This document shows positions 1 to 64,000 of a stretch of DNA of 64,000 bases, piece by piece (the first letter of the stretch is position 1; the number at the start of each line of letters is the position of its first letter). The stretch spans positions 1 to 64,000 of the IMG/VR virus record IMGVR_UViG_3300032038_000010; one strand, 5' to 3'. The notes beneath the pieces are model-generated. The model worked only from the letters and a program-made list of their open reading frames with translations. It had not been told where the DNA came from and did no database searches. The DNA is from a virus. Taxonomy: Duplodnaviria; Caudoviricetes. The translations under genes and the position numbers were made by a program.

Positions 1-89
1 AATGCAGTTATATATTTTGGGAGAGATTGCGGCGGCTCGCGCTAAGAAGGCGTCACATACCACGGCTGCCGCAGGAATAGGAGATTGAT

Positions 90-1250
90 ATGAAGATTAT
101 AAGTGAAGGTATAAACTATCGTATTTTTGACTCGTCTATTCAGACATTTAACCAAATCCCTGCAGGAGTTTATTCTGTTGGTTTCTCAAAACAGTCTGGC
201 TGGTTCCTCACTCGTACCGCAGAAGATATAGATATTCGTGAAAAGGTTTATGGTGTCCATGACGCTAAAACAAATAAGGTACTGCGCTCTTTTCAGCGAG
301 CTACTCGTAACCTTGGAGTGATTCTTTCTGGTGATAAGGGTATTGGTAAATCTTTATTTGCTAAGCTTTTGTCCCATAAGATGATCGAAGCAGGTATCCC
401 GCTTATCATCATAAATACATATATCCCAGGTATCGCTAGCTTTATTTCATCTATTGATCAAGAAATAGTATGTCTTTTTGACGAGTTTGATAAGACTTTT
501 AAAGCAAAGTGCAATGAAGAAGACTCCGCAACAGATCCTCAGACAGAAATGCTCTCTCTTTTCGATGGTGTTGATGGTGGCAAGAAGCTTTTTATTGTAA
601 CTTGTAATGACCTTCATAGTCTTAGCGATTTCATTGTTAACCGCCCAGGTAGATTCCATTATCATTTTAGATTTAATTATCCTGGCGTAACTGAAATTAC
701 AGCATATCTCAAGGATAAGGGCATTGTAAATGAAGTCCAAATTAAGAAGGTAGTTGATTTTAGTCAGAAGGTAAAGCTGAATTATGATTGTCTTCGTGCT
801 ATTGTGTTTGAACTTCAGGATGGCTCTGATTTCTCTGAAGCTATTGCTGATATGAACATTATGAACACCGAAGATGAGAATTATCAGATTATTACTTACT
901 TCACTAATGGTGAGCATTTTAAAACTTATGATATTCTTGATATGTTTGATGATGAAACATATTATGATATTGAGGATGAAAACATGGACACAATAGGTAC
1001 TGTTACCTTTGATCCTACTATGGCGGCATATGATCCTAGCCGCGGCGGTTACGTCATTAAGGGTGAGGATATAAAGTGGGAGATTAGTAACTATTACAAT
1101 AGAAGTAAGGAACGTATCCAGGAACTTCGAGAAAGTTCTGATAGTAGCAGCAACGAACTTGCTAGGAAGTGCGAGAGATTCAAGACTCTTGAACCTATGT
1201 ATGCTATTATTAAGCACGATTATGGAAAGAATCTTCATTTTACAGTATAA
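90..1250 (+). CDS. AAA+ ATPase
   Basis: Walker A GDKGIGKS, Walker B CLFDEFDK, NRPGRF sensor/Arg-finger motif; RBS GGAG upstream. Confidence 0.9.
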   Translation: MKIISEGINYRIFDSSIQTFNQIPAGVYSVGFSKQSGWFLTRTAEDIDIREKVYGVHDAKTNKVLRSFQRATRNLGVILSGDKGIGKSLFAKLLSHKMIEAGIPLIIINTYIPGIASFISSIDQEIVCLFDEFDKTFKAKCNEEDSATDPQTEMLSLFDGVDGGKKLFIVTCNDLHSLSDFIVNRPGRFHYHFRFNYPGVTEITAYLKDKGIVNEVQIKKVVDFSQKVKLNYDCLRAIVFELQDGSDFSEAIADMNIMNTEDENYQIITYFTNGEHFKTYDILDMFDDETYYDIEDENMDTIGTVTFDPTMAAYDPSRGGYVIKGEDIKWEISNYYNRSKERIQELRESSDSSSNELARKCERFKTLEPMYAIIKHDYGKNLHFTV

Positions 1251-1371
1251 TGCGGCAGCCGCGGTGTGAAGATCTACACACTCCGATGGGTGACGACTCC
1301 TTAGGGAGCCGCCGCCCTTTATTTTTTTGAAAAATTATTATATAATATATTTAGAAAGTGAGGAAAGAATA

Positions 1372-1899
1372 ATGACTAACTGGACAGAAGAAGAACTTAC
1401 AAAGCGTTGTTCCAATGTTTGTGCTATTGTTGGCATCAAACTTACAGTGCCAGTTAAAATCAATTCTAGGCTGAGTTCTACTCTTGGGCGTGTCAAGTAT
1501 GAATGGGTTAATCCATATAAGGAAACTGTCCGCCCTATCATCATTGAATTTAGTAAGTCTTTCCTTGAAAATGGCTCTGAAGAGTCTATAGATTCAGTCA
1601 TAAAGCACGAGTGCGCCCACTACTGTGTGACTATACAGACAGATAAACGACAGGGACACAACAAAATTTTTAAAGATATGTGCCATAGACTTGGTACAAA
1701 CAACGATGGTCGCCACTATAACAGTCTTAGTGGAGAAGAAGATACTCCCAACAGCAAAAAGTACGCAGTATTTTGCGAGAGTTGCGGCTATTTAGGCGGA
1801 TATAGCAGAATGTGCGCTACTCTTAAGGCTATTGATAGAGGCGAATGTTCTTGTAAAAGATGTAGCGGCCGCAAAATTTATTATACACAGAATTGGTAA
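1372..1899 (+). CDS. SprT-like zinc metalloprotein
   Basis: HECAH (HExxH), GHNKIFK motif, C-terminal CxxC pairs; ATG 1372 chosen because the promoter and RBS lie at 1328-1366. Confidence 0.8.
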   Translation: MTNWTEEELTKRCSNVCAIVGIKLTVPVKINSRLSSTLGRVKYEWVNPYKETVRPIIIEFSKSFLENGSEESIDSVIKHECAHYCVTIQTDKRQGHNKIFKDMCHRLGTNNDGRHYNSLSGEEDTPNSKKYAVFCESCGYLGGYSRMCATLKAIDRGECSCKRCSGRKIYYTQNW

Positions 1900-1902
1900 G
1901 AG

Positions 1903-2181
1903 GTGATATACATGAAGAAATACAATGGTATTAATTGGAAGTGGCGGTTAGCAGATAATGGATGGGCTGATTATATTTGCCCCTGTTGCGGTCATGCTAA
2001 CAATAGGGACATTCAGTGCCATCCTTCTTATTGTGAAAAGTGTGGATGGCCATATAAGGATGAGGAAGAGCCGCGCTCTATAGAAGATGTAAATACATCA
2101 AAGACAGAGCCTTATAAAGATGCAGTAAGTAGGAAGGCAATCGAAAAGTTGAAGCGGTATCGAGAAGGTAGAGAAGAATGA
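1903..2181 (+). CDS. small Zn-ribbon protein
   Basis: CPCCG...CEKCG motifs. Confidence 0.6.
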   Translation: MIYMKKYNGINWKWRLADNGWADYICPCCGHANNRDIQCHPSYCEKCGWPYKDEEEPRSIEDVNTSKTEPYKDAVSRKAIEKLKRYREGREE

Positions 2182-2639
2182 CAAGAGAAGAAGCAATAAA
2201 ACAATTAGAATTTATGTTAGAACAAATGCCAGAAGAACCACCAACAGAGTGTGATTACATTGATGAGTGGCTAGATACAAACAGAAAAATAAGAAACACT
2301 TTAGACATGGCAATCAAAGCATTAGAGCAAGAGCTTTGCGAAGATAGCGTGAGTAGGCAGGAAGTTATTGATACTATTTTTGCAGAATGTTCGGGTGAAA
2401 AACTCGATATAGATTTTGCAAAAGTTCTCCTGTTACAGAGAGCGATAAAAGCGTTACCATCTACAACACCTATACGCAAGAAAGGGAAGTGGATAAACAG
2501 GTCATCCACGAGTGGTTGTGGAATCAGATTTGTTGCCTCTGAGTGTTCTTGTTGTAATAAGAAAACGTTTTTTGATTGTGACCAATTAGTTTATAGATAT
2601 TGTCCAAATTGTGGCGCAGAAATGGAGGGTGAAGAATGA
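2178..2639 (+). CDS. MTREEAI-type modular hypothetical protein with C-terminal Zn ribbon
   Basis: GKWI...CSCC...YCPNCGAEM; shares segments with 3987..4286 and 5329..5514. Confidence 0.7.
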   Translation: MTREEAIKQLEFMLEQMPEEPPTECDYIDEWLDTNRKIRNTLDMAIKALEQELCEDSVSRQEVIDTIFAECSGEKLDIDFAKVLLLQRAIKALPSTTPIRKKGKWINRSSTSGCGIRFVASECSCCNKKTFFDCDQLVYRYCPNCGAEMEGEE

Positions 2640-2929
2640 AAGATGGTATCTATTGGTGCATATTCAGAAGATTAAAGAAGAAACATCCGAAATGGAGCAA
2701 AAAACAAGTTGGAACATTTGCGTATAAAACAAGGTATAAAAGATGATAGCAATTAAAGGAATGAAAATACCAGAGAGTTGTAGTGAATGTCCCTTCAAAA
2801 TGAATGATTATGTTTGTGGATTATTAGATTGTGCTTTCAGTTGCAATCATTTTAAAGAGTGAAAATATAATTGCCCTCTAGTTGAAATCGTAACTTGTAA
2901 GGATTGTAAGTATAACACTAATATGATAT

Positions 2930-3796
2930 GTGATATTTTTGGAAAAGAATAGAAAGGCCAAAACTATGATTGCAAATTGCAAACTTATTAGAAATCAGAT
3001 CGAAAAAGGAATTTATGAAGAAATTAAAGGCGTTAAATCAAAACCATCATTAGGAGTATTTTTGATTGGCGATAATCCAGCATCAATCGCATATGTTAGA
3101 AATAAAGAAAAAGAATGTGCTCGAGTAGGGATCGAATTTACTCTTTATCATTTTAATGATATTGATGAAGATGATTTAATTTATGAAATCAAAAAAGCAA
3201 ATAATCTACATGATGGAGTCATGGTTCAGCTGCCTTTACCTCCTAAGTTTAATAAAGATAGAGTGATCAATGCTATTGAACCGGATGTAGATGTTGATGG
3301 CTTAACTGACATCAATATTAAATCAGGCTATAGATATTTTGTGCCATGTACTGCTAAAGGTGTATTGTTGCTTCTAGACGCGTATAATATTAAATGCAAA
3401 AATAGCCCAGTAGTAACTATAATAGGCAGATCCAATTTAATAGGTAGACCTTTGTTGCATGAGCTGGAAAAGAGGAATTTTACTACAATATGGTGCAACA
3501 GTCATACTCCAACTGAAAAGCTTAAAACATTGACCAAAGTTTCAAATATGATTGTCTCGGCTGTAGGTGAACCTGAATTTTTAGATGCTACATATTTTAA
3601 TGATAAACAAGTAATTATTGATTGCGGATATAGTGTAATAGATGGTAAAGCTAAAGGTGATGTTTGCTGGAAACAATTTGCAGACAACGAATCGATGCTG
3701 GTAACTTCTACTCCAGGTGGAACTGGAATTTTAACAGTTACAGCACTATTAGAAAACGTTATGATTTCATGGAATAGAATAAATAGTCATGAATGA
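2930..3796 (+). CDS. folD: bifunctional methylenetetrahydrofolate dehydrogenase/cyclohydrolase
   Basis: PASIAYVRNKEK, GVMVQLPLP, DVDG, PCTAKG, GRSNLIGRP, PGGTGILTVTALLEN motifs; true start may be ATG 2966. Confidence 0.92.
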   Translation: MIFLEKNRKAKTMIANCKLIRNQIEKGIYEEIKGVKSKPSLGVFLIGDNPASIAYVRNKEKECARVGIEFTLYHFNDIDEDDLIYEIKKANNLHDGVMVQLPLPPKFNKDRVINAIEPDVDVDGLTDINIKSGYRYFVPCTAKGVLLLLDAYNIKCKNSPVVTIIGRSNLIGRPLLHELEKRNFTTIWCNSHTPTEKLKTLTKVSNMIVSAVGEPEFLDATYFNDKQVIIDCGYSVIDGKAKGDVCWKQFADNESMLVTSTPGGTGILTVTALLENVMISWNRINSHE

Positions 3797-3983
3797 TTTC
3801 TATTGGGGAAAGATCTACAAAAGGTTCTTCATATCATGGATTATTAATGATGATTTTTGTGGTATAGCAATAAGAATAGGTAAAGAATACTTAGAAACCA
3901 TGTGTTGCGATGTATATCATTTAACAATTCAAATTGGGTTCGGACAATTATCAATAGGCATTATTGGGAGAAAGAAGGAATAA
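3789..3983 (+). CDS. hypothetical protein
   Basis: ORF coupled to folD stop. Confidence 0.45.
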   Translation: MNDFYWGKIYKRFFISWIINDDFCGIAIRIGKEYLETMCCDVYHLTIQIGFGQLSIGIIGRKKE

Positions 3984-3986
3984 AGA

Positions 3987-4286
3987 ATGACTAGAGAAGA
4001 AGCAATAGCAATTATTGAGAATGAAAAGGAATGTGTCAATAGGGATTGCAATAGAGATTGTTATAATTGCGAACTGGTAAAAACTGACACAGAAATACTT
4101 ACAGCACTTGATATGGCAATCAAAGCATTAGAGCAAAGTCCTATACTTGACAAGGTAATAGCCGAGATAATGGATACAGGAGCATACGAACAAGAAGTTA
4201 AGGGGAATACAGAATTTCTTAAAGGCATAAACTATTGTCTTGGTGTTATCGACAAGTACATGGTAGAAAGTGAGGATAAGGAATGA
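3987..4286 (+). CDS. MTREEAI-type modular hypothetical protein
   Basis: shared LDMAIKALEQ and PILDK segments. Confidence 0.65.
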   Translation: MTREEAIAIIENEKECVNRDCNRDCYNCELVKTDTEILTALDMAIKALEQSPILDKVIAEIMDTGAYEQEVKGNTEFLKGINYCLGVIDKYMVESEDKE

Positions 4287-4645
4287 GTAAGACTTTTCCC
4301 AAAAATTGCACAAAAGAATGTCTATATTTTAAGTAGTAGGTAAGCACAGATGAATATGAAAAGGGGAAATAATGAAAGACGTAGCGTTTAATTTGATGAT
4401 TATAGCCATGATGTTGGTTTTCGACCTAATATTAGGGTACAGAGGATATAATTATCACAGGGACTATGATGAGATGATAAAGCAGTTCCGAAAGCTTAAT
4501 GAAAACATTGAATCTTTAAAATTGATATATGAAGGTAAGCACAGATGAATAAAGATATTAACTTTACGCTTAGTGCATTAATACCGGCCCTGAGAATCAA
4601 CGGAGAAAAGGTAAAAAGCATCGAGGCGGAAAGTGAGAATAAGGA

Positions 4646-4906
4646 ATGAATAAATGGATAGCTGAATTTGAGTTAGAAGATGGTGATACAATGCCCGAAC
4701 ATATGAATTTGGAATATAAAGGGGCAAAAATTGATTTTCATTGTAGACCTAAAGAGCCTATTTTGGACAAGATAAGAGCCGAGATAAAAGAATGGTATTG
4801 GCAAGCCGATAAACAGACATTAGCCAAAGACCCTTGTGTGGTTGATGCTATGATTGATTTATTTATCAGAACTATCGACAAGTATAAGACAGGAAACGAG
4901 AAATGA
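4646..4906 (+). CDS. hypothetical protein
   Basis: EPILDKIRAEI...IDKY module shared with 3987..4286. Confidence 0.6.
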   Translation: MNKWIAEFELEDGDTMPEHMNLEYKGAKIDFHCRPKEPILDKIRAEIKEWYWQADKQTLAKDPCVVDAMIDLFIRTIDKYKTGNEK

Positions 4907-5020
4907 TATATACAGGGAAGAAAGTATATGACCCATTAACAGATACATATAGTACTGGGTGTTGGATTAAAGACAATCAAGGTAATTGGTATCCCGTATG
5001 GAGGGAGTGAGGAATAAGGG

Positions 5021-5311
5021 ATGACAGAGGTAATAGAAGTAAAAGATTGTGGAGAAAAAATTGGAGATTATGACATTCCAATTCATAACGCAATCATTGT
5101 TCCTGACAATGCAACTAATGGAGATATGATAGAGGCTATGTTTCCAAATGAATTACTAACAAGTATTACAAGTACATTATGGGGGGGAGATAATATGAGT
5201 TTTAACAAGGATTGGTGGGATGCACCATATAACCCAACACAAAATATGCAAAATGCAGACAAGAGCGGATTAGAGTATGCAGACCAAGATACGATGATAC
5301 CAGCAACATAA
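5021..5311 (+). CDS. hypothetical protein
   Basis: ATNGDMIEAMFP...WWDAPY motif of Firmicutes phage small ORFs; RBS. Confidence 0.6.
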   Translation: MTEVIEVKDCGEKIGDYDIPIHNAIIVPDNATNGDMIEAMFPNELLTSITSTLWGGDNMSFNKDWWDAPYNPTQNMQNADKSGLEYADQDTMIPAT

Positions 5312-5328
5312 GAAATGGAGAGTGAAGA

Positions 5329-5514
5329 ATGACTAGAGAAGAAGCAATCAACAAAGTTCAGGGTTATCTTACTGATTATTTACCAATCGAAGATTACGAA
5401 GAATTGGATGAAATTATCAAAGCACTAGAACAAAAGCCGTGCGAGGATGCAATCAGCCGACAAGCAATGCTGGACTATCAGCAATGTGATACGAATTTCG
5501 TACATGATTTTTGA
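5329..5514 (+). CDS. MTREEAI-type hypothetical protein
   Basis: IKALEQKPCEDAISRQA module. Confidence 0.55.
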   Translation: MTREEAINKVQGYLTDYLPIEDYEELDEIIKALEQKPCEDAISRQAMLDYQQCDTNFVHDF

Positions 5515-5562
5515 TTTTTAAGAAATTTTTTATTATAATGTATTTAGAAGATAAGAAAGGAG

Positions 5563-6186
5563 ATGTTACACATGAGCTGGTATACTTCGATCACACTTGG
5601 TTATGTATCAAAAACAGATGGAAAGATTTATCCATTCGGTCCGTTTGACAAGGACGGCAATCTGAAAAACATTATTGAAACTTCTCGTTCTTTTACTACT
5701 GATCTGAAGGATTTTTTTGAAGTCCCTAATGCAGAAGTAGTAAGTCAGAAGCTTGTTGATGCTCTTGATATTAAAGTAAAAGATGGTGAGAATCTTTCAC
5801 AGGCACTTCGTGAATATTATATAGGAGTTTGCCCTCTTGACAAGCTGCCCTCTGGAGATTATATGCGGCGTGGTTACTTCCTGATTGAGGATGTACACGC
5901 ATATGAATCTGGAGAAATGGACGCAGAAGGTCTGTTCTATGATTGCGTTAGTGCAGAGGAATATGCAGCTCGCGCACACAATGAACTTGTCTTTGGGTTT
6001 AAAGAGGAGAAAGACGAGTTTGGTAATGTGGTTAACCATTCCATGGCTGATTATATGTATTACTCTTATCCAAATTATCAATCCAAGGAGTATGAAGCTA
6101 GTAGACTCCGCGATTATGCGGCAACCTTGAGAAACTATCTTGAGGAGGATATTAAAGAAATCGTAGCAATTAAAACGGAAGGATAA
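5563..6186 (+). CDS. hypothetical protein
   Basis: 207-aa ORF with promoter and AAGGAG RBS. Confidence 0.7.
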   Translation: MLHMSWYTSITLGYVSKTDGKIYPFGPFDKDGNLKNIIETSRSFTTDLKDFFEVPNAEVVSQKLVDALDIKVKDGENLSQALREYYIGVCPLDKLPSGDYMRRGYFLIEDVHAYESGEMDAEGLFYDCVSAEEYAARAHNELVFGFKEEKDEFGNVVNHSMADYMYYSYPNYQSKEYEASRLRDYAATLRNYLEEDIKEIVAIKTEG

Positions 6187-6190
6187 AGAG

Positions 6191-6433
6191 TTGAAGATAT
6201 TAGATTGGATAGTTTGGATAGTGATCGCGCTTACATTTGGCATCACATCTGTTATTGGAGGTGGTTACATTGTAGCATTGATTTTTTCTCTTCCTATGCA
6301 TATCGGAGTCTGCATATGGCTCGGTATTGCAGTAACTTTTATGGTTTTTTGGATAGCACGTGAATGTAAACAGGCACCATTGATGGAAGACCCAGACTAT
6401 TATGGAGAAAACACAAAAGAAGAAGAAACATAA
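6191..6433 (+). CDS. small membrane protein
   Basis: two hydrophobic segments. Confidence 0.55.
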   Translation: MKILDWIVWIVIALTFGITSVIGGGYIVALIFSLPMHIGVCIWLGIAVTFMVFWIARECKQAPLMEDPDYYGENTKEEET

Positions 6434-6657
6434 CAAACGCGGCGGCCGCACCGAAGACACTATGCGGCAGGTTTCATACGAGAAGCGACTGGAACGAGAC
6501 GACGATAAGGCTGCCCGCCGCAAGATAAAGAACTACATGGATGGTGAGTTCGAAGATTATGATTATTAAAAAGCAGCCCTCGAGAGAGGGTTGCTTTATT
6601 TTTATGAAAAATTATTATATAATATATATAGAAAATTAAAGAGAAGAGGTATTCAGA

Positions 6658-6888
6658 ATGGAGGGCAGTACTATGCGTGATCCAAATAGACTTGATGATT
6701 TGTATGTGATGCTTTTGAATTTTCACAAGATTTATGTTCCCGATTGGCGTTTTGGGCAGTTTATGTCTAATCTTTTAGGAAAAATTTATCAGGAAACTGG
6801 CAGAGATATTTTCTTTATGGAAGATGGTGAAATGAAGGATGCAATTGAAAGAGTGTGCCAGAAATGGAAAGGTAGTGACGCTTCATGA
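6658..6888 (+). CDS. conserved phage hypothetical protein (MRDPNR...PDWRFGQ)
   Basis: promoter upstream; recognisable motif; probable start ATG 6673. Confidence 0.65.
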   Translation: MEGSTMRDPNRLDDLYVMLLNFHKIYVPDWRFGQFMSNLLGKIYQETGRDIFFMEDGEMKDAIERVCQKWKGSDAS

Positions 6889-7038
6889 TGGTTGTTAAGA
6901 TACTAATAGCTATATGTTGGGTGGGTGGCGGTGTGCTGCGTGCAATTAACCAGTTCAAATTTAAAGATACCCCAACCAATGAAGAGTATTGGATACTGTA
7001 TATGGCAACAATTTGTTTTATGATGGGGGCATACTTTT

Positions 7039-7222
7039 TATGACAGAATTAGAACAAGTGTTGATGAAGCGAGACAATATGAGTTTGGCGGAGGTACGTC
7101 AGTTAATTTCTGACGCCCGCGAAGATTTTGATGAGCATCCAGAGAATTATATTGATGTAGATCAGTTCATGGAAGAATGGTTTGGGTTAGAACCCGATTA
7201 CGTGTTTGATGTACTTTTATAA
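7039..7222 (+). CDS. small acidic hypothetical protein
   Basis: LMKRD...FGLEPDY motif. Confidence 0.55.
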
Positions 7223-7269
7223 AAAATTATTATATAATATATATAGAAAATGAAAAATAAAGGAAAGAG

Positions 7270-8331
7270 GTGTTGTTTATGATAGGATATAAAATTTTTG
7301 AACCAGATTGGACTTGTCTCGGTTATCAGTATTCTTGTCCAGGTGAATTTTTAATGGATGAACATCCAGTTATTTGTAAAACTGGTTTCCATTTTTCTCC
7401 ATCTATTGTTGAGGCTCTTGAATATAAGCCATTCCGTCCTGGCGCGCATATTGCAAAAGTAGAGGCATTAGGTGAATTAGTAAGTGATAAAACTGAGCAT
7501 AAGTATGCTACTAATCATCTTAAAGTAATTGAAGAAATTTCTTTTTTTGATTACTGGCAAGAACAATTAGATAGTAGACATATTAAAACTTTAGATTTTA
7601 CAACACTTAAAGAAGATGAAACTTTTACAATTGGCAATATTGAATTTACTATCACTAAAGTAACAGAAGGCTATGTTGATATTCAGCCTACGCACATTAT
7701 GTTTTATAGTGATATGATGGCAGATGATGGTCAACGTTATCCATATGAAATGACTAGAAGAGAAGATGAAACATTATATGATCGCTCTGATATAGCTAAA
7801 TGGTTAAGAAAAAATAGAACAGAATTACTTCCGATGGTAAAAGTAGAAGATATTTTTATTCCTTCTCTTGAATATTTTAACATTAAATTATATAATTATT
7901 ATGAAAAATTAAAAAGATATACTCCAACTGGTAAAATCGAATTTGGATATGAAGGTCGCTGCGCCTGGTGGCTTTCTACAGTCGTCAGTTCTGTGGATTT
8001 TGCTCTTGTCGGCACTATTGGCCTTGCCGACTACTACAGCGCTTCCTATGCTATTGGGGTCGTACCAATTTTCAGAATTAAGAGAACTAAAAATAAAGTC
8101 AAGAAGCCTCCGCTTGGATTAATGCCAAAAGATATTTGGGAGTATGAATCTAAACAAGATAGATTTACAGAGGTTCGTGGAGCTATTTACAGATATTTAA
8201 ATGATGGAAAATCTCTTAATTTGGATTGGATAAATGAATATAATGAATTATCTAAATACTTAGAGATGTATAACAAAGAAATTGTAGGCACGTGCGCTAT
8301 TCCTATTACTGAAGAAGATTTAAATCAGTAA
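7270..8331 (+). CDS. multidomain protein: GYK...WTC...GFHF N-terminal domain plus C-type-lectin-like (DGR-target-like) domain
   Basis: N-terminus resembles 10810..11712; AWWLST...ASYAIGVVPIF resembles DGR VR-encoded C-termini. Confidence 0.65.
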   Translation: MLFMIGYKIFEPDWTCLGYQYSCPGEFLMDEHPVICKTGFHFSPSIVEALEYKPFRPGAHIAKVEALGELVSDKTEHKYATNHLKVIEEISFFDYWQEQLDSRHIKTLDFTTLKEDETFTIGNIEFTITKVTEGYVDIQPTHIMFYSDMMADDGQRYPYEMTRREDETLYDRSDIAKWLRKNRTELLPMVKVEDIFIPSLEYFNIKLYNYYEKLKRYTPTGKIEFGYEGRCAWWLSTVVSSVDFALVGTIGLADYYSASYAIGVVPIFRIKRTKNKVKKPPLGLMPKDIWEYESKQDRFTEVRGAIYRYLNDGKSLNLDWINEYNELSKYLEMYNKEIVGTCAIPITEEDLNQ

Positions 8332-8409
8332 ATTATTAAGCAAGTACAATAAAATGTACTTGCTTTTTTATTATTTTTTTGTTATAATATATATAGAAAG
8401 TAGAGAGAG

Positions 8410-9498
8410 GTGATAAATATGTCTTATTTAATTGATTTTATCAAACAGTATCCTAACGATTGGGAAGATAGATTAAATAAAAAGTTAATCACTGTAAAGC
8501 GCCAGGGCGATCTCGCTATCTTTAACTATTCTATTCTCGCGGATTTTACTGATAACTATGTGCGGGAGGCGCGTGGTATCATCATCGACCTGGATACTAT
8601 GCGGGTAGTAGCGTGGCCGTTTACTAAATTCTGCAACTATGGCGAAAAAGGCGCAGATAAAATTGACTGGGCTAGTGCTAAAGTGCAGCAAAAGGTAGAT
8701 GGATCCATCATGAAGGTTTGGTTTTATGATGGTGAATGGCGCGTATCCACTAATGGTGTGATAGATGCGGCGACCGCGATGTGTGGTGGTTCCGGACGCA
8801 GCTTTAAGGATGTATTCGATGAGGCCGCCGCAAATGTAGGACTTGATTATTCTCGTCTGAACAAAGACAATACTTATATCTTTGAGCTGGTATCAAAATA
8901 TAACCGTGTAGTTATTGATTATGACTGCGAGCCTACCTTATGGCATACTGGGACTAGAAATAATATTACTGGATTGGAGTCTGTAGAGAACATAGGAGTT
9001 AAGCACCCCGCAGAATATCCGCTTCACTCTATTGATGCTTGCATTGAGGCAGCCGCACATTTGAATGATGGCAAGACTGCTATTGAAAATGAGGGGTTCG
9101 TGGTAGTTGACGCTAACTGGCACCGCGTAAAGGTCAAAAGTCCAGCGTATGTTGCTATTCATCATCTAATCCCAAATGGTGAAATCTCAGATCAAAAGAT
9201 CATAGAACTAATCCATGGCGGTGATTTGGATGAAATTCTAACTTATATTCCTTCTTTGAAAGAGCGAGTGACCGCACTTAGTGAGAAGATTGATAAAGTA
9301 GCACAAGAGGTTGATGAATACTGCTATTGGAATCAGATTGAAGTACATGATAACAAACTCTCTCGTGGAGAATGGGCGCGCGCACATAATAAGGATAAGT
9401 ATTTTGCTTTTGGAGTAAAGTGCATCTTCGATGGAGTCGAGCCTGATATAAAAAATTTAAGTAGCAAAAAATTGTATGAAGTAATCAGTAAGGAGTAA
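8410..9498 (+). CDS. RNA ligase, T4 Rnl1-like
   Basis: EARGII, PFTKFCN, motif I KVDGS, FEL, EGFVV, RVKVK. Confidence 0.85.
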   Translation: MINMSYLIDFIKQYPNDWEDRLNKKLITVKRQGDLAIFNYSILADFTDNYVREARGIIIDLDTMRVVAWPFTKFCNYGEKGADKIDWASAKVQQKVDGSIMKVWFYDGEWRVSTNGVIDAATAMCGGSGRSFKDVFDEAAANVGLDYSRLNKDNTYIFELVSKYNRVVIDYDCEPTLWHTGTRNNITGLESVENIGVKHPAEYPLHSIDACIEAAAHLNDGKTAIENEGFVVVDANWHRVKVKSPAYVAIHHLIPNGEISDQKIIELIHGGDLDEILTYIPSLKERVTALSEKIDKVAQEVDEYCYWNQIEVHDNKLSRGEWARAHNKDKYFAFGVKCIFDGVEPDIKNLSSKKLYEVISKE

Positions 9499-9681
9499 TA
9501 TAATGTCAGTAAATGATGAGGCTTGAGACACTTCTTATGTAGATTTGCGTGAGAATCGAAGCCCTATTGAAAATCTTGTATATATGGGTGAATAATAACA
9601 AGTGTCTTGAGATATTCTCAAGGCACTTTATTTTTTTATAATTTTTTGATATAATATATATAGAAAGTGAGGGAAATAAAA

Positions 9682-9870
9682 ATGGCAAAAGATAGATTAG
9701 CTCCTTGCGAGTTCTATGAATGTAAAGGTAAATGTTCTAAGCATCGAGAAGCATCTTATGGAGGATACTGCTAGCATTGTAGTAAATATATGCCACGAAA
9801 GGGTAGTAAGAATCTTGTTCGTGCTATGAAACAAAAGTATAGAGAGAAGAAATACAAGGAGGTGTATTAA
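9682..9870 (+). CDS. small Cys-rich protein (one in-frame TAG)
   Basis: promoter and RBS, MAKDRLAPCEFYECKGKC...GYC*HCSKYMPR, TAG at 9772, ends TAA; missing from the ORF track. Confidence 0.65.
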
Positions 9871-10800
9871 TTGAAAAAGTTCATAGATATTGAAGTTGCT
9901 AGATTCGAGGATACTGAATTTAAGCAGAATAATGTTGCGGCGTTCGTACCTGGTGACATCATCCAGGTCAGCGAGAAGATTGATGGTAGTAATGCTAGTG
10001 TGGCATGGGACGAGGATAAGCAGGAACTTGCTTGCTTTTCTCGTAAGCAGGAGCTGAATTTTAATAACACACTCCGTGGTTTTTATAACTATGTTCAGAA
10101 CTTTACTGTAGACCAGCGCGATTGGTTTAGGTTTCATCCCCAGATCACACTTTTCGGAGAATGGGGTCTCAACGGTAACAAGATCAAGTCCTATGCAGCG
10201 GAGTGGGCTAAGGAATGGGTAGTCTATGATGCTTGGAATAGTGACCTCGGTCAATGGATGCCGCAGACATTTGTAAAGAAGGTGGCCGCAGAACTTGGGT
10301 TACATTATATCCATGTCCTTTATGAAGGGCCATTTATTAGTTGGGATCACATCAAAAGTTTTCTTCATGAAAACACCTACGGGGATAGCCAGGAAGGCGT
10401 TATTGCTAAAAACCAGACTCGTCTTGAAGATGTAGATAATCGTATGCCAGCCTATCTCAAGATTGTGAATGAGTCCTTCAAAGAAACAATGAAAACCAGG
10501 GTAAAGAAAGAAAAGTCTGCGGATGAAGTCGCAGAGGAAGCAAGAGTAAAAGCACTTGTAGACTCTGTAGTTACTCCTGCGCGAGTTGAGAAGTCTATCT
10601 ACAGACTTAGAGATGCGGGGGCCCTGCCTGACCGCCTCACTCCATCTGACCTCGGAACCGTCGCTAAGCTGGTTCCCGTAGACGTATACCAGGACCTGTT
10701 GAAAGAGGAGAAAGAAGTAGTCGTATCTGGTGGAGATAAGTTCGGTAAAGTATGCAGTGGCGCCGTGATGAAGATTGTGCGACAGCTGGTTTGCGGATAA
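9871..10800 (+). CDS. RNA ligase, Rnl2-like
   Basis: motif I EKIDGSN, FGEW, YD, EGVIAK, YLKIV. Confidence 0.8.
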   Translation: MKKFIDIEVARFEDTEFKQNNVAAFVPGDIIQVSEKIDGSNASVAWDEDKQELACFSRKQELNFNNTLRGFYNYVQNFTVDQRDWFRFHPQITLFGEWGLNGNKIKSYAAEWAKEWVVYDAWNSDLGQWMPQTFVKKVAAELGLHYIHVLYEGPFISWDHIKSFLHENTYGDSQEGVIAKNQTRLEDVDNRMPAYLKIVNESFKETMKTRVKKEKSADEVAEEARVKALVDSVVTPARVEKSIYRLRDAGALPDRLTPSDLGTVAKLVPVDVYQDLLKEEKEVVVSGGDKFGKVCSGAVMKIVRQLVCG

Positions 10801-10809
10801 GGAGAATAT

Positions 10810-11712
10810 ATGAAAGGTTACAAAGTTTTTAATCCCGATTGGACTTGCAGAGGATTCAAGTACGAAGTAGGCAAGAAATATCATTGCGATGGTGAGATTT
10901 CGTGCTGCAAAAACGGATTTCACTTTTGCACCAAACTTGTTGATTGCTTTAATTATTATGAGTTTAACAGCAACAACAAAGTTGCAGAAATTGAAGCGAG
11001 TGGAGATATTGATTCAAAAGAAGATGATATAAAACATTGTGCAAGTGATATTGAAATCATAAGGGAAATTACATGGCATGAAGTTCTCGATATGCTCAAT
11101 AAAGGGGAAGACAATACTGGTATGTGCAACACGGGTGACTGCAACACGGGTGACTGGAACACGGGTAACTACAACACGGGCGACTACAACACGGGTTACC
11201 GCAACACGGGAAACCTCAACACGGGTTACCGCAACATGGGTAACTGCAACACGGGCGACTACAACACGGGCGACTACAATACGGGTTACCGCAACACAGG
11301 AAACGGGAACACGGGTAACTGCAACACAGGCCACTGCAACACGGGCGACTGGAACAAAACAAACAACAATACAGGTTGCTTTATGACAGAAGAGCGTACC
11401 ATTGAAATGTTTAATAAACCGTCTGGCATGACATATGCAGACTGGAAAAGAAGTACGGCAAGAAACATTCTGTCTTATATGCCACAGAATATAGTGAATA
11501 TTGAGTGGACATGTGCAGAAAATATGTCTGATACAGAGAAAGAAGCGCATCCTGAATTTGAAACGATTGGCGGATATTTACACGAAGAAGAAATTAAAGC
11601 AGATGTACAAAGCTGGTGGGATGGACTTTCTCCATATAATAAGGAAACCGTGATGTCGATTCCTAACTTTGATGCAGATATTTTCTTTGAGTGCACAGGG
11701 ATAAGAGTGTAA
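10810..11712 (+). CDS. NTGxx pentapeptide-repeat protein
   Basis: about 17 tandem NTG(D/N/Y)(C/W/Y/R) repeats, ~11113-11378. Confidence 0.85.
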   Translation: MKGYKVFNPDWTCRGFKYEVGKKYHCDGEISCCKNGFHFCTKLVDCFNYYEFNSNNKVAEIEASGDIDSKEDDIKHCASDIEIIREITWHEVLDMLNKGEDNTGMCNTGDCNTGDWNTGNYNTGDYNTGYRNTGNLNTGYRNMGNCNTGDYNTGDYNTGYRNTGNGNTGNCNTGHCNTGDWNKTNNNTGCFMTEERTIEMFNKPSGMTYADWKRSTARNILSYMPQNIVNIEWTCAENMSDTEKEAHPEFETIGGYLHEEEIKADVQSWWDGLSPYNKETVMSIPNFDADIFFECTGIRV

Positions 11713-11844
11713 TGGAGGACGATCGTTTGAGGGAAGCAGAGAATGATTGAATACAAGTTCGGCGAATTTGATTCCGCTGAAGAGATCAACAAGACAGCCG
11801 AGGGCCTGAAGGCCGAGGGTGACGAAAGAGCGTAAGGAGAATAT

Positions 11845-12156
11845 ATGAATAAGAAAGATATTTTCATGCGGGTTGCAATGACCTACTTTAAGGCTATGCA
11901 TAGAGATGAAAGACTCTATAATGCTCTTCAGTCTGTAAATATCAGTTATAATGATGATGAGGACCGCGAAACTTGGATCTGGACAGATATTGAAGATCTT
12001 ATCTGTGAGCTTGTTGGAGACCCAACTGGGATTGCTCTCGAAGAAATTACAGATCGGGCCTGGGGATACGCAGATAAAAAGACGCTCCCGAAGGCTGAGA
12101 TTATGAAATGGCTTGAAGAAATGTGGAATGATTACACAGGGGGCAAAGAAACCTAA
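11845..12156 (+). CDS. hypothetical protein
   Basis: AAGGAG RBS. Confidence 0.6.
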   Translation: MNKKDIFMRVAMTYFKAMHRDERLYNALQSVNISYNDDEDRETWIWTDIEDLICELVGDPTGIALEEITDRAWGYADKKTLPKAEIMKWLEEMWNDYTGGKET

Positions 12157-12230
12157 TATACTTATAAGTTTTCTCATAAGACTATGAGTTATAACTCATA
12201 GTCTTATTTAATGTATTTGGAGGTTTTATT

Positions 12231-12464
12231 ATGAAACGGAAAATTATTAGTTTTAAGATGACAAATAAAAATATTAATCATTTAATTCATATTAGTGAAC
12301 AAGTATCTGGATCTGTGACGCTACTAAGGGGCGCCCGCGCAGTTGATGGATGTTCACCTATTGGTGTTATGACAATTGATGTTGAACAACCTTTTACTAT
12401 TGAGTATCCAGAAGATGGAAAATTTGAACAAGAACTTAAACAATTCGCAGTCTTTTATGATTAA
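12231..12464 (+). CDS. HPr-like small protein
   Basis: VDGCSPIGVMTI resembles the HPr DAKSIMGV motif; 77 aa. Confidence 0.45.
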   Translation: MKRKIISFKMTNKNINHLIHISEQVSGSVTLLRGARAVDGCSPIGVMTIDVEQPFTIEYPEDGKFEQELKQFAVFYD

Positions 12465-12525
12465 CTTTATTTTCTTAAAAAATTATCATATAATATATAT
12501 AGAAAATGAAAAATAAAGGAAAGAG

Positions 12526-12771
12526 GTGTTATTTATGATGCGAATTGACGGGCCTGAATTTCTTTTCATGAGCGAGGCCGAAGGATTTCCGGACTTAGTT
12601 AATACACACACTGCAAAGATTAACGCAGTAGCAAAAGAATTAAGAAATTATTACCTCAATGGAACTGATCCAAATGAAGTTAAAGATTGGGTTCTTAATA
12701 AATATGGATTAACTAATTATGACATCACTTCCAATGATGCACTTAGAATTAACGAGATAGTCTTTCGATAA
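12526..12771 (+). CDS. hypothetical protein
   Basis: promoter/RBS cassette nearly identical to the one upstream of 7270. Confidence 0.6.
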   Translation: MLFMMRIDGPEFLFMSEAEGFPDLVNTHTAKINAVAKELRNYYLNGTDPNEVKDWVLNKYGLTNYDITSNDALRINEIVFR

Positions 12772-12812
12772 CTTTATTTTCTAAAAAATTTATTATATAA
12801 TATATATAGAAA

Positions 12813-13187
12813 GTGAGGGAAATACATATGAGAGATTATAACGCACTGAATAGAGCAGTTAAACTTGCATCAGACTACTTTGAAGCTATTGGAGTTTCTA
12901 TTACTAACGAGTGCCTTATGGAACAGGCTGAAGATTGGTATGATGGAATTGAAACAGATAGCACTGCAGATGGTGATGAAGTAATCGCGGCGTGCATTAT
13001 TGCTTATGGCAATTATAAGCCTATTTACACATACAAAGACATTCGTGCGGCTCATGATGAATATTTCCCTGAAGATCCGCAGTATCAGATGCACGGATGC
13101 GGTGGCTATGATGATATTGCTATCTGGGATATTGAAGCAGCGATGCACGATATGGATTTTTTAAACGGAGCTTGTGAGGTGTATTAA
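12813..13187 (+). CDS. acidic hypothetical protein
   Basis: promoter upstream; probable start 12828. Confidence 0.6.
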   Translation: MREIHMRDYNALNRAVKLASDYFEAIGVSITNECLMEQAEDWYDGIETDSTADGDEVIAACIIAYGNYKPIYTYKDIRAAHDEYFPEDPQYQMHGCGGYDDIAIWDIEAAMHDMDFLNGACEVY

Positions 13188-13500
13188 TATGAGATATATT
13201 AGATTTACTTATAGTAACGGTTGTGGTGACGGTGAAGATTATGTCGCATTTAAGGACGATCTAACAGATGAATATTTAAATGAATATGCTCACGATTTAG
13301 CACTTGATTATGCTGAACAGTATGAAGGCGATCCTTCTTTTGGTTTCCCAGATCCAGAGAATTACGCAGATAGGGATGATGATGTAGATTTTATGGATGA
13401 CTATGATGAAGCTCTTGAAGCATATAAAGAAAATATCGAAGCTGGTTGGGAGACTGTAACAAGAGAAGATTGGGAGGAAAATAACGGATATGTGGGGTGA
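13174..13500 (+). CDS. highly acidic hypothetical protein
   Basis: D/E-rich ORF; GAGGTG RBS. Confidence 0.6.
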   Translation: MRCINMRYIRFTYSNGCGDGEDYVAFKDDLTDEYLNEYAHDLALDYAEQYEGDPSFGFPDPENYADRDDDVDFMDDYDEALEAYKENIEAGWETVTREDWEENNGYVG

Positions 13501-13717
13501 TTATACCAGGTGCGCGGCGCTCGCGCTATGTGACGCTATGGAGATACAAAGGTTACAGAGTTATAACAGCACTTACCTGTATAACAGGTATTGTTGCTTT
13601 CTTTATTTAATTCCCTCTCTTTCGATGGGTAAGCGTATGCTTACCCATTTTATTTTTTAAGAAATTTATTATATAATATATTTAGAAAGTGAGAGATAGA
13701 TAACACAAAAGAAAGAG

Positions 13718-14584
13718 GTGTTGTTCATGGATTGGTTTACTGCTCCTTCTTACGATAGCTGGACTCATGACGATGTATTTGAAGATAATGGCAAAATGAA
13801 GATGCACATTTACTGTGCTTGCGGTCGATGCGGCGGCACGGGCAGAGTTCCCTTCGCAGTTGACGAGGGTATATGCTACGAATGCCGCGGAGCTGGAAAA
13901 GTCTTTAAGACAGTGCGTGCATATACCGAGAAGGAGCGAGCTGCGCTTGATAAGGCAGCTGAACGCAAAGCAACAGCCAAAGCAGAGAAGGCAGCCGCAA
14001 TCGAGAAAGACCATATTGAAAATGAAGCCAAATACCGCAAGGAATGGTATGCGAACAATGGTTTCAATGGGGATGGAGTAACTTACATCCCCAAGGGCAA
14101 TACCTTCGAGATTAAGGACGAATTGAAGGCCGCTGGTTTCAAGTTTGATCCCGTCCTGAATTGGCACGCAGCGGAGCCCGCCGCATTTGATTGTGTTACT
14201 ATTGCTTTTGATGATGTATATACCTGGCAGGCGGCTGCCGCAAGAGCAGACTACAAGGAGGGCGCAAGCAATATTGTTAAACAGGCAAGATTTGCTAAGG
14301 AGATAAATACACAGAGTGAATTTGTCGGAGAGATTAAAGAGCGTCTTAGAAATCGGAAATGCACTTTAATTTCCATAGTAAATTTTGAAACAAAGTTTGG
14401 TGCGTCGCAGCTATTTAAATTTGAAGAAGACCAGTCCCAGAACATTTTTTGCTGGTTCACCGCTACAGAGCAGAAGGCGCGGCCAGGTGATCATGTACTT
14501 TTAACTGGAACTGTAAAAAATCATTCGGATTATGAGGGTGAGAAAGATACAATTCTCACTCGCTGCAAAGTTGAAGTTCAGTGA
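13718..14584 (+). CDS. Zn-finger plus probable OB-fold nucleic-acid-binding protein
   Basis: CGRCGGTG...CYECRGAG; GNTFEIKDELKAAGFKF; C-terminal GTVKNH...TILTRC. Confidence 0.6.
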   Translation: MLFMDWFTAPSYDSWTHDDVFEDNGKMKMHIYCACGRCGGTGRVPFAVDEGICYECRGAGKVFKTVRAYTEKERAALDKAAERKATAKAEKAAAIEKDHIENEAKYRKEWYANNGFNGDGVTYIPKGNTFEIKDELKAAGFKFDPVLNWHAAEPAAFDCVTIAFDDVYTWQAAAARADYKEGASNIVKQARFAKEINTQSEFVGEIKERLRNRKCTLISIVNFETKFGASQLFKFEEDQSQNIFCWFTATEQKARPGDHVLLTGTVKNHSDYEGEKDTILTRCKVEVQ

Positions 14585-14695
14585 CTTCTTATCAATAGGT
14601 GTGTGACGTTCATACACCTATTGATTTTTTTATTATTTTTTGATATAATATATATAGAAAATGAGTTAAGAAATAATAAAAAAGAGGTGTGAGTA

Positions 14696-15427
14696 ATGAC
14701 AGTTGATAAAGATTACATCTTTAACCTATTGTCTTTTATTGATTTCAAAGCAGTTACCACAGATGATACTTTTGCACAGGATAATTTTACAAACTATTTT
14801 ATAAAAGAAGTGCCCGAGGACTGTGAATATAATTATGGGGCAAGTAAGCTTGTAATTATTCCAGATAATACAGATTATGTAATTAAGATACCGTTTAATT
14901 GTGGCTACAATGAAGATTACATTGATCCAGACTATGCAGCTAGCCAGGGCATAGAGTATGATGAGGATGAACAAGAAGAATGGCTGTATTTCCAGAACGC
15001 TTACTATTGCCGCCAGGAAGAATATGGTTGGGATTATTGCGAAGCAGAAGTAGAATACTATGAAGAAGCAGCAGATTGGGGAATAGAGAAATACTTTGCT
15101 GAGACTCGTTATATTGGCGACTGCCATGGTTGGCCGATTTATGTTCAGCCTAAATGTGAAGCGATGGAGAACTCCCGCAATTCGCACTCTCATACTCTTG
15201 AAGAATATGATAGTATTCAAGAGAAAGCAGATTCAGTAGACCAGCATGGTATTCGAGATAAAGATTTTCTTTGTGATTTATTTAAGGATGCAGACGTTGA
15301 TACAGTAAGTTTATTATTTCAATTTATTGATGAAAAGTTAAGCGATCTTCATTCTGGTAATTATGGTTACTTTGAAGGCACGATAGACGCATGCCTTTTA
15401 GATTATGCAGGCTGGAACGAGGCGTGA
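14696..15427 (+). CDS. protein-kinase-like fold protein
   Basis: GASKLV, VIKIPF, DLHSGNYG catalytic loop, LDYAG. Confidence 0.7.
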   Translation: MTVDKDYIFNLLSFIDFKAVTTDDTFAQDNFTNYFIKEVPEDCEYNYGASKLVIIPDNTDYVIKIPFNCGYNEDYIDPDYAASQGIEYDEDEQEEWLYFQNAYYCRQEEYGWDYCEAEVEYYEEAADWGIEKYFAETRYIGDCHGWPIYVQPKCEAMENSRNSHSHTLEEYDSIQEKADSVDQHGIRDKDFLCDLFKDADVDTVSLLFQFIDEKLSDLHSGNYGYFEGTIDACLLDYAGWNEA

Positions 15428-15428
15428 T

Positions 15429-15671
15429 ATGGAAGTATTTGAGTATGTGGCTCATATTTGGAACGAAGTAGATAATGAAGAACAGAACGCCCATGGAGTT
15501 GTATTTGGTAATTCTTATGGAGATGCTATGGCTCGACTTGAAAAATATTATGGAACAGAACTTATTGATGTAAAAATTGGCGCAGTTGATGCAGAAGATG
15601 TATATGAGTTTGAGTACGCATCAGATGGACTCTTATTCAACATTAAGGTTAGTGAACGAGATCGCGATTGA
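15429..15671 (+). CDS. hypothetical protein
   Basis: ORF following the kinase-like gene. Confidence 0.5.
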   Translation: MEVFEYVAHIWNEVDNEEQNAHGVVFGNSYGDAMARLEKYYGTELIDVKIGAVDAEDVYEFEYASDGLLFNIKVSERDRD

Positions 15672-15754
15672 TTGGTTGAAGCTGACACCAGTTGATTTTA
15701 AGAAAAATTTTTAGTATAATATATATAGAAAGTAAGAAATAAATAATTCATTTT

Positions 15755-16180
15755 ATGAGAAAAAAGGAGATTATTACTATGGCTACAGAAGAGAAGAAAA
15801 TGACACAGAGAGATTATTTCGAGATGATTAAGGCTAAGCTGGCGGACGAGAAAGATATTGTTGCTTTTTGTGACGAGCGTATCGCAGCACTTGATCATCG
15901 TGCAGAGAAGGCGAAGGAATACAAGGCGAAGAAACAGGCAGAGTCTGATGTACTGAAGCAGGCTATTGCGGAAGCTCTCACCGAGGAGTTTCAGACCGCC
16001 GATGAGATCCTTGCTAAGGTTCAGAATGATGATGAGGAAGTAACAAAGGCTAAGATTATTGCTAGGGTTAGCGCTCTTGTTCGTGAGGAACAGGCTGTAA
16101 AGGCAAGGGTTAAGATTGACAAGAGAACACTTACCGCTTATGCCCTTCCTGGCGCAGAAGTCGAAGCTGACGCAGAGTAA
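15755..16180 (+). CDS. small charged protein (putative DNA-binding)
   Basis: KMTQRDYF...FCDERIAAL; biased codons suggest high expression. Confidence 0.65.
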   Translation: MRKKEIITMATEEKKMTQRDYFEMIKAKLADEKDIVAFCDERIAALDHRAEKAKEYKAKKQAESDVLKQAIAEALTEEFQTADEILAKVQNDDEEVTKAKIIARVSALVREEQAVKARVKIDKRTLTAYALPGAEVEADAE

Positions 16181-16259
16181 TCTTAAAAAACTGATTATAT
16201 TTAATTAAAGATAAGGGAAGTGCAAAACACTTCCCTTATTGTACTATAAGGAGATATAG

Positions 16260-17141
16260 ATGGACAATAAATTTGCTATTCCATTCAATAGACAATCTCC
16301 CTATCTTGATGAAGCAGCAGAATTAATTATTAAATATCATCCGTCAAAAAATTTGCCAGTATTTTTACAAGAGCATCAAGACCAGAGGGTTGTTTTGGAT
16401 ATTGCTAATACAGATGAATTTCTAAAAATGGCTGGAATTTCAGTATTAAAAGTATTACAGGGGCAAGAGATAAAGAATTGGGTATTGCGATTACCTACAA
16501 TTCCCACAGATGAAGAATTGCAAACATTGAGAGATGCGGCAGCCCCGTTCTTTGTATACACCATGCTGGATCGTTGGGAACAAGTAGATCAGTTTATGCA
16601 GCTTGGAGTAACTGATATTTATGCGACTAATGAACTGGCTTTCCAGCTTGATAAGTTGTTTGTTGTGTTGCACGATAATAATATCAAATTGCGTGTATGC
16701 CCTAACTTTGTGCAGTCCGCATGGGGGGGAACTCCAGATATTAAGAAGTTTTGGATTCGTCCTGAAGATATTATAGACTATGAACCTTATGTTGATGTAT
16801 TTGAAATCAATGTGGATACACCAAGTTCATATGATATAGTTGCATATAAGGCTTATGTAAAAGATCAGCGTTGGTATGGAGACCTCCGCGAGTTCATTCT
16901 TGGTATGAACGATATGATTGATAGCAAGTATCTTCATCCTAGATTTGCGGACCGCCGCACACACTGCGGAAAGAAATGTTTGAAGGGCGGAATGTGTTCA
17001 ATGTGTGATACAATGCTTGGATTAAGTCAGTCTTTAGCGCAAGCTGAGATTACTGTTGAACGGCCTGAAGAAAAGAAAGAATATACTGAAGAAGAGAAAG
17101 ACGAATTTTATAAAGAGCATATAGAGAAAGTTGATTTGTAA
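16260..17141 (+). CDS. hypothetical protein, possibly peptidase U32-like, with Cys cluster
   Basis: FWIRPED; C-terminal CGKKC...CSMC. Confidence 0.5.
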   Translation: MDNKFAIPFNRQSPYLDEAAELIIKYHPSKNLPVFLQEHQDQRVVLDIANTDEFLKMAGISVLKVLQGQEIKNWVLRLPTIPTDEELQTLRDAAAPFFVYTMLDRWEQVDQFMQLGVTDIYATNELAFQLDKLFVVLHDNNIKLRVCPNFVQSAWGGTPDIKKFWIRPEDIIDYEPYVDVFEINVDTPSSYDIVAYKAYVKDQRWYGDLREFILGMNDMIDSKYLHPRFADRRTHCGKKCLKGGMCSMCDTMLGLSQSLAQAEITVERPEEKKEYTEEEKDEFYKEHIEKVDL

Positions 17142-17191
17142 GAAAAAATTTGATATAATATATATAACAATAAAAAAGAAGGGATTTTATC

Positions 17192-17500
17192 ATGGCAAAA
17201 GGAACACAATCTAAAGATACAATTACAAAAAAACTTCTCGAAACATTTAAGGGATCTTTCCTAGATGGGAAGGTACTACGGGTCCCGATGATAGAAGATG
17301 GAGAGGAAGTCCAGATTAAAATTACATTAACCGCAGCCAAGGATCTTATTACTCCAGATGGAGACGCAGTTGAGAAGGTAAAACCAGAAATGCTCAATTT
17401 TGAAGATGGTGCGGTAGCCGCTCAGGAGACGTCAGAGGTTCAGGATATTACCCCCGAAGAGCAGGAGAATATTCGAAATCTCCTTGATGCGCTCTTTTGA
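17192..17500 (+). CDS. hypothetical protein
   Basis: promoter and RBS. Confidence 0.6.
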   Translation: MAKGTQSKDTITKKLLETFKGSFLDGKVLRVPMIEDGEEVQIKITLTAAKDLITPDGDAVEKVKPEMLNFEDGAVAAQETSEVQDITPEEQENIRNLLDALF

Positions 17501-17577
17501 TTGGACAAAATATGTTAAGTTTTATGTAATACTTTTGTAATAATATTGTAACAATTAAACCCTCATTATGAGGGCAT

Positions 17578-17652
17578 AGGGCATTAGCTCAGTCCGGTTA
17601 GAGCATCTGGCTTATATCCAGCTGGTCCTAGGTTCGAATCCTAAATGCCCTA
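17578..17652 (+). tRNA. tRNA-Ile(TAT)
   Basis: cloverleaf AGGGCAT/ATGCCCT, loop CTTATAT, GGTTCGAATCC. Confidence 0.85.
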
Positions 17653-17751
17653 CTCTCCATTTGGAGATTAAGTGCGGCCGCGCGATTGTAGTATACTATG
17701 GTTGTGCGGCTGTTTATATTGAAGTAACAAATAGATAGATGGAGGTGTGTA

Positions 17752-18051
17752 ATGTCAAGAAGTTATAAACATAGTCCTTATTGCACTGATTCTCATTTGC
17801 ATAATACTATGAAACGATATGCAAATAAGAAAGTCAGACACACCGAAGGAGACTTCAAGGGTGGAGCGTATAAAAAGTTATTTTGTAGTTACGATATTTC
17901 TGACTACGCTTTTCGTGAAACCTATCGAGAAGCGGTAGATAAATGGGAACTTGCTCAAGAAGGTTCCGAATACTATGCGTGGATATTAAAATATTATTCC
18001 ACATTCGAAGACTATATCAATAATTGGCGTAAATATTACTATAGTAAATAA
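17752..18051 (+). CDS. conserved phage hypothetical protein (MSRSYK)
   Basis: GGAGGTG RBS, basic N-terminus. Confidence 0.6.
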   Translation: MSRSYKHSPYCTDSHLHNTMKRYANKKVRHTEGDFKGGAYKKLFCSYDISDYAFRETYREAVDKWELAQEGSEYYAWILKYYSTFEDYINNWRKYYYSK

Positions 18052-18112
18052 CTATCGTTTCTTTTCTATCTCATATAGGTCTAATCAATATAAGACATTA
18101 AGGAGAGAAAAA

Positions 18113-18889
18113 ATGAAACTTAATAAGACTAGAATTATTAGAGCAACAATTATTTCAATTACTGGTTTTGCTTTGTGTATGGGAGCCATGCCGCAAAAAG
18201 TATCAGAGCCAGAACCAAAATCTATTCCAAGTATTTCAGTTAAAGCAAAAGAAATCCAAATAGAAGATAAAAATATTACTGCTACATCACAGGCGGTACA
18301 GACTGTAGCTACAGTAGAAATTGAACCTAAGACTTTATATACTTCTACAGTAGTTAATTTTAGAAAAGATGCAAATCTTCAGGCCAAAATTATTAAAGTT
18401 CTTAATGGCGGTTGTCAAGTTGTTGTAACAAAAGAAAAAGGAGATTTTAGTTATTGTACAGTAGGTAATGAAACAGGCTATATAGCAACTAAATATCTGC
18501 AAGAGCAAAGTTACACAGATAGTGATTTACGATTAATGTCTGCTATCATATGGGCGGAAGCTGGTAACCAGTGCACTGGTGGAATGCAAGCGGTCGGAAT
18601 CGTGGTTATGAATAGGGTTGAGTCTGATGTATTTCCAAATTCAGTTCACGATGTAATTTACCAAAAATCCCAATTTTCGCCCACTATGAATGGTATGTAT
18701 AATACTGCGTTGAGTAAATATGATGCAGGAGAGCTACCAGATGAAGTGATTGCGGCCGCCCGTTATGCTTTATTTGGTAATAAAGTAATTGCATATAATG
18801 GTATATCTTATGATATGAGTAGTTACTTATTTTTTAGTAGATATAGAGCTGATTGTAGATTACAGATACAAGATCATCAATTTGCATAA
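18113..18889 (+). CDS. SH3b plus SleB/Hydrolase_2 cell-wall hydrolase
   Basis: N-terminal hydrophobic segment, GYIATKYL, AEAGNQ...VVMNRV...FP...VIYQKSQFSP. Confidence 0.85.
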   Translation: MKLNKTRIIRATIISITGFALCMGAMPQKVSEPEPKSIPSISVKAKEIQIEDKNITATSQAVQTVATVEIEPKTLYTSTVVNFRKDANLQAKIIKVLNGGCQVVVTKEKGDFSYCTVGNETGYIATKYLQEQSYTDSDLRLMSAIIWAEAGNQCTGGMQAVGIVVMNRVESDVFPNSVHDVIYQKSQFSPTMNGMYNTALSKYDAGELPDEVIAAARYALFGNKVIAYNGISYDMSSYLFFSRYRADCRLQIQDHQFA

Positions 18890-18918
18890 TAGATTACTGA
18901 GGTATAACCTCAGTATAT

Positions 18919-18998
18919 GCGAACTAAGACTTAATCTTGGAGGGACCAAGGACGAACTCCAAATTCGTTGTCAATGCGTCCGACTCGTATAGTTCGTG
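18919..18998 (+). tRNA. atypical tRNA-Trp(CCA)
   Basis: acceptor GCGAACT/AGTTCGT, ACGAA-CTCCAAA-TTCGT arm, enlarged D region. Confidence 0.65.
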
Positions 18999-19077
18999 CT
19001 TATAATAGTTTAAATATGCTTTCCTTTATTTTTTAAAAAAAATATCATATAATATATATAGAAAGTGAGGGAAAGAT

Positions 19078-19389
19078 ATGTCACATATTCTTAAATTATC
19101 AACATGGGAATCTAGTTCAGGTAGATGGCACGCCGCAGACACTTCAGATTTAGCTAATATGTCTGCATTTTGGGCGCATCCCATGAGATTGCTTGGGCAG
19201 ACTCCACAGGAATACATAGAGATGCTTCGAGATAAATATCATGCTTCTGATTTTAAGTTTTATAAAACAGAAGAGACAGGTACTAAAGATCACTCACTTT
19301 TACTTTTCTCTTTTGAAAAATATGCAGATGCTCATAAATTTGTTTTAGATATTAATCGTATTGCACGAAACAAAAATTTTTGGGTGTGA
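19078..19389 (+). CDS. hypothetical protein
   Basis: promoter and RBS. Confidence 0.6.
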   Translation: MSHILKLSTWESSSGRWHAADTSDLANMSAFWAHPMRLLGQTPQEYIEMLRDKYHASDFKFYKTEETGTKDHSLLLFSFEKYADAHKFVLDINRIARNKNFWV

Positions 19390-19750
19390 TGGACAAAGGT
19401 TTTGAATTAGTAAAATATCACTTTCATAAATAGATACATAAAGAACTTATTGATTTTCTATAAAAATTATTATATAATATATATAGAAAGTTAAGAGGAG
19501 GAAAAATCTATGAAGAAAATGTACAAGGTTGTTTATTTTGATGACGCACGTAGACAGCACTGGAGATTTACTGATTCACTTACAGAAATTAAGTTCATCA
19601 GAGATAGATTTGGAATCGTTACAATCAAGGCTCTTGACAACTAAAAAAATTTATGATATAATATTTATATAAAGAATTGACCTCAAAACAGGATTTAGGG
19701 TTCTGAAGGCAGAGAGGTCGTTAAAATAAACAGGCTGAGAACCCCGTAAT

Positions 19751-19824
19751 GCCGCTATAGCATAACTGGATAATGCCTTTGATTTGTAATCAAAAGACTT
19801 AGGGTTCAAGTCCCTCTGGCGGCT
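19751..19824 (+). tRNA. tRNA-Thr(TGT)
   Basis: TTTGA-TTTGTAA-TCAAA arm, GCCGCTA/TGGCGGC. Confidence 0.88.
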
Positions 19825-20227
19825 ATTCGATAACTTACTGCGTCATGAACAGACTAAGTTATCTATCCTGAATGTCTAGTAGGGAGAAACAAAGTAATAG
19901 ACTAGATGCCCATTGCTGATTGGGTGGTTGTTGGGAAATATGATGGATGGTAAAAGTCACCCCGTATAGAACCGATCTATACAATAAGAAAATTATACCT
20001 ACCCCGTGAATTTTTACTAAGTGAGTTTTCTCAGCGTAACAAAAAGAAAACATCATTAATCTGATTTCTAGAGTCAGGTGCAAAAGAAAAGAGTAGATTG
20101 ATAGATGGATAACACTTCGGGTGGTCGCAAAGGCAGGCGGTTGAGTCTATCAAAGATGCCATTACTCTTATCTTATTTCCTCCAGTTTGCCAGAGTTCGC
20201 CGCGGAGGTAAACCTAAACTGGCATTT

Positions 20228-20298
20228 TGACTACTATTTCAATGGTAGAAAGCGTGTCTGATAAGCACGTAATCCAAGTTCAATTCTTGGGTAGTCAA
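20228..20298 (+). tRNA. tRNA-Ile(GAT)
   Basis: CGTGT-CTGATAA-GCACG. Confidence 0.85.
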
Positions 20299-20394
20299 GT
20301 TAGGCGGTCTTAGGTGAAAGACGCATTTGGTTGGCTGCCAAGACCAGAATAGCCATTATGTGCGTGTGGCGCAGTTGGTAGCGCATATGATAAC

Positions 20395-20423
20395 TTGACA
20401 AGTATAAAAATCTTTGATAAAAT
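20395..20423 (+). promoter_or_regulatory. SigA promoter inside the insert
   Basis: TTGACA-17 nt-TAAAAT with extended TG. Confidence 0.8.
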
Positions 20424-20439
20424 GTAAGTATAAAAAAGC

Positions 20440-20511
20440 GGGCGCGTCGCCTAAAGGTATGGCACCAAACTTTTAATTTGGTCTATGTGAGTTCAATTCT
20501 CATCGCGCCTA
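20440..20511 (+). tRNA. tRNA-Lys(TTT)
   Basis: CCAAA-CTTTTAA-TTTGG, GGGCGCG/CGCGCCT. Confidence 0.88.
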
Positions 20512-20538
20512 TAGAATTAAAAAGGAGATTTTTATACT

Positions 20539-20970
20539 ATGTCAAGAGCAGAAAATAAAATAAAAGGTAATATTGGAGAAGCTGCAATTTTATTTGAATT
20601 TGTAAAAAGACAAATCCCTGTGTCCATTCCTTACGGTGATAATGAAAGGTATGATTTAATTGCTGAATTTAATGGCAAGTTAAATAAAATTCAAATAAAA
20701 TATTGTAGCCAAGAAAGTAGTAATGATGGTGTTATCTGTCCATGTGCTAGTAGCTATAATCATACTTCAACAAGAACTGGTTGGGAAGATTATACAAAAG
20801 ATGGAATAGATTATTTTTGTTTTTGGATTGCTCCTGACGACTTAGTTTTAATTATTCCCATCTCTGAAATAGGAGAACAAAAGAGTATAACTTTTAAAAG
20901 AACTCCTGCTAAAAATGGACAAGCTACAAGATTGATGCAAGATTATACCTTTGATAAAATGTTTTCTTAA
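20539..20970 (+). CDS. PD-(D/E)XK homing endonuclease (PDDEXK_5 / I-Ssp6803I-like)
   Basis: KGNIGEA...PYGDNERYDLI...KIQIK...IDYF. Confidence 0.8.
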   Translation: MSRAENKIKGNIGEAAILFEFVKRQIPVSIPYGDNERYDLIAEFNGKLNKIQIKYCSQESSNDGVICPCASSYNHTSTRTGWEDYTKDGIDYFCFWIAPDDLVLIIPISEIGEQKSITFKRTPAKNGQATRLMQDYTFDKMFS

Positions 20971-21013
20971 ATCATAGTGTCGTGGGTTCAAGTCCCACCA
21001 CGCACATGGATCT

Positions 21014-21086
21014 GGCGCGTTCTTCTAATTGGCTAGGATAGGGCCCTTTCAAGGTCCAGATATGGGATCGTTCCCCGTACTCGCTA
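21014..21086 (+). tRNA. tRNA-Glu(TTC)
   Basis: GGGCC-CTTTCAA-GGTCC. Confidence 0.85.
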
Positions 21087-21189
21087 TGAAGATTTTATAA
21101 TCTCCAGCTCAGTAAGGCGGTTTAACTGGGCCGCCGCACATACTGGTTGATTTTCTTCAAAATTTTTGATATAATATTTGTATAAGATA

Positions 21190-21254
21190 AAGGGACACAC
21201 AGCAAAAATTATTGGTAAAGAAAATTCTGGAAAAATTTTTAAATCTTGCCCCTT
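21190..21254 (+). ncRNA. ACAGCAA-stem small RNA, copy A (Ser-GGA-like loop)
   Basis: terminal stem, ACAGCAA, AAAATT-CTGGAAA-AATTTT; directly after a promoter. Confidence 0.55.
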
Positions 21255-21262
21255 GTTTGTAT

Positions 21263-21337
21263 TGCGGGATGGAGAAGTTCGGTTATCTCGTCTGCCTCAT
21301 AAGCAGAAGATCGCCAGTTCAAGTCTGGCTCCCGCAA
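21263..21337 (+). tRNA. tRNA-Met(CAT)
   Basis: TCTGC-CTCATAA-GCAGA; initiator-like body. Confidence 0.85.
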
Positions 21338-21598
21338 CTAGTTCATCGGTCTATGAAACGGAGTCGAGAAGAATCTCTCTCATTGATAGCCATGGTAAAA
21401 TCAACTACATTAGGAATAGACAGACCTAATCTTCGTAGGCATGTAGGATGAATGAATGGCGGACGCGCACACCATAGAGCCTTCGGGTTCAGAAGAACGC
21501 GCGCTAACTCTTTCCTGGAGCGTCTGGACGCGCTTTTTAAATATACAAGAGTAAAAAGGAGAGAGTGCGGCAGCCCGTGAAGCTCACCGCACTCGTAT

Positions 21599-21671
21599 AG
21601 TGGAGTAGCATAAAGGATAGTGCAATGGTCTTCTAAGCCATGTTGTGAGAGTTCGAATCTCTCCTTCACTA
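21599..21671 (+). tRNA. tRNA-Arg(TCT)
   Basis: ATGGT-CTTCTAA-GCCAT. Confidence 0.85.
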
Positions 21672-21720
21672 TTGTTCATCATTAGATGAATATTGTTTAG
21701 CTAAGCAAAGGAGATAATAA

Positions 21721-22032
21721 ATGTCAGTTGCGTTATTCCTTACTTTGCTTTCTATTGAGTCGGTAGTAATTGGTTTGGTAACAGAAGCTCTAAAGAAGGG
21801 TTTTCGTAATGCAGGTAAAAATCCTAGTGCAAACTTGATTGCATTAATCAATGCGGTCGTAGTAGGCGGGGGTGGAACAATTATCTATTATGTATTGATG
21901 GGAATTGCTTTCACTCCGATTAATATTGTTTGCATTATTCTTATGATTTTTGCTACTGCTATCTCTGCGATGGTAGGATACGATAAAACTGTTCAGACAA
22001 TTATTCAGATTACAAGCAAAGAAACAAAGTAA
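21721..22032 (+). CDS. holin-like membrane protein
   Basis: three hydrophobic helices, VTEALKK and AMVGYDK motifs. Confidence 0.55.
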   Translation: MSVALFLTLLSIESVVIGLVTEALKKGFRNAGKNPSANLIALINAVVVGGGGTIIYYVLMGIAFTPINIVCIILMIFATAISAMVGYDKTVQTIIQITSKETK

Positions 22033-22150
22033 CTTTCCTTCACTGTTCCTGGTGACGAGTCGCGATAAAAGACAGGATAAAGCCTAAAGTAAGTTTCTCA
22101 CGTATTTGAGAATTACTGCGGAGGGCGCGGCGCTCAGTGGAACCGCATAT

Positions 22151-22224
22151 ACTCGATTATCCCAAATGGCAGAGGAGATCGGTTTAAACCCGATTTAGTG
22201 TTGGTTCGAGTCCAACATCGAGTA
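22151..22224 (+). tRNA. tRNA-Leu(TAA), short variable arm
   Basis: ATCGG-TTTAAAC-CCGAT. Confidence 0.82.
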
Positions 22225-22299
22225 TTACTCTGGCGCCAGAGTAAAAATATTTTTAAGAAGTGAGCATTAAGAATAGAATATGCTCAAAAGGAGAATATT

Positions 22300-22575
22300 A
22301 TGAAGATTCAGTATATTAGTGATGTAACCAATAAGGCGTATGATACAAAAGAGGAACTAGAAAAGGCTGAAGCGGCCGCCCTTAATAAGAAAAATGCTAG
22401 GGAGGCCCGCGCAAAGGAAGTTGAAGATGCTATGAAGGCAGCTCGTGACGCTAATAAGCACGCGCGCGAGGTAATGTCAAAGTTCTGTGCTGACTATGGT
22501 GCATACCATACCACAATCCATGACATTAAAGACTTCGATCCTTTTGATTGGTTTACCGATTGGTTTCTTTTTTAA
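22300..22575 (+). CDS. hypothetical coiled-coil protein
   Basis: AAGGAG RBS. Confidence 0.65.
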   Translation: MKIQYISDVTNKAYDTKEELEKAEAAALNKKNAREARAKEVEDAMKAARDANKHAREVMSKFCADYGAYHTTIHDIKDFDPFDWFTDWFLF

Positions 22576-22591
22576 TTTAATTTAAAAGATA

Positions 22592-22730
22592 TAGACACAT
22601 AACAGCAATCGTATAAAAATACAAGCATATTCGAAGATGAATAATATCATAAAAGGCGAAATAGTATTGAGAATACTTCGTGGTAACCTTGCCTAAGTAT
22701 TAGGCACAAATATAGTATCTTATGTGTCTA
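22592..22730 (+). ncRNA. ACAGCAA-stem small RNA, copy B (long)
   Basis: TAGACACATAA/TTATGTGTCTA stem, ACAGCAA, internal hairpins. Confidence 0.55.
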
Positions 22731-22735
22731 GCTAT

Positions 22736-22809
22736 GGGGCTGTAGCTCAGCTGGGAGTAGCGCGTCTTTTGCAAGGACGAGGTCGTGAGTTCGATCCTCA
22801 CCAGCTCCA
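22736..22809 (+). tRNA. tRNA-Ala(TGC)
   Basis: GGGGCTG/CAGCTCC with G3:U70, loop TTTGCAA. Confidence 0.9.
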
Positions 22810-22816
22810 TGAATAT

Positions 22817-22889
22817 ACGAGATTAGCTCAATCGGGAGAGCATCTGGTCTACACCCAGAAGGTTGATGGTTCAAGTCCATCATCTCGTA
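22817..22889 (+). tRNA. tRNA-Val(TAC)
   Basis: TCTGG-TCTACAC-CCAGA. Confidence 0.85.
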
Positions 22890-22890
22890 C

Positions 22891-22963
22891 TGTGTGCGTG
22901 GCAGATAGGTAATGCGGCGGTTTGTGGAACCGTTATATGAGGGTTCAAATCCCTCCGTACACC
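22891..22963 (+). tRNA. tRNA-His(GTG)
   Basis: GCGGT-TTGTGGA-ACCGT, C73. Confidence 0.85.
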
Positions 22964-23120
22964 CTTGATAATTATTAAAAATTATCATATAATATATATA
23001 TAAGATAAAGGACAAGAGAAAAGAAGTGGCTTCCACCACTCTAATACGGGAATATGGAATTAATAAGTTAGAGGAACTCAAGGGTAATACTCTTCAAGTG
23101 CGGGTTGTGCCGCACAATAA

Positions 23121-23203
23121 CGGTAGGTATGCCTAGCAGCGAGGGCAAGACACTGTAAATGTCCCACATAGAAACATCGTTGGTGCAAGTCCAACCCTGC
23201 CGA
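23121..23203 (+). tRNA. tRNA-Tyr(GTA)
   Basis: loop CTGTAAA, long variable region. Confidence 0.82.
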
Positions 23204-23215
23204 TTTTATATATCC

Positions 23216-23289
23216 CGCGCGGTCGTCTACGTTAGCTAGGATGGGAGTCTCTAAAACTCCAGAACTGGGGGCAGCACCCAGGCGCGTGA
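23216..23289 (+). tRNA. amber suppressor tRNA (anticodon CTA)
   Basis: GGAGT-CTCTAAA-ACTCC (CTA at 23251-23253), T arm CTGGG/CCCAG, D arm like tRNA-Glu. Confidence 0.85.
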
Positions 23290-23574
23290 ACTGCTCACTT
23301 GATGATGCAACTAACAGAGTGAGAGACTTAATAGAGTTGCAACTATGTGAAGTCCTAGACCTTGCACCAGCGAGGATGGGAACCTGCGGCTTTTGTAGAT
23401 TGAAGTCGGGTCGCCGCATCTATGCATAAGCGACAAAATCTACATTTTTATTTGGGAAGATAATCAATTGAGGATGTGCGGCAGCCGCGGTGTGAAACGT
23501 CACCAAGGCAGGCAGCCCGCATATAATTTGAAAAAGTAGAAAATATATTATATAATATATATATAAGATAAAGA

Positions 23575-23641
23575 AAGACACATACAGCAAATAAAAATTC
23601 TTGCAAATATCTGTTAAATATTTAAGCAAACAATGTGTCTT
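23575..23641 (+). ncRNA. ACAGCAA-stem small RNA, copy C (Asn-GTT-like loop)
   Basis: AAGACACAT/ATGTGTCTT, AAATAT-CTGTTAA-ATATTT; directly after a promoter. Confidence 0.6.
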
Positions 23642-23650
23642 GACTATTGA

Positions 23651-23723
23651 TGGGGTGTAGTTCAGTTAGCAGAACGCGTCGCTTGGGACGACGAGGTCGC
23701 AGGGGCAGGACCTGTCACTCCAA
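23651..23723 (+). tRNA. tRNA-Pro(TGG)
   Basis: CGTCG-CTTGGGA-CGACG. Confidence 0.85.
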
Positions 23724-23840
23724 TTGACCTGAGGAAAGGCCGCTTAGGCGTTCAACAGACCAATCCGCAGGGGCTAATAGCCAAAGAAACGCCAAAGAAT
23801 TGAGAATATTTGTTCAGAAAAGAACTGAAAATCTGGAATA

Positions 23841-23876
23841 GCTGTAGTGGCGAAACGGCAAACGCTGGGAGACTTA
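23841..23876 (+). pseudogene. 5' half of a tRNA-Leu-like gene
   Basis: GCTGTAGTGGCGAAACGGCAAACGC...GACTTA; no matching 3' half found. Confidence 0.45.
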
Positions 23877-23931
23877 GTGCTTCCGATTCTTAAGCACGAA
23901 ACAGCCCGTTGAGGGTTGGGGAGTACACTGA

Positions 23932-24246
23932 GACAAAACCAATAATGCAGTATCAAATCTGCGCTGGAATACATATAGTGAACAAATAAAAAATTCAGAT
24001 AATCCTTTTGTAAATCATCCAGAATATCAACAAATTGGAGCGAAAGTTGTTTCTAAGGCAGTTGAACAAAGAGATATAAATAATCATAATATTTTATATA
24101 ATACTTATCCATCAAGTTGTGCAGCTGCTAAAGCATTGTTTAATGATAGTTCTAAAAATAGTTTAATTAATAGGTGTGCCAATGGTAAAAAACCATCAGC
24201 TTATGGCTATTGGTGGTGTTTTGTAAATAATGGGGATGAGGTGTAA
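23932..24246 (+). pseudogene. 5'-truncated HNH-NUMOD1 endonuclease
   Basis: DKTNNAVSNLRWNTYSEQ (end of HNH) and YPSSCAAAK...INRCANGKKPSAYGYWW (NUMOD1); TGA immediately upstream, no start codon. Confidence 0.7.
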
Positions 24247-24304
24247 GGGTATGTGCACGCTGCGCCTGGGACGCAGAGGAGGAGTTCGAGTCTCACATCT
24301 CCAA
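24231..24304 (+). tRNA. tRNA-Pro(TGG), second divergent copy
   Basis: CTGCG-CCTGGGA-CGCAG. Confidence 0.7.
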
Positions 24305-24422
24305 CTAACCTAGAAAAAGGTTTCTCTCGTGTCCAGCAAAATGAAAGTCATACCAGCAGACAGGTTCAGTCTCAATGCGAGAGTCGCACGCTTCTATAAA
24401 TCTGGAGAAAAGAAGCTCTCAT

Positions 24423-24493
24423 TGGGGTATAATATAATAGCAGTATAGTGGTCTCTGACACCAACAATTCAAGTGCAACTCTTGATACCCCAG
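24423..24493 (+). tRNA. tRNA-Gln(CTG)
   Basis: loop CTCTGAC, U1-A72, G73. Confidence 0.82.
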
Positions 24494-24504
24494 GTTATTT
24501 TTAT

Positions 24505-24575
24505 AGCGGATTCGTATAATAGTAGTACAGGAGCCTTTGAAGTTTCTGGCGGGGGAGCGTAACCCTCATCCGCTG
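24505..24575 (+). tRNA. tRNA-Gln(TTG)
   Basis: loop CTTTGAA, G73. Confidence 0.78.
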
Positions 24576-24724
24576 CTAGTCAGATGGACGGAAATCATCT
24601 GGTGAAGAAATTCCATAGAAAGTCGCCCTGCTCGGGAACGCGTGTCTTTTAAAGAGTAGTTCTAGAACTTTTGCAGATATACTGACACTATGGAGGTTAG
24701 TGCTGAACCTTAAAAGCGCGACAT

Positions 24725-24798
24725 ACTCTTGTAGCATAACTGGATAATGCTTTCGGCTACGAGCCGAATGATTGCAGGTCCGAGTCCTGTCAAGAGTA
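24725..24798 (+). tRNA. tRNA-Arg(ACG)
   Basis: TTCGG-CTACGAG-CCGAA. Confidence 0.85.
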
Positions 24799-24865
24799 TT
24801 TGAAAATAATGAAAATTTTTGATATAATATATGTATAAGATAAAGAAAGAAAGGGCAATATAAAA

Positions 24866-25228
24866 ATGACAAATGATTATCAGAAGGCACTCGATCAGCT
24901 CCTTGCGAAGTATGCTCCTTCTTATACGAAGAAGTCTACTACCAATATCACCAATGTTAAGAGCTGGGATCGGTTCATGGCTAAGATGCAGCCAATCCCC
25001 ATGTTCAAGGATGATAAGGAGATGAAGAAGTACGAGAGTGACCTGTATACGGCGGCCCGTGCTGATGAGGATTCTCTAATCGAGGCTTACAAGGCTAAGA
25101 AGCTGAAGTCGAAGCGACTTATCAAAGAAGCTCGCACACTCGTCAAGAAGCGCAAGGCAGAGGCCGCAAAAGCTAATAAGGCTAAGTCAGGCAATAAGCC
25201 TGTTGATAGCACTCAGGCTATTGCTTGA
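24866..25228 (+). CDS. basic hypothetical protein
   Basis: promoter upstream, K/A-rich, biased codons. Confidence 0.65.
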   Translation: MTNDYQKALDQLLAKYAPSYTKKSTTNITNVKSWDRFMAKMQPIPMFKDDKEMKKYESDLYTAARADEDSLIEAYKAKKLKSKRLIKEARTLVKKRKAEAAKANKAKSGNKPVDSTQAIA

Positions 25229-25283
25229 GTATAAACATATACCTCCTTTCGTGGTTGGCGGCGAGACCTAAGCCGCCACCCAT

Positions 25284-25355
25284 GTCGCACTGGTGTAGCG
25301 GATAGCATATCTGCCCTCCAAGCAGACGGGGCCAGTTCAAATCTGACGTGCGACT
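25284..25355 (+). tRNA. tRNA-Gly(TCC)
   Basis: TCTGC-CCTCCAA-GCAGA, U73. Confidence 0.85.
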
Positions 25356-25365
25356 TATCCCATAA

Positions 25366-25656
25366 AAGACACATACAGCAAAATAAATTAAAGATGATTC
25401 TTTTAAAAAGAATAATATTTTAATAAGAGTGTCTTGTGCTTAATCAATATAATAAGATTGAAAGGCAATTACTGCAAATAATATTTTTGCTTCAAAATTA
25501 ATTAATAAGGGGGAGAACGCAAAAGCCCTCGATTGCCTTGACTTTTTACCTTTCTTTCTTTTACATATAGAGAAGCACACAGCAAAACATATTATAATAT
25601 CATATTATTTGAGATGATACAAAAGTATCAAGTAAATATTAAGTAATTAGCTTCTC
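25366..25656 (+). ncRNA. three tandem ACAGCAA-stem small RNAs: D (25366-25435), E (25462-25539), F (25570-25656)
   Basis: covarying stems AAGACAC/GTGTCTT, AAGGCAAT/ATTGCCTT, GAGAAGC/GCTTCTC, each followed by AC(A/T)GCAA; D has ATTCT-TTTAAAA-AGAAT. Confidence 0.6.
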
Positions 25657-25730
25657 GAACAGTATATAATGAACAATAGTTCACTTGATACCACGGGAAG
25701 TTACATAATGTAACTTCCCGTATTTTTTAT

Positions 25731-25806
25731 GTCGTAGAGGTGCGGCGGACGCACGGCAGACTGCAAATCTGCTGTTAGAAAGAAAGTTCAACTCTTTCCT
25801 GCGACT
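25731..25806 (+). tRNA. tRNA-Cys(GCA)
   Basis: GCAGA-CTGCAAA-TCTGC, U73. Confidence 0.8.
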
Positions 25807-25859
25807 TTTATTAAGCAAATTAATTTACATTTGGCAAAAGAAGAAAGGAAAATAAATTT

Positions 25860-27359
25860 ATGAACACTTTTATGAATGGTCTGAAAAATTTTGGCAATAT
25901 GACTTATACAGAAAACGGGGCAGCCGCACTGAAGTCGACAGGAAGCGCAGTTTATGATATGTTTGCGGTTGGCGCTTCATATCGTAATAGATCTGATGAA
26001 GATATTATTCTTCTTTTCAAGAACGCTCTTGAAGAGAATGAATCACTTGCGCTCAAGTGCCTCTTCTATATCAGGGACATTCGTGGCGGGCAAGGAGAAA
26101 GACGCTTCTTCCGTGTAGCGTATAAGTGGCTGGCTAACACATATCCAGCTATTGCTGAACGTAATTTAAACCAGTTTTCTGAGTATGGACGTTGGGATGA
26201 TCTTGTATATATCTGTCTTAATACTCCTCTTGAGGATAAGGCTATGAAGATTATCCGTGATCAGATTAATCTTGATCTTGAGTCCAAAACCCCCTCACTT
26301 TTGAGCAAGTGGCTTCCGTCAGAAAACGCTAGCTCCGAAGATACTAAGAGGGCAGCTCATATCGTTCGTAAGCATCTGGGGCTTACAAGCAAGCAGTACC
26401 GTAAGGTTCTGTCTGAACTGCGTAAGAGAATCAATGTGCTTGAGCGTTTGATGTCTAGTAACCAGTGGGATAAGATAGAATTTGACCAGATTCCATCGAA
26501 AGCGGGGCTAGTCTATAAGAACGCCTTCGCTAGACGCGACATCATCGCTAAGAAGTATGAAGCATTTGCAAAAGATAAGTCAACTAAAGTAAATGCGGGC
26601 GCCCTGTATCCTTACGAGATTGTTGCCAAGGCAGTTAATTACTTTGGTGGCTACTACGGATATGGTAGAGGTGATGATACAGACCGCGCTATGATTGAGA
26701 AGTATTGGGAGAGTCAGAAAGATTATCTCAAAGGATCTAATCTTTCGATGCTTTGTGTTTGCGATACTAGCGGAAGTATGCGCGGCTATAATGCTTCAGC
26801 TCCCATCAATGTGGCTATTGGACTTAGTATGTATGCGGCTGAACGTGCGAATGGTCCTTTCCATAATCATTATATTAGTTTTTCCTCTCGTCCTCAGCTT
26901 ATTGATATTAAGGGCGTAGACTTTGTAGATAAAGTACAACGTATCTATGACACTAACTTATGTAGTGATACTAATATTGAGAAGGTTTTTGATTTACTTC
27001 TTAGTATTGCTCAACAGCCTGGTGTAAAGAAAGAAGATATACCTGGAACCATTGTCATTATATCCGATATGCAAATAAATGCGGCTACGGGTTATTCTAC
27101 TGAATGGACTGAAAATAATAGTCAGCTTGAAATGGAGAAGATTAAATCTAAATGGACAGTCGCAGGCTTTAAAGTTCCTAAATTAATTTATTGGAATGTT
27201 AGTGCAAGAGGTGAAGCAAATATTATTGATCGAGGCCCTGACGTATCATTTGTTTCAGGCTGTTCACCAGTATTATTTGAACAGATACTTTCTGGTAAGA
27301 GCGGAATAGATATTATGATGGACAAGCTGAATAGTGATCGTTATCAAGTAATTCACTAA
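25860..27359 (+). CDS. DUF2828-family protein (TROVE/Ro60-like helical domain plus vWA)
   Basis: TENGA, RDIRGGQGERR, YGRWDDL, KWLPSE, MIDAS DTSGSM, ISDMQ, IYWNV. Confidence 0.85.
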   Translation: MNTFMNGLKNFGNMTYTENGAAALKSTGSAVYDMFAVGASYRNRSDEDIILLFKNALEENESLALKCLFYIRDIRGGQGERRFFRVAYKWLANTYPAIAERNLNQFSEYGRWDDLVYICLNTPLEDKAMKIIRDQINLDLESKTPSLLSKWLPSENASSEDTKRAAHIVRKHLGLTSKQYRKVLSELRKRINVLERLMSSNQWDKIEFDQIPSKAGLVYKNAFARRDIIAKKYEAFAKDKSTKVNAGALYPYEIVAKAVNYFGGYYGYGRGDDTDRAMIEKYWESQKDYLKGSNLSMLCVCDTSGSMRGYNASAPINVAIGLSMYAAERANGPFHNHYISFSSRPQLIDIKGVDFVDKVQRIYDTNLCSDTNIEKVFDLLLSIAQQPGVKKEDIPGTIVIISDMQINAATGYSTEWTENNSQLEMEKIKSKWTVAGFKVPKLIYWNVSARGEANIIDRGPDVSFVSGCSPVLFEQILSGKSGIDIMMDKLNSDRYQVIH

Positions 27360-27460
27360 TTTTGTTAGGACAACTATATTTAATATAGTTGCCCTAATTT
27401 TATAAAATGATGTCGACATTAATGGGACACATTAGATTATATTAATATAGGAGAATATTT

Positions 27461-28216
27461 ATGTAGAGTAAAACAGAAGATTTAACTAATAAAAAATTTG
27501 GACGATGGACTGTATTACATCGAACTGAAAACCCAAAAGGTGGTAGAGATGCTTATTGGCTTTGTCAATGTGAATGTGGTACAATTAGAGCCGTTATAGG
27601 TAAAAATCTAAAAAATGGGCGTTCTACTTCATGTGGTTGTTGGAAAAAAGAACAAAATCGCCAACAAATGATACAATACAATAAAGAACACGCTGCTATT
27701 AATATTACAGGAGAAAAATATGGTTTATTAACTGCATTATAGCCTACCAATGAACGAAAGCGTGGAAGCGTTATTTGGAAATGCAAGTGCGATTGCGGTA
27801 ATATTTGTTATTATTCTGTGGATGAATTGAGACAACAACATAGTATAAAAAGTTGTGGTTGTTTAAATACTTCGTGCGGAGAAAAAATTATTGAAAATAT
27901 ATTAAAAGAAAATAATATTCCATATACAAAAGAATACAAACAAGAAAATTGGAAATTTCCAGATACCAATGGTTATGCAAGATTTGATTTTTATTTACCA
28001 ACATATAATAGATTAATTGAATTTGATGGACGTCAGCACTTTGAAGAAATTAGTGGATGGGATAATGCAACAACACTTGCAGAACGACAAAAACGCGATG
28101 CAATAAAAAATAATTTTGCAAAAGAGCAAGGTATAGATTTAATTCGTATTCCATATTGGGAAGAATCAAATATAACATTAGACAATTTATTAAATGAAAA
28201 GTACTTAGTAAAGTGA
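27461..28216 (+). CDS. free-standing homing endonuclease (CxCxCG repeats plus Vsr/DUF559-like nuclease); in-frame TAGs including codon 2
   Basis: KFGRW...CQCECG...SCGC twice, RFDFYLP, LIEFDGRQH, IRIPYW; open from ATG 27461 if TAG is sense. Confidence 0.8.
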
Positions 28217-28265
28217 TTGCGGCAGCCGCGGGGTGAAACGTCACTAACCGCGAGCCGCCGCAACA

Positions 28266-28598
28266 ATGTCATTTTCAATATGTAAAAGGAGAGAAAGTAT
28301 GGTAGTAAAACAGTTTGATACAGAAAGAGACGCAGCATTAGCATTTAATCTTTTACAGAATTTAGAGAAAGCAATAGTAGCTTCAAAAAAGGCTTTCAGA
28401 CTTCCAGAGATTGAAGATGTAATCTTTAATGATCCAGCAACAATTGTTTTCTGGTCTGATGGTACAAAGACAGTAGTTAAGTGCCAGGAGGATGACGAAT
28501 GGGATCCTGAAAAGGGACTTGCAATGGCTATCTCAAAGAAAGCTCTCGGTAATAAAGGAAACTTCAATGATAAGTTTTCCTATTGGCTTGAAGAATAA
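28266..28598 (+). CDS. conserved phage hypothetical protein
   Basis: VIFNDPATIVFWSDGTKTVVKC...DPEKGLAMA; probable start 28299. Confidence 0.75.
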   Translation: MSFSICKRRESMVVKQFDTERDAALAFNLLQNLEKAIVASKKAFRLPEIEDVIFNDPATIVFWSDGTKTVVKCQEDDEWDPEKGLAMAISKKALGNKGNFNDKFSYWLEE

Positions 28599-28603
28599 AG
28601 CAT

Positions 28604-28650
28604 AAAAAAATTGCCCCTATGTGATAATAATGTCACATAGGGGCTTTTAT
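28604..28650. terminator. bidirectional intrinsic terminator at the convergence of the two arms
   Basis: A-tract, GCCCCTATGTGA...TCACATAGGGGC, T-tract. Confidence 0.8.
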
Positions 28651-28775
28651 TTGTTTGGTCTTGGCTTCGGGGCGCAGTCGAGTGTAATCTTGAAACCAAA
28701 ATTGCTTTTGAACTTTTTGAATCTAAAAATAAGCCTTTGCTAAAAAGCAAAGGCTTATGTATAAACTTAGTTAAA

Positions 28776-30254
28776 TCAGAACTCAGCCCAGGTCAAGCCT
28801 TCGCTGACTAGACTATCTGCATACTTCTTAGCACCTGCGATAGTGTTGCTATCTTTGGTATCTGTAGTAGAATCACCAAGGACTGCGGTCTTAACTGCAT
28901 CTGCGGAGCCCTTTGCGTCATAGTTACCAGCGAGGCTGTCTGCATACTTCTTAGCACCGAAGACTGTATTATCAGTAGCGTCATCAGTCTCTTCACCCCG
29001 AACTTCGTCAATTTCCTTGACCAGAGATGTCTTAACATTGAAGGAGAGATTCTGCGCATACTTCTTAGCACCGAAGACTGTATTAGCAGTAGCTTGATCA
29101 TCCGGTTTACCCAGAACTGCGGCAGCAGCACCGGCCGCATCAAAGCTAGCTGCACTCTTGCCAGAATCAGTTAAGTTACCATTAGCATCGAGTCCTGCGA
29201 AGTTACCATCAGTAGCTCCAGTAACCTTATCAGCCTTAGCACCAAGACCTGTGCCAGAACCACCAATTACACCATCAATACGTTCAAGAGCAGCTCCAAC
29301 TGTTTCGCCATCTGCGGCGCCTTCAGCTGTTTCTGCCTTATACTCTACATCAGTAGCTTTAGGAGCGTAGTTTACAACGCCATTGGTCTTTGTAAGAGCT
29401 GCACCATTAACCTGTACTGTCTGTACTGCGCTATCAGCTTTATCAAGAGATGCCTGAACAGTAGTAGCAAGTTTAGCTTTTGTAACAGTACCATCTGTAA
29501 TTGTAGCAGTTACTTTATGGTCATCACTAACATTAACAACAACCATATCGCCATCTGCGGAACCAGCAGTTACATATTCAATCAGGTCTGCAACATTGAT
29601 ATATACCTTGTCATTTGTTGCATTAGCAAGAGTAAGAACAAGGAATGTACCCTTGTGAGTTGCATCATCAAGTGTCTCAACATCACCGCTAGATACTACC
29701 ATATCCTTAGCAATGTTAATAGGTACACCAACATTAGTACCGTTCTGTGTTACATGATAAACTGCTGCATATTCACCAGGAGCTTCATCTTTTGTGACAC
29801 TAATTACTGCTGCTGAAGCAGTAGCAGATACCTTAGCATATAAAGCTTCAAGAGCCTCTTGAATATTAGCTGCGGCAGTATCATCAGCTTTATTAAGACC
29901 TGTGATAGTCGTGATTTCAATGTCAGAAGCTACAAGAGCATCAATAGCATCCTTGATAGATTTCTTTACTGAACCCGCAGTTGTTTCATCAGCGTTAAGA
30001 GTTTTAAGCGCTGTAGTGTTTGCGGTTGCCGCTGTCTTAAGTTCATTGATAGCTGCTACGACTGTTGACTTCTCTGTTGTAGTTAAGTCTCCAAGAGAAC
30101 CTACAATATCATTTACATTTCTACCTGTAAGGTCTTTGTCGCCCTTGAAGATTGCTCCGCCCTTATCGGTAATGAAATAAAGGGTGTTAGCATCCTTAGC
30201 CGGGATGGCCTGGTATTTCTCAAAAGAACCAAATGCAAATTTTACATTAGCCAT
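28776..30254 (-). CDS. virion fibre/structural protein
   Basis: A/T/D/G-rich, KADKVTGATDGNFAGLDANGNL, three NT(V/I)xGAKKYA repeats; no TAG. Confidence 0.7.
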   Translation of the reverse strand: MANVKFAFGSFEKYQAIPAKDANTLYFITDKGGAIFKGDKDLTGRNVNDIVGSLGDLTTTEKSTVVAAINELKTAATANTTALKTLNADETTAGSVKKSIKDAIDALVASDIEITTITGLNKADDTAAANIQEALEALYAKVSATASAAVISVTKDEAPGEYAAVYHVTQNGTNVGVPINIAKDMVVSSGDVETLDDATHKGTFLVLTLANATNDKVYINVADLIEYVTAGSADGDMVVVNVSDDHKVTATITDGTVTKAKLATTVQASLDKADSAVQTVQVNGAALTKTNGVVNYAPKATDVEYKAETAEGAADGETVGAALERIDGVIGGSGTGLGAKADKVTGATDGNFAGLDANGNLTDSGKSAASFDAAGAAAAVLGKPDDQATANTVFGAKKYAQNLSFNVKTSLVKEIDEVRGEETDDATDNTVFGAKKYADSLAGNYDAKGSADAVKTAVLGDSTTDTKDSNTIAGAKKYADSLVSEGLTWAEF

Positions 30255-30270
30255 GCCTTATATATCCTCC

Positions 30271-30669
30271 TTAAAATGTTGTCCATTCGATGTTTGCTTG
30301 ATTACAAGAAATTTCTTCCTTAGTTGCTTTATCATCGTCAGAATAAGTTAATAAAACTATCATAGGTGTATTGTCTTTAACCTAACTATAAAAAATTACT
30401 TTCTAGTTAGTTTCTGTATCTTTAGTTACTGTAAGTGTGCGCGGGGCCCGGTCAATCACCGTCATGACCTAGCCCTCCGCGTCTTCTTTATAGTACCCAG
30501 AGAGTGAATAGACACCGTATGGTAGTGTTTGTAGCTAGATGGGAGCATCTTGAGTCCCCCTCGCTGTGGCGATAGGCTTGTTATATAGTTTATCATAGTC
30601 AGTTGTTCCGCCCCCACCACCGGAGCCGCCGCCTGCCCTGAAGCTACCATAAAATGAAACCCCACTCAT
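30271..30669 (-). CDS. structural hypothetical protein (4 in-frame TAG)
   Basis: MSGVSFYGS...GGGTTDYDKLYNKP..., ends TAA. Confidence 0.65.
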
Positions 30670-30688
30670 TAATACGGTCTCCTTTCAA

Positions 30689-30967
30689 TTAATAAACAAA
30701 GTCTATAGTAGCTTGAGCGCCTTCGGGGAAAATTAGACTTTTAACATTAACTATTGAGTCCAATTCAAAAACACCAGTTTCACAAATCTCCATTTCCACG
30801 CCATTGATAAGAACCTTAGTTCCAGGTTCTGTGATGATACCAATCTTATAAAGAATCGGTGCGGTTGTTTCTGGAGTCTTCAAATCTATTGCTCCGCCTT
30901 TAGCGAGGAGGTCTACGCCGGCTTCGAATGTTCCCTTTACTTGATTATATCGACCATTCAATACCAT
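30689..30967 (-). CDS. small structural protein
   Basis: resembles 39877..40170. Confidence 0.65.
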   Translation of the reverse strand: MVLNGRYNQVKGTFEAGVDLLAKGGAIDLKTPETTAPILYKIGIITEPGTKVLINGVEMEICETGVFELDSIVNVKSLIFPEGAQATIDFVY

Positions 30968-31462
30968 AGTTATTTATCCTCCTTTGATCAGGCTTTATTC
31001 GCCTTCTATAATATTTTATTTTCTGTAGAGGTTGTCTATAATTGTTTTTGTCCTCAAGAATAACTTTTTTTATTCTCTACAGATTAGATATAGGAGTACA
31101 ATAAAAATCTGCAGTCCAAAACCAGGGAAGATTCAAATTTCTTGCGTTTTCATTGAATTGACAACAAAACATATCTTTCTTTAATTTATAAATAACATTA
31201 GGCTTACCGACAGTTAAAGAATTAATTTCTTCAATTAACTTTCCACGCTCTTCCCAATGTCCATCATCATTACCAACTAAGCAGTCTCTGCTATGTTGAC
31301 TAGATGCAAAACACGCTAACTGGCCAGCCGGTGTATAAAGAGACTCGTCCTAAAATCGGTACAACTAGGCCCCCGCAGGTAATAGTGGACCATTCCAAAC
31401 TTGGAAAGGCTTATATACTCTGTAAATTTTATCCATACTCCTTGTATCTCCTTAATTAATTA

Positions 31463-31624
31463 TTAATATTTTTCTCCAGTAAGTTCTTCAAACTTCTCTT
31501 TTGAAATAACATTATTTTCTACATCAGCTCTCATTAATTCAAGAACCTTGTCTCTATAGTATGCGGGACAATCTTCAAATCTTTGAGTCTCCGCTTCAAT
31601 TCTATTTCTCCAAATCTTAGGCAT
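31463..31624 (-). CDS. XkdX-like small protein
   Basis: ISKEKFEELTGEKY C-terminus. Confidence 0.55.
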   Translation of the reverse strand: MPKIWRNRIEAETQRFEDCPAYYRDKVLELMRADVENNVISKEKFEELTGEKY

Positions 31625-31838
31625 TAGTCTTTCCTCCCTCTAGTTTAGCTACTTTCTTTTCAAGGGCTTCGATTCTTGCTTCAATGTCTGTATTAAAATC
31701 ACATAAAGCATCCTGTGAATCACTAATGCCGGAAGCATTTTTAATATGTTTTTCCAAGAAATAGTTATCAATTCTTGAATCCAGTGCGTTCATTTGCTTT
31801 TGAACTGAATTAAAAGCTCTTAGTAACTCTTCTGTCAT
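31617..31838 (-). CDS. coiled-coil hypothetical protein
   Basis: RIEALEKKVAKLE. Confidence 0.6.
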   Translation of the reverse strand: MTEELLRAFNSVQKQMNALDSRIDNYFLEKHIKNASGISDSQDALCDFNTDIEARIEALEKKVAKLEGGKTNA

Positions 31839-31842
31839 ATCC

Positions 31843-32952
31843 TTATGTCTCCTTTTTTAACTCTGTTTCAAGCTATTTATATAACAAAGTCATATTGTGC
31901 AACGACAATTTATTATCATATTTTTTAGCGTTACTTGACCAGGATTGAAAACTCATCTCTATTGCCGAGAAAGGTATTTTACCTTCTCTAACCTTTTGTC
32001 CTAATTTCTTAAGTTTTCTTCTCTAACTAGTTATATTCTTACGAGATAACTACTTAATGATTTTACCAGTCTGAATAACTCTAATATTTTTCTTTAAGAA
32101 AGTCATTCCATGACCTATTTTAGTAATTTTTATTTTGGTAGGTTTTAAAGTTAAATCTAACGCATCAGCTTCTTCATGTAACGCATTGACAATTTGTAAT
32201 GCTTCTTCTTTAGTATGGACAATCGCATAGCTATCATCCATATATCTACCATAATATTTACAATGCTCTTTCTATTTAATTCTCTTATCTAATGAAGTAG
32301 GATAATAAATAGCGCAGATTTGAGATACTTGGCTACCTAGACCAAGCCCTCTATTTCCGAAGCAATTAATAAAATATTCAGTTAATTCTAATATATCTTT
32401 ATCTGGAATGATTTGCTAAAGTTTCTAAAATAATATCTAATGATTAATGCTATTAAAGAAATCGGAGAAATCAAATACAACTACATAAAAATCATTTCCC
32501 CATTCTCTATATGCTTTCTCTAAATGTTTATACAATCTCTATAAAGTAAATTGAACACCTTTGTCCTTTAAACTAGCGCCATTATCATATATTAGATATT
32601 TCTGAATTACAGGAATAAGGTAATAATCGCATAAACATCTTTGAACAACTCTTTCAGATATATGTACTGCACGAATATGTCTTTTCTTTCCACGCTACAT
32701 AATATTAAACTAAACAAAACCTCTGCTTTTATAGGTTTTATTTAATAATCGATTGCGTAATTCAATTAATTCAGTTGGAAAATTTTGCTAATATATTTGA
32801 ATACTAGCTTTCCACCTAACACCTTTTCTACATTGAAAAAATGAACTAATTAAATTATCTAATGAAAACAACTAATCTAATGTATGTGGAATATTATCTT
32901 TCTTATTCGCTTTCTTTTGTTGTTGTCGTATGATTCTATTAATCTTTTTCAT
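31843..32952 (-). CDS. DGR reverse transcriptase (369 aa, ~12 in-frame TAG)
   Basis: KGVRWK, RGKKRHI, ERVVQRCL, IYDNGAS, DFSDFF, GLGLGSQVSQ, YGRYMDD; ends TAA. Confidence 0.93.
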
Positions 32953-33287
32953 AATATTAAACAAAAAAAATATTCCCAAGGCAGTGGGTGGTAATATCTA
33001 ATTTACTAACTGCTTATATAATAAGATTTGAAAAATTGAATAAATTAGAAAAACTTCAATTCCAAGCGTAGGTAGCAAACACTCATTATATCCTGAGAAT
33101 CAATTTAATAAATTAAAAATAATTTATAGAGTCATCAGTTCCTTCAAATGTTTATTTCAATAATTATATACTAAATTTATAGTACCACAAGACACTATAA
33201 TAAAGTTATATCCTAGATCAGCCTCATTACCAATCTATCTAACAGATAGTATATATAATTTAAATGTTTAAGAATAAACATTTAAAT

Positions 33288-33415
33288 CGCAGGCAACAAA
33301 CCCATTGTTACCGTTGGCCGCGTTATTGTTGTTGGCACTCCCGTTCGAGTTCACATTGCAGAAGTTATTTGAATTGCCCGAATTAACTGAACGCAAGAAC
33401 CAGTTATTAGCGGAA
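33288..33415 (-). repeat. DGR template repeat (TR)
   Basis: 128-bp match to the VR; AAY-rich; flanked by hairpins at 33259-33286 and ~33413-33435. Confidence 0.95.
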
Positions 33416-33620
33416 GGGCGCATAAAGCGCCCTTCCAAAACTAACAAACAGTATCCTTTTTAAGCGAAACAAAATTAAAACAAGTAAATAAGGAAAACTA
33501 GAATATGAAGACGAAGTATCAGGAGAAAACTGACCAACAATCAACGAAATAAGTCCAACTTCACTTCGAGATCATTGCTAGTTTCCAACTAATAACTCGT
33601 TACTATTTTTGGTTGATAAG

Positions 33621-34043
33621 TTACTTTTTATTCATCTTTCTATGGTCATTCGCTAAATCATGAATGGCATTATCTAAAGATTGAATACATTTGAACAATT
33701 GATTATATAATTGTTCTTTCTAATGCGGAGTCATTTGTTTATGGTCATCATATAACTCTGTATAGACTGACAGTTCAGCATTAAATGCTTGTAGCGTAGT
33801 ATAGGCTTGCATTAAAGCGTCATGGGCTTCTTCATAATCTTTCTAATTAGCCATTTTTCTATAAAAATTATATCCTATAACCTAGTGCTAGTAAACAAAT
33901 TGAGCCATCCCCTAGAACTTACCTAAGAAAGTAAGATTAAAACGCTTTTTCTACCCATATCTAAATAACATGACAACTAAATCTCTGCCGTCTTTTAAAT
34001 ATTCTGTAGAAGCAAGGTCTCTACTAGATACTAGAACTGACAC
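33621..34043 (-). CDS. avd: DGR accessory (Avd-like) protein, 6 in-frame TAG
   Basis: GTG start after AGGAGGTG, MSVLVSSRDLASTEYL, 140-aa helical protein between target and TR. Confidence 0.7.
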
Positions 34044-34096
34044 CGATTAGTTCACCTCCTTTCTATATCCTTCTATATATCGAAAAATTTTACCCA

Positions 34097-36187
34097 TTAA
34101 GCTGAAGCGCAGGCAACAAACCCATAGCCACCGGCGGCCGCGCGATTGTAGTCGGCACTCCCGCCCGAGCTCACAAGGCAGAAGTAATGTGAACTGCCCG
34201 AATAAACTGAACGCAAGAACCAGTGATTAGCGGAATTCGTTGGCGTACCATCTACGTTTGTCCAATGCATTATTTTACGAGAAGAGGTCTTAAAGTAGGT
34301 GTACTGCGTACCTTCGTTTGCAGGAGCATACTTCTTAGCACCTTGTACTTCAAACTCAGATAACATAAATATCTTCTCACTAGAGTCACTTTGCGTAGCA
34401 GAATTATATGACATACAAGTTTTTCTTGTAGTTGTCTTAATAACTTCCTGCCATGGAGTAGGCATAGCTTTTAAGAAGGTATCATTTAACCAAGTACGAC
34501 GTGCGCATTGTGCCCAGCCACCATTATTAGTGTTACTGGAACCATTCATAGTAGAACCACCATTGTTATCACCTTTAACCATTAGGTCTTGCATCCCGAT
34601 AGTGACAGAAGCTGTCGTTTTACCATCTTTAGGAGTAGCAAGTGTATCATGATCAAAATCTAAAATAACAAATCTCATTTTTTGAGCTACATGAGATGCG
34701 GTACCAGGCCATTCTCCTGCATTATTTCCAGATAATTCATTCATAGCAGCTAAATCCATTACAGTAGCCTCATTAACTGCCCAATAATCTTGTAAATTAA
34801 TTCCATTCTCTCCATAAGATGCTTCAATCATTGCAGCAAGCTGTTCTGGTGTACCTTCAGTAAACTGAACCAATTCCAAAAACGTACATTTAACTGCATT
34901 ATCTTTACTTAAATGAGTAGAGATAACAATATTCTATGTTTTAGTTGTTTTACCCTTAGTAGCAGTTACGGTATAAGTATCTGACTTATGAATAACTAAC
35001 ATAGTAGTACCATCATCACCAATAGTGCCTGTATATTCTTCTTTAGTATTAACACCAACAGCTTTAACACTAGCACCTTTATCAGAAGTAACAGTTAACC
35101 AAGCAGTAAAGTACTGATATGTCATTGAATATGATTGCTGTCCATTCGCAATAGCCGTTCTTGAAGCAGTAGCCGCAGGTGTCATCAATCCATCTACTTC
35201 ACTTACACTAACTGTATAACTATGACCAGGTAGAATAACAGCTTTAGCCTCTCCTGCTGCCGTCATAGAAAGATTCTGTGTATACTGACTATCTGTTTGG
35301 TCTGTAACAGTAATAGTATGCGCTCCAAGCTCAGGAACATCTACTCCTTCAATAGGAGCTACACTCGTTGTGATAGTAACAACTTCGCCTTCTACTGTGG
35401 TAACATTAAACTGTGCAACTCTAGTTACTCCACCTTCAGAATATGAAACAGTAATTGTCTGAGGGTCAGTTGCAACAGAAGCAGCAGTTGTCGGTGAATA
35501 AGTAATATTCTCATTGTCCAACACTTCTGTATTACCACTAGTATATGTAGCAGTAACAACCATACCATCAATATTAATAGGATCATTAGCATTATAAGTT
35601 AGCTGAGTAGGTTTCGTAGTAATCTCAATACTATCAAGAACTCTTGATACTGTAAAGCTCTGTGTAGTAGTCTTAGTTACATCACCTTCAGTATAACTTA
35701 CTGTAAATGACTTATCATCTTCATACAGTGCGGTCCCCGCTACAGGGTCTACCGTAACTGAACTTGTGACGTTTTCAGTGGCGCCGCTATTATACTTTGC
35801 AGTAACAACCATACCAGATAGATTAAGCGTTTCACCTGCTGTATAACTTAATTTAGTAGGTGCTTTTGTAATCTCAATGCTATCAAGTGTTCTAGTAACA
35901 ATAATAGGCTGATTTGCTGGATGCGTTGCCCCAGTTGAATCAGTATAAGAAATATCAATCTTTGTTACAGTTTCATATACTGGAGTTCCTTCTGCAGGGA
36001 CATAAGTACAAGAATTAGTAACATCGTCTGAAGTACCATCAGACCATACTGCAACTATCTTTAATCCTGTTAAGTCAAGAAGCTCTCCAGCTTTATAATT
36101 TGTTTTAGTAGGTCTACTAGCAATTTGTAATGTACGCAGCTTTACAGTTCCGTCACCTGACCCACTAGTTAAAAATACTTTCCCCAT
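34097..36187 (-). CDS. DGR target: Ig-like repeats plus C-terminal C-type-lectin-like receptor-binding domain (696 aa)
   Basis: 34934..36187 and 34097..34879 join in frame through one TAG; three IEIT..PTK..Y..G..L...G..V.A.Y repeats; WFLRS...GFVAC. Confidence 0.9.
34108..34235 (-). repeat. DGR variable repeat (VR)
   Basis: 19 differences from TR, all at TR adenines. Confidence 0.95.
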
Positions 36188-36204
36188 TCTCTATTTATCT
36201 CCTT

Positions 36205-36783
36205 TTACTCATCTTCCGCAGCTAATACTGCTATTTGTATATTAATATCAATAGCGTGAGAACTAACAGCATAAAAAATAATACCATTATCTATAGTCTC
36301 ACCATAATAAATATCTGAAAAAGCAAGAGTAGCACCTAAGTCCTTAGCTCCTGCTTCAGAATTTAAACCAACTAATACACTCATAGCTGAAGTAATTCCA
36401 TCAATAGCTACTGTTTGCGTAAAATAACTGTCAGCGGCGACCCACCCAGACCCAGATAAGGTAGCCGTATAGACGGCCGCCACAGATGAAGAAACCGCAC
36501 TCAGCATACCATTTGCATCTGCTGTAATAGTAGTTCCATCAGGTTTAACTAAACCTAACTTATCTTTCGTAGCGGCGCCTGGCTTATTTAAAATCTGCGC
36601 GCGCCCCTTCGTAGCGTTCCAATCTGGAGTTGGATTAATTTCATGTCTAGTTATACCACCATCATCGTCGGCCGCATCTATAAATAATCCACTATCATCT
36701 GTTGTTAAGTAGAACTTTCCGTCAGATAATGTGGCTGGTAGTCTCCCGCTCGGACCACGATTCAAAAGTTTATCTTCTGCCAT
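36205..36783 (-). CDS. tail fibre-associated protein
   Basis: PDWN...QILNKP, ATKDKLGLVKPDGTTI. Confidence 0.7.
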   Translation of the reverse strand: MAEDKLLNRGPSGRLPATLSDGKFYLTTDDSGLFIDAADDDGGITRHEINPTPDWNATKGRAQILNKPGAATKDKLGLVKPDGTTITADANGMLSAVSSSVAAVYTATLSGSGWVAADSYFTQTVAIDGITSAMSVLVGLNSEAGAKDLGATLAFSDIYYGETIDNGIIFYAVSSHAIDINIQIAVLAAEDE

Positions 36784-36796
36784 TTCATTACCTCAC

Positions 36797-37174
36797 TTAT
36801 ACTACACTTAACATACCAATTTTAACTTGTAAGTCTATATCAGGTTTTGTGTCTGCATAAACCGTGATAAAGTTTTTTCCAGTTACACCGTAATAAATAT
36901 AAGCAAACTCTGTTGCTAAGTCATCGTTTTTCATAGCACCCTGATCTGCTGACATAATAATATCAGTTTTATCAGTTATACCATCTACTGTAACGGTTTG
37001 AATGAAGCGACCAGAATTATCACTAATCTCAGTCCAGCCAGACGCAGGGAAAGTTACAGTTAATACTGCGTTCATATCTCCTACAGTTTCACTCAAAGCG
37101 CTAATTTGCTTTTGCAAATCTAAAGCAGATTGTACTTGTTGTACTACATAAGCTGCCTCAGGCCATGCACTCAT
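36797..37174 (-). CDS. tail-associated protein
   Basis: C-terminal domain resembles that of 36205..36783. Confidence 0.65.
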   Translation of the reverse strand: MSAWPEAAYVVQQVQSALDLQKQISALSETVGDMNAVLTVTFPASGWTEISDNSGRFIQTVTVDGITDKTDIIMSADQGAMKNDDLATEFAYIYYGVTGKNFITVYADTKPDIDLQVKIGMLSVV

Positions 37175-37563
37175 TTTAACTCCTCCTTAATAGATGTGTT
37201 ATTTGAAGAGGTTGTAATAGTTGTTTCCTTTCGGCGCAGTTCTGTACCACTTGGCATTTGACGTAATATAGCACTAATAGTAATAGATTTATCTGAATTA
37301 TTTCTAATTCTAGTTGATACTTGATAATATGACTTTGTACTATCGCCCATAACAGCAGAAGTAGCATAGTTTTCAATAATATTCACTACACCATTAGCGT
37401 CTGTATCAATAGTCGTTGAATGATCACCACCAAGTTTAAACTATTCTTCCAGGTCTAACCCACTTGCCATATCAACCAAATTACCATCCGTACCAAAAGG
37501 AATTAAAGAATTGTATGAACTAGAGTTCTTCTCTCTGATTCCTTTAATTCGTTCTATAGCCAT
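37171..37563 (-). CDS. structural hypothetical protein (TAG readthrough)
   Basis: MAIERIKGIRE...SGLDLEE*FKLGG joins 37171..37386. Confidence 0.65.
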
Positions 37564-37619
37564 TCTTAATCTCCTTTTTTACTTCAGTAATAACCTAAAT
37601 ATATTAATCAAAAATGCCC

Positions 37620-39854
37620 TTACTCAGACACCACAAACCAATAACCTTTATCATTTAGTATGGCGGCGTCCGCGTCATCTGGCTTTGAACCAGTACTATC
37701 GGCTTTCGCAACCAGCATCGTAAGATGAGGCTTTACACTTGTAGATGATAAATCCTGGATCTTATACCAACCCTTATTACCGATATAATCATAAGCATAA
37801 AGCTCTATCATACCGCCATTCTCTACAGTTGCAACCCAACCTGCTCTATTTGCGGTCGCCGCATCAGTCCCAAAACCACTCGGATACGCAGCCTTTAAAG
37901 CATCAAGCGAGGTATAATGACCAATGATGTGGTTCCCAGAAAGAATAGGACCTAGATTCTCCCAACGGTATAGCTGGGTCCCCGCACTTTCATTTTTCTT
38001 ACCGTCCGCATCCAGTTCATAATAATTAATCAATCCATCTCTATACTCAGGACTAGACCAGAGAATACATAGATTATCACCATATAATTTTGCATTAACT
38101 ACATAATTTAAGTTATCAGAAATAATTGTTTCATCTCCAATAACAGGGTCGCCACTATCTGTGTGACCTATATTATAATTAGCAAATAGATTCTGCTCTT
38201 GAAGAATATCGCCTTTGTTCTTAATACCAATTTTATTAATTGTTTTCAATTTCAAAGGTAATGTAACAGTATCCTTGACACCATTTGTTTTTGTAGAGTA
38301 AGTAACAACGATAAAATTATCATTATTCAAAGATAAATTATCTACAGACTTTAATGTAGTAGCTAATGTATCTTCATCTCCTGTATTATAGATGATTCTA
38401 ATCGTACCATTATCATCTATAACCATCTATTTAACAAACTTGATTTGTGTAGGAATATATTCAATGTTATGTCCATCCGCATCAGTAGTAGGATAAGAAA
38501 TTACATCACCTTCTGGACTAAGCGTAGGAATATCATTTATAACAATGTTCCCCCTACCATCTCTATTGTAGGTATTATATCTAATAACAAGATTTTGTAG
38601 CTGGTCATCAAAATATACATCTTCAATATTCTTAAATGTACTAACTTGTGTTCTCTCATTTATGTCAGTATACTTGGCATAAACGCTACCATCTTTATCT
38701 ATTGAAAAACCTTCAAGTAGACGAATATTAACAGTATCGTCATCTCCTGCGGTATAATCAATAGTAAGAAGATTAGGAGGAAGCGGGTTCTACTTAATAA
38801 CTTGCCAAACTACTGAACCATCAATAACCTTGCTTCCTTCTACGTAATTAGTTAATACTAAATTGCTATCACTTGTCGTACCTGCGGTTCTACTATCTGA
38901 ATTAGTGCTGCCAATGCACATGAGCAATAACCCGCTAGGTAGTGTATTATTCTTAGCAATAGTACCAATAGCATAAGATGTAGAGCGTGCGGCAGCCTGA
39001 TAAGTAACTGGTTCATTAGTATTACTTGGTGTTATATCTTTAATAACTCTATAAGCACCAATGTTAGTAATTTCCTTTTCACCAGCTTCACTATTTTCAT
39101 AGTTAGTTCTAGTTACTTCAAAATACTGAGCTTCTTCGTCATCTTTATTGACAACTAAATTATTTACATCTGCGCCATGCTTACCTCTAGGTACACTAAT
39201 CTTCCAGCTACCAGTAAAAGGTCTATTAACAGTCTGCTCTGCTAATTCTGCGGGCGCGTCATAAGGACTAACCTCTTCTGCGGAAAGATGTAATACATAG
39301 TATGGAATAGTAATACCTAATTGGCATCCATATACATTACCATCTTTATCCTTTAGCGTAGTATACTTATAAGTAATATTATCTTGTGTATCACCTGCTA
39401 CACTATCAATCTCACCAGTGCCAGACGTTGCGCCATCTGTAATCTCTGACTCTTTTACAATATGCAGTTCTGGAGTCTCGCCCTGCGGACCTACAATCTG
39501 TCCAATATATTCTGCGCCCGCGCCAGGAGCAAGAACATAAGCAGTAAATGCTGTTTTATATGCGGCCGGGTCAGGGTTACCTGTGGTCGGGTCCTTATAG
39601 TCAGATAGGACAGGGGCCGCCGCAATGTCTTCAGTATAATTAAATCCTCTTCGGTAAATTATACCATTCTCAGGGTTTTGCTTCTAATGATTATTTATAA
39701 TAGTATCTATAATAATATACTATCCATAACCTACTTCATTATAACTCCCGCCCTAAGAAAAAGCTTTACACATATCTAATACACTGTCGAAATGTTGTAC
39801 TAGATTATATGTGATGCCTGATTTACCACCATAAAATGATGTTACACTAGACAT
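37620..39854 (-). CDS. large tail/baseplate-associated protein (744 aa, TAG readthrough)
   Basis: MSSVTSFYGG..., GQIVGPQG; same frame as 37620..38426. Confidence 0.7.
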
Positions 39855-39876
39855 CGTTTTTTCCTCCTTTTAACAC

Positions 39877-40170
39877 TCATTCTCCTGTTACATAATTAAC
39901 AATTACACTTTCAGGAGTATCATAAGTAAAACTTAAAGAAGTAATTAAAGTGTATCCACTTGATTCATACATCCCAGTTCTACCCATCTCTATTAATTCA
40001 CCGTTAACACTAAAGCTAAAACCACTTGAATACTTTTTCTTATTATCAAAAGGCATTAAATCTTTTCTATCTATTGAAATACCTATTTTCATTGTCCCTG
40101 TATTAGAGCCAAGGACATTTACCCCAGCTTTAAATGGCCCTTTAAGTTGACAAATTTTTCCTTCGTTCAT
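39877..40170 (-). CDS. small structural protein
   Basis: IEMGRTGMYE motif. Confidence 0.65.
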   Translation of the reverse strand: MNEGKICQLKGPFKAGVNVLGSNTGTMKIGISIDRKDLMPFDNKKKYSSGFSFSVNGELIEMGRTGMYESSGYTLITSLSFTYDTPESVIVNYVTGE

Positions 40171-40184
40171 TTAATCAACCTCCA

Positions 40185-40943
40185 TTAACCATCATAAGCA
40201 TAATCTAATATAAAATCATGGACATTAGTGTTAATAGAACCATTTGGGGCACTAAAACCAACAAAATTAATTAGAATACCATTATTAACTTCATAAACTC
40301 CAGACCGCCCCACTCTAATAGGTTCATGATTAATACAAATTAAAGATCCAGGTTTCGTTTGAATACCTATCTTTATAGCATTTTCTATTGGTAAAATATT
40401 ATTTACAACAGAAACATCACCATAAGTTTCAAGATTAATACTAGTAGCAATATCATCTCTACTTATAGACTATAGATAATCATAATTAGTTCTACTTAAA
40501 ATAAAACCTAAATACTTATATGTATTATTTGGAGTAAATATAATATCATAAGAAAAATATTCTGTATTTACTCCTTCTATATAAGGTTCTGCTGTAATAT
40601 TAGAATTAATTATTTGATAAGTTCCTTTTTTATATTCACCGCCTGTTGTAGAACCATCATCAGCAAAAAGCTCAAGTTTAAAAGCCAATGAACGAGGGTC
40701 ATTTATATCATTGGTTATAATATAATTATTAAATCTAGGATCATTAATTGCTATTCGTTTAATTCTAAATCTTAAATAATAACTTTTATCAGAAGTAAAT
40801 GACCCATTATTTACAGCAATAGCGTAATCTTTAAATTGTCTATTAGCATATCCTGCTGTGGTAATTGCGGCGGCCCTATAATTTACATCAGACAAATAAG
40901 AAACACTTGAACTTTTCCTTATTTGACCTAATTTATACGCCAT
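40185..40943 (-). CDS. structural protein (TAG readthrough)
   Basis: continues past TAG 40470 to IGIQTKPG...IRVGRSGVYE...IDYAY, ends TAA. Confidence 0.7.
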
Positions 40944-40959
40944 CCTTTTATCTCCTTAA

Positions 40960-42999
40960 TTATAATTTCTGTTGACATTTATAAGCAGATATATTCATCA
41001 AAGAATCTATATCTAAAGGTAATGATATAGACTGAATCATATAATCTCCATTAATTCCTATAACATTATCTTTCACACTAACTCTTGTGTTAGGTTCAAG
41101 ATAATAAATAGGTATAGATGATAATTGAATAGTTTCATTCATATTAGTATATTGATATAAAAGCTATGTAATTCTTTGATAACAACTATTCTGAGTTCCT
41201 CCTACAGTAAATAAATCAAATAATGTTTGATCTACTTGCATATAATCCTGACCTCTTGCAACGCATTCATTTATTTGCTCTTGTTGCTACTAATCAGATA
41301 AATTAATATCAATAAATACTAAATCTGGTATGGATTGTTCAAAAACACAATTAATTTTATCTTCTGAAACAACTACACTGCGGCGGCCTATATTCTAAAT
41401 ACTATATTGACCAACCTAAGAATTATCATCTATTAAATCTAACCAGTAATTAATTTTACTTGGATTTTCTCTTACACTATCATAGAATTTTTGAGTCTTA
41501 AGATTAAATAATTTAGGCCATTCATTTACTAACTAAGTAAAATAATAAGGTTGAGCAGTACCGGTATCTAAAGCCTCAACACCCTAATAATATAGTTCCT
41601 CTCTCCAATCTACAGTAGTTACAGTATAATTAGGTAATTCAATTTCATTAAATTCTTTTTTAATCTAATTATACATATAATATTTAGGAGAAGTTAAATA
41701 CCCAATTACATATATAGTATTCTACTTCCCCTAAGGAGGAAGAACCTAGACCTATTTCATAAAATCTGCGGCCGCCCTAATTATACCATTATCATCTGTA
41801 TAATAACTTACATAATGTGTTTGGCCTATCTATGGTTTTTTATCTATAGCTAAATGGTATCTAACAGGAATCTACGTCTAGCCATCTGCTAATTTGCGGA
41901 CACCCCAAACTAAGAAATCATTTTTAACATTATTATAATTAGGAGTATTACTTGTACTAGATATTAACTTAGTCCCCTAAAAACTATATACAGATTTTCC
42001 GCTAGAGAAGTCCACATTATAATTAGGATCTCTATTAATATGATTTAATATCTCCGTAGTGTAAGTCGTATTTAAATAATTTTTTATCTCTTGAAAATGA
42101 AAATAACCATTCACATCATAAAAATATTCATAATTACCAAGTGTTGAAATAATTTTATCTAATACACTTGTAACTGTCGCCCCAGCATCACAATTTAAAT
42201 CGCCAGGATAAGTAAAATCAGTTAAAATGAATCCGATGTCGGAACCTGGTTCGTATGTGATAATATCTGACTCCTATACGCCGTAAGCACCTGCGGCCGC
42301 CGTAGCCTAATCATAAGTATAATAGAATTGTCTAGTAATTGTGTCATCTACTGTATGCTATAAATAAAATATAGGTTTATTCCCATTATATCTCATGACT
42401 TGTTTTATTTTATCATCTAAGTCTTCGATAATAATTTTAGCTGCATCTTCAGCCCCAAAATGATTAACAAGCTAATATATTATCTTAGATATAACTGGAT
42501 AAGTTATTTCCCCATATTCATTCTCTTCCTAACTGAAAGTGACTGCAGCGGGTATAACTCCTCCCAAATCTCCATTCAATAAACACATTTTATCTTTAAG
42601 AGAAATATTAATAGTTACTCCCGAATTTTGATGACTCAATGAGACCGCCGCAATCACAAATATTCCTAATGGAAACCAAACTATATCACCATATTTAGGA
42701 TTTATTTCATTCTTAAATCCTAATTCAAGTTTAAGTTTCCTATTAATAGATAAATTTTGATCTATATTAGTTAAATCATTTTCTTGCTCTTCTGCGAACA
42801 TACTAAAATTGGATGTACGCCTTAAAGAAGAATTACCATCTAGGTTTAAAGAGCCTGAAGTAGCTTTACCTTGAATCTCTACTATAGGCTCTTCTCCCCA
42901 AGTTAGTATAGTTAAACGCACATATTGTTCTTTAATTCGCAGATTATCTAATTCTTTAAGAAAAACAGAATCTTGTAAAAAATCTGTACTATTCATCAA
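40960..42999 (-). CDS. baseplate hub-like tail protein (679 aa, many TAG)
   Basis: 42529..42999 and 40960..41142 are in one frame; LKDKMCLLNG, IPIYYLEPNTR. Confidence 0.75.
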
Positions 43000-45629
43000 T
43001 ATATGCCTTTCTATGTTTCTATTTGATAATTAACGATTGCATTGACAGGGCAAGCTATTTCATAAGTTTTTGTGTTAGGTAAATATGCGGCGGGCCACCA
43101 TTTACCATTATAAAAGATATGGGCGACGCCATCCTCATAAGCAGATAACTGAGTCACAACTGTAGGCTTAGAACTATTAATCATACCTTGATGATTATTT
43201 AATTTTCTAGCTTCAATACTTACTCCATAAAAATAAGCATCTGTAATAGTTGATGTGTTATCACCTGGGTCTATAAATAACTAATTTGTTTCATCAATTA
43301 TTAATTTCTAATAATTACTGTCTGCTTTTGTCTGAACATAAATAATTGTACCTTGATTAGCTTCAACATCTATATTCTTTAAAGAATTCACTTTTAAATA
43401 ATATTCATCTAAATCTTCATGATATTTTTGATAAATAGTATTCCATAAACTAGACTTGGAATTAAAATTACCGAAAAGTTGGCCCATAACACTTTTATAT
43501 ATTAGGGAATTAGCAATATTACTTGTATCTTTTTCTTCTGACAGTTCAATTACAAAATCTAATAATATTTTTGTATCTTTGAGTGGGGTAATATTCCAAC
43601 TAGATGTAATAGATACATCACTACCTCTTATCTAGTATATATTATTTGGAGGCTCAATTAATATATTCTAACCATTTATATTAATTAAAGTACCAAGTAG
43701 AGTATTTTCATCTACTGTATCTACGCCTTCAACAAATGGACTTAACACTCCATTATTATTATTAATTAAATAAGGCTCTGAATCTATCTCAATACGCATA
43801 TAAGAAATAGAAAAATCATTAATTAATATATCATTAACACTTTCCCCTACATGGTATTTAGATTTAATAGTTTCTATATTACTTTTTATGCCTGATGTTC
43901 CTAGTAAATTAAAATTAGCAGGATAAGCTTGCTCCTAGATAGAACCATCTTCACTATATTTAAATCTATTCAGCTGCCCTAATGTTGTCTATGACCAAGT
44001 AATACTATTCTGCGGCGCCCCTATTTTTTGAATATTATATTTATCAAAATTCTAAATTGTAGGTTCATCGATTTCTATTGCGGTGCAATCGAAAGAATAA
44101 AGCAGCCGCCCCAGTTCTTGCTTAGGAGTAAGTGTGATACCCATTAACTTAATAAGGATATTTCCCTAAGTTAATGATTTAAATAATTTAGGCTTATTAT
44201 CATATAAAAAAGTTTTAACTTTTTCTCTAAATTCTCTCTATAATGTGTAATCATACTCTCCTGAAATAACATTTAAAGTATGGCTTCCATGAGCCTATTT
44301 ATATAGACTCGTTTCGTTATCTAATAATTCATCTTCATTAGTAAATAAATTATTATTATCCATGCAAGCTGTAATTAGACCACTTAAAGGAAAAGAATGA
44401 TAATACATATTACCATTACGTCTTACATATGGATATTTGCTACCTATGGTATCTGTTTTTGATTCTCCTATATTAATTGAAGCGTTAGCAATATTAGTAT
44501 CATATCTAAGTTTTAATTGTAGGGCCTAAGATTTAGACCCGCCCTTTTCTACAAGGAAAGCATCATCAAACTAGCCCATCTATTTACTAGATGTAACTAG
44601 ACTACCTCTGCGCCCCTTCTACCTTAATTGCGCTCCATACTGATAGAATACTCCAGATTTAATAGTAAAATCATCAAATTCCCACCTAATAGTAGAATCT
44701 ATTGTTGTATAATTAGCTACATCCTACCATATTTGAAATTGAGATTCAGAAGAAGTACGTCTAAGTGTAATATTATTCCCTCTAGCAGTAAAAACCGCAT
44801 TAACTACAACTGCCGCATATCCATCTTCCTAGTTGATCTACAATTCTACTGTACCATTTAACGGAGAACTAGCAAATGTAATAACTTGAAATTTATATGA
44901 AATACTATCTTTATACCCGTTTCTTGTCTATATTTCATAAGTAAGAGTATAATGGGCATTATTCTTCATAGTATAACGCAGTTGACATTCCATTTGAGTT
45001 TTACCATTTACAGAAGTGAAAACATTAGCTATTTGTTCTCCTGAATCAGCTAATAATTCGTTCCCCTATTCATTATAAAGTTTTATTCTCCAAGTTTTAA
45101 GAGTCTATTTACCATTTCTTGTATTATTAGGGTCATATACTCCTACGAATATTGGTTCAGCAGAACCATAAGTATTAGTAATAGATGAATCTGCATCCAT
45201 GAAATTCGTTATGTATATCTGCGGAGGTACTATTGGTTTTATCAGTGTAACAGTAGACCATTCAGATACATCAGACGATAAATTTGCGGCGGCCGCATTA
45301 CTAGGCCATGCCCGACCACTAAACCTGAGTTGTACTTTATAAATCATATCTGGATCAAATGGTGATTGAACTAAGTCACTTGGGTCTAATGTAACGTAAT
45401 ATAGAGTCACCCCATCTGACTAAATATGATGTATTGTGGTACATTTAATTTTATTTGGATATTTATTTGTATTTAGAGCATTTCTATTATTTGTTTGATA
45501 CTTAACAGTTAGTTGAACTTGTGCTATACTGCTAAGTGAATTAAATTGCGAGAGCTGGAAATAAATGTTAACCGACTTAGTATACGGAAAAGCATTTTGA
45601 CCCGCCGCAACAATAGGTGGGAATAACAT
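42996..45629 (-). CDS. tail structural protein (877 aa, many TAG)
   Basis: MLFPP, YKVQLRF, SEWSTV, DTIGSKYP, KLFKSLT*GN; fragments in frame, ends TGA. Confidence 0.75.
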
Positions 45630-45659
45630 ACCCAATCCCTCCTTTTATCTCTTAATTAG

Positions 45660-46031
45660 TTATTTCTTCTACGGGGCGGTAGTAGGTAAATCAACTATTT
45701 CATCTTTAATCCTGTCAATTATGCCATCGCCACCTAAGTTTTTGTATGCTAAATATAATGGGTGATATACTTCTCGTTCATCTAAAGTATAATAACCTTG
45801 TCTCTTAGTGTGTCCATAGTTCTAGAGTAAAGCTATACGTATCAAACCAAGCATAGCCTACTTAAAAGTATGTCTCTATTGTTCTTGCTCTAACTTCATT
45901 TGACGCTATTTCTATCTATATTCATGTGTCTCTTTGTCTCTCCGATTAAGACGTATAGATATAGAAGTACTAATAAAAGCTGAAATAGCTCCAATGCCTA
46001 TCGTTATGAGTTGAGTTAAAACTGGATTCAT
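45660..46031 (-). CDS. holin-like membrane protein (6 TAG)
   Basis: N-terminal TM helix, YKNLGGDG...LP motif of Firmicutes phage lysis-associated proteins. Confidence 0.55.
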
Positions 46032-46123
46032 TAGAATCTCCTTTCTCTAAAGGGTGTATTTCATTACCTCTAAAAATAAAAGAAAAAAGGGCAAGACTGT
46101 TGAATACATCTTGCCCAAATTTC

Positions 46124-49100
46124 TTATTTATTTTTTATTAATTTTTTAAGCTATTTTATTTCTGCTTTAAGCTACATAATCTATTGTTCTTGATGTTGAA
46201 TCATTGAAATGTGAAGTGCATGAAGTTCACTATAATCAAAAGTATAATATTCATTTTCCCCATTATTTAAATACTTAGTAACATCAAAATTTATATCTGA
46301 ATCTTTAGCTTTATTTTTTGATATAAATTTAAATTGATTATTCTAAATGTTTAAATTTTTGTTAATATCTTGTTGCACATCTTGTGCAATTAAACCAAAA
46401 TGAATTTTATTATAGTCTTTATCAATTTTAGAGTATTCTTCACAATATTTAAAAGTAACAGGCTGTAACTGTTTATAAAACTAAATAATATTATCATTAG
46501 ATAATTGATGGATATTAGTTTTTAATCTTTGATCAGATGTCTTGCCGCCGCCCGCTCCTTTTCGCTCAAAATTATCTTGAACATAAGTAACTGAAGCAGC
46601 ATTTGCCCCTTGAAAATCAATATTCCCATAAGCAGTCAAAGCAGCAGTTAAATCAGCTGTGGTAGAAGGTAAATCAGATTTTTTAACGTAAGGATTATTA
46701 TAATTTTGTTTTAAGTAATTATTAAGTTCTGGCCTAATGACAAGATCTTCAATATCTATCCTGATATTATCTTTAGTAATTAAAGTATCAGCTTTAATGC
46801 CATTAGCTTTAATGCCATTAGCTTTAATATTACCATCTTCATCCCAATAACAACGAGAATTATTTAAATATATTAAATAAGGATCGTACTACCCTCCAGC
46901 AATAGGTTTCCCAATTCTAATGCTAAAATAACCTGGTGAAGATTCTGAATGGTATCCGCTGTTTGCTCTAAACACACCTCTCGCCCAAACATTACCAGAA
47001 GAAGCTGCATGGAAAGCTGCGTCAACGCCACTTCGAGTATCAGTATAATTTAATAAAATAAAGCCTTTACCATCTCCAAGACTAGATGTACCACTTGTAC
47101 CGATCCAAACATCATTATTACCAGCTTTATAATAACCATTTTGGCCATCAAGTATTACATTATTCTAAATAGATTTTAAATATCTACCTTGATTGGTATC
47201 GTATATAGTCCAACCGCCAATAGTGCCACTCGTCGCAGTAATTTTACCACTGAAATCGCCATCAATAAATTTGGCATTTTTAGCAGTTAAATTACCAATA
47301 GAGCTAACTACAAAATTATCTGGGCCAAAATTTAAAGAGCCATTAGAATTTATAACAGCATTACCACTTACGCTATGTATACTATTGTAATCAATTACCC
47401 ATCCTGCTATATTTCCTTTAGCCGTCCATAACTCACCATTAAAATAACCATCAGTAAAATAACTATTATTAGCAACTAGATTCCCCTAATCATCAACAAA
47501 GAAATTAGAACCTCTACCCGCAGTAAAGCTACCATCTGAATATACTATAAATTTATTATTAACATCAATACGTTTATATTTGAGTCCACTACTATAATCT
47601 TTAACAGGATACCAACTAATAACGCTTCCATTATTATCTTTAATTAACTCTATCCTTGTAGGATATTCACCTTGACCATTGTCATTCTTATAAGAATATA
47701 AAGTAGTTTGCCCATCTTGGCTAGTTAATTTTTTATCACTAATCTTCCATCCGGCGATATCACCACCACCTTTAGCAGTTAAATATCCTTTAGGGGTGAC
47801 ACTAAAATTTCCACTCTTAAATTTAATCTAAGGTCTGTCAAAATCAATTAACATACCCTAAATTCTATCTCCATGAAAATAGCTCCAAGAAGCAATAGTA
47901 CCATTAGTACCGCCACTAGCATCGGTACTAATGTTAATCTGACCATGCCCCGCCGCACCGAAACTAGCAGAACCAGTATTTGCATCTAAGAAAAATGTTT
48001 GAACACCTTTCCCGTATCCAAACATACCAGTCTGTTCATGAGCGGCCGCCCCTGGTTCAGAATACATAGAGGTACCAATTACAACACCAGTAAATCTATT
48101 ATTATTATCTTTCTTGCCTGCACCAACTTGTGGAGCTAAAATATAATTATCTCCGTTAGTATTAGTAACTATTGATGTACCATCCCAACCATTTATATAA
48201 GCCATGCCGTATCTATTTAGGTATAAATAAATAGTTATGATAATAGTATAGTCACGATATTTAACTACTACATAATTATTAATAGATTTACTATCATATT
48301 GTGAAGGAGGCTCAATAGTAACAAACTCTGGATGATTTTCATCTTTTCTTTTAACAGAATTAGTATCTAGTACTCCTGCCCAATAAGGTTTCCATATTAC
48401 TTCTGTAGGATTTACAAATTGTTCTACTCCATCCTTGAATAATCTAAATCTAAATGGTTTCCCATTAAAACTAGTCCTAGTACCGTCAGATTCATACATA
48501 CATTCTCTATATCCACCATCTACTATAGCGAATATAGTTTCATCACCTGTAGTAGCGATATCAATAGGGTATGTAGCGTAATATCTTTTTCTCTCATTGA
48601 CTCCGCCATAAGTAGTAGCTAATTCAACTTGGGCAACAGAAGCAGAATAATTATTACTCTTATAACTTATAGCTCCATTTGCGGCGACCGTGATATTAGG
48701 ACTCACATTTTTAACTACTTCCCCAGTAGGAAGAGTCATAACACTCCAATTAATCTCTTTAGAAGAATCATTCAACTGGTCTGTCGTAACTTTTATCCCA
48801 GCTGACACCCCATCATATAGCGGGGCCGCCCCATCATCATAAAATAATAATTTTAAAGGATAAGAGTCATTTATCTATTTGAAACTAAAATTATCTGAAT
48901 AAGTTGTTTCTCCACTTGTTGAATTATAGTGGACTTCTGTTAGTTTCTTATATCCATATAATCTACCATTACTAAAAAATATATTATCTATATTATTAAT
49001 AGCAGGCTGTATATTTGCTATGTATTTAGTGCCATTACTTCCACTTTGTCCCTATTTGATAAATATAAAATTAGTATTAGCAGAATAAATTTTACCACCA

Positions 49101-50962
49101 AATGTTACTTCAAGTCTAATAGTATTATCTGTTCTATCCGTATCATATATATTTCTAATCCCATAAGTAAAAGTAGCACTATCAGCTAATATAGTTCTTT
49201 CTATGTTACTATTGTTACTTGGATTAGTTATAATCTATTTACTTAAAGCTACATCAGTAGTAAGCATTGTATAATTATCTTCTGGCCATATCCATTTTGG
49301 GGCAAAAGTCTATACAATCTAATTATTTGTCATATCATTTGTAATTAAACTTTTACCCTATGGAGTAATAACGTCAAAAGATAAAGCTATTGGAGTTATT
49401 TTTGGAGCTTTACCATATTCATCATAATTAAATACTTTGGAACCATTTTTAATAACTACTGTGACATTCTACGTCTATCCATTAGTTAAAGTAATATAGC
49501 CAGTACCTACATAATGGCCATTTGAGCTATATGCAGTACATTCATAAGTAACAATATCTAAAACTTCATGTATTCTGACATCTATAATATTATTGTGACT
49601 ATCCAAATTAATCAGTGTGCCATCCTTAGTCCTATAGCCCCAATAATATACAAAATCTAAATATGGAGTTCCACTAACAATAGCTGTAAGTTTAGTGTAG
49701 CCTGTGTTAAAATAAAATTGAGTACCGGCAGTAGATGTAATAAGTAATTTAGTCCCGACATAATAACTAGCATGATAAAAATTAATTTCAGCATTTAATT
49801 GAATATTATCATATATAGCTACGCACTTAAATATATGCTATTTACTTGGAACTAATGTAGGTTTAATCTAATATTTTGCGGCGGCCGCCATCCACGTCCC
49901 TGACCTACTTTCATTCAAGCAGCGCCATCCAGCTCCGCCGTATGAATTATAATATTTAGTACTTTCCGCAGTAATACTTGTATCTTTAATAAACCAATAA
50001 AATTCAACTTTCTCTGTTGATAGATTAATTTTTTTACCTTTAATTTTTAATTCAGCTTCCAAATATCGAGTATCATCATTATCACTTATGATGTAATTCC
50101 CATTTGGAGTTAAAATTTTTAACGAGGCGGTCGAAAGTTCATCATTATTTAAAGGCTCCGCAAAAAATAATCCAAAGTTAGATAAGAAAATATCATCAGG
50201 TTTATGGTATTTAGTATTTGGAAAATCTTTACAAAATGCTGTTATTGCAGAAATATCATATAAATTATTTCCATCTATCTAAAAATATACTACTTGTTCA
50301 GTAGGTAAAGTAAATTTATATGGTTGCCCAATCATATTATTCACATCTAAAACATAAGTACGAGTTATTAGCTTATCTGGGTCAGCAGATTGATGGGCAT
50401 ATTGTGAATCATAATATCTAGCTTGAAGTATTATACCATAATTACCGGTGACTTGTTGCTCTAAAGGTAATGCCGTCTGAACAGTAGCTTTTAAACCAAT
50501 GTATGCGCGCCCGTCCTTATTTAAAGTAATATTCTATTTATCTACTGATAATCCATGTTGCAGAAGATCAATAGTCTGAACCCCGCTATAAGAACAAAAA
50601 TTAACTGCGGCGGTCCCCACTAAAATATTTGACCCTATCTATGTCATTCTATCTGATGGGGTAAGAACATCTAAATATTGAGTTCCCTTTTTAGCAATTT
50701 TACTGATTATTGTAACTACAGTATCAGGATTGGATGGAAGTCTAATAAATACGTTATCTCCAATTCTATATTTTGTATTACTATCTTCTGAATAAGCATT
50801 TAATACACTATTTTGATATTGTACTTGATAATGACCCAAACCACTATCTATAACTTGTAAGATAGAGGCTCTAACAGTTTTATCAAATTGAAGATTTGAA
50901 ACTCTGTTTTTAATTAAAGTATCTACCGCTTGAAGTACGGTATCTTCAATACTTGTTGTCAT
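46124..50962 (-). CDS. large tail fibre/spike with C-terminal peptidase S74 chaperone (1612 aa, many TAG)
   Basis: 50639, 49868 and 47858 fragments share a frame; GxIxGW repeats; SDQRLKTNI...HFGLIAQDV. Confidence 0.8.
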
Positions 50963-50987
50963 TTTATTCTCCTTTTAACTCAAAATA

Positions 50988-51016
50988 TATAGGAGGGGCG
51001 GCCCGCCCCCTCCTAT
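50988..51016 (-). terminator. GC hairpin after the tape measure gene
   Basis: ATAGGAGGGGCGG/CCGCCCCCTCCTAT. Confidence 0.5.
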
Positions 51017-54000
51017 TAATAAGTTCTCCTATTCTGACTAGCTAATTGTGAAGCACGATTAACTAAATTATTAAGAGCATTTTTAATTTCAAGAGCATCC
51101 GAAACATTAGGGAAATCAGCATTGATGACTACTGAAGTCTCATTGTTTGTATTGTTATCCATTGTAGGTATCTTACCAGAATTAATTCTATTTACACTAT
51201 CTTGCGCGAGTCCTAAAGAATTGATTATAGCATTACTAATCTTTAATGCAGCTAAAGTATTTTTAGTATCTTCTTGGTTAAGAATTAATTCTTTCTGGTG
51301 GAGCATAGCAAGACGACCTTCTCTTCCAGGCCAGCTACCAGTGTAACCGCCAGTTGCGAAAGATGAAGTATAGTATCGACGCAAATCTTTATCATGCCAA
51401 TCTCTATACAAATCACCATTACGAGCATGCTGATTAATATAGTCTTGCACAGCTTTAGCGTTATTAGCACCAACTTTCTGCGCTAATAATCCACTTCTAA
51501 CAGGATCATTACCCCATCCAGAGTCTTTCTTCATCCAGATGGCTGCCGCAATACCTGCAACATCATTAGAATTAAGATTAGTATTATTACTGCTTCCCGC
51601 TTTATTTGCATTACCATTATTGTTGCTATTGCTCTTGTTAGCATTATTGGTCTTATTAGAATTATTAGGTTTTTTGCTTTGATCAGGAGAAAGAGTTCCT
51701 CCACTTCCATCTTTATTTTCTTTCGCCCTCTAGAAATCGCGGGCAGCCTGCGCGGCTTGTTGTGCAGCTAGCTTAGCAGCATCATACTATTTAGCTAATT
51801 TTTGGATTTCCAACCAAAGATTACGGACTGTAGTAATCTCATTATCAAATTGAGTAACTAACGCACCATTTTCATCTAATAAAGTAACAGTAGCATCATA
51901 TACAGGGTCAATACCTGAAGTTTTTAATTCCTAGAAATTAAGTTTACCTTTGTCTTCGACTTCTTGTAAGCTATCCTGGTATTCACCATTTTTAACTTTG
52001 AGTTCTTCTATAGCAGGTTTGATTACTGTATCTTTTAAATTATTTACATCTTCTGTAATATTTCCTACAGTAGTATCCCACATACTGCTAATGCCTTGGT
52101 CTTCAAGTAATGTCTTACGAGCTTCATCAGTTAAGTTTTTATTAAAGTTACCGACAAAAACATTATTAACAAAAGAGTCAAGTAAAGTAGGAACCTTACC
52201 ATCATCGCCCATAAGAGCATTAATAGAGTTCCATACACTTTTATCTGCGGGACTATCACCTAGACCAAGGAAGTTACGAGTTTGCTCGCCAAGAGTCTTA
52301 AGCAATGTTGCATATTCAGTACCAGTCGTATTCAATAGCTCAGATTGCATTGCTTGATGATCAACACCTAGTTTGGTTAAGATACCATCTTCACCTAAAT
52401 AAGCCTCTTGTAACTCGGCAAGTTTTTCTTGTAATAATTCTTGGTCATCATAATAAGTTTCAGTTAACTCTTGCGCTTTGTCAAAGAACTCTTCAATTTT
52501 TGAATATGCTTCATCTGTTGTATCATTAAGGTCTTCATCTTCCATTTGACGAAGTTCTTCAATTAAATCTCTTAGTTCTTGGGCTTTATTTTGTGAAGCA
52601 TCTTCATCAGCAACATACTGATAAGTATAATTACCTTGGCTATCACGGCGTAATCTCATTTGAGTTTTAGCCTGTTGAGCATCTTCAAGAGCCATCTGAG
52701 CTTTCATAATCTCAAATTTCTTATTAGCAATATCTACATCGATTTGACGTAAGTTTGTAATAGACTCAAGATTACTAATCTCGCTATTCATGAACTTAAG
52801 CATATCTTTTTGCTGCTTAGGTGCCAAATCATTCATTGCTGAATTAACATCAGCTTGGAATCTAGCAATATCAGTAGCTCTAGTTAAGTCATCTAGATAA
52901 CGATCATCATTCCACTGTGCGCGGTCCCACTCATCTGCGGCGCTCTGCCATGCTCCGCGGCCGCCACCCGCAAGCTTATCTTTAGCGTCTTGAATAATAT
53001 ACTGGACAGCGTTGTTATATTTATCTAATAAGTTTTCTACAGAATTTTCTACAGCATCGTTTAATCCATCAACTGAATCCATCCAATTATCACGGAACTT
53101 TTTCCAATCTTCTGACTGTTCAGCCATAGACTTAGATGGATCATATACGGAATCCATTTTAGATTTCCACATATCGGCTTCTTGGCGATACATATCAATC
53201 TCATTAAGATAATTTGCTTGGCGCTTATTAAAGAATTGTTCTTGAGCCTTGAGGTTTTGCGGGTACAAAGTTTTTATAAGATTCATATCATGCTCAAGAA
53301 CCTTATCTACTTGTTCATATATCTTGATTTGTTCTTCAAAAGCATCCTGTGCTTTATCAATTTCATCAAGATAATTTTCCCAAGTATCTTTCTTTAACTC
53401 TTCAACGTCTTCAAGATTTTGCATTATCTCTTTTTGATAATTCTTCAAATCTTCAAGGCCTTGCGCCATATTATCGCCATAGCGGTTTGCCTAGCCAGCT
53501 TCCATCTTCTTTAGTTCAGCTATTGTATCATTGATATGGCCAGTCAATTCTTGGATTTCACCAGTGCCGCCTTGATTGTAATATGTGTAAAAATCATCAA
53601 TATTAGTTTGAGACTGACCTAAGAAATCATCTTCTTTGACTTGTCTGATAACTTTTTCACGGAACTTATTCCAGTCGCGTTCAGCTTCAGCGGTATCAAT
53701 TACAATGTCAATATGAACTTTGAAAGATTTAATAGAATTTTCAATTTGCTGATCTATTAATTCTTGTTCTTCGTCTTTAAGATCTTCGACTTGGTCCTCA
53801 AGATCTTCCATTGACTAACGAAGTTTATCATATGCATCAATTTTATCTTTGACGTCATTATAGTTATCTGTTTCATTCTAAATCTTCTCTTCTAACGCCT
53901 TCATCTGCTTATCAAGTTTTTCTTTATAAGCCTTGTCAGTAGAAGCGTTATATTTATCTTTTAACAGATTAAATTGTCTAACTAAATCATTAACGATTGC

Positions 54001-57000
54001 TTGTTTTTTACCAAGCAAATCTGTGTAATTAGTAATATGATGCGTTTTGTTAATGGAAACACCCATCGCTCGAAGGGCTTTCGCGCGTTGTGCTAAGTCT
54101 TTTTGCTGTAGTTGCTTTTTCTTTTCTAGTAATGGTAATTCTTTTTTAACAGCTTTTAATTCTTGGTCGATAGCGGCATTTTGCTCACGTAAGTTATCAA
54201 CTAAATCAGTACCTACTAATTTTTCTTCTTGCTCAGAGATGCGCTTTACATCACGTTCAATATCTTTAATATGATTTTCTTGTTCAGCGATAAGGATATT
54301 AATGTCGTGATAAATATCAAGCTCATCCTATAAAGGCTTCTTTGCGTCTTTCTTGCTATCATCGACGTTATCTTTTCCGCCACCTTTTCTGCCACCGCCG
54401 CCTTTTCTGCCACCACCGCCAGACTTTTTACCTGGAGACTTAGAACCACCTTTATTAGATTTAGAATAATTATTATTAACACCGGATGCTTTTTTGGTTA
54501 AACCTTTAATCTTAGGAGTGCCGCCTTCACCATAAGCACCAATATCCATTGCCCAGGCTGAATACTAACCTGTATAAGTATCCTAACCATCTGGTACTGT
54601 CCATGTGGTTTCTTCCCAAGATGTAGAGCCATCAGGATTTATTTTCTCATCAGTTTTTTGATGATAAGTTTTATATTTAGGGATTTTAACTACAGTTGGT
54701 TCCTGTTCAGTGGCATATGTAGCTTCAAATCCCATGGAATCAACTAATGCATTAACTTGATCAACAGTCATGCCAGTTGAAGAAATTAATTCATTTAATC
54801 CATCAATAAAGCTACCTGAATCAAGATAAGTACCGACTGTTATGTCAGGAAGTTCAGCCATTAAATTATTATAAGCTATTTTAACTGCATCAGTGTTTTC
54901 AATAAAATCGCTATTGTCAAGAATAATCTTAGCCATAATGTCTTGAGACATTGACATTCTTAAACGATCAATAGCATCTGCATCTCCATTTGCGGCCAAC
55001 TCCAAGTCTTCCATATTAGATTTAATGAAGTCAGTAGAAACAAAATCTTCACTTACATCTAATAATTTAGAAACAGCCTATCTAGTACCCGCTAAAGCTT
55101 CGCTATATTCTTCGCTTGTCTCAGAACTATCTTCAAGTATAGATGACCAATCCTACCAATTTTCTGCTAATTTATCAATACCATCATTCATTTTCATAAT
55201 GGACTTAGCAGCAACTTTTGCGGTATCTACTCCATCATCTAATGCTTCATCAGCGCCTTCAGCATTATCGGTTACATCTCTAAGACTATTAGCAAAATCT
55301 TTAAGTTTATCAGGGTCTAAATCTTCTAAATCAGCGGCTTGATCTAATTCGATAGCTACTTTAGTGAAAGCCTCACCAGAAATTTCACCATCTTTATATG
55401 CCTATTTTAAATCCTCAATATTATTATAAGACTCAGCAATAGCTAAATCGATGCCTCGCATTTCTGCTTGATTCTATTCGAGTCTTTGATTTAATTGATC
55501 TGTAGTATCACCATAGCTAGCAACTGCGGCCGCCACATCATTTAAAACTCCTGTGGTAGTCTTACCCTTCTCAATTAATTCATCTTGCCATTTATTTAAT
55601 TGAGATTCTTCGTATCCTAAGGCACGTAAGGCATCAATCTGTTTCTGAACATTTTCTCTATTATAATAATTCTCACCATCACTACCAACATAATTTTGAG
55701 ATTTAGATAATTCATCAAAATCATAGTTTGAAACTTTTCGAATCTGTTCATTTTCATTACTTAATTCTTTAGAACGATTTTGGAATTTACTAACTTGTTC
55801 ATCGTGAACCAAATCATAAAACTTCTCAGCGTCGCTTGTGAGTTTAAATGTGCCATCAAGCATTTGAGTAAAATAAGTTTTACCCACATCACTTAATTTT
55901 TCATAATCCTCGGCTGCAATGGTGCTACCTTGTTCTAGATTACCGATTGATTTATATAAGTCAGCATAGCTCTGCTGTAAAGATGCTAATGAATCTTGAT
56001 TATCTGCCATAGAATCAATTAACTGTTGAATTTTTTCATCAGTTAAATCAGTTTCTATGCCAGCCTCTTTCATTGTATCTTTAAAATCATTAACTGTAGT
56101 AGTATTCCAATCAATACCTTTTAAAGTTTCAGTGAATGGAACTATTTCATCAGTCTATAAATTATCTAATATAGTAGATAATTGACCAACTGCGACAGTC
56201 CCTCCGCCTTCTAGTACTGACTCAAAAGCATCAGCAACAGACTCTTGTCCAGATAAAGTAGCATCATCTAAATTATCTTTGATTTTGTCAAAAGCGTTTT
56301 TAGCAGTGTAACTTAAATCATCGCCGATTGTTTCGGCTTCTTTGTCATAAGTATCTGCGGCTTTATTTAAAGCGTCAATCATGCCTTGTTCAGTTGTATA
56401 ACCGAACTCATCATAATGGTCTTTAATCTGTTGACGTAAATCACTATCTTTGTTATCTAAATCTGAAACAAATTGGTCTTTTTCTTCTTTAGTTAAATCA
56501 GCTAATGAACCACCATTACCTCCTGCAAAAGATAATAAAGCATCGCCTGCTTCACCGCCTGCGGTTTTAACATCATTGAGAGCAGCAGTAAACTCCTCCA
56601 TGGACTATCCTGCTTCTTCAAGAGCCTTCTTCTCAGCAAGGGCGGCCGCAGCTACATCATCAGAAATTTCAACTTCTTGACGTTGTAAATTAAGATATTT
56701 ACCTGTGCCGCTATTTGTATCTTTAGCCCAGGTATATCTCATCATATGTGCATATTGCTATTGTAATTTTTTATCTGAGCCATTATAAACACTATCATCA
56801 GATTTAAATAAACCTTTTTTCTTGTATTTATCAACTGTATTATCTACCCTGGCATTAATCATAGCTTGTAATGCAGCTTTACTTGCATCACCAGTTACTG
56901 AATTATAATCTTCATTAGTAGCAAATTGACTGTCATATAATGCTTTCTGCTCGACCTTATTAGCTTCGGTATTATTATCAATAGCAATAGACGCAGATTC

Positions 57001-60000
57001 GATTGCATTCTTGTTATCGTAAATAGCCTCAACTAAATCCTGGGTATTATTAGAAAAGCCATTATCCGCAAGAGTATCCTAAATTGCTTGTTTTTCTGCC
57101 TCAGTAAGATCTTCATACTGTTTATCAAGGATGTCTTTATTAGCATCAAATACTGCAAGGGCGGCCTGCCCTACAGCATTGCCTTCCCACTTAGTTATAC
57201 CAGCATCATCGGCAATAGTGCGCCCTAAATCTGTAGTATTACTTTCATTTTCTGCTTTGCGGACTCTTACTGTTGCCGCGTATTGTGACATCTTCGCAGC
57301 ATCTAATTGATTTTCTGCTTGCTTCGTTAAAGCATCAATTCCCTCTTGAGTAATATTTAACTGCCCAGTAGCAGAATCTCTTTCAACATACTTAGCCAGT
57401 TCAGGATAAGTATCGAGTAACTGCAATACCTACTCATTACATTGTTTAATTGCATCTCGCCACTCTTGAGTGCCAATGGTAAGATCATCAATAGCATCAG
57501 CAGCCTTCTGATAATTCTCAAGTGAAGATTTTAATTCATCATAAGCTTGCTGCGCTTCTTGAACAGCTTTAGTTTGTTGCTTTTGTTCTTTTTTAGCTTC
57601 TTCTAATGCTCGCGCATCTTCAGTATATTTATCATATAGTAATTTAATAGCGACGCTTAATCCGATAATTGCGGCGGCAGCTATGGCAACTGGTGCAACA
57701 AGAGCTCCTATTGCGCCTCCTAAAGTAGTAATACTGCCTCCTGCGGCGCCCGCACCTTTTGCAACCCAAGGGAGAGTGTTGGCAAAACTAATTAAAGGAC
57801 CAGACGCACTAGATAACCCATTAGAAACTAATTTAATACCTTCGAATAATGACTTACCGCCATTAACAAACATTGGTATAGTCATCGCTAGACTAGTGGA
57901 AATAGATAAAATTTTATCAGATAACTCAATATTATCATCTTTTAGTGTATTAACTATACCTTTAACACCTTGTAATGCAAATAATAATTGAGTAACTCCT
58001 TGAAAAGCTTCAGTAAATCCTTTTGCAAAAGATTGATCTTTTAAAGCAGTCATTAAACGTTGGAAAGCACCTGCTGTCTTATCAACCTCTGGCTGACTAT
58101 TACGCATTTCTACTTCCAATTCTAACAAATCATTAGTGACATTATCAAGTTTAATGCCGCATCTATCTAATAATTTAATTAATTGATTAAAATTAGCTGC
58201 TGCAACATCTGGATCAGTAGCATTTTGTAAATTAGTTTTAAACTTTTCAAAATTAGCTCGATCTACTGTTGACATTGTCTCTAGAACTTTTTGATCAACA
58301 GAATCTAATGATGCTGCAATAGTATGAGCTGATCCTACTATATCTTCTGCTTTACTTGCTTTTTTTATTGAACTACTTAATTTATCATACTATAATTGCA
58401 AATCCGTTAAAGCATCAGTTACCTTTTGTATATTTTCTGGCCCATTTTTAGCCATTTTATATACATCTGATAATGCTCCCTGCCCTGCATTTTTATTAAT
58501 AATAGTACCATTTTTACTATTAGTAGCAAATGCAGACATTCGATCTTTTCCTTTATATACATTATAATAAGCAATAGCATTATCTACAGTCTCTTTCCAT
58601 CCATTAGACAAATTAAGAACTGCCGCTTTTTGCTATATTAAATTATTTAATTCTTCTGCTTGTGCTGTTGACATAACATCTCTATACGCCATAGCACTAT
58701 TTTTCATAGTATATAATACATTAATATTTTCTTTTAAATTAACAAGGTTGCTTTTCTCTAACTCACTAGCGTTACCAGGCAGTCCAGTAGTATTAACTTT
58801 GGACAGCATTTGTAGAAATTCAGCTTCTGCTTTTGCTTTATCTAATTGATTTGTATAAACTCGCAAATTAGATATAGCAGTAACAATGCCTTCAGTAATT
58901 TGCTTACCAAAAACATTTGCCCCTAAAGCACCTAACCCTGCTAATGTACCTTGAGCACCGCCCATGCCATCAATAAATCTAGCTAAAACAGTAGCTGCGT
59001 CTGTTCCTAAATCTACTATTGCTTTTAAATCATCTTCGCTGATAGCCGAATCTTTTACATCATCCATGGCAGCTTGAAGTTGTTTATATTTAGCAGATAA
59101 ACTTTCAAGCTTAATACTATTTTGTTCTTCAATAGTGCCTTGTGCAGTCATAGATGTATTCAATGCCTGAGTATACATATCCCAGTTATCGAATAATGCA
59201 ATTAAGTTATTATATTGACGTTTGCCAGCCATAGCTTCAGCCATAGCAATACGCTGAGCTTTAGTCCAAGTATTCCATTTGGCGGCAACATCATTAATAA
59301 CATCGCCCATATCACGAAGGTTACCAGTTTCATCGAGGATTTGAATACCTGCTGCTTCCATTTGGCCTGAAACATCACCAAGAACAACTCCGTCTTCATC
59401 TGTTCCGCCCATCTTTAAATCGCCCATACGAGCATAAATGGTTTTTAATGCAGTACCAACAGATTCTGGAGCTTGACGAGTTACAGATACAATAGTAGCT
59501 AACTGCGCATTGAGGGAATCAAGAGGCACACCCATCATATTCGCAGTAGCAGCAACTTTTGACATACCTGTTGAAATTTCTTCCAAATCAGATGCAGTAG
59601 TTGCAGCAACAGCAGCTAAACTATCAAAAGCGCCTTCAACTTGATCTACACCAAGCTGATAACCATTCATTACTGCGGTAATTTCTTCTGATACTTGATC
59701 CGCAGCCTGTCCAGTAATATTTGCTACTTTAAGAGTAGTTTCTGCCAATGTTTTTGCTTGGTTTTCATTTAAGCCTTGCTGATAATAAATCAAAGCCGCG
59801 TCTGTATATGCGGTTGTAGTCTGCCCAATCGCTTTCGCAGATCTATTCGCATACTCAGCAAAACTAGCCATATCTTGGGCAGATTTTCCAGTAATAATTC
59901 TAATATCATTTAATGAGGTATCAAGAGCTTTAACATAAGTAAAAGCATTTGATACCTGACTTATAAAAGTGTTAACAATACTAGAAGAAATTGTCCAACG

Positions 60001-60438
60001 AGCACTATTTGCTAATGTTGTTCTAATCTTATCTAATGTAGCACTAGTTTGAATTAATTTTGTATTTGTGCTTAAAGCTGATGCAGTAATATTATTAAAA
60101 GCATTTTGTCCAGTTGCACCTAATTTACTAAAATCTTGCGCAATTTTATTTATCCCAATACGAGACAATTCTTGATTAAATTTACTAATATTAATAGTAC
60201 CTAAATCAGCGTTAAAAGCTTTCATTAAAGCTTTTTCAACTTCATTTGCAGTTGTTTTAATTTTCTTTAATTCACTCGCTGCATCGGTCCCAAGCTTAAA
60301 TTCAACATTTTTACTACTTAAAGATTGAATTTCAGATAAAGACTTTTTAAGCTTATCTAAATTAGAATTATCAATTTTAAAATCAACACCAAAAGTGATG
60401 TTACCACCACTCATTCCGCCACTTCCATATTTTGGCAT
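51016..60438 (-). CDS. tape measure protein (3140 aa with TAG readthrough)
   Basis: 12 listed ORF fragments share one frame and the junctions examined are TAG; TP901-type core (TRQAPESVGTALKTIYAR); C-terminal FATGGYTG...MLHQKELILN. Confidence 0.92.
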
Positions 60439-60506
60439 AATGTTGACCTCCTTTTCTCTCTTATATAATTAATATATTAACATTTATACTCACCTCTTTC
60501 TGAGTA

Positions 60507-60552
60507 TAAAAAAATCACCCTTTACTATCTGTATTTGATAGAAAGGGTGATT
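60507..60552 (-). terminator. intrinsic terminator
   Basis: AATCACCCTTT...AAAGGGTGATT with T-tract on the minus strand. Confidence 0.7.
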
Positions 60553-60580
60553 AATTTAATTTGTTTTGGCCTTACTTATA

Positions 60581-61171
60581 TTAATTTGCGGCGGCCGCCT
60601 TGGTGACATTATTCATGCCAGTCGCATCTGCAACATGAGCGAGCTCCCGCACTTGAGCAAACTGATCTGGACTAATATTATTTACAATATCAGCGGCCGC
60701 CTGTGCGTTCTTAGGAAGGTCAGTAATAACTCTCTGAAGAACTGCACCCGCAGTGTTACGATATGTAAGAATATCAGCCTTAGTCTGATTAAGATAATCA
60801 ACCAAATGCTTGTATTCATCTTGATCCATATTCGCAATAACTTGATCAATCACACCTGCGCATTGAAGCTGGTCATAAAGTTTATAAGGATCTGACTTTT
60901 GATTATCAGTAAATGAAATATTTGAATAAAGATAAACAATATTCAGATTGAAAAATACGTCTAATTTAATATCGTTATAGACGCCATCTTCTTCAGCCTC
61001 TTGAAGTGCTACTTGAACAAGATCAATCTTATCTTCAACTGGAAGATATTTAAGCACTTCTACTGTGTTACCTTCAAAATCAAATGTATTTACTGAAGTA
61101 TCAATTTTACAAGCAGACTTAATTCTTGTATATGCGATTTTTGCCATAATAAAATCTCCTTTTAACTCCAA
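60581..61171 (-). CDS. probable tail assembly chaperone
   Basis: between tail tube and tape measure genes; EVLKYLP motif; own TTGACA/TATAAT promoter; probable start 61147. Confidence 0.55.
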   Translation of the reverse strand: MELKGDFIMAKIAYTRIKSACKIDTSVNTFDFEGNTVEVLKYLPVEDKIDLVQVALQEAEEDGVYNDIKLDVFFNLNIVYLYSNISFTDNQKSDPYKLYDQLQCAGVIDQVIANMDQDEYKHLVDYLNQTKADILTYRNTAGAVLQRVITDLPKNAQAAADIVNNISPDQFAQVRELAHVADATGMNNVTKAAAAN

Positions 61172-61209
61172 TTTCTATATTTATATTATACTAAAGTTTT
61201 TCACTTTTG

Positions 61210-62301
61210 TCAACCTCTTAAATAAACAGGAACTTCCAATTCACCTTTTATCTTTTCTATTCCTGCGTTTTTAAGAGCTTCCTCTACAGAATCTCCTACT
61301 CCTTTAAAATTACGAGTAGCAGCAACTTCATGAAGCTTCTGCTTTAAAGCTTGAACTTTATTTTCATCAAAATCTATATCCATAACCATCCTAGCTAATT
61401 CTTCAACTTGATTAATACTAAGAGCAGAAGCCTTACCTGATTTAATAGCATACTCCATATTAGTTTCTACAACAGAAATATCACCTTTTAATAAACCAGA
61501 CTCATTATCAACATTAGCAACCTCTCCCATATATATATCAATATTGCCTTCCATGTCCTTATCAAAAGGCTCTTCAGGGCGCAAAAACACCCAAGCAGAA
61601 TAAGCCTCATTAATATCACCTTCTGCTGATACTGACATTACTGCCCATTTAGGCGGTGCGCTAGGATTAATCCACATAACCAATCTTGGTCTTGCTTTTG
61701 AATAATTAAAACGAGCAATAACTTCTTTATAAGTCGCATTTAATCCTGCTGTATTTGCTCTAAATTTTTCTAAATCTAATCGTTTACCAGCTGCTTCAAA
61801 TTGTTTAGCTTGTTTGCCTGTCATTGAAAGACGAGCAACTAACTTTTGACTACTAGATTCATCAAAAGACATAATATCTGTCTCTTCAAGTTCAAATAAT
61901 ATAGGATCTCCTTTCCCTTTCCGATAAACATATATCATTTGAGAATGTTGTCCTATATATTCATTAATTAATTTTTGAAAACTAAAAGTAGCAGTATATA
62001 CTTCTCTTGGAATAGCACCTTTTAAAAATAAATTATTTCGTTCTTTATTTTTCTTATATTCTTCTACTAATTCTGGCGTTTGCGGGTCTGTATGTCTGAT
62101 TGCTTTCTGTCTTTGAGCAATAGATTCAAACATATTAATTTCTTGTTTATCTTTTGTAATAATATCAAGATAATTGCGTGCAGCTACTCTTAATTCATCT
62201 AATCTAGGTTTTCGCGACTCTCTAATAACTTGATCTGTTATATCTACTATAACTTGTGCAGTTTGTGAAATAACAGCTTCATTTATATTAATTTCTGCCA
62301 T
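61210..62301 (-). CDS. hypothetical protein
   Basis: 363-aa ORF; GDINEAY...GDI...YAIK could be a PD-(D/E)XK-like motif. Confidence 0.6.
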   Translation of the reverse strand: MAEININEAVISQTAQVIVDITDQVIRESRKPRLDELRVAARNYLDIITKDKQEINMFESIAQRQKAIRHTDPQTPELVEEYKKNKERNNLFLKGAIPREVYTATFSFQKLINEYIGQHSQMIYVYRKGKGDPILFELEETDIMSFDESSSQKLVARLSMTGKQAKQFEAAGKRLDLEKFRANTAGLNATYKEVIARFNYSKARPRLVMWINPSAPPKWAVMSVSAEGDINEAYSAWVFLRPEEPFDKDMEGNIDIYMGEVANVDNESGLLKGDISVVETNMEYAIKSGKASALSINQVEELARMVMDIDFDENKVQALKQKLHEVAATRNFKGVGDSVEEALKNAGIEKIKGELEVPVYLRG

Positions 62302-62371
62302 TTATGCCACACCTCATTCCTTGGCGGCGACCTAGTCTCACCGATCGGTTTAACGGGCTCCCGCATATATT

Positions 62372-62407
62372 AAAAAAAAATAGGGGGTGGCTTTCGCCAC
62401 CCCCTAT
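62372..62407 (-). terminator. intrinsic terminator after the tail tube gene
   Basis: ATAGGGGGTGGC-TTTC-GCCACCCCCTAT (GAAA loop on minus) plus T-tract. Confidence 0.85.
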
Positions 62408-62459
62408 GTATAAATTAATTCCTTATCAAGGTTTTTCTTCTGTATCGCCAGTACCGCCG

Positions 62460-63207
62460 TCAAGGAGTACTAGGGCCTGTCGTGCTACCGCCATCATTAG
62501 CTGTTGTAGAGTCGTTAGGGAAAATATCCTCGTGCTCTTTAGCATCAGTATGAGGCATTACAGGCTTGCTAGCGCTGGCCTGCTTAGAAGCATTAGCGAT
62601 CTGAAGTACGCAAAGAACCTTCTTAGTCTTATCGAAATAAGTGTATCCAGGGAAAGCATCCATCGTGAAGGTGAATGTAGAAGGATCACCAGTTCCTGCC
62701 ATAGTAATTGTAAAGTTAGACTGAATCTTAACATTAGGGAATGTAAGGTTAGCAGGAAGATCCTTACCAGTTGCCTGCTCCCTGAAAAGAGTATCAGCTT
62801 CAACGTAGTAATATCCAGCAAAAGTATCAGGCGTAATATCAGCTTCATATACGCTCTTGCCTGGGAGATCAATGTAATAATCTACCATTACATTCTTGTT
62901 AGCAGCAGATGCAATCGTAATAGTCTTGTCAGCAACAGTAGCTTCCTTAAATACTTCTCCAGTAAGAGAACCATCATCTTCAACACCCATTACGAAAACA
63001 GGAGCGTCCTTAGAGCAAACTGCTGCTTCACCAAAATCAGCAATGGCATCTGTAAGATCAATAACACCGCTAGCATTAGCAGATGCCATAGTTGTCATAT
63101 GGAAGTGAACCTTATCTTCGCCGCCTTCTGCACTCTTAAATAATCCAGCACCAGAAAGAATACTGAAACCGATCGGGCTAAGAAGAGCATCTTCAACAGT
63201 AAAAGTA
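62460..63207 (-). CDS. major tail (tube) protein, 3' exon
   Basis: frame open upstream of 63098: TFTVEDALLSPIGFSILSGAG; GYYYVEADTLFR, GDPSTFTFTMDAFP. Confidence 0.75.
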
Positions 63208-64000
63208 CATTTTTAAAAATATATATTATCTCTAATATAATTAGACTATATCTTTGTATATAAATACAATCCCCACAGTCTCTCTATGAGAGCACTTAGT
63301 CGTTGAAATTTTTAATTATAATCTGCCAGAAATCTGAAGTGGTCAAAAACTTTTCTAATTCATTAAAAAATTGATATGGAATAACTAAAAATGGAATCTT
63401 ATTTTCTTCACAAAATTTTCGTTTAATATAATCATGTTTTTGCTGAAATACTAAACGTTCTTCAGTTCTCCATCCAGTACCAGTAGCAGAATAATGTTGC
63501 GCTCCGTTATTTTCAATTAATCCAATTAATTCTCCTTCGTTATTAAATAAAGCAAAATCAAAAGGTAACGGTCTTTTGTCACAACAATCTTCAAATTTAC
63601 ACTCTCGCTTAAATGGAATATTATATTTTGTTAAAATCTTGTCCATTAATTCATTGGCTTTAGAATTAATACAACCGCAAGAAACTGTATTGCCATTAAA
63701 TAAATTTTTACCTAATACAGTAACAATATTTCCACAGTCACATTGACATTTATAATAATAACTATTATTTTTTAATTCATAGTCAATGATTGTTAATTTT
63801 CCATATTTTTCTCCAATATGCGATTTTGCGTTTTGCTCATTCTTTTCTTTATTATGTTTGTCTTTCAAACAACCACAGCTTTTTGAAGAACCATTTTTTA
63901 AACTAGAACCAAAAACACTCTTTATCTTACCGCAAGAACATTTACAAATATAATATCTTGGCTTGCTAGGATCTTTTTTCAACACTGTCCATTCTCCGAA
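63208..64000 (-). mobile_element. group I intron (3' part) in the tail tube gene
   Basis: R element TTCAACGACTAA, S element AAGATATAGTCT, terminal G at 63208. Confidence 0.82.
63296..64000 (-). CDS. intron-encoded homing endonuclease (CxCxCG repeats plus Vsr/EDxHD-like nuclease), 5' end outside the window
   Basis: CKCSCG, CQCDCG, LPFDF, LIENNGAQHY, HDYIKR; stop overlaps the P7 strand. Confidence 0.8.
   Translation of the reverse strand, partial: FGEWTVLKKDPSKPRYYICKCSCGKIKSVFGSSLKNGSSKSCGCLKDKHNKEKNEQNAKSHIGEKYGKLTIIDYELKNNSYYYKCQCDCGNIVTVLGKNLFNGNTVSCGCINSKANELMDKILTKYNIPFKRECKFEDCCDKRPLPFDFALFNNEGELIGLIENNGAQHYSATGTGWRTEERLVFQQKHDYIKRKFCEENKIPFLVIPYQFFNELEKFLTTSDFWQIIIKNFND

What the first reader, a model, noticed from the sequence alone, without database searches (positions are those of the whole stretch)
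20360..21006. Endonuclease cassette that split a tRNA at its anticodon and carries its own tRNA and promoter
Seen: complementary 5' (20360-20390) and 3' (~20970-21006) tRNA halves flank a ~580-nt insert. The insert consists of a consensus promoter, an intact sequence-divergent tRNA-Lys(TTT) and a PD-(D/E)XK endonuclease whose stop abuts the 3' half. There is no room for a ribozyme core. Established: the similar I-Ssp6803I is encoded by a group I intron in a tRNA anticodon loop. Inference: intron-less homing in which the element destroys its target tRNA and compensates with a cleavage-resistant replacement instead of splicing. The split tRNA's anticodon is lost, so its identity as Lys is only a guess.
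Basis: partly seen in the sequence, partly recalled or inferred. Interest (0 to 1): 0.8.

Follow-up and report, generated by a model that had tools for sequence, protein, structure and literature searches.

The report
Homing endonuclease cassette with spare tRNA-Lys
A selfish DNA-cutting gene sits inside a broken phage tRNA gene and, having no self-splicing intron to repair the damage, carries its own intact lysine tRNA gene, probably as a cut-proof replacement for the one it split.

Summary
Two tRNA halves (20360-20390 and 20972-21006) pair in all four stems. They flank a 581-nt insert made of a near-consensus promoter, an intact tRNA-Lys(UUU) and a 143-aa PDDEXK_5 (I-Ssp6803I-family) endonuclease. 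The endonuclease stop codon lies in the residual anticodon loop.

No group I core is present. A lax covariance search finds none here, although the same test gives E 1e-7 on a related intron.

At least seven other uncultured phages carry related half / tRNA-Lys / endonuclease cassettes. Three more have complete pairing halves and the rest are eroded. Their endonucleases form one clade with true group I introns in tRNA-Lys(UUU). The cassette is therefore most likely an ex-intron that lost its ribozyme and gained a rescue tRNA.

The cargo is the phage's only tRNA-Lys. Its anticodon stem differs from the conserved ..GA/TC.. of the targets. A 21-22-bp helix brackets the cargo and hides the endonuclease start site, as in T4 endonuclease genes.

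Cleavage, cargo resistance and lack of splicing are inferred, not tested.

This scan's unchecked notes describe similar spare-tRNA cassettes on other DNA (Arg, Met). I found no paper describing this arrangement.

The parts
20360..20390 (+). 5' half of the split (outer) tRNA: acceptor strand 20360-20366, D arm 20369-20384, anticodon-stem 5' strand TATGA 20386-20390. The anticodon itself is missing.
   Evidence: A homologous half occurs in L045 at 1306-1335, with a compensatory D-stem change.
20395..20423 (+). Internal promoter TTGACA-17-TAAAAT with a TG extension. Its -10 region is one of eight copies of TTTGATAWAAT in the window.
   Evidence: 11 of 12 consensus positions; 8 copies against 0.5 expected, and 0 of 100 shuffles reach 8.
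20394..20416 (+). 5' strand of a 21-22-bp helix that brackets the cargo tRNA. It contains the -35 hexamer, so transcripts started at the internal promoter lack this strand.
   Evidence: dG -21.3 against -7.0 +/- 2.4 for shuffles; z -6.7, 0 of 300 shuffles as good; the helix is in the MFE fold, z -4.6.
20440..20511 (+). Intact cargo tRNA-Lys(UUU). Its anticodon arm is CCAAA/CTTTTAA/TTTGG. It is the only tRNA-Lys in the phage record.
20523..20546 (+). 3' strand of the helix. It covers the ribosome binding site (AAGGAG, 20522-20527) and the ATG at 20539.
   Evidence: Equivalent helices with different sequences occur in L045, L048 and L051.
20539..20970 (+). 143-aa PDDEXK_5 homing endonuclease gene of the I-Ssp6803I family. 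E14, D39, Q52 and K54 are conserved among relatives.
20932..20960 (+). Second promoter-like site (TTGATG-17-TAAAAT with TG) inside the ORF 3' end. It overlaps the conserved FDK codons and might drive the downstream tRNAs.
   Evidence: Function not tested.
20968..20971 (+). TAA stop codon plus one A. By comparison with the group I relatives, whose 3' exon starts TAA, this is the remnant of loop positions 36-38 of the outer tRNA.
20972..21006 (+). 3' half of the split tRNA: TCATA, variable loop GTGTC, T arm, acceptor strand CACGCAC and discriminator A.

Best explanation
This is a non-splicing homing cassette that works on a 'cut and rescue' principle. The PDDEXK_5 endonuclease most likely cuts the anticodon-loop DNA of sensitive tRNA-Lys(UUU) genes in co-infecting phages. 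Repair then copies the whole cassette into the break. The resident tRNA is left split and dead, here with its anticodon deleted.

The cassette supplies an intact tRNA-Lys(UUU). Its anticodon stem (CCAAA/TTTGG) differs from the ..GA/TC.. stem of the targets. The cargo gene is therefore probably not cut, and the phage keeps a Lys decoder.

The lineage began as a group I intron in tRNA-Lys(UUU) and lost both halves of the ribozyme.

Expression is set by a hairpin switch. In read-through transcripts from the tRNA operon, a 21-22-bp helix around the cargo tRNA hides the endonuclease ribosome binding site and ATG. Transcripts from the internal promoter lack the 5' strand of the helix and can be translated.

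Shown: the anatomy, the family membership, the absence of a ribozyme, the recurrence in other phages and the helix. Inferred: the target, the cargo's resistance, homing, and that the halves are never rejoined.
For: - Anatomy and significance of the halves.
- Endonuclease family. Catalytic residues are conserved.
- No group I core. The same truncated-stretch test on relative L003 gives RF00028 positions 1-138 at E 1e-7.
- Recurrence: L032, L045 and L036 have complete pairing halves around tRNA-Lys(TTT) plus the endonuclease. L051, L002, L048 and L052 are eroded versions.
- Tree: the window's endonuclease lies in a 19-row clade (support 94/84). The clade holds nearly all the Lys-cargo loci, and the tRNA-Lys group I introns L003 and L037 are nested inside it.
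- Cargo anticodon stems have A-T or C-G at pair 30:40 in 8 of 9 distinct cargos. All 11 targets or outer halves have G30-A31/T39-C40.
- The cargo is the only tRNA-Lys in the 136,945-bp record.
- Helix over the ribosome binding site. The same logic is described for I-TevI, segB and mobE (PMC2988022).
Against: - No empty allele of this tRNA was found, so the insertion point and the original anticodon are reconstructed, not observed.
- The stem 30:40 contrast comes from related, non-independent loci, and no cleavage data exist.
- The cargo tRNAs of the window and of L045 are unrelated although the outer halves are homologous. Cargo and endonuclease therefore do not always travel as one unit.
- The outer stems are all intact. 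This is unexpected for a long-dead gene, but it is explained if the insertion is recent or the flanks are co-converted.
- The phage has RNA ligases (and scan note e1-5757075), so RNA repair cannot be formally excluded.
Confidence: 0.6

Rival explanations
1. The split tRNA is still made functional. The insert is removed from the RNA by proteins: RNase P and 3' processing release the cargo tRNA, another endonuclease trims the ends, and a phage Rnl1- or Rnl2-type ligase reseals the anticodon loop.
For: - The phage encodes a T4 Rnl1-like ligase at 8410-9495.
- All four stems of the outer tRNA are intact.
- More distant relatives ('class B') have a conserved helix that pairs the anticodon with the last 3 nt of an ORF-only insert: 132 of 160 pairs in register against 58-71 of 160 when shifted. 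This hints at RNA-level selection in that branch.
Against: - The window has no anticodon in either half. No simple join gives a canonical 7-nt loop with U33.
- No helix links the two junctions. The leader against the ORF end gives -8.6, against a shuffle mean of -10.3.
- Releasing the cargo tRNA would leave tails of 49 nt and about 460 nt on the halves.
- Relatives show decay of the outer tRNA: L051 lacks the 3' anticodon strand, and the halves of L002 do not match.
- An earlier scan case of the ORF-only type had the 'proteins join the halves' claim priced at 14/100 on later checking (e1-144097).
Confidence: 0.07
2. The endonuclease is an ordinary free-standing gene beside tRNA-Lys, as in T5-like phages and mycobacteriophages. 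The flanking halves come from an unrelated rearrangement between tRNA genes, not from the endonuclease cutting that tRNA.
For: - PDDEXK_5 genes lie free between intact tRNA genes in Pectobacterium phage My1, Escherichia phage SelmaRatti and Mycobacterium phage Wilder.
- L042, L044, L047 and L053 have tRNA-Lys plus the endonuclease with no clear flanking halves.
- The cargo tRNAs are not co-phyletic with the endonucleases.
Against: - The break lies exactly in the anticodon loop, the site where this family's introns sit.
- The ORF stop codon coincides with loop positions 36-38, just where the 3' exon of the group I relatives begins.
- The same layout recurs around outer tRNAs with different acceptor stems in at least four phages.
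- A half-finder score of 16 was never reached by chance.
Confidence: 0.15
3. The cargo tRNA-Lys is kept mainly as a counter-defence tRNA, a decoy or replacement against host anticodon nucleases that cut tRNA-Lys(UUU) (PrrC or PARIS type). It merely hitch-hikes with the endonuclease. Immunity to the endonuclease is incidental.
For: - tRNA-Lys(UUU) is the classic anticodon-nuclease target, and T4 answers it with Rnl1 and Pnk (established knowledge).
- This phage has an Rnl1-like ligase.
- The cargo has an unusual 3-bp D stem and a divergent anticodon stem.
Against: This is not exclusive of the main reading. Analogous cassettes with other spare tRNAs (Arg, Met) are noted elsewhere in the scan, and Asn(GTT) directly upstream of endonucleases in L088 and L090. 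This points to a rule of 'same tRNA as the target' rather than a Lys-specific defence role.
Confidence: 0.1

Closest known systems
I-Ssp6803I and its group I intron in the Synechocystis PCC 6803 tRNA-fMet gene (655-nt intron, 150-aa ORF; PMC1995217, PMC3384342, PMC3073962)
   Same: The endonuclease family is the same (PF11645; a direct hit to PDB 2OST). The niche is the same: the anticodon loop of a tRNA gene.
   Different: No ribozyme is present here. The insert has its own promoter and a complete second tRNA gene, and the interrupted tRNA has lost its anticodon. It is in a phage, not a cyanobacterium.
Group I introns with PDDEXK_5 genes in phage tRNA-Lys(UUU) and tRNA-Asn(GUU), found here (L003, L037, L049, L055, L065, L068, L070, L073)
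   Same: The endonucleases are 50% identical. The tRNA-Lys introns L003 and L037 fall in the window's clade; the Asn introns fall in the neighbouring clade. The 3' exon starts TAA plus a TCAxx stem strand, as in the window.
   Different: They keep a leader of about 100 nt that matches RF00028 positions 1-138 and a tail of about 50 nt ending in G. They have no cargo tRNA.
Phage T4 SegB and 'intronless homing' by free-standing endonucleases (PMC2988022; Brok-Volchanskaya 2008, cited there)
   Same: It is a free-standing endonuclease in a phage tRNA cluster with its own promoter. A hairpin hides the ribosome binding site and is bypassed by an internal promoter.
   Different: SegB is a GIY-YIG enzyme, lies between intact tRNA genes and cuts an intergenic site. 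It does not sit inside a broken tRNA and does not carry a replacement.
Genes split by homing endonuclease insertion (Aeh1 mobE in nrdA, T4 mobA in gene 39/60; PMC2988022)
   Same: The endonuclease is inserted directly into a gene without an intron or intein.
   Different: In those cases the two protein pieces reassemble. Here the function is probably supplied by a second complete gene copy inside the insert.
Synthetic 'Cleave and Rescue' (ClvR) gene drives
   Same: The logic is the same: a nuclease destroys a useful gene, and a linked cleavage-resistant copy rescues carriers.
   Different: This element is natural, the rescued gene is a tRNA, it is in a phage, and it spreads by homing into the cut site rather than by killing non-carriers.

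Membership tests
PDDEXK_5 / I-Ssp6803I-type homing endonuclease | Sequence match to the family model above the curated cut-off | tested here: met
   PF11645 at 90.8 bits against a cut-off of 26.1, E 1e-25. PDB 2OST at E 3e-4.
PDDEXK_5 / I-Ssp6803I-type homing endonuclease | Conserved catalytic positions (E ... D ... Q/E-x-K) | tested here: met
   E14, D39, Q52 and K54 are invariant in 7 relatives. They align with YD...QVK of I-Ssp6803I.
PDDEXK_5 / I-Ssp6803I-type homing endonuclease | Site-specific double-strand cut in the insert-free allele | not testable with these tools
   Needs an in vitro cleavage assay. No empty allele was found.
Group I intron | Catalytic core detectable by the covariance model RF00028 | tested here: not met
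   No hit at E <= 1 over 17-27 kb. No hit at E <= 10 on 20350-20545 with lax filters. The positive control L003 gives E 1e-7.
Group I intron | Enough non-coding RNA for P3-P9 (about 200 nt) and a terminal G before the 3' exon | tested here: not met
   Only 49 + 27 + 1 nt lie outside the tRNA and the ORF. The base before the TAA is T.
Free-standing homing endonuclease (intronless homing) | Own promoter and ribosome binding site, not embedded in a splicing element | tested here: met
   Promoter at 20395-20423, AAGGAG at 20522-20527, and no ribozyme.
Free-standing homing endonuclease (intronless homing) | A linked cleavage-resistant allele of the target gene | tested here: inconclusive
   The cargo stem is CCAAA/TTTGG, against ..GA/TC.. 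in all 11 targets. 8 of 9 cargos differ at pair 30:40. Resistance itself is untested.
Archaeal-type split or BHB tRNA intron | A helix with bulges that joins the two exon-intron junctions | tested here: not met
   There is no pairing between the junctions beyond chance.
   The rule holds in 14-15 of 16 class B loci. In the window the anticodon is absent and the pairs fail.

The most novel reading that the evidence does not exclude
The cassette is a natural cleave-and-rescue drive for a tRNA. The endonuclease eliminates sensitive tRNA-Lys(UUU) genes in competing phage genomes, and the linked tRNA-Lys is immune to it. Phage tRNA arrays would then be remodelled by selfish elements that bring their own tRNAs. 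Ribozyme loss after gaining a rescue gene would be a general exit route for mobile introns.
Probability: 0.45. Interest if true: 0.75.

Novelty: new variant of a known kind. Interest (0 to 1): 0.6.

Why it matters
Homing endonucleases are thought to survive inside genes only by hiding in self-splicing introns or inteins, or by sitting between genes. This element suggests a third solution: break the gene and carry a spare.

It also gives a concrete evolutionary series within one endonuclease clade, from a group I intron in tRNA-Lys to a ribozyme-less cassette with a rescue tRNA.

It would help explain why phage tRNA arrays are so variable. It would also explain why gene callers miss tRNA fragments there, and how tRNAs that matter for counter-defence could spread between phages.

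The predicted specificity switch at anticodon-stem pair 30:40 can be tested directly with short DNA duplexes.

Tried and rejected
- Group I intron in the window: rejected (control).
- Group I remnant in the L052 spacer: none found. The 3' tail of L003 was not recognised either, so the 3' half of the ribozyme in the true introns is unconfirmed.
- A helix joining the window's two junctions, BHB-like or class-B-like: none.
- Empty allele: exact and degenerate pattern scans of the viral and metagenome collections found none.
- A scan with the 3'-half pattern hit mostly Gly(GCC) tRNAs plus three Lys(TTT) tRNAs. This is only weak evidence for Lys, because the pattern fixed most of the matching positions.
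- Similar DNA in cultured phages: only tRNA-Met hits.
- Half-finder scores of 14 or below are unreliable: 19% of shuffles reach 14. Those loci were judged by eye and with ARAGORN joins.
- RNA ligases in phages with ORF-only inserts: an Rnl2-type ligase in the L007 phage, none in Enterococcus phage EFP01. Inconclusive.
- MFE fold of the nested tRNA-like element in L033: not better than shuffles.

Full report
**What is in the window**

The window is the first 64 kb of a 136,945-bp uncultured phage record, estimated 89% complete. It has a long tRNA array on the + strand. At 20360-20390 lies a canonical tRNA 5' half, and at 20972-21006 a matching 3' half. All 21 pairs of the acceptor, D, anticodon and T stems are Watson-Crick. 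My half-finder gives the top score of 16, which 0 of 310 searches with shuffled upstream sequence reached. ARAGORN calls a cloverleaf for almost any join of the two parts.

The 581-nt insert holds TTGACA-17-TAAAAT with a TG extension. It also holds tRNA-Lys(UUU) at 20440-20511, an AAGGAG ribosome binding site, and a 143-aa ORF at 20539-20970. The ORF matches PF11645 PDDEXK_5 at E 1e-25. It also hits the crystal structure of I-Ssp6803I (2OST) directly. Residues E14, D39, Q52 and K54 are invariant among relatives.

**No ribozyme**

Outside the tRNA and the ORF only 77 nt remain. Rfam finds no group I intron over 17-27 kb. It also finds none in a short-stretch search of 20350-20545 with lax filters. 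The same kind of short-stretch search on the leader of a related element (L003) gives RF00028 positions 1-138 at 34 bits, E 1e-7. The negative result is therefore meaningful. The two junctions do not pair with each other. No simple deletion restores a canonical loop with U33. The anticodon is gone.

**Relatives**

A profile scan of IMG/VR returned 80 loci out of more than 350 relatives. They fall into three layouts.

- *Class A.* These are true group I introns in tRNA-Lys(UUU) or tRNA-Asn(GUU). The leader is about 100 nt and the tail about 50 nt ending in G. The 3' exon starts TAA plus a stem strand such as TCAAG.
- *Class B.* The insert is almost only ORF and lies exactly between positions 36 and 37. 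Occupied L007 and empty L008/L009 show this directly. A helix pairs the anticodon with the last three bases of the insert and then continues. In register, 132 of 160 pairs form, against 58-71 of 160 when the register is shifted. The helix co-varies over five different anticodons. One member is in cultured Enterococcus phage EFP01.
- *Class C.* This is the window's type: tRNA half, intact tRNA-Lys(UUU), endonuclease, tRNA half. L032, L045 and L036 also have complete pairing halves. L051, L002, L048 and L052 are eroded versions.

The outer tRNA of L045 is homologous to the window's and has a compensatory D-stem change.

**Descent**

In the endonuclease tree, a 19-row clade (support 94/84) contains the window and nearly all the Lys-cargo loci. 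The tRNA-Lys group I introns L003 and L037 are nested inside it, and class B forms a separate clade. In class C the stop codon TAA occupies the place of exon positions 36-38. The base after the 5' stem strand begins TAA(A), as the class A intron does. L002 and L048 still keep (T/C)TTTT in the broken loop.

I conclude that the outer tRNA was most likely tRNA-Lys(UUU). The cassette is an ex-intron that lost both ribozyme halves and gained a promoter and a spare tRNA. Both conclusions are inferences.

**Rescue and resistance**

The cargo is the only tRNA-Lys in the whole record. All 11 class A exons and class C outer halves have G30-A31/T39-C40 next to the loop. Of 9 distinct cargo tRNAs, 8 have A-T or C-G at pair 30:40, and the ninth has an altered loop. 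I-Ssp6803I reads a 23-bp pseudo-palindrome with uneven fidelity and leaves 3' overhangs (PMC3384342, PMC2175346). A stem change could therefore give immunity. This is an untested inference, and the loci are related to one another.

**Regulation**

A helix of 21-22 bp (20394-20416 with 20523-20546) encloses the cargo tRNA. It covers the ribosome binding site and the ATG (z about -6.7). Its 5' strand contains the -35 hexamer. RNAs started at the internal promoter therefore lack that strand. Helices with other sequences but the same placement occur in L045, L048 and L051. This is the arrangement described for I-TevI, segB and mobE in T4-type phages (PMC2988022). The -10 element belongs to a motif, TTTGATAWAAT, found 8 times in the window against 0.5 expected.

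**Comparison with what is known**

The enzyme is a member of the I-Ssp6803I family, but the element is not a group I intron. It behaves like a free-standing endonuclease that homes without an intron, yet it sits inside the gene it broke. Genes split by endonucleases are known for proteins (mobE, mobA). I found no paper describing a linked spare copy of the broken gene.

This scan's own unchecked notes describe similar cassettes with spare tRNA-Arg or tRNA-Met, as well as ORF-only inserts, on other DNA. One bold claim there, that proteins join the halves, was later priced at 14/100. I give that reading 7% for this window.

**Verdict**

The best explanation is a ribozyme-less cut-and-rescue homing cassette (confidence 0.6). 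It is a new variant of a known kind. Interest is 0.6.

Noticed in passing
L007 8176-8732; L010 932-1471; L030 17694-18243; L092, L094-L096, L098, L100, L104, L105; L139 (Enterococcus phage EFP01, KY549443 about 105.2-105.8 kb): 'Class B' inserts consist of little more than a PDDEXK_5 ORF, placed exactly between tRNA positions 36 and 37, and the insert does not end in G. The last 3 nt are the complement of the anticodon (TGT/ACA, ACG/CGT, GAT/ATC, GTT/AGC, TTT/AAA). The helix runs on for about 10 bp or more, and a CATTG motif lies next to it. In register, 132 of 160 pairs form, against 58-71 of 160 when shifted. The purpose is unknown. It could be protein-dependent excision or an RNase III-type processing stem.
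   Followed up: partly
L033 about 1340-1500 (and L034): A tRNA-like element with acceptor strands GTTTGAG/CTCAAGC, a T arm and an encoded ACCA lies inside the anticodon loop of a tRNA. Removing it would restore CTT+TTAA, a Lys(UUU) loop. The endonuclease follows the composite gene. The element looks built for removal by tRNA-end processing enzymes, but the MFE fold is not better than shuffles.
   Followed up: partly
L002 2770-2890: A tRNA 3' half (T arm plus ATTTCCC) lies directly upstream of a 5' half whose acceptor strand (GGGAGAT) pairs with it. A second unrelated 5' half follows. The array is either permuted or repeatedly broken.
   Followed up: no
window 21014-21086, 23121-23203, 23651-23723, 24423-24493, 24505-24575: Five tRNA genes are found by Rfam but missed by ARAGORN. 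By eye their anticodons read TTC (Glu, weak acceptor stem), GTA (Tyr), TGG (Pro), CTG and TTG (Gln).
   Followed up: partly
window 9645, 14639, 17149, 20413, 20950, 21165, 24818 (+ strand) and 8435 (- strand): TTTGATAWAAT, an extended -10 motif, occurs 8 times against 0.5 expected. It is probably the phage's early promoter signature. The copy at 20950 lies in the conserved FDK codons of the endonuclease. With the copy at 20413 it forms a 14-nt direct repeat, CTTTGATAAAATGT.
   Followed up: partly
L007 8260-8661, L002 about 3060, L004 about 3068: In-frame TAG codons in the endonuclease genes of relatives align with Gln in homologues. Those phages therefore read TAG as a sense codon. The window's own endonuclease has no TAG.
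   Followed up: partly
window 8410-9495 and 25860-27356; L007 1965-2561: A T4 Rnl1-like RNA ligase (PF09511) and a DUF2828/DUF7788 protein flank the tRNA array. The related phage L007 carries a ROOL RNA at 301.8 bits inside its tRNA array.
   Followed up: no
L140 (Pectobacterium phage My1), L141 (Escherichia phage SelmaRatti), L142 (Mycobacterium phage Wilder): In cultured phages, PDDEXK_5 genes annotated as hypothetical proteins sit directly between tRNA genes. These are probably unrecognised homing endonucleases of tRNA arrays.
   Followed up: partly

Follow-up and report, generated by a model that had tools for sequence, protein, structure and literature searches.

A tRNA-Glu-like amber suppressor and the probable use of TAG as a glutamate codon in a bovine-gut phage

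Phages that reassign stop codons have so far been treated as reading TAG as glutamine or TGA as tryptophan, plus TGA as glycine where the host does likewise. TAG = Gln (code 15) is described for crAss-like phages, Lak phages, phAss-1 and others (Borges et al., 2021, preprint; Peters et al., 2022; Babkin et al., 2023), and TAG-to-Gln and TGA-to-Trp were the sole recodings observed in phages whose code differs from that of the host (Borges et al., 2021). In these code-15 phages, the in-frame TAG codons are concentrated in late, structural and lysis genes. Some alignment columns with TAG opposite glutamate were encountered in the terminases of Lak phages and read as GAG-to-TAG changes under TAG = Gln (Crisci et al., 2021). 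phAss-1 (OQ749652.1), for which Clostridia hosts were predicted, has three suppressor tRNAs with a CTA anticodon and reads TAG as Gln according to its own paper. In the phage recoding papers found by searches of open-access articles and preprints, TAG was always assigned to Gln, and none of these searches brought up a phage or bacterium for which TAG = Glu is claimed.

Glutamate is the meaning of UAG, and also of UAA, in NCBI tables 30 (peritrich ciliates) and 31 (Blastocrithidia); to our knowledge, UAG = Glu is known solely from these eukaryotic nuclear codes. Amber suppressors of the E. coli tRNA-Glu type reportedly exist as laboratory constructs and are said to be readily mischarged with Gln where the host contains GlnRS.

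The window analysed here comprises the leading 64 kb of a single contig of 136,945 bp (G000), which belongs to a siphovirus-like phage of the bovine gut; metagenome contigs similar to its tRNA region came from the bovine gut. The hosts are probably Bacillota, as are most of the MAG labels of related phages, among which there are obvious mis-binnings. The layout resembles that of the code-15 phages, with TAG in the late and structural genes, early genes free of it, a CUA suppressor in a tRNA array and no aminoacyl-tRNA synthetase. The likeness to phAss-1 extends to genome size, overall layout and a tape measure of about 3,150 aa, the two phages being only distantly related at the DNA level. What sets G000 apart from the code-15 phages is the amino acid and the parentage of the decoder: UAG is here very probably a sense codon for Glu, read by a phage tRNA (23,216–23,289) derived from tRNA-Glu(CUC) and not from tRNA-Gln. 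With tables 30 and 31, it would share the reading of UAG as Glu by a tRNA-Glu-derived suppressor, but G000 keeps TAA as the main stop, and its code is viral, of bacterial type and probably under temporal regulation, in a host that follows the standard code. With the laboratory suppressors of E. coli, it shares a Glu body with a CUA anticodon, but the G000 tRNA is natural and conserved, with more than 130 TAG sites in use.

Distribution of in-frame TAG codons

The left arm of G000 carries early genes and a tRNA array (17.5–25.8 kb) on the plus strand, and from approximately 28 kb the gene direction switches to the minus strand. Comparison of ORF lists made under code 11 and with TAG as X showed that code 11 breaks the long minus-strand genes, five long ORFs having 12–23 in-frame TAG each, and that TAG readthrough restores intact ORFs for which full-length homologues exist. 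TAG is therefore a recoded sense codon in this genome. About 126 in-frame TAG codons are spread over the reverse transcriptase (RT) and tail genes between 30.2 and 60.5 kb, while the plus-strand early genes are nearly free of them. TAA is the commonest terminator (it closes 96 of the code-11 ORFs with 100 aa or more) and the long ORFs are bounded by TAA or TGA, so that the UAA = Glu of tables 30 and 31 does not apply.

All the recoded genes discussed below lie on the minus strand. A reverse transcriptase of the DGR type (31,843–32,952; 369 aa from its ATG, Pfam RVT_1) has 12 in-frame TAG, and a 744-aa protein (37,620–39,854) has five. These are followed by a 679-aa tail protein with DUF5048 at its C-terminus (40,960–42,999; 21 TAG), an 879-aa tail protein with 119 homologues (42,996–45,635; 22 TAG) and a 152-aa protein (45,660–46,118; seven TAG). 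A 1612-aa tail fibre-like protein with a C-terminal Peptidase_S74 domain (46,124–50,962) and a 3140-aa tape-measure-like protein, on whose homologues PhageMin_Tail is recorded (51,016–60,438), contain 23 and 20 TAG, respectively. TAG makes up 31–44% of the inferred Glu codons of the RT and four tail genes, compared with 8% of those of the tape measure and approximately none in the early genes. Searches of the G000 genome gave no match to PF00749 (class-Ic synthetases, GluRS/GlnRS) or to the release factor family PF00472.

Meaning of TAG in protein and DNA comparisons

The RT was aligned with the best 119 of thousands of homologues. The TAG at position 86, in the "ERGK" motif, stands opposite E in 119 of these 119 sequences, the one at position 81 opposite E in 105, the one at position 227, directly before YxDD, opposite E in 93 and D in 19, and the one at position 172 opposite E in 50 and D in 19. 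In an alignment to the solved RT of a Bordetella-phage DGR (PDB 8ub7), the residues at 81 and 227 fall opposite E and D, respectively. All five conserved Gln columns of the RT (52, 104, 208, 211 and 336) are encoded by CAA in G000, as a previous model reading of the bare sequence had stated. The 879-aa tail protein behaves in the same way, its TAG columns summing to E1052, Q275 and D199 over 119 full-length homologues, with single columns such as E113/Q3, E111/Q8, E103/Q15, E98/Q15 and D103/N13. When columns were pooled, TAG was used on 10 of the 21 with at least 70% Glu and on none of the 10 with at least 70% Gln (Fisher p = 0.012). A Codetta-like log-likelihood of the column profiles ranked E first for both proteins, with Q at −18.6 for the RT and −21.6 for the 879-aa protein. 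TAG columns thus prefer Glu and are not dominated by Gln as would be expected of code 15, although such columns reveal the preference of selection and not the residue inserted by the ribosome.

The protein databases are themselves biased in this respect. In a database RT that is 99% identical, Q stands at each TAG position, and the database proteins of related phages match their encoding contigs under a TAG = Q translation. Since the gene caller wrote TAG as Q, the minority of Q in otherwise pure-E columns corresponds to TAG codons of the relatives; Q is therefore inflated, which biases the columns against the Glu conclusion. A comparison at the DNA level avoids this artefact. It included the whole genomes of phAss-1 and the IMG/VR relatives G001 and G003, together with other loci; a search of viral contigs for loci related by the 879-aa protein revealed no relative, and searches of phage collections with a 492-aa protein and 4.7 kb of tail-gene DNA gave marginal matches only, to FP_Brigit and phAss-1. 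The sense residues opposite TAG were counted in tblastn alignments with TAG as X and calibrated on the residues opposite the sense codons of each genome. For G000 (136 sites, 437 pairs) the best residue was E, with Q at −101 nats and D at −149; for G001 (184 sites, 636 pairs) it was again E, with Q at −168 nats; and for phAss-1, the Gln control (168 sites, 610 pairs), it was Q, with E at −98 nats. The outcome for phAss-1 is in line with the published assignment, hence the method can tell Glu from Gln. These nats are inflated because the pairs are phylogenetically related; for a conservative estimate, the site-level and Fisher tests should be consulted.

At the level of sites, 39% of the G000 TAG codons favour E, 14% favour Q and the remainder are uninformative. 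In the same genes, the true GAA/GAG sites scored 55% E and 14% Q, and the true CAA/CAG sites 13% E and 56% Q. When the standard-code relative G003 was the only genome compared, E was opposite TAG 31 times and Q seven times. The TAG sites which the sequence-only reading had quoted as evidence (32,710, 32,695, 32,272, 44,238, 44,166, 44,724, 42,472, 41,533, 41,584 and 39,753) are all present. Those in the tail genes which it considered Glu-like indeed have E opposite them in the DNA of relatives: 44,238 (E4), 44,166 (E3) and 44,724 (E4) in the gene of the 879-aa protein, and 42,472 (E5) and 41,533 (E4) in that of the 679-aa protein, where 42,529 (E3) behaves likewise. TAG sites beyond the window agree (67,900 E8; 71,710 E5; 112,134 E4). 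The minority of sites taken for Gln-like lends no support to Gln, because 41,584 (Q1 S1 A1 R1) and 39,753 (K2 Q1 L1) are variable columns; a third one, at 9,772, belongs to a small Cys-rich ORF for which the compared set contained no homologues.

A mixed Glu/Gln meaning, which the same reading had left as an option, would arise if GatCAB amidated part of the glutamylated suppressor, or if GlnRS charged a fraction of it, with the Glu form being the functional one at conserved sites. The Glu and Gln tRNAs of this phage group are similar to each other, the tRNA-Glu(CTC) of the closest relative even having U1-A72; a site-level mixture fit gave 0.76 E-like sites, a fit that is uncalibrated on true Glu sites; and tRNAs with a CUA anticodon are often glutaminylated in E. 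coli (discussion in the Borges preprint). The share of Q-favouring TAG sites (0.14), however, equals that of real Glu codons and is far from the 0.56 of CAA/CAG, and TAG is absent from all 10 columns with at least 70% Gln though it makes up about one-third of the inferred Glu codons in these genes. Moreover, the three sites taken for Gln-like are variable or free of homologues, and the G000 suppressor itself has C1-G72. Ambiguous decoding is thus improbable, although a small Gln fraction may exist, and TAG as a Glu codon proper remains the preferred reading.

Structure, ancestry and charging of the suppressor tRNA

The suppressor gene (23,216–23,289, plus strand, 74 nt) folds into a cloverleaf (MFE −26.2 kcal/mol) with the anticodon CUA in the loop CTCTAAA, and when the entire genome was screened with a custom cloverleaf search for CTA, TTA and TCA anticodons, it was the sole candidate with 20 of 21 pairs. 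It has the elements of an elongator tRNA, namely stems of 7/4/5/5 bp, U8, A14 and U33. The acceptor begins with C1-G72 and G2-U71, continues with GCGCG and ends in the discriminator A73; the D arm reads TC-GTCT...AGGAT with the stem pairs U11-A24, C12-G23 and U13-G22, and the variable loop is AGAA (4 nt). At the same time, canonical features of the T and D loops are missing, as the T loop GGCAGCA is without T54, psi55 and A58, the D loop ACGTTAGCTA is without GG, and position 7-66 is a G-G mismatch. These peculiarities are the likely reason why ARAGORN never called the gene, including at relaxed settings (lowered thresholds gave just noise), and why the Rfam tRNA model RF00005 did not match the 96-nt stretch containing it even at E ≤ 10. 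For a tRNA that is so unorthodox and was missed by two tRNA finders, activity is not assured.

The D arm and the variable loop are common to the suppressor and the tRNA-Glu(UUC) at 21,013–21,087 (plus strand), the only ordinary Glu tRNA remaining in G000. The two tRNA-Gln genes, Gln(CUG) at 24,422–24,494 and Gln(UUG) at 24,505–24,576 (both plus strand), have U1-A72 or A1-U72, G73, other D arms and 5-nt variable loops. The acceptor, D arm, 4-nt variable loop and A73 on which the sequence-only reading had based a Glu-like identity are thus all there, and so is the claimed unlikeness to the Gln genes, which differ in every feature listed, the suppressor having C1-G72 in place of U1-A72. Several other tRNAs of G000, among them the tRNA-Glu(UUC) and both tRNA-Gln genes, also have odd T loops and were detected by relaxed settings only. 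E. coli GluRS is said to use an augmented D helix, consisting of U11-A24, U13-G22, A46 and a missing nucleotide 47; the suppressor has both pairs and the 4-nt AGAA loop. It lacks the YUC anticodon of tRNA-Glu, CUA having A instead of C at position 36.

The ancestry of the suppressor was traced in the tRNA arrays of relatives, fetched via a DUF2828 (Ro60-like) gene situated 2.6 kb downstream of it. In the closest relative, the Logan contig L048 (DUF2828 protein 80% identical), the gene order matches that of G000: tRNA-His, tRNA-Tyr(GTA) and then, at the place of the suppressor, a tRNA-Glu(CTC). The tRNA-Tyr(GUA) of G000 (23,121–23,203, plus strand; Rfam 37.8 bits, also called by ARAGORN at -ps90) is the conserved upstream neighbour that anchors this synteny, and the order Tyr followed by Glu(CTC) or suppressor is present in both L048 and a second contig, L050. 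The suppressor and the L048 tRNA-Glu(CTC) (7,337–7,409) are 78% identical with nearly identical flanks, and the base-for-base alignment spans the acceptor, D arm, anticodon stem, variable loop and T stem. Their anticodon loops are CTCTAAA and TTCTCAC, respectively, and the 1-72 pair covaries, being C-G in G000 and U-A in L048. No tRNA-Glu(CTC) gene is left in G000. Judged from this syntenic alignment, the suppressor is a descendant of tRNA-Glu(CUC) in which one anticodon base was changed (C36 to A).

When suppressors are set aside, the tRNAs called by ARAGORN in 83 related loci that come closest to the G000 suppressor are Glu tRNAs, as had been anticipated from comparison of the CTA tRNA with the Glu and Gln tRNAs of G000. 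Whole-length pairwise identity across 105 tRNAs discriminates poorly (Glu 0.66/0.64 vs. Gly 0.64), therefore synteny and a structured alignment were needed. A family alignment comprises eight tRNAs, of which three are suppressors and five are Glu tRNAs; 94.6% of its cells are paired and 13 of 21 pairs show double changes, a value reached in 0 of 500 shuffles. All four helices are supported by covariation, and U11-A24, C12-G23 and U13-G22 of the D stem do not vary. The suppressor gene recurs in contigs of two other bovine-gut studies, where CTA is unchanged and the sequence differs by a single G-to-A change; contigs from RNA runs did not cover it, which has no bearing on its expression. In BLAST searches with the suppressor as query, neither phAss-1 nor any of four IMG/VR relatives gave a significant match, and an anticodon-arm scan of the collection gave ten loci with unrelated suppressor bodies and some non-tRNA matches, none of them orthologues.

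The unorthodox loops, the 7-66 mismatch and the silence of ARAGORN and Rfam could also mean that TAG is read as Glu but that 23,216–23,289 is a decayed copy of tRNA-Glu, with a host-encoded or undetected suppressor doing the decoding. This is distinctly improbable, since the gene is the sole CTA cloverleaf in the genome, compensatory changes maintain the cloverleaf across the tRNA family, and CTA is conserved in the two other bovine-gut studies despite the G-to-A difference. Odd T loops, such as TGCAAxT and GGCAGGA, occur in other tRNAs of G000 as well, and relatives with TAG = Glu (e.g., L091) have Glu-type CTA tRNAs with canonical T loops.

With the phage tRNA as the decoder, the proposed route starts from a tRNA-Glu(CUC) gene that would have become a suppressor through the change of the anticodon from CUC to CUA while keeping its Glu-type body. 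The host GluRS would then charge it despite A36, and the Glu would presumably stay unamidated, without a Gln product. The CUA anticodon keeps U35 and A37, and position 36 alone differs from CUC. As C36 is an identity element for E. coli GluRS, charging of CUA is not a given; the GluRS of organisms making Gln-tRNA via the GatCAB route already accepts G36. The earlier suggestion that the missing U1-A72 blocks amidation by GatCAB is plausible, but the U1-A72 of the orthologous L048 tRNA-Glu(CTC) weakens it; the 1-72 pair alone therefore cannot separate Glu and Gln tRNAs in this phage group. Since TAG is concentrated in the RT and tail genes, completion of these proteins requires the suppressor. 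With its gene located in the early-strand array, such an arrangement would, by analogy with other recoded phages, delay the completion of late proteins until the tRNA accumulates.

TAG meaning and suppressor types in related phages

The survey covered 83 loci around DUF2828 homologues (IMG/VR, ENA and Logan) and 48 from genome assemblies, approximately 130 in total. By the same DNA-level procedure, TAG was of the E type in L049, L061, L063–65, L071, L072, L091, L098, L114, L136, L139 (weak), L150, L156 and L179. It was of the Q type in L051, L054, L056, L079, L081, L087, L093, L097, L101, L104, L112, L115, L118, L119, L122, L126, L127, L129, L148, L160, L167 and L175. Wherever a locus contained a CTA tRNA, the type of its body matched the inferred meaning of TAG: all such E-type loci (L061, L071, L091, L098, L136, L139 and L179) have Glu-like bodies, and the Q-type L079, L093, L126, L127, L148, L160, L167 and L175, together with phAss-1, have Gln-like ones. 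The Glu-like bodies have D stems with GTCT, GTCA, GACA or GTGG, mostly 4-nt variable loops and nearly always A73; the Gln-like bodies have U1 or A1, G73 and an encoded CCA. At least three distinct Glu-type suppressor bodies are present, including that of L091, which has the acceptor and T stem of G000 yet a canonical TTCGACT T loop. Together with the protein columns, the DNA comparison with its control and the orthology of the tRNA, this agreement between body and meaning upholds the core of the sequence-only reading, i.e., TAG = Glu via a tRNA-Glu-like suppressor.

Ordinary code 15, according to which TAG would be Gln as in the public annotation and the Glu columns would result from GAG-to-TAG changes tolerated as conservative Glu-to-Gln replacements, has on its side that all described recoded phages, the related phAss-1 included, were assigned TAG = Gln and that the GAG-to-TAG explanation was already given for Lak terminases (Crisci et al., 2021), but it is exceedingly improbable, because TAG stands on a Glu column invariant among the best 119 RT homologues, conserved Gln is never replaced by TAG, the synonymous CAG-to-TAG transitions expected to dominate do not, the same pipeline yields Gln for phAss-1 and more than 20 related loci, the suppressor is orthologous to tRNA-Glu(CTC) and unlike the tRNA-Gln genes of G000, and the disadvantage amounts to about 100 nats, a value inflated by the phylogenetic relatedness of the pairs.

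With TAG = Glu as the preferred reading, a natural bacterial-type variant would be added to the known codes, and the choice of the amino acid would not be fixed by the tendency of CUA tRNAs toward Gln charging. On a tree of the DUF2828 protein, the E-type, Q-type and standard-code phages are interleaved, which, on this single gene, suggests several origins of the TAG meanings. On balance, we lean towards the view that TAG = Glu is a recurrent and hitherto unrecognised phage code, which may have arisen several times within one group of approximately 130-kb gut phages of Bacillota, with sister lineages of TAG = Gln or standard code alongside. A different tRNA-Glu gene would have been the starting point each time, with the amino acid perhaps set by the aminoacylation machinery of the host (GluRS and GatCAB versus GlnRS), and annotation pipelines (code 15, callers of the prodigal-gv type) would then systematically mistranslate these phages, writing Gln for each such Glu. 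The sister phages with Gln-type or Glu-type suppressors form a natural experiment on the determinants of reassignment, for which the synthetase repertoire of the host and single-step changes, CUC to CUA in the anticodon and GAG to TAG in the codon, are candidates.

Public protein collections translate the Glu-type phages as TAG = Gln, hence each TAG-encoded Glu would be wrong there. The affected residues would include the conserved Glu of the RT "ERGK" motif, degrading homology searches, structure prediction and metaproteomic matching. An amber suppressor charged by GluRS might also serve as a building block where the genetic code of Gram-positive hosts is to be engineered. In the survey, one further signal, TAG = Tyr in L069, turned out to be an artefact of an antisense ORF running across the DUF2828 gene.

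Pitfalls in inferring the code

Phages with TAG=Glu appear in public protein collections with their TAG codons translated as glutamine, as in the database proteins P0001, P0138 and P0150 and at the relatives' loci L010 and L011, which derive from ENA records. Glutamine residues at Glu-conserved columns of homologue alignments are an annotation artefact, and this artefact could misdirect any code inference built on alignment columns. A spurious TAG~Tyr signal at positions 10751-11270 (minus strand) of L069, the locus of another relative, came from an antisense ORF over a conserved gene. In tblastn-based inference, antisense ORFs across conserved genes can mimic 'reassignment', which calls for caution in automated surveys.

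Suppressor tRNAs of phAss-1 and other relatives

The distantly related TAG=Gln control phage, phAss-1 (OQ749652.1), has 110 in-frame TAGs in its tape-measure gene, with glutamine favoured in the TAG columns. It carries three CTA tRNAs, all different, on the minus strand (62442-62610 and 105744-105820). One is Gln-like, with A1-U72 and G73, and its variable region is enlarged by a 21-nt insert; another begins with UGGGG, as in tRNA-Gln. In several related phages (L179, L082, L089, L130, L148 and L076), the suppressor tRNA has an extra 15-25 nt inserted after the anticodon stem and before the T stem; the addition is either an extended variable arm or an insert resembling an intron. Such suppressors occur in Glu-type (L179) and Gln-type (L148) phages alike.

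The tRNA array and the sequence 3' of the suppressor

Many tRNAs of the array (17500-25900) have non-canonical T loops, such as TGCAACT, AGCGTAA, GGCAGGA and ATCGTTC, and are either missed by default ARAGORN or scored low by Rfam; a second tRNA-Pro(UGG) (23651-23723) was recovered solely by Rfam, under permissive filters. Standard counting gives tRNA numbers that are too low for this phage group.

Immediately 3' of the suppressor (23216-23289, plus strand), the DNA is near-identical to that of the closest relative, L048, and more conserved than the tRNA itself (conserved stretches 23290-23470 and 23700-23935; L048:7411-7540). In bovine-gut metatranscriptomes, contigs from two runs span 23326-23466 and 23702-23933, with the tRNAs lying outside this coverage. 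The conserved stretches may be structured 'Y-RNA-like' elements adjoining the Ro60-like DUF2828 gene.

Small TAG-containing ORFs

The sole clear in-frame TAG among the early genes lies in a short, Cys-rich ORF (9683-9870, plus strand; about 60 aa; CxxxxC...C*HC), for which no homologue indicating the residue at the TAG was found in the comparison set. Within 30271-34043 (minus strand), the small ORFs flanking the DGR-type reverse transcriptase are very rich in TAG, with four in 132 aa, three in 163 aa and six in 140 aa, and may be DGR accessory or target genes.
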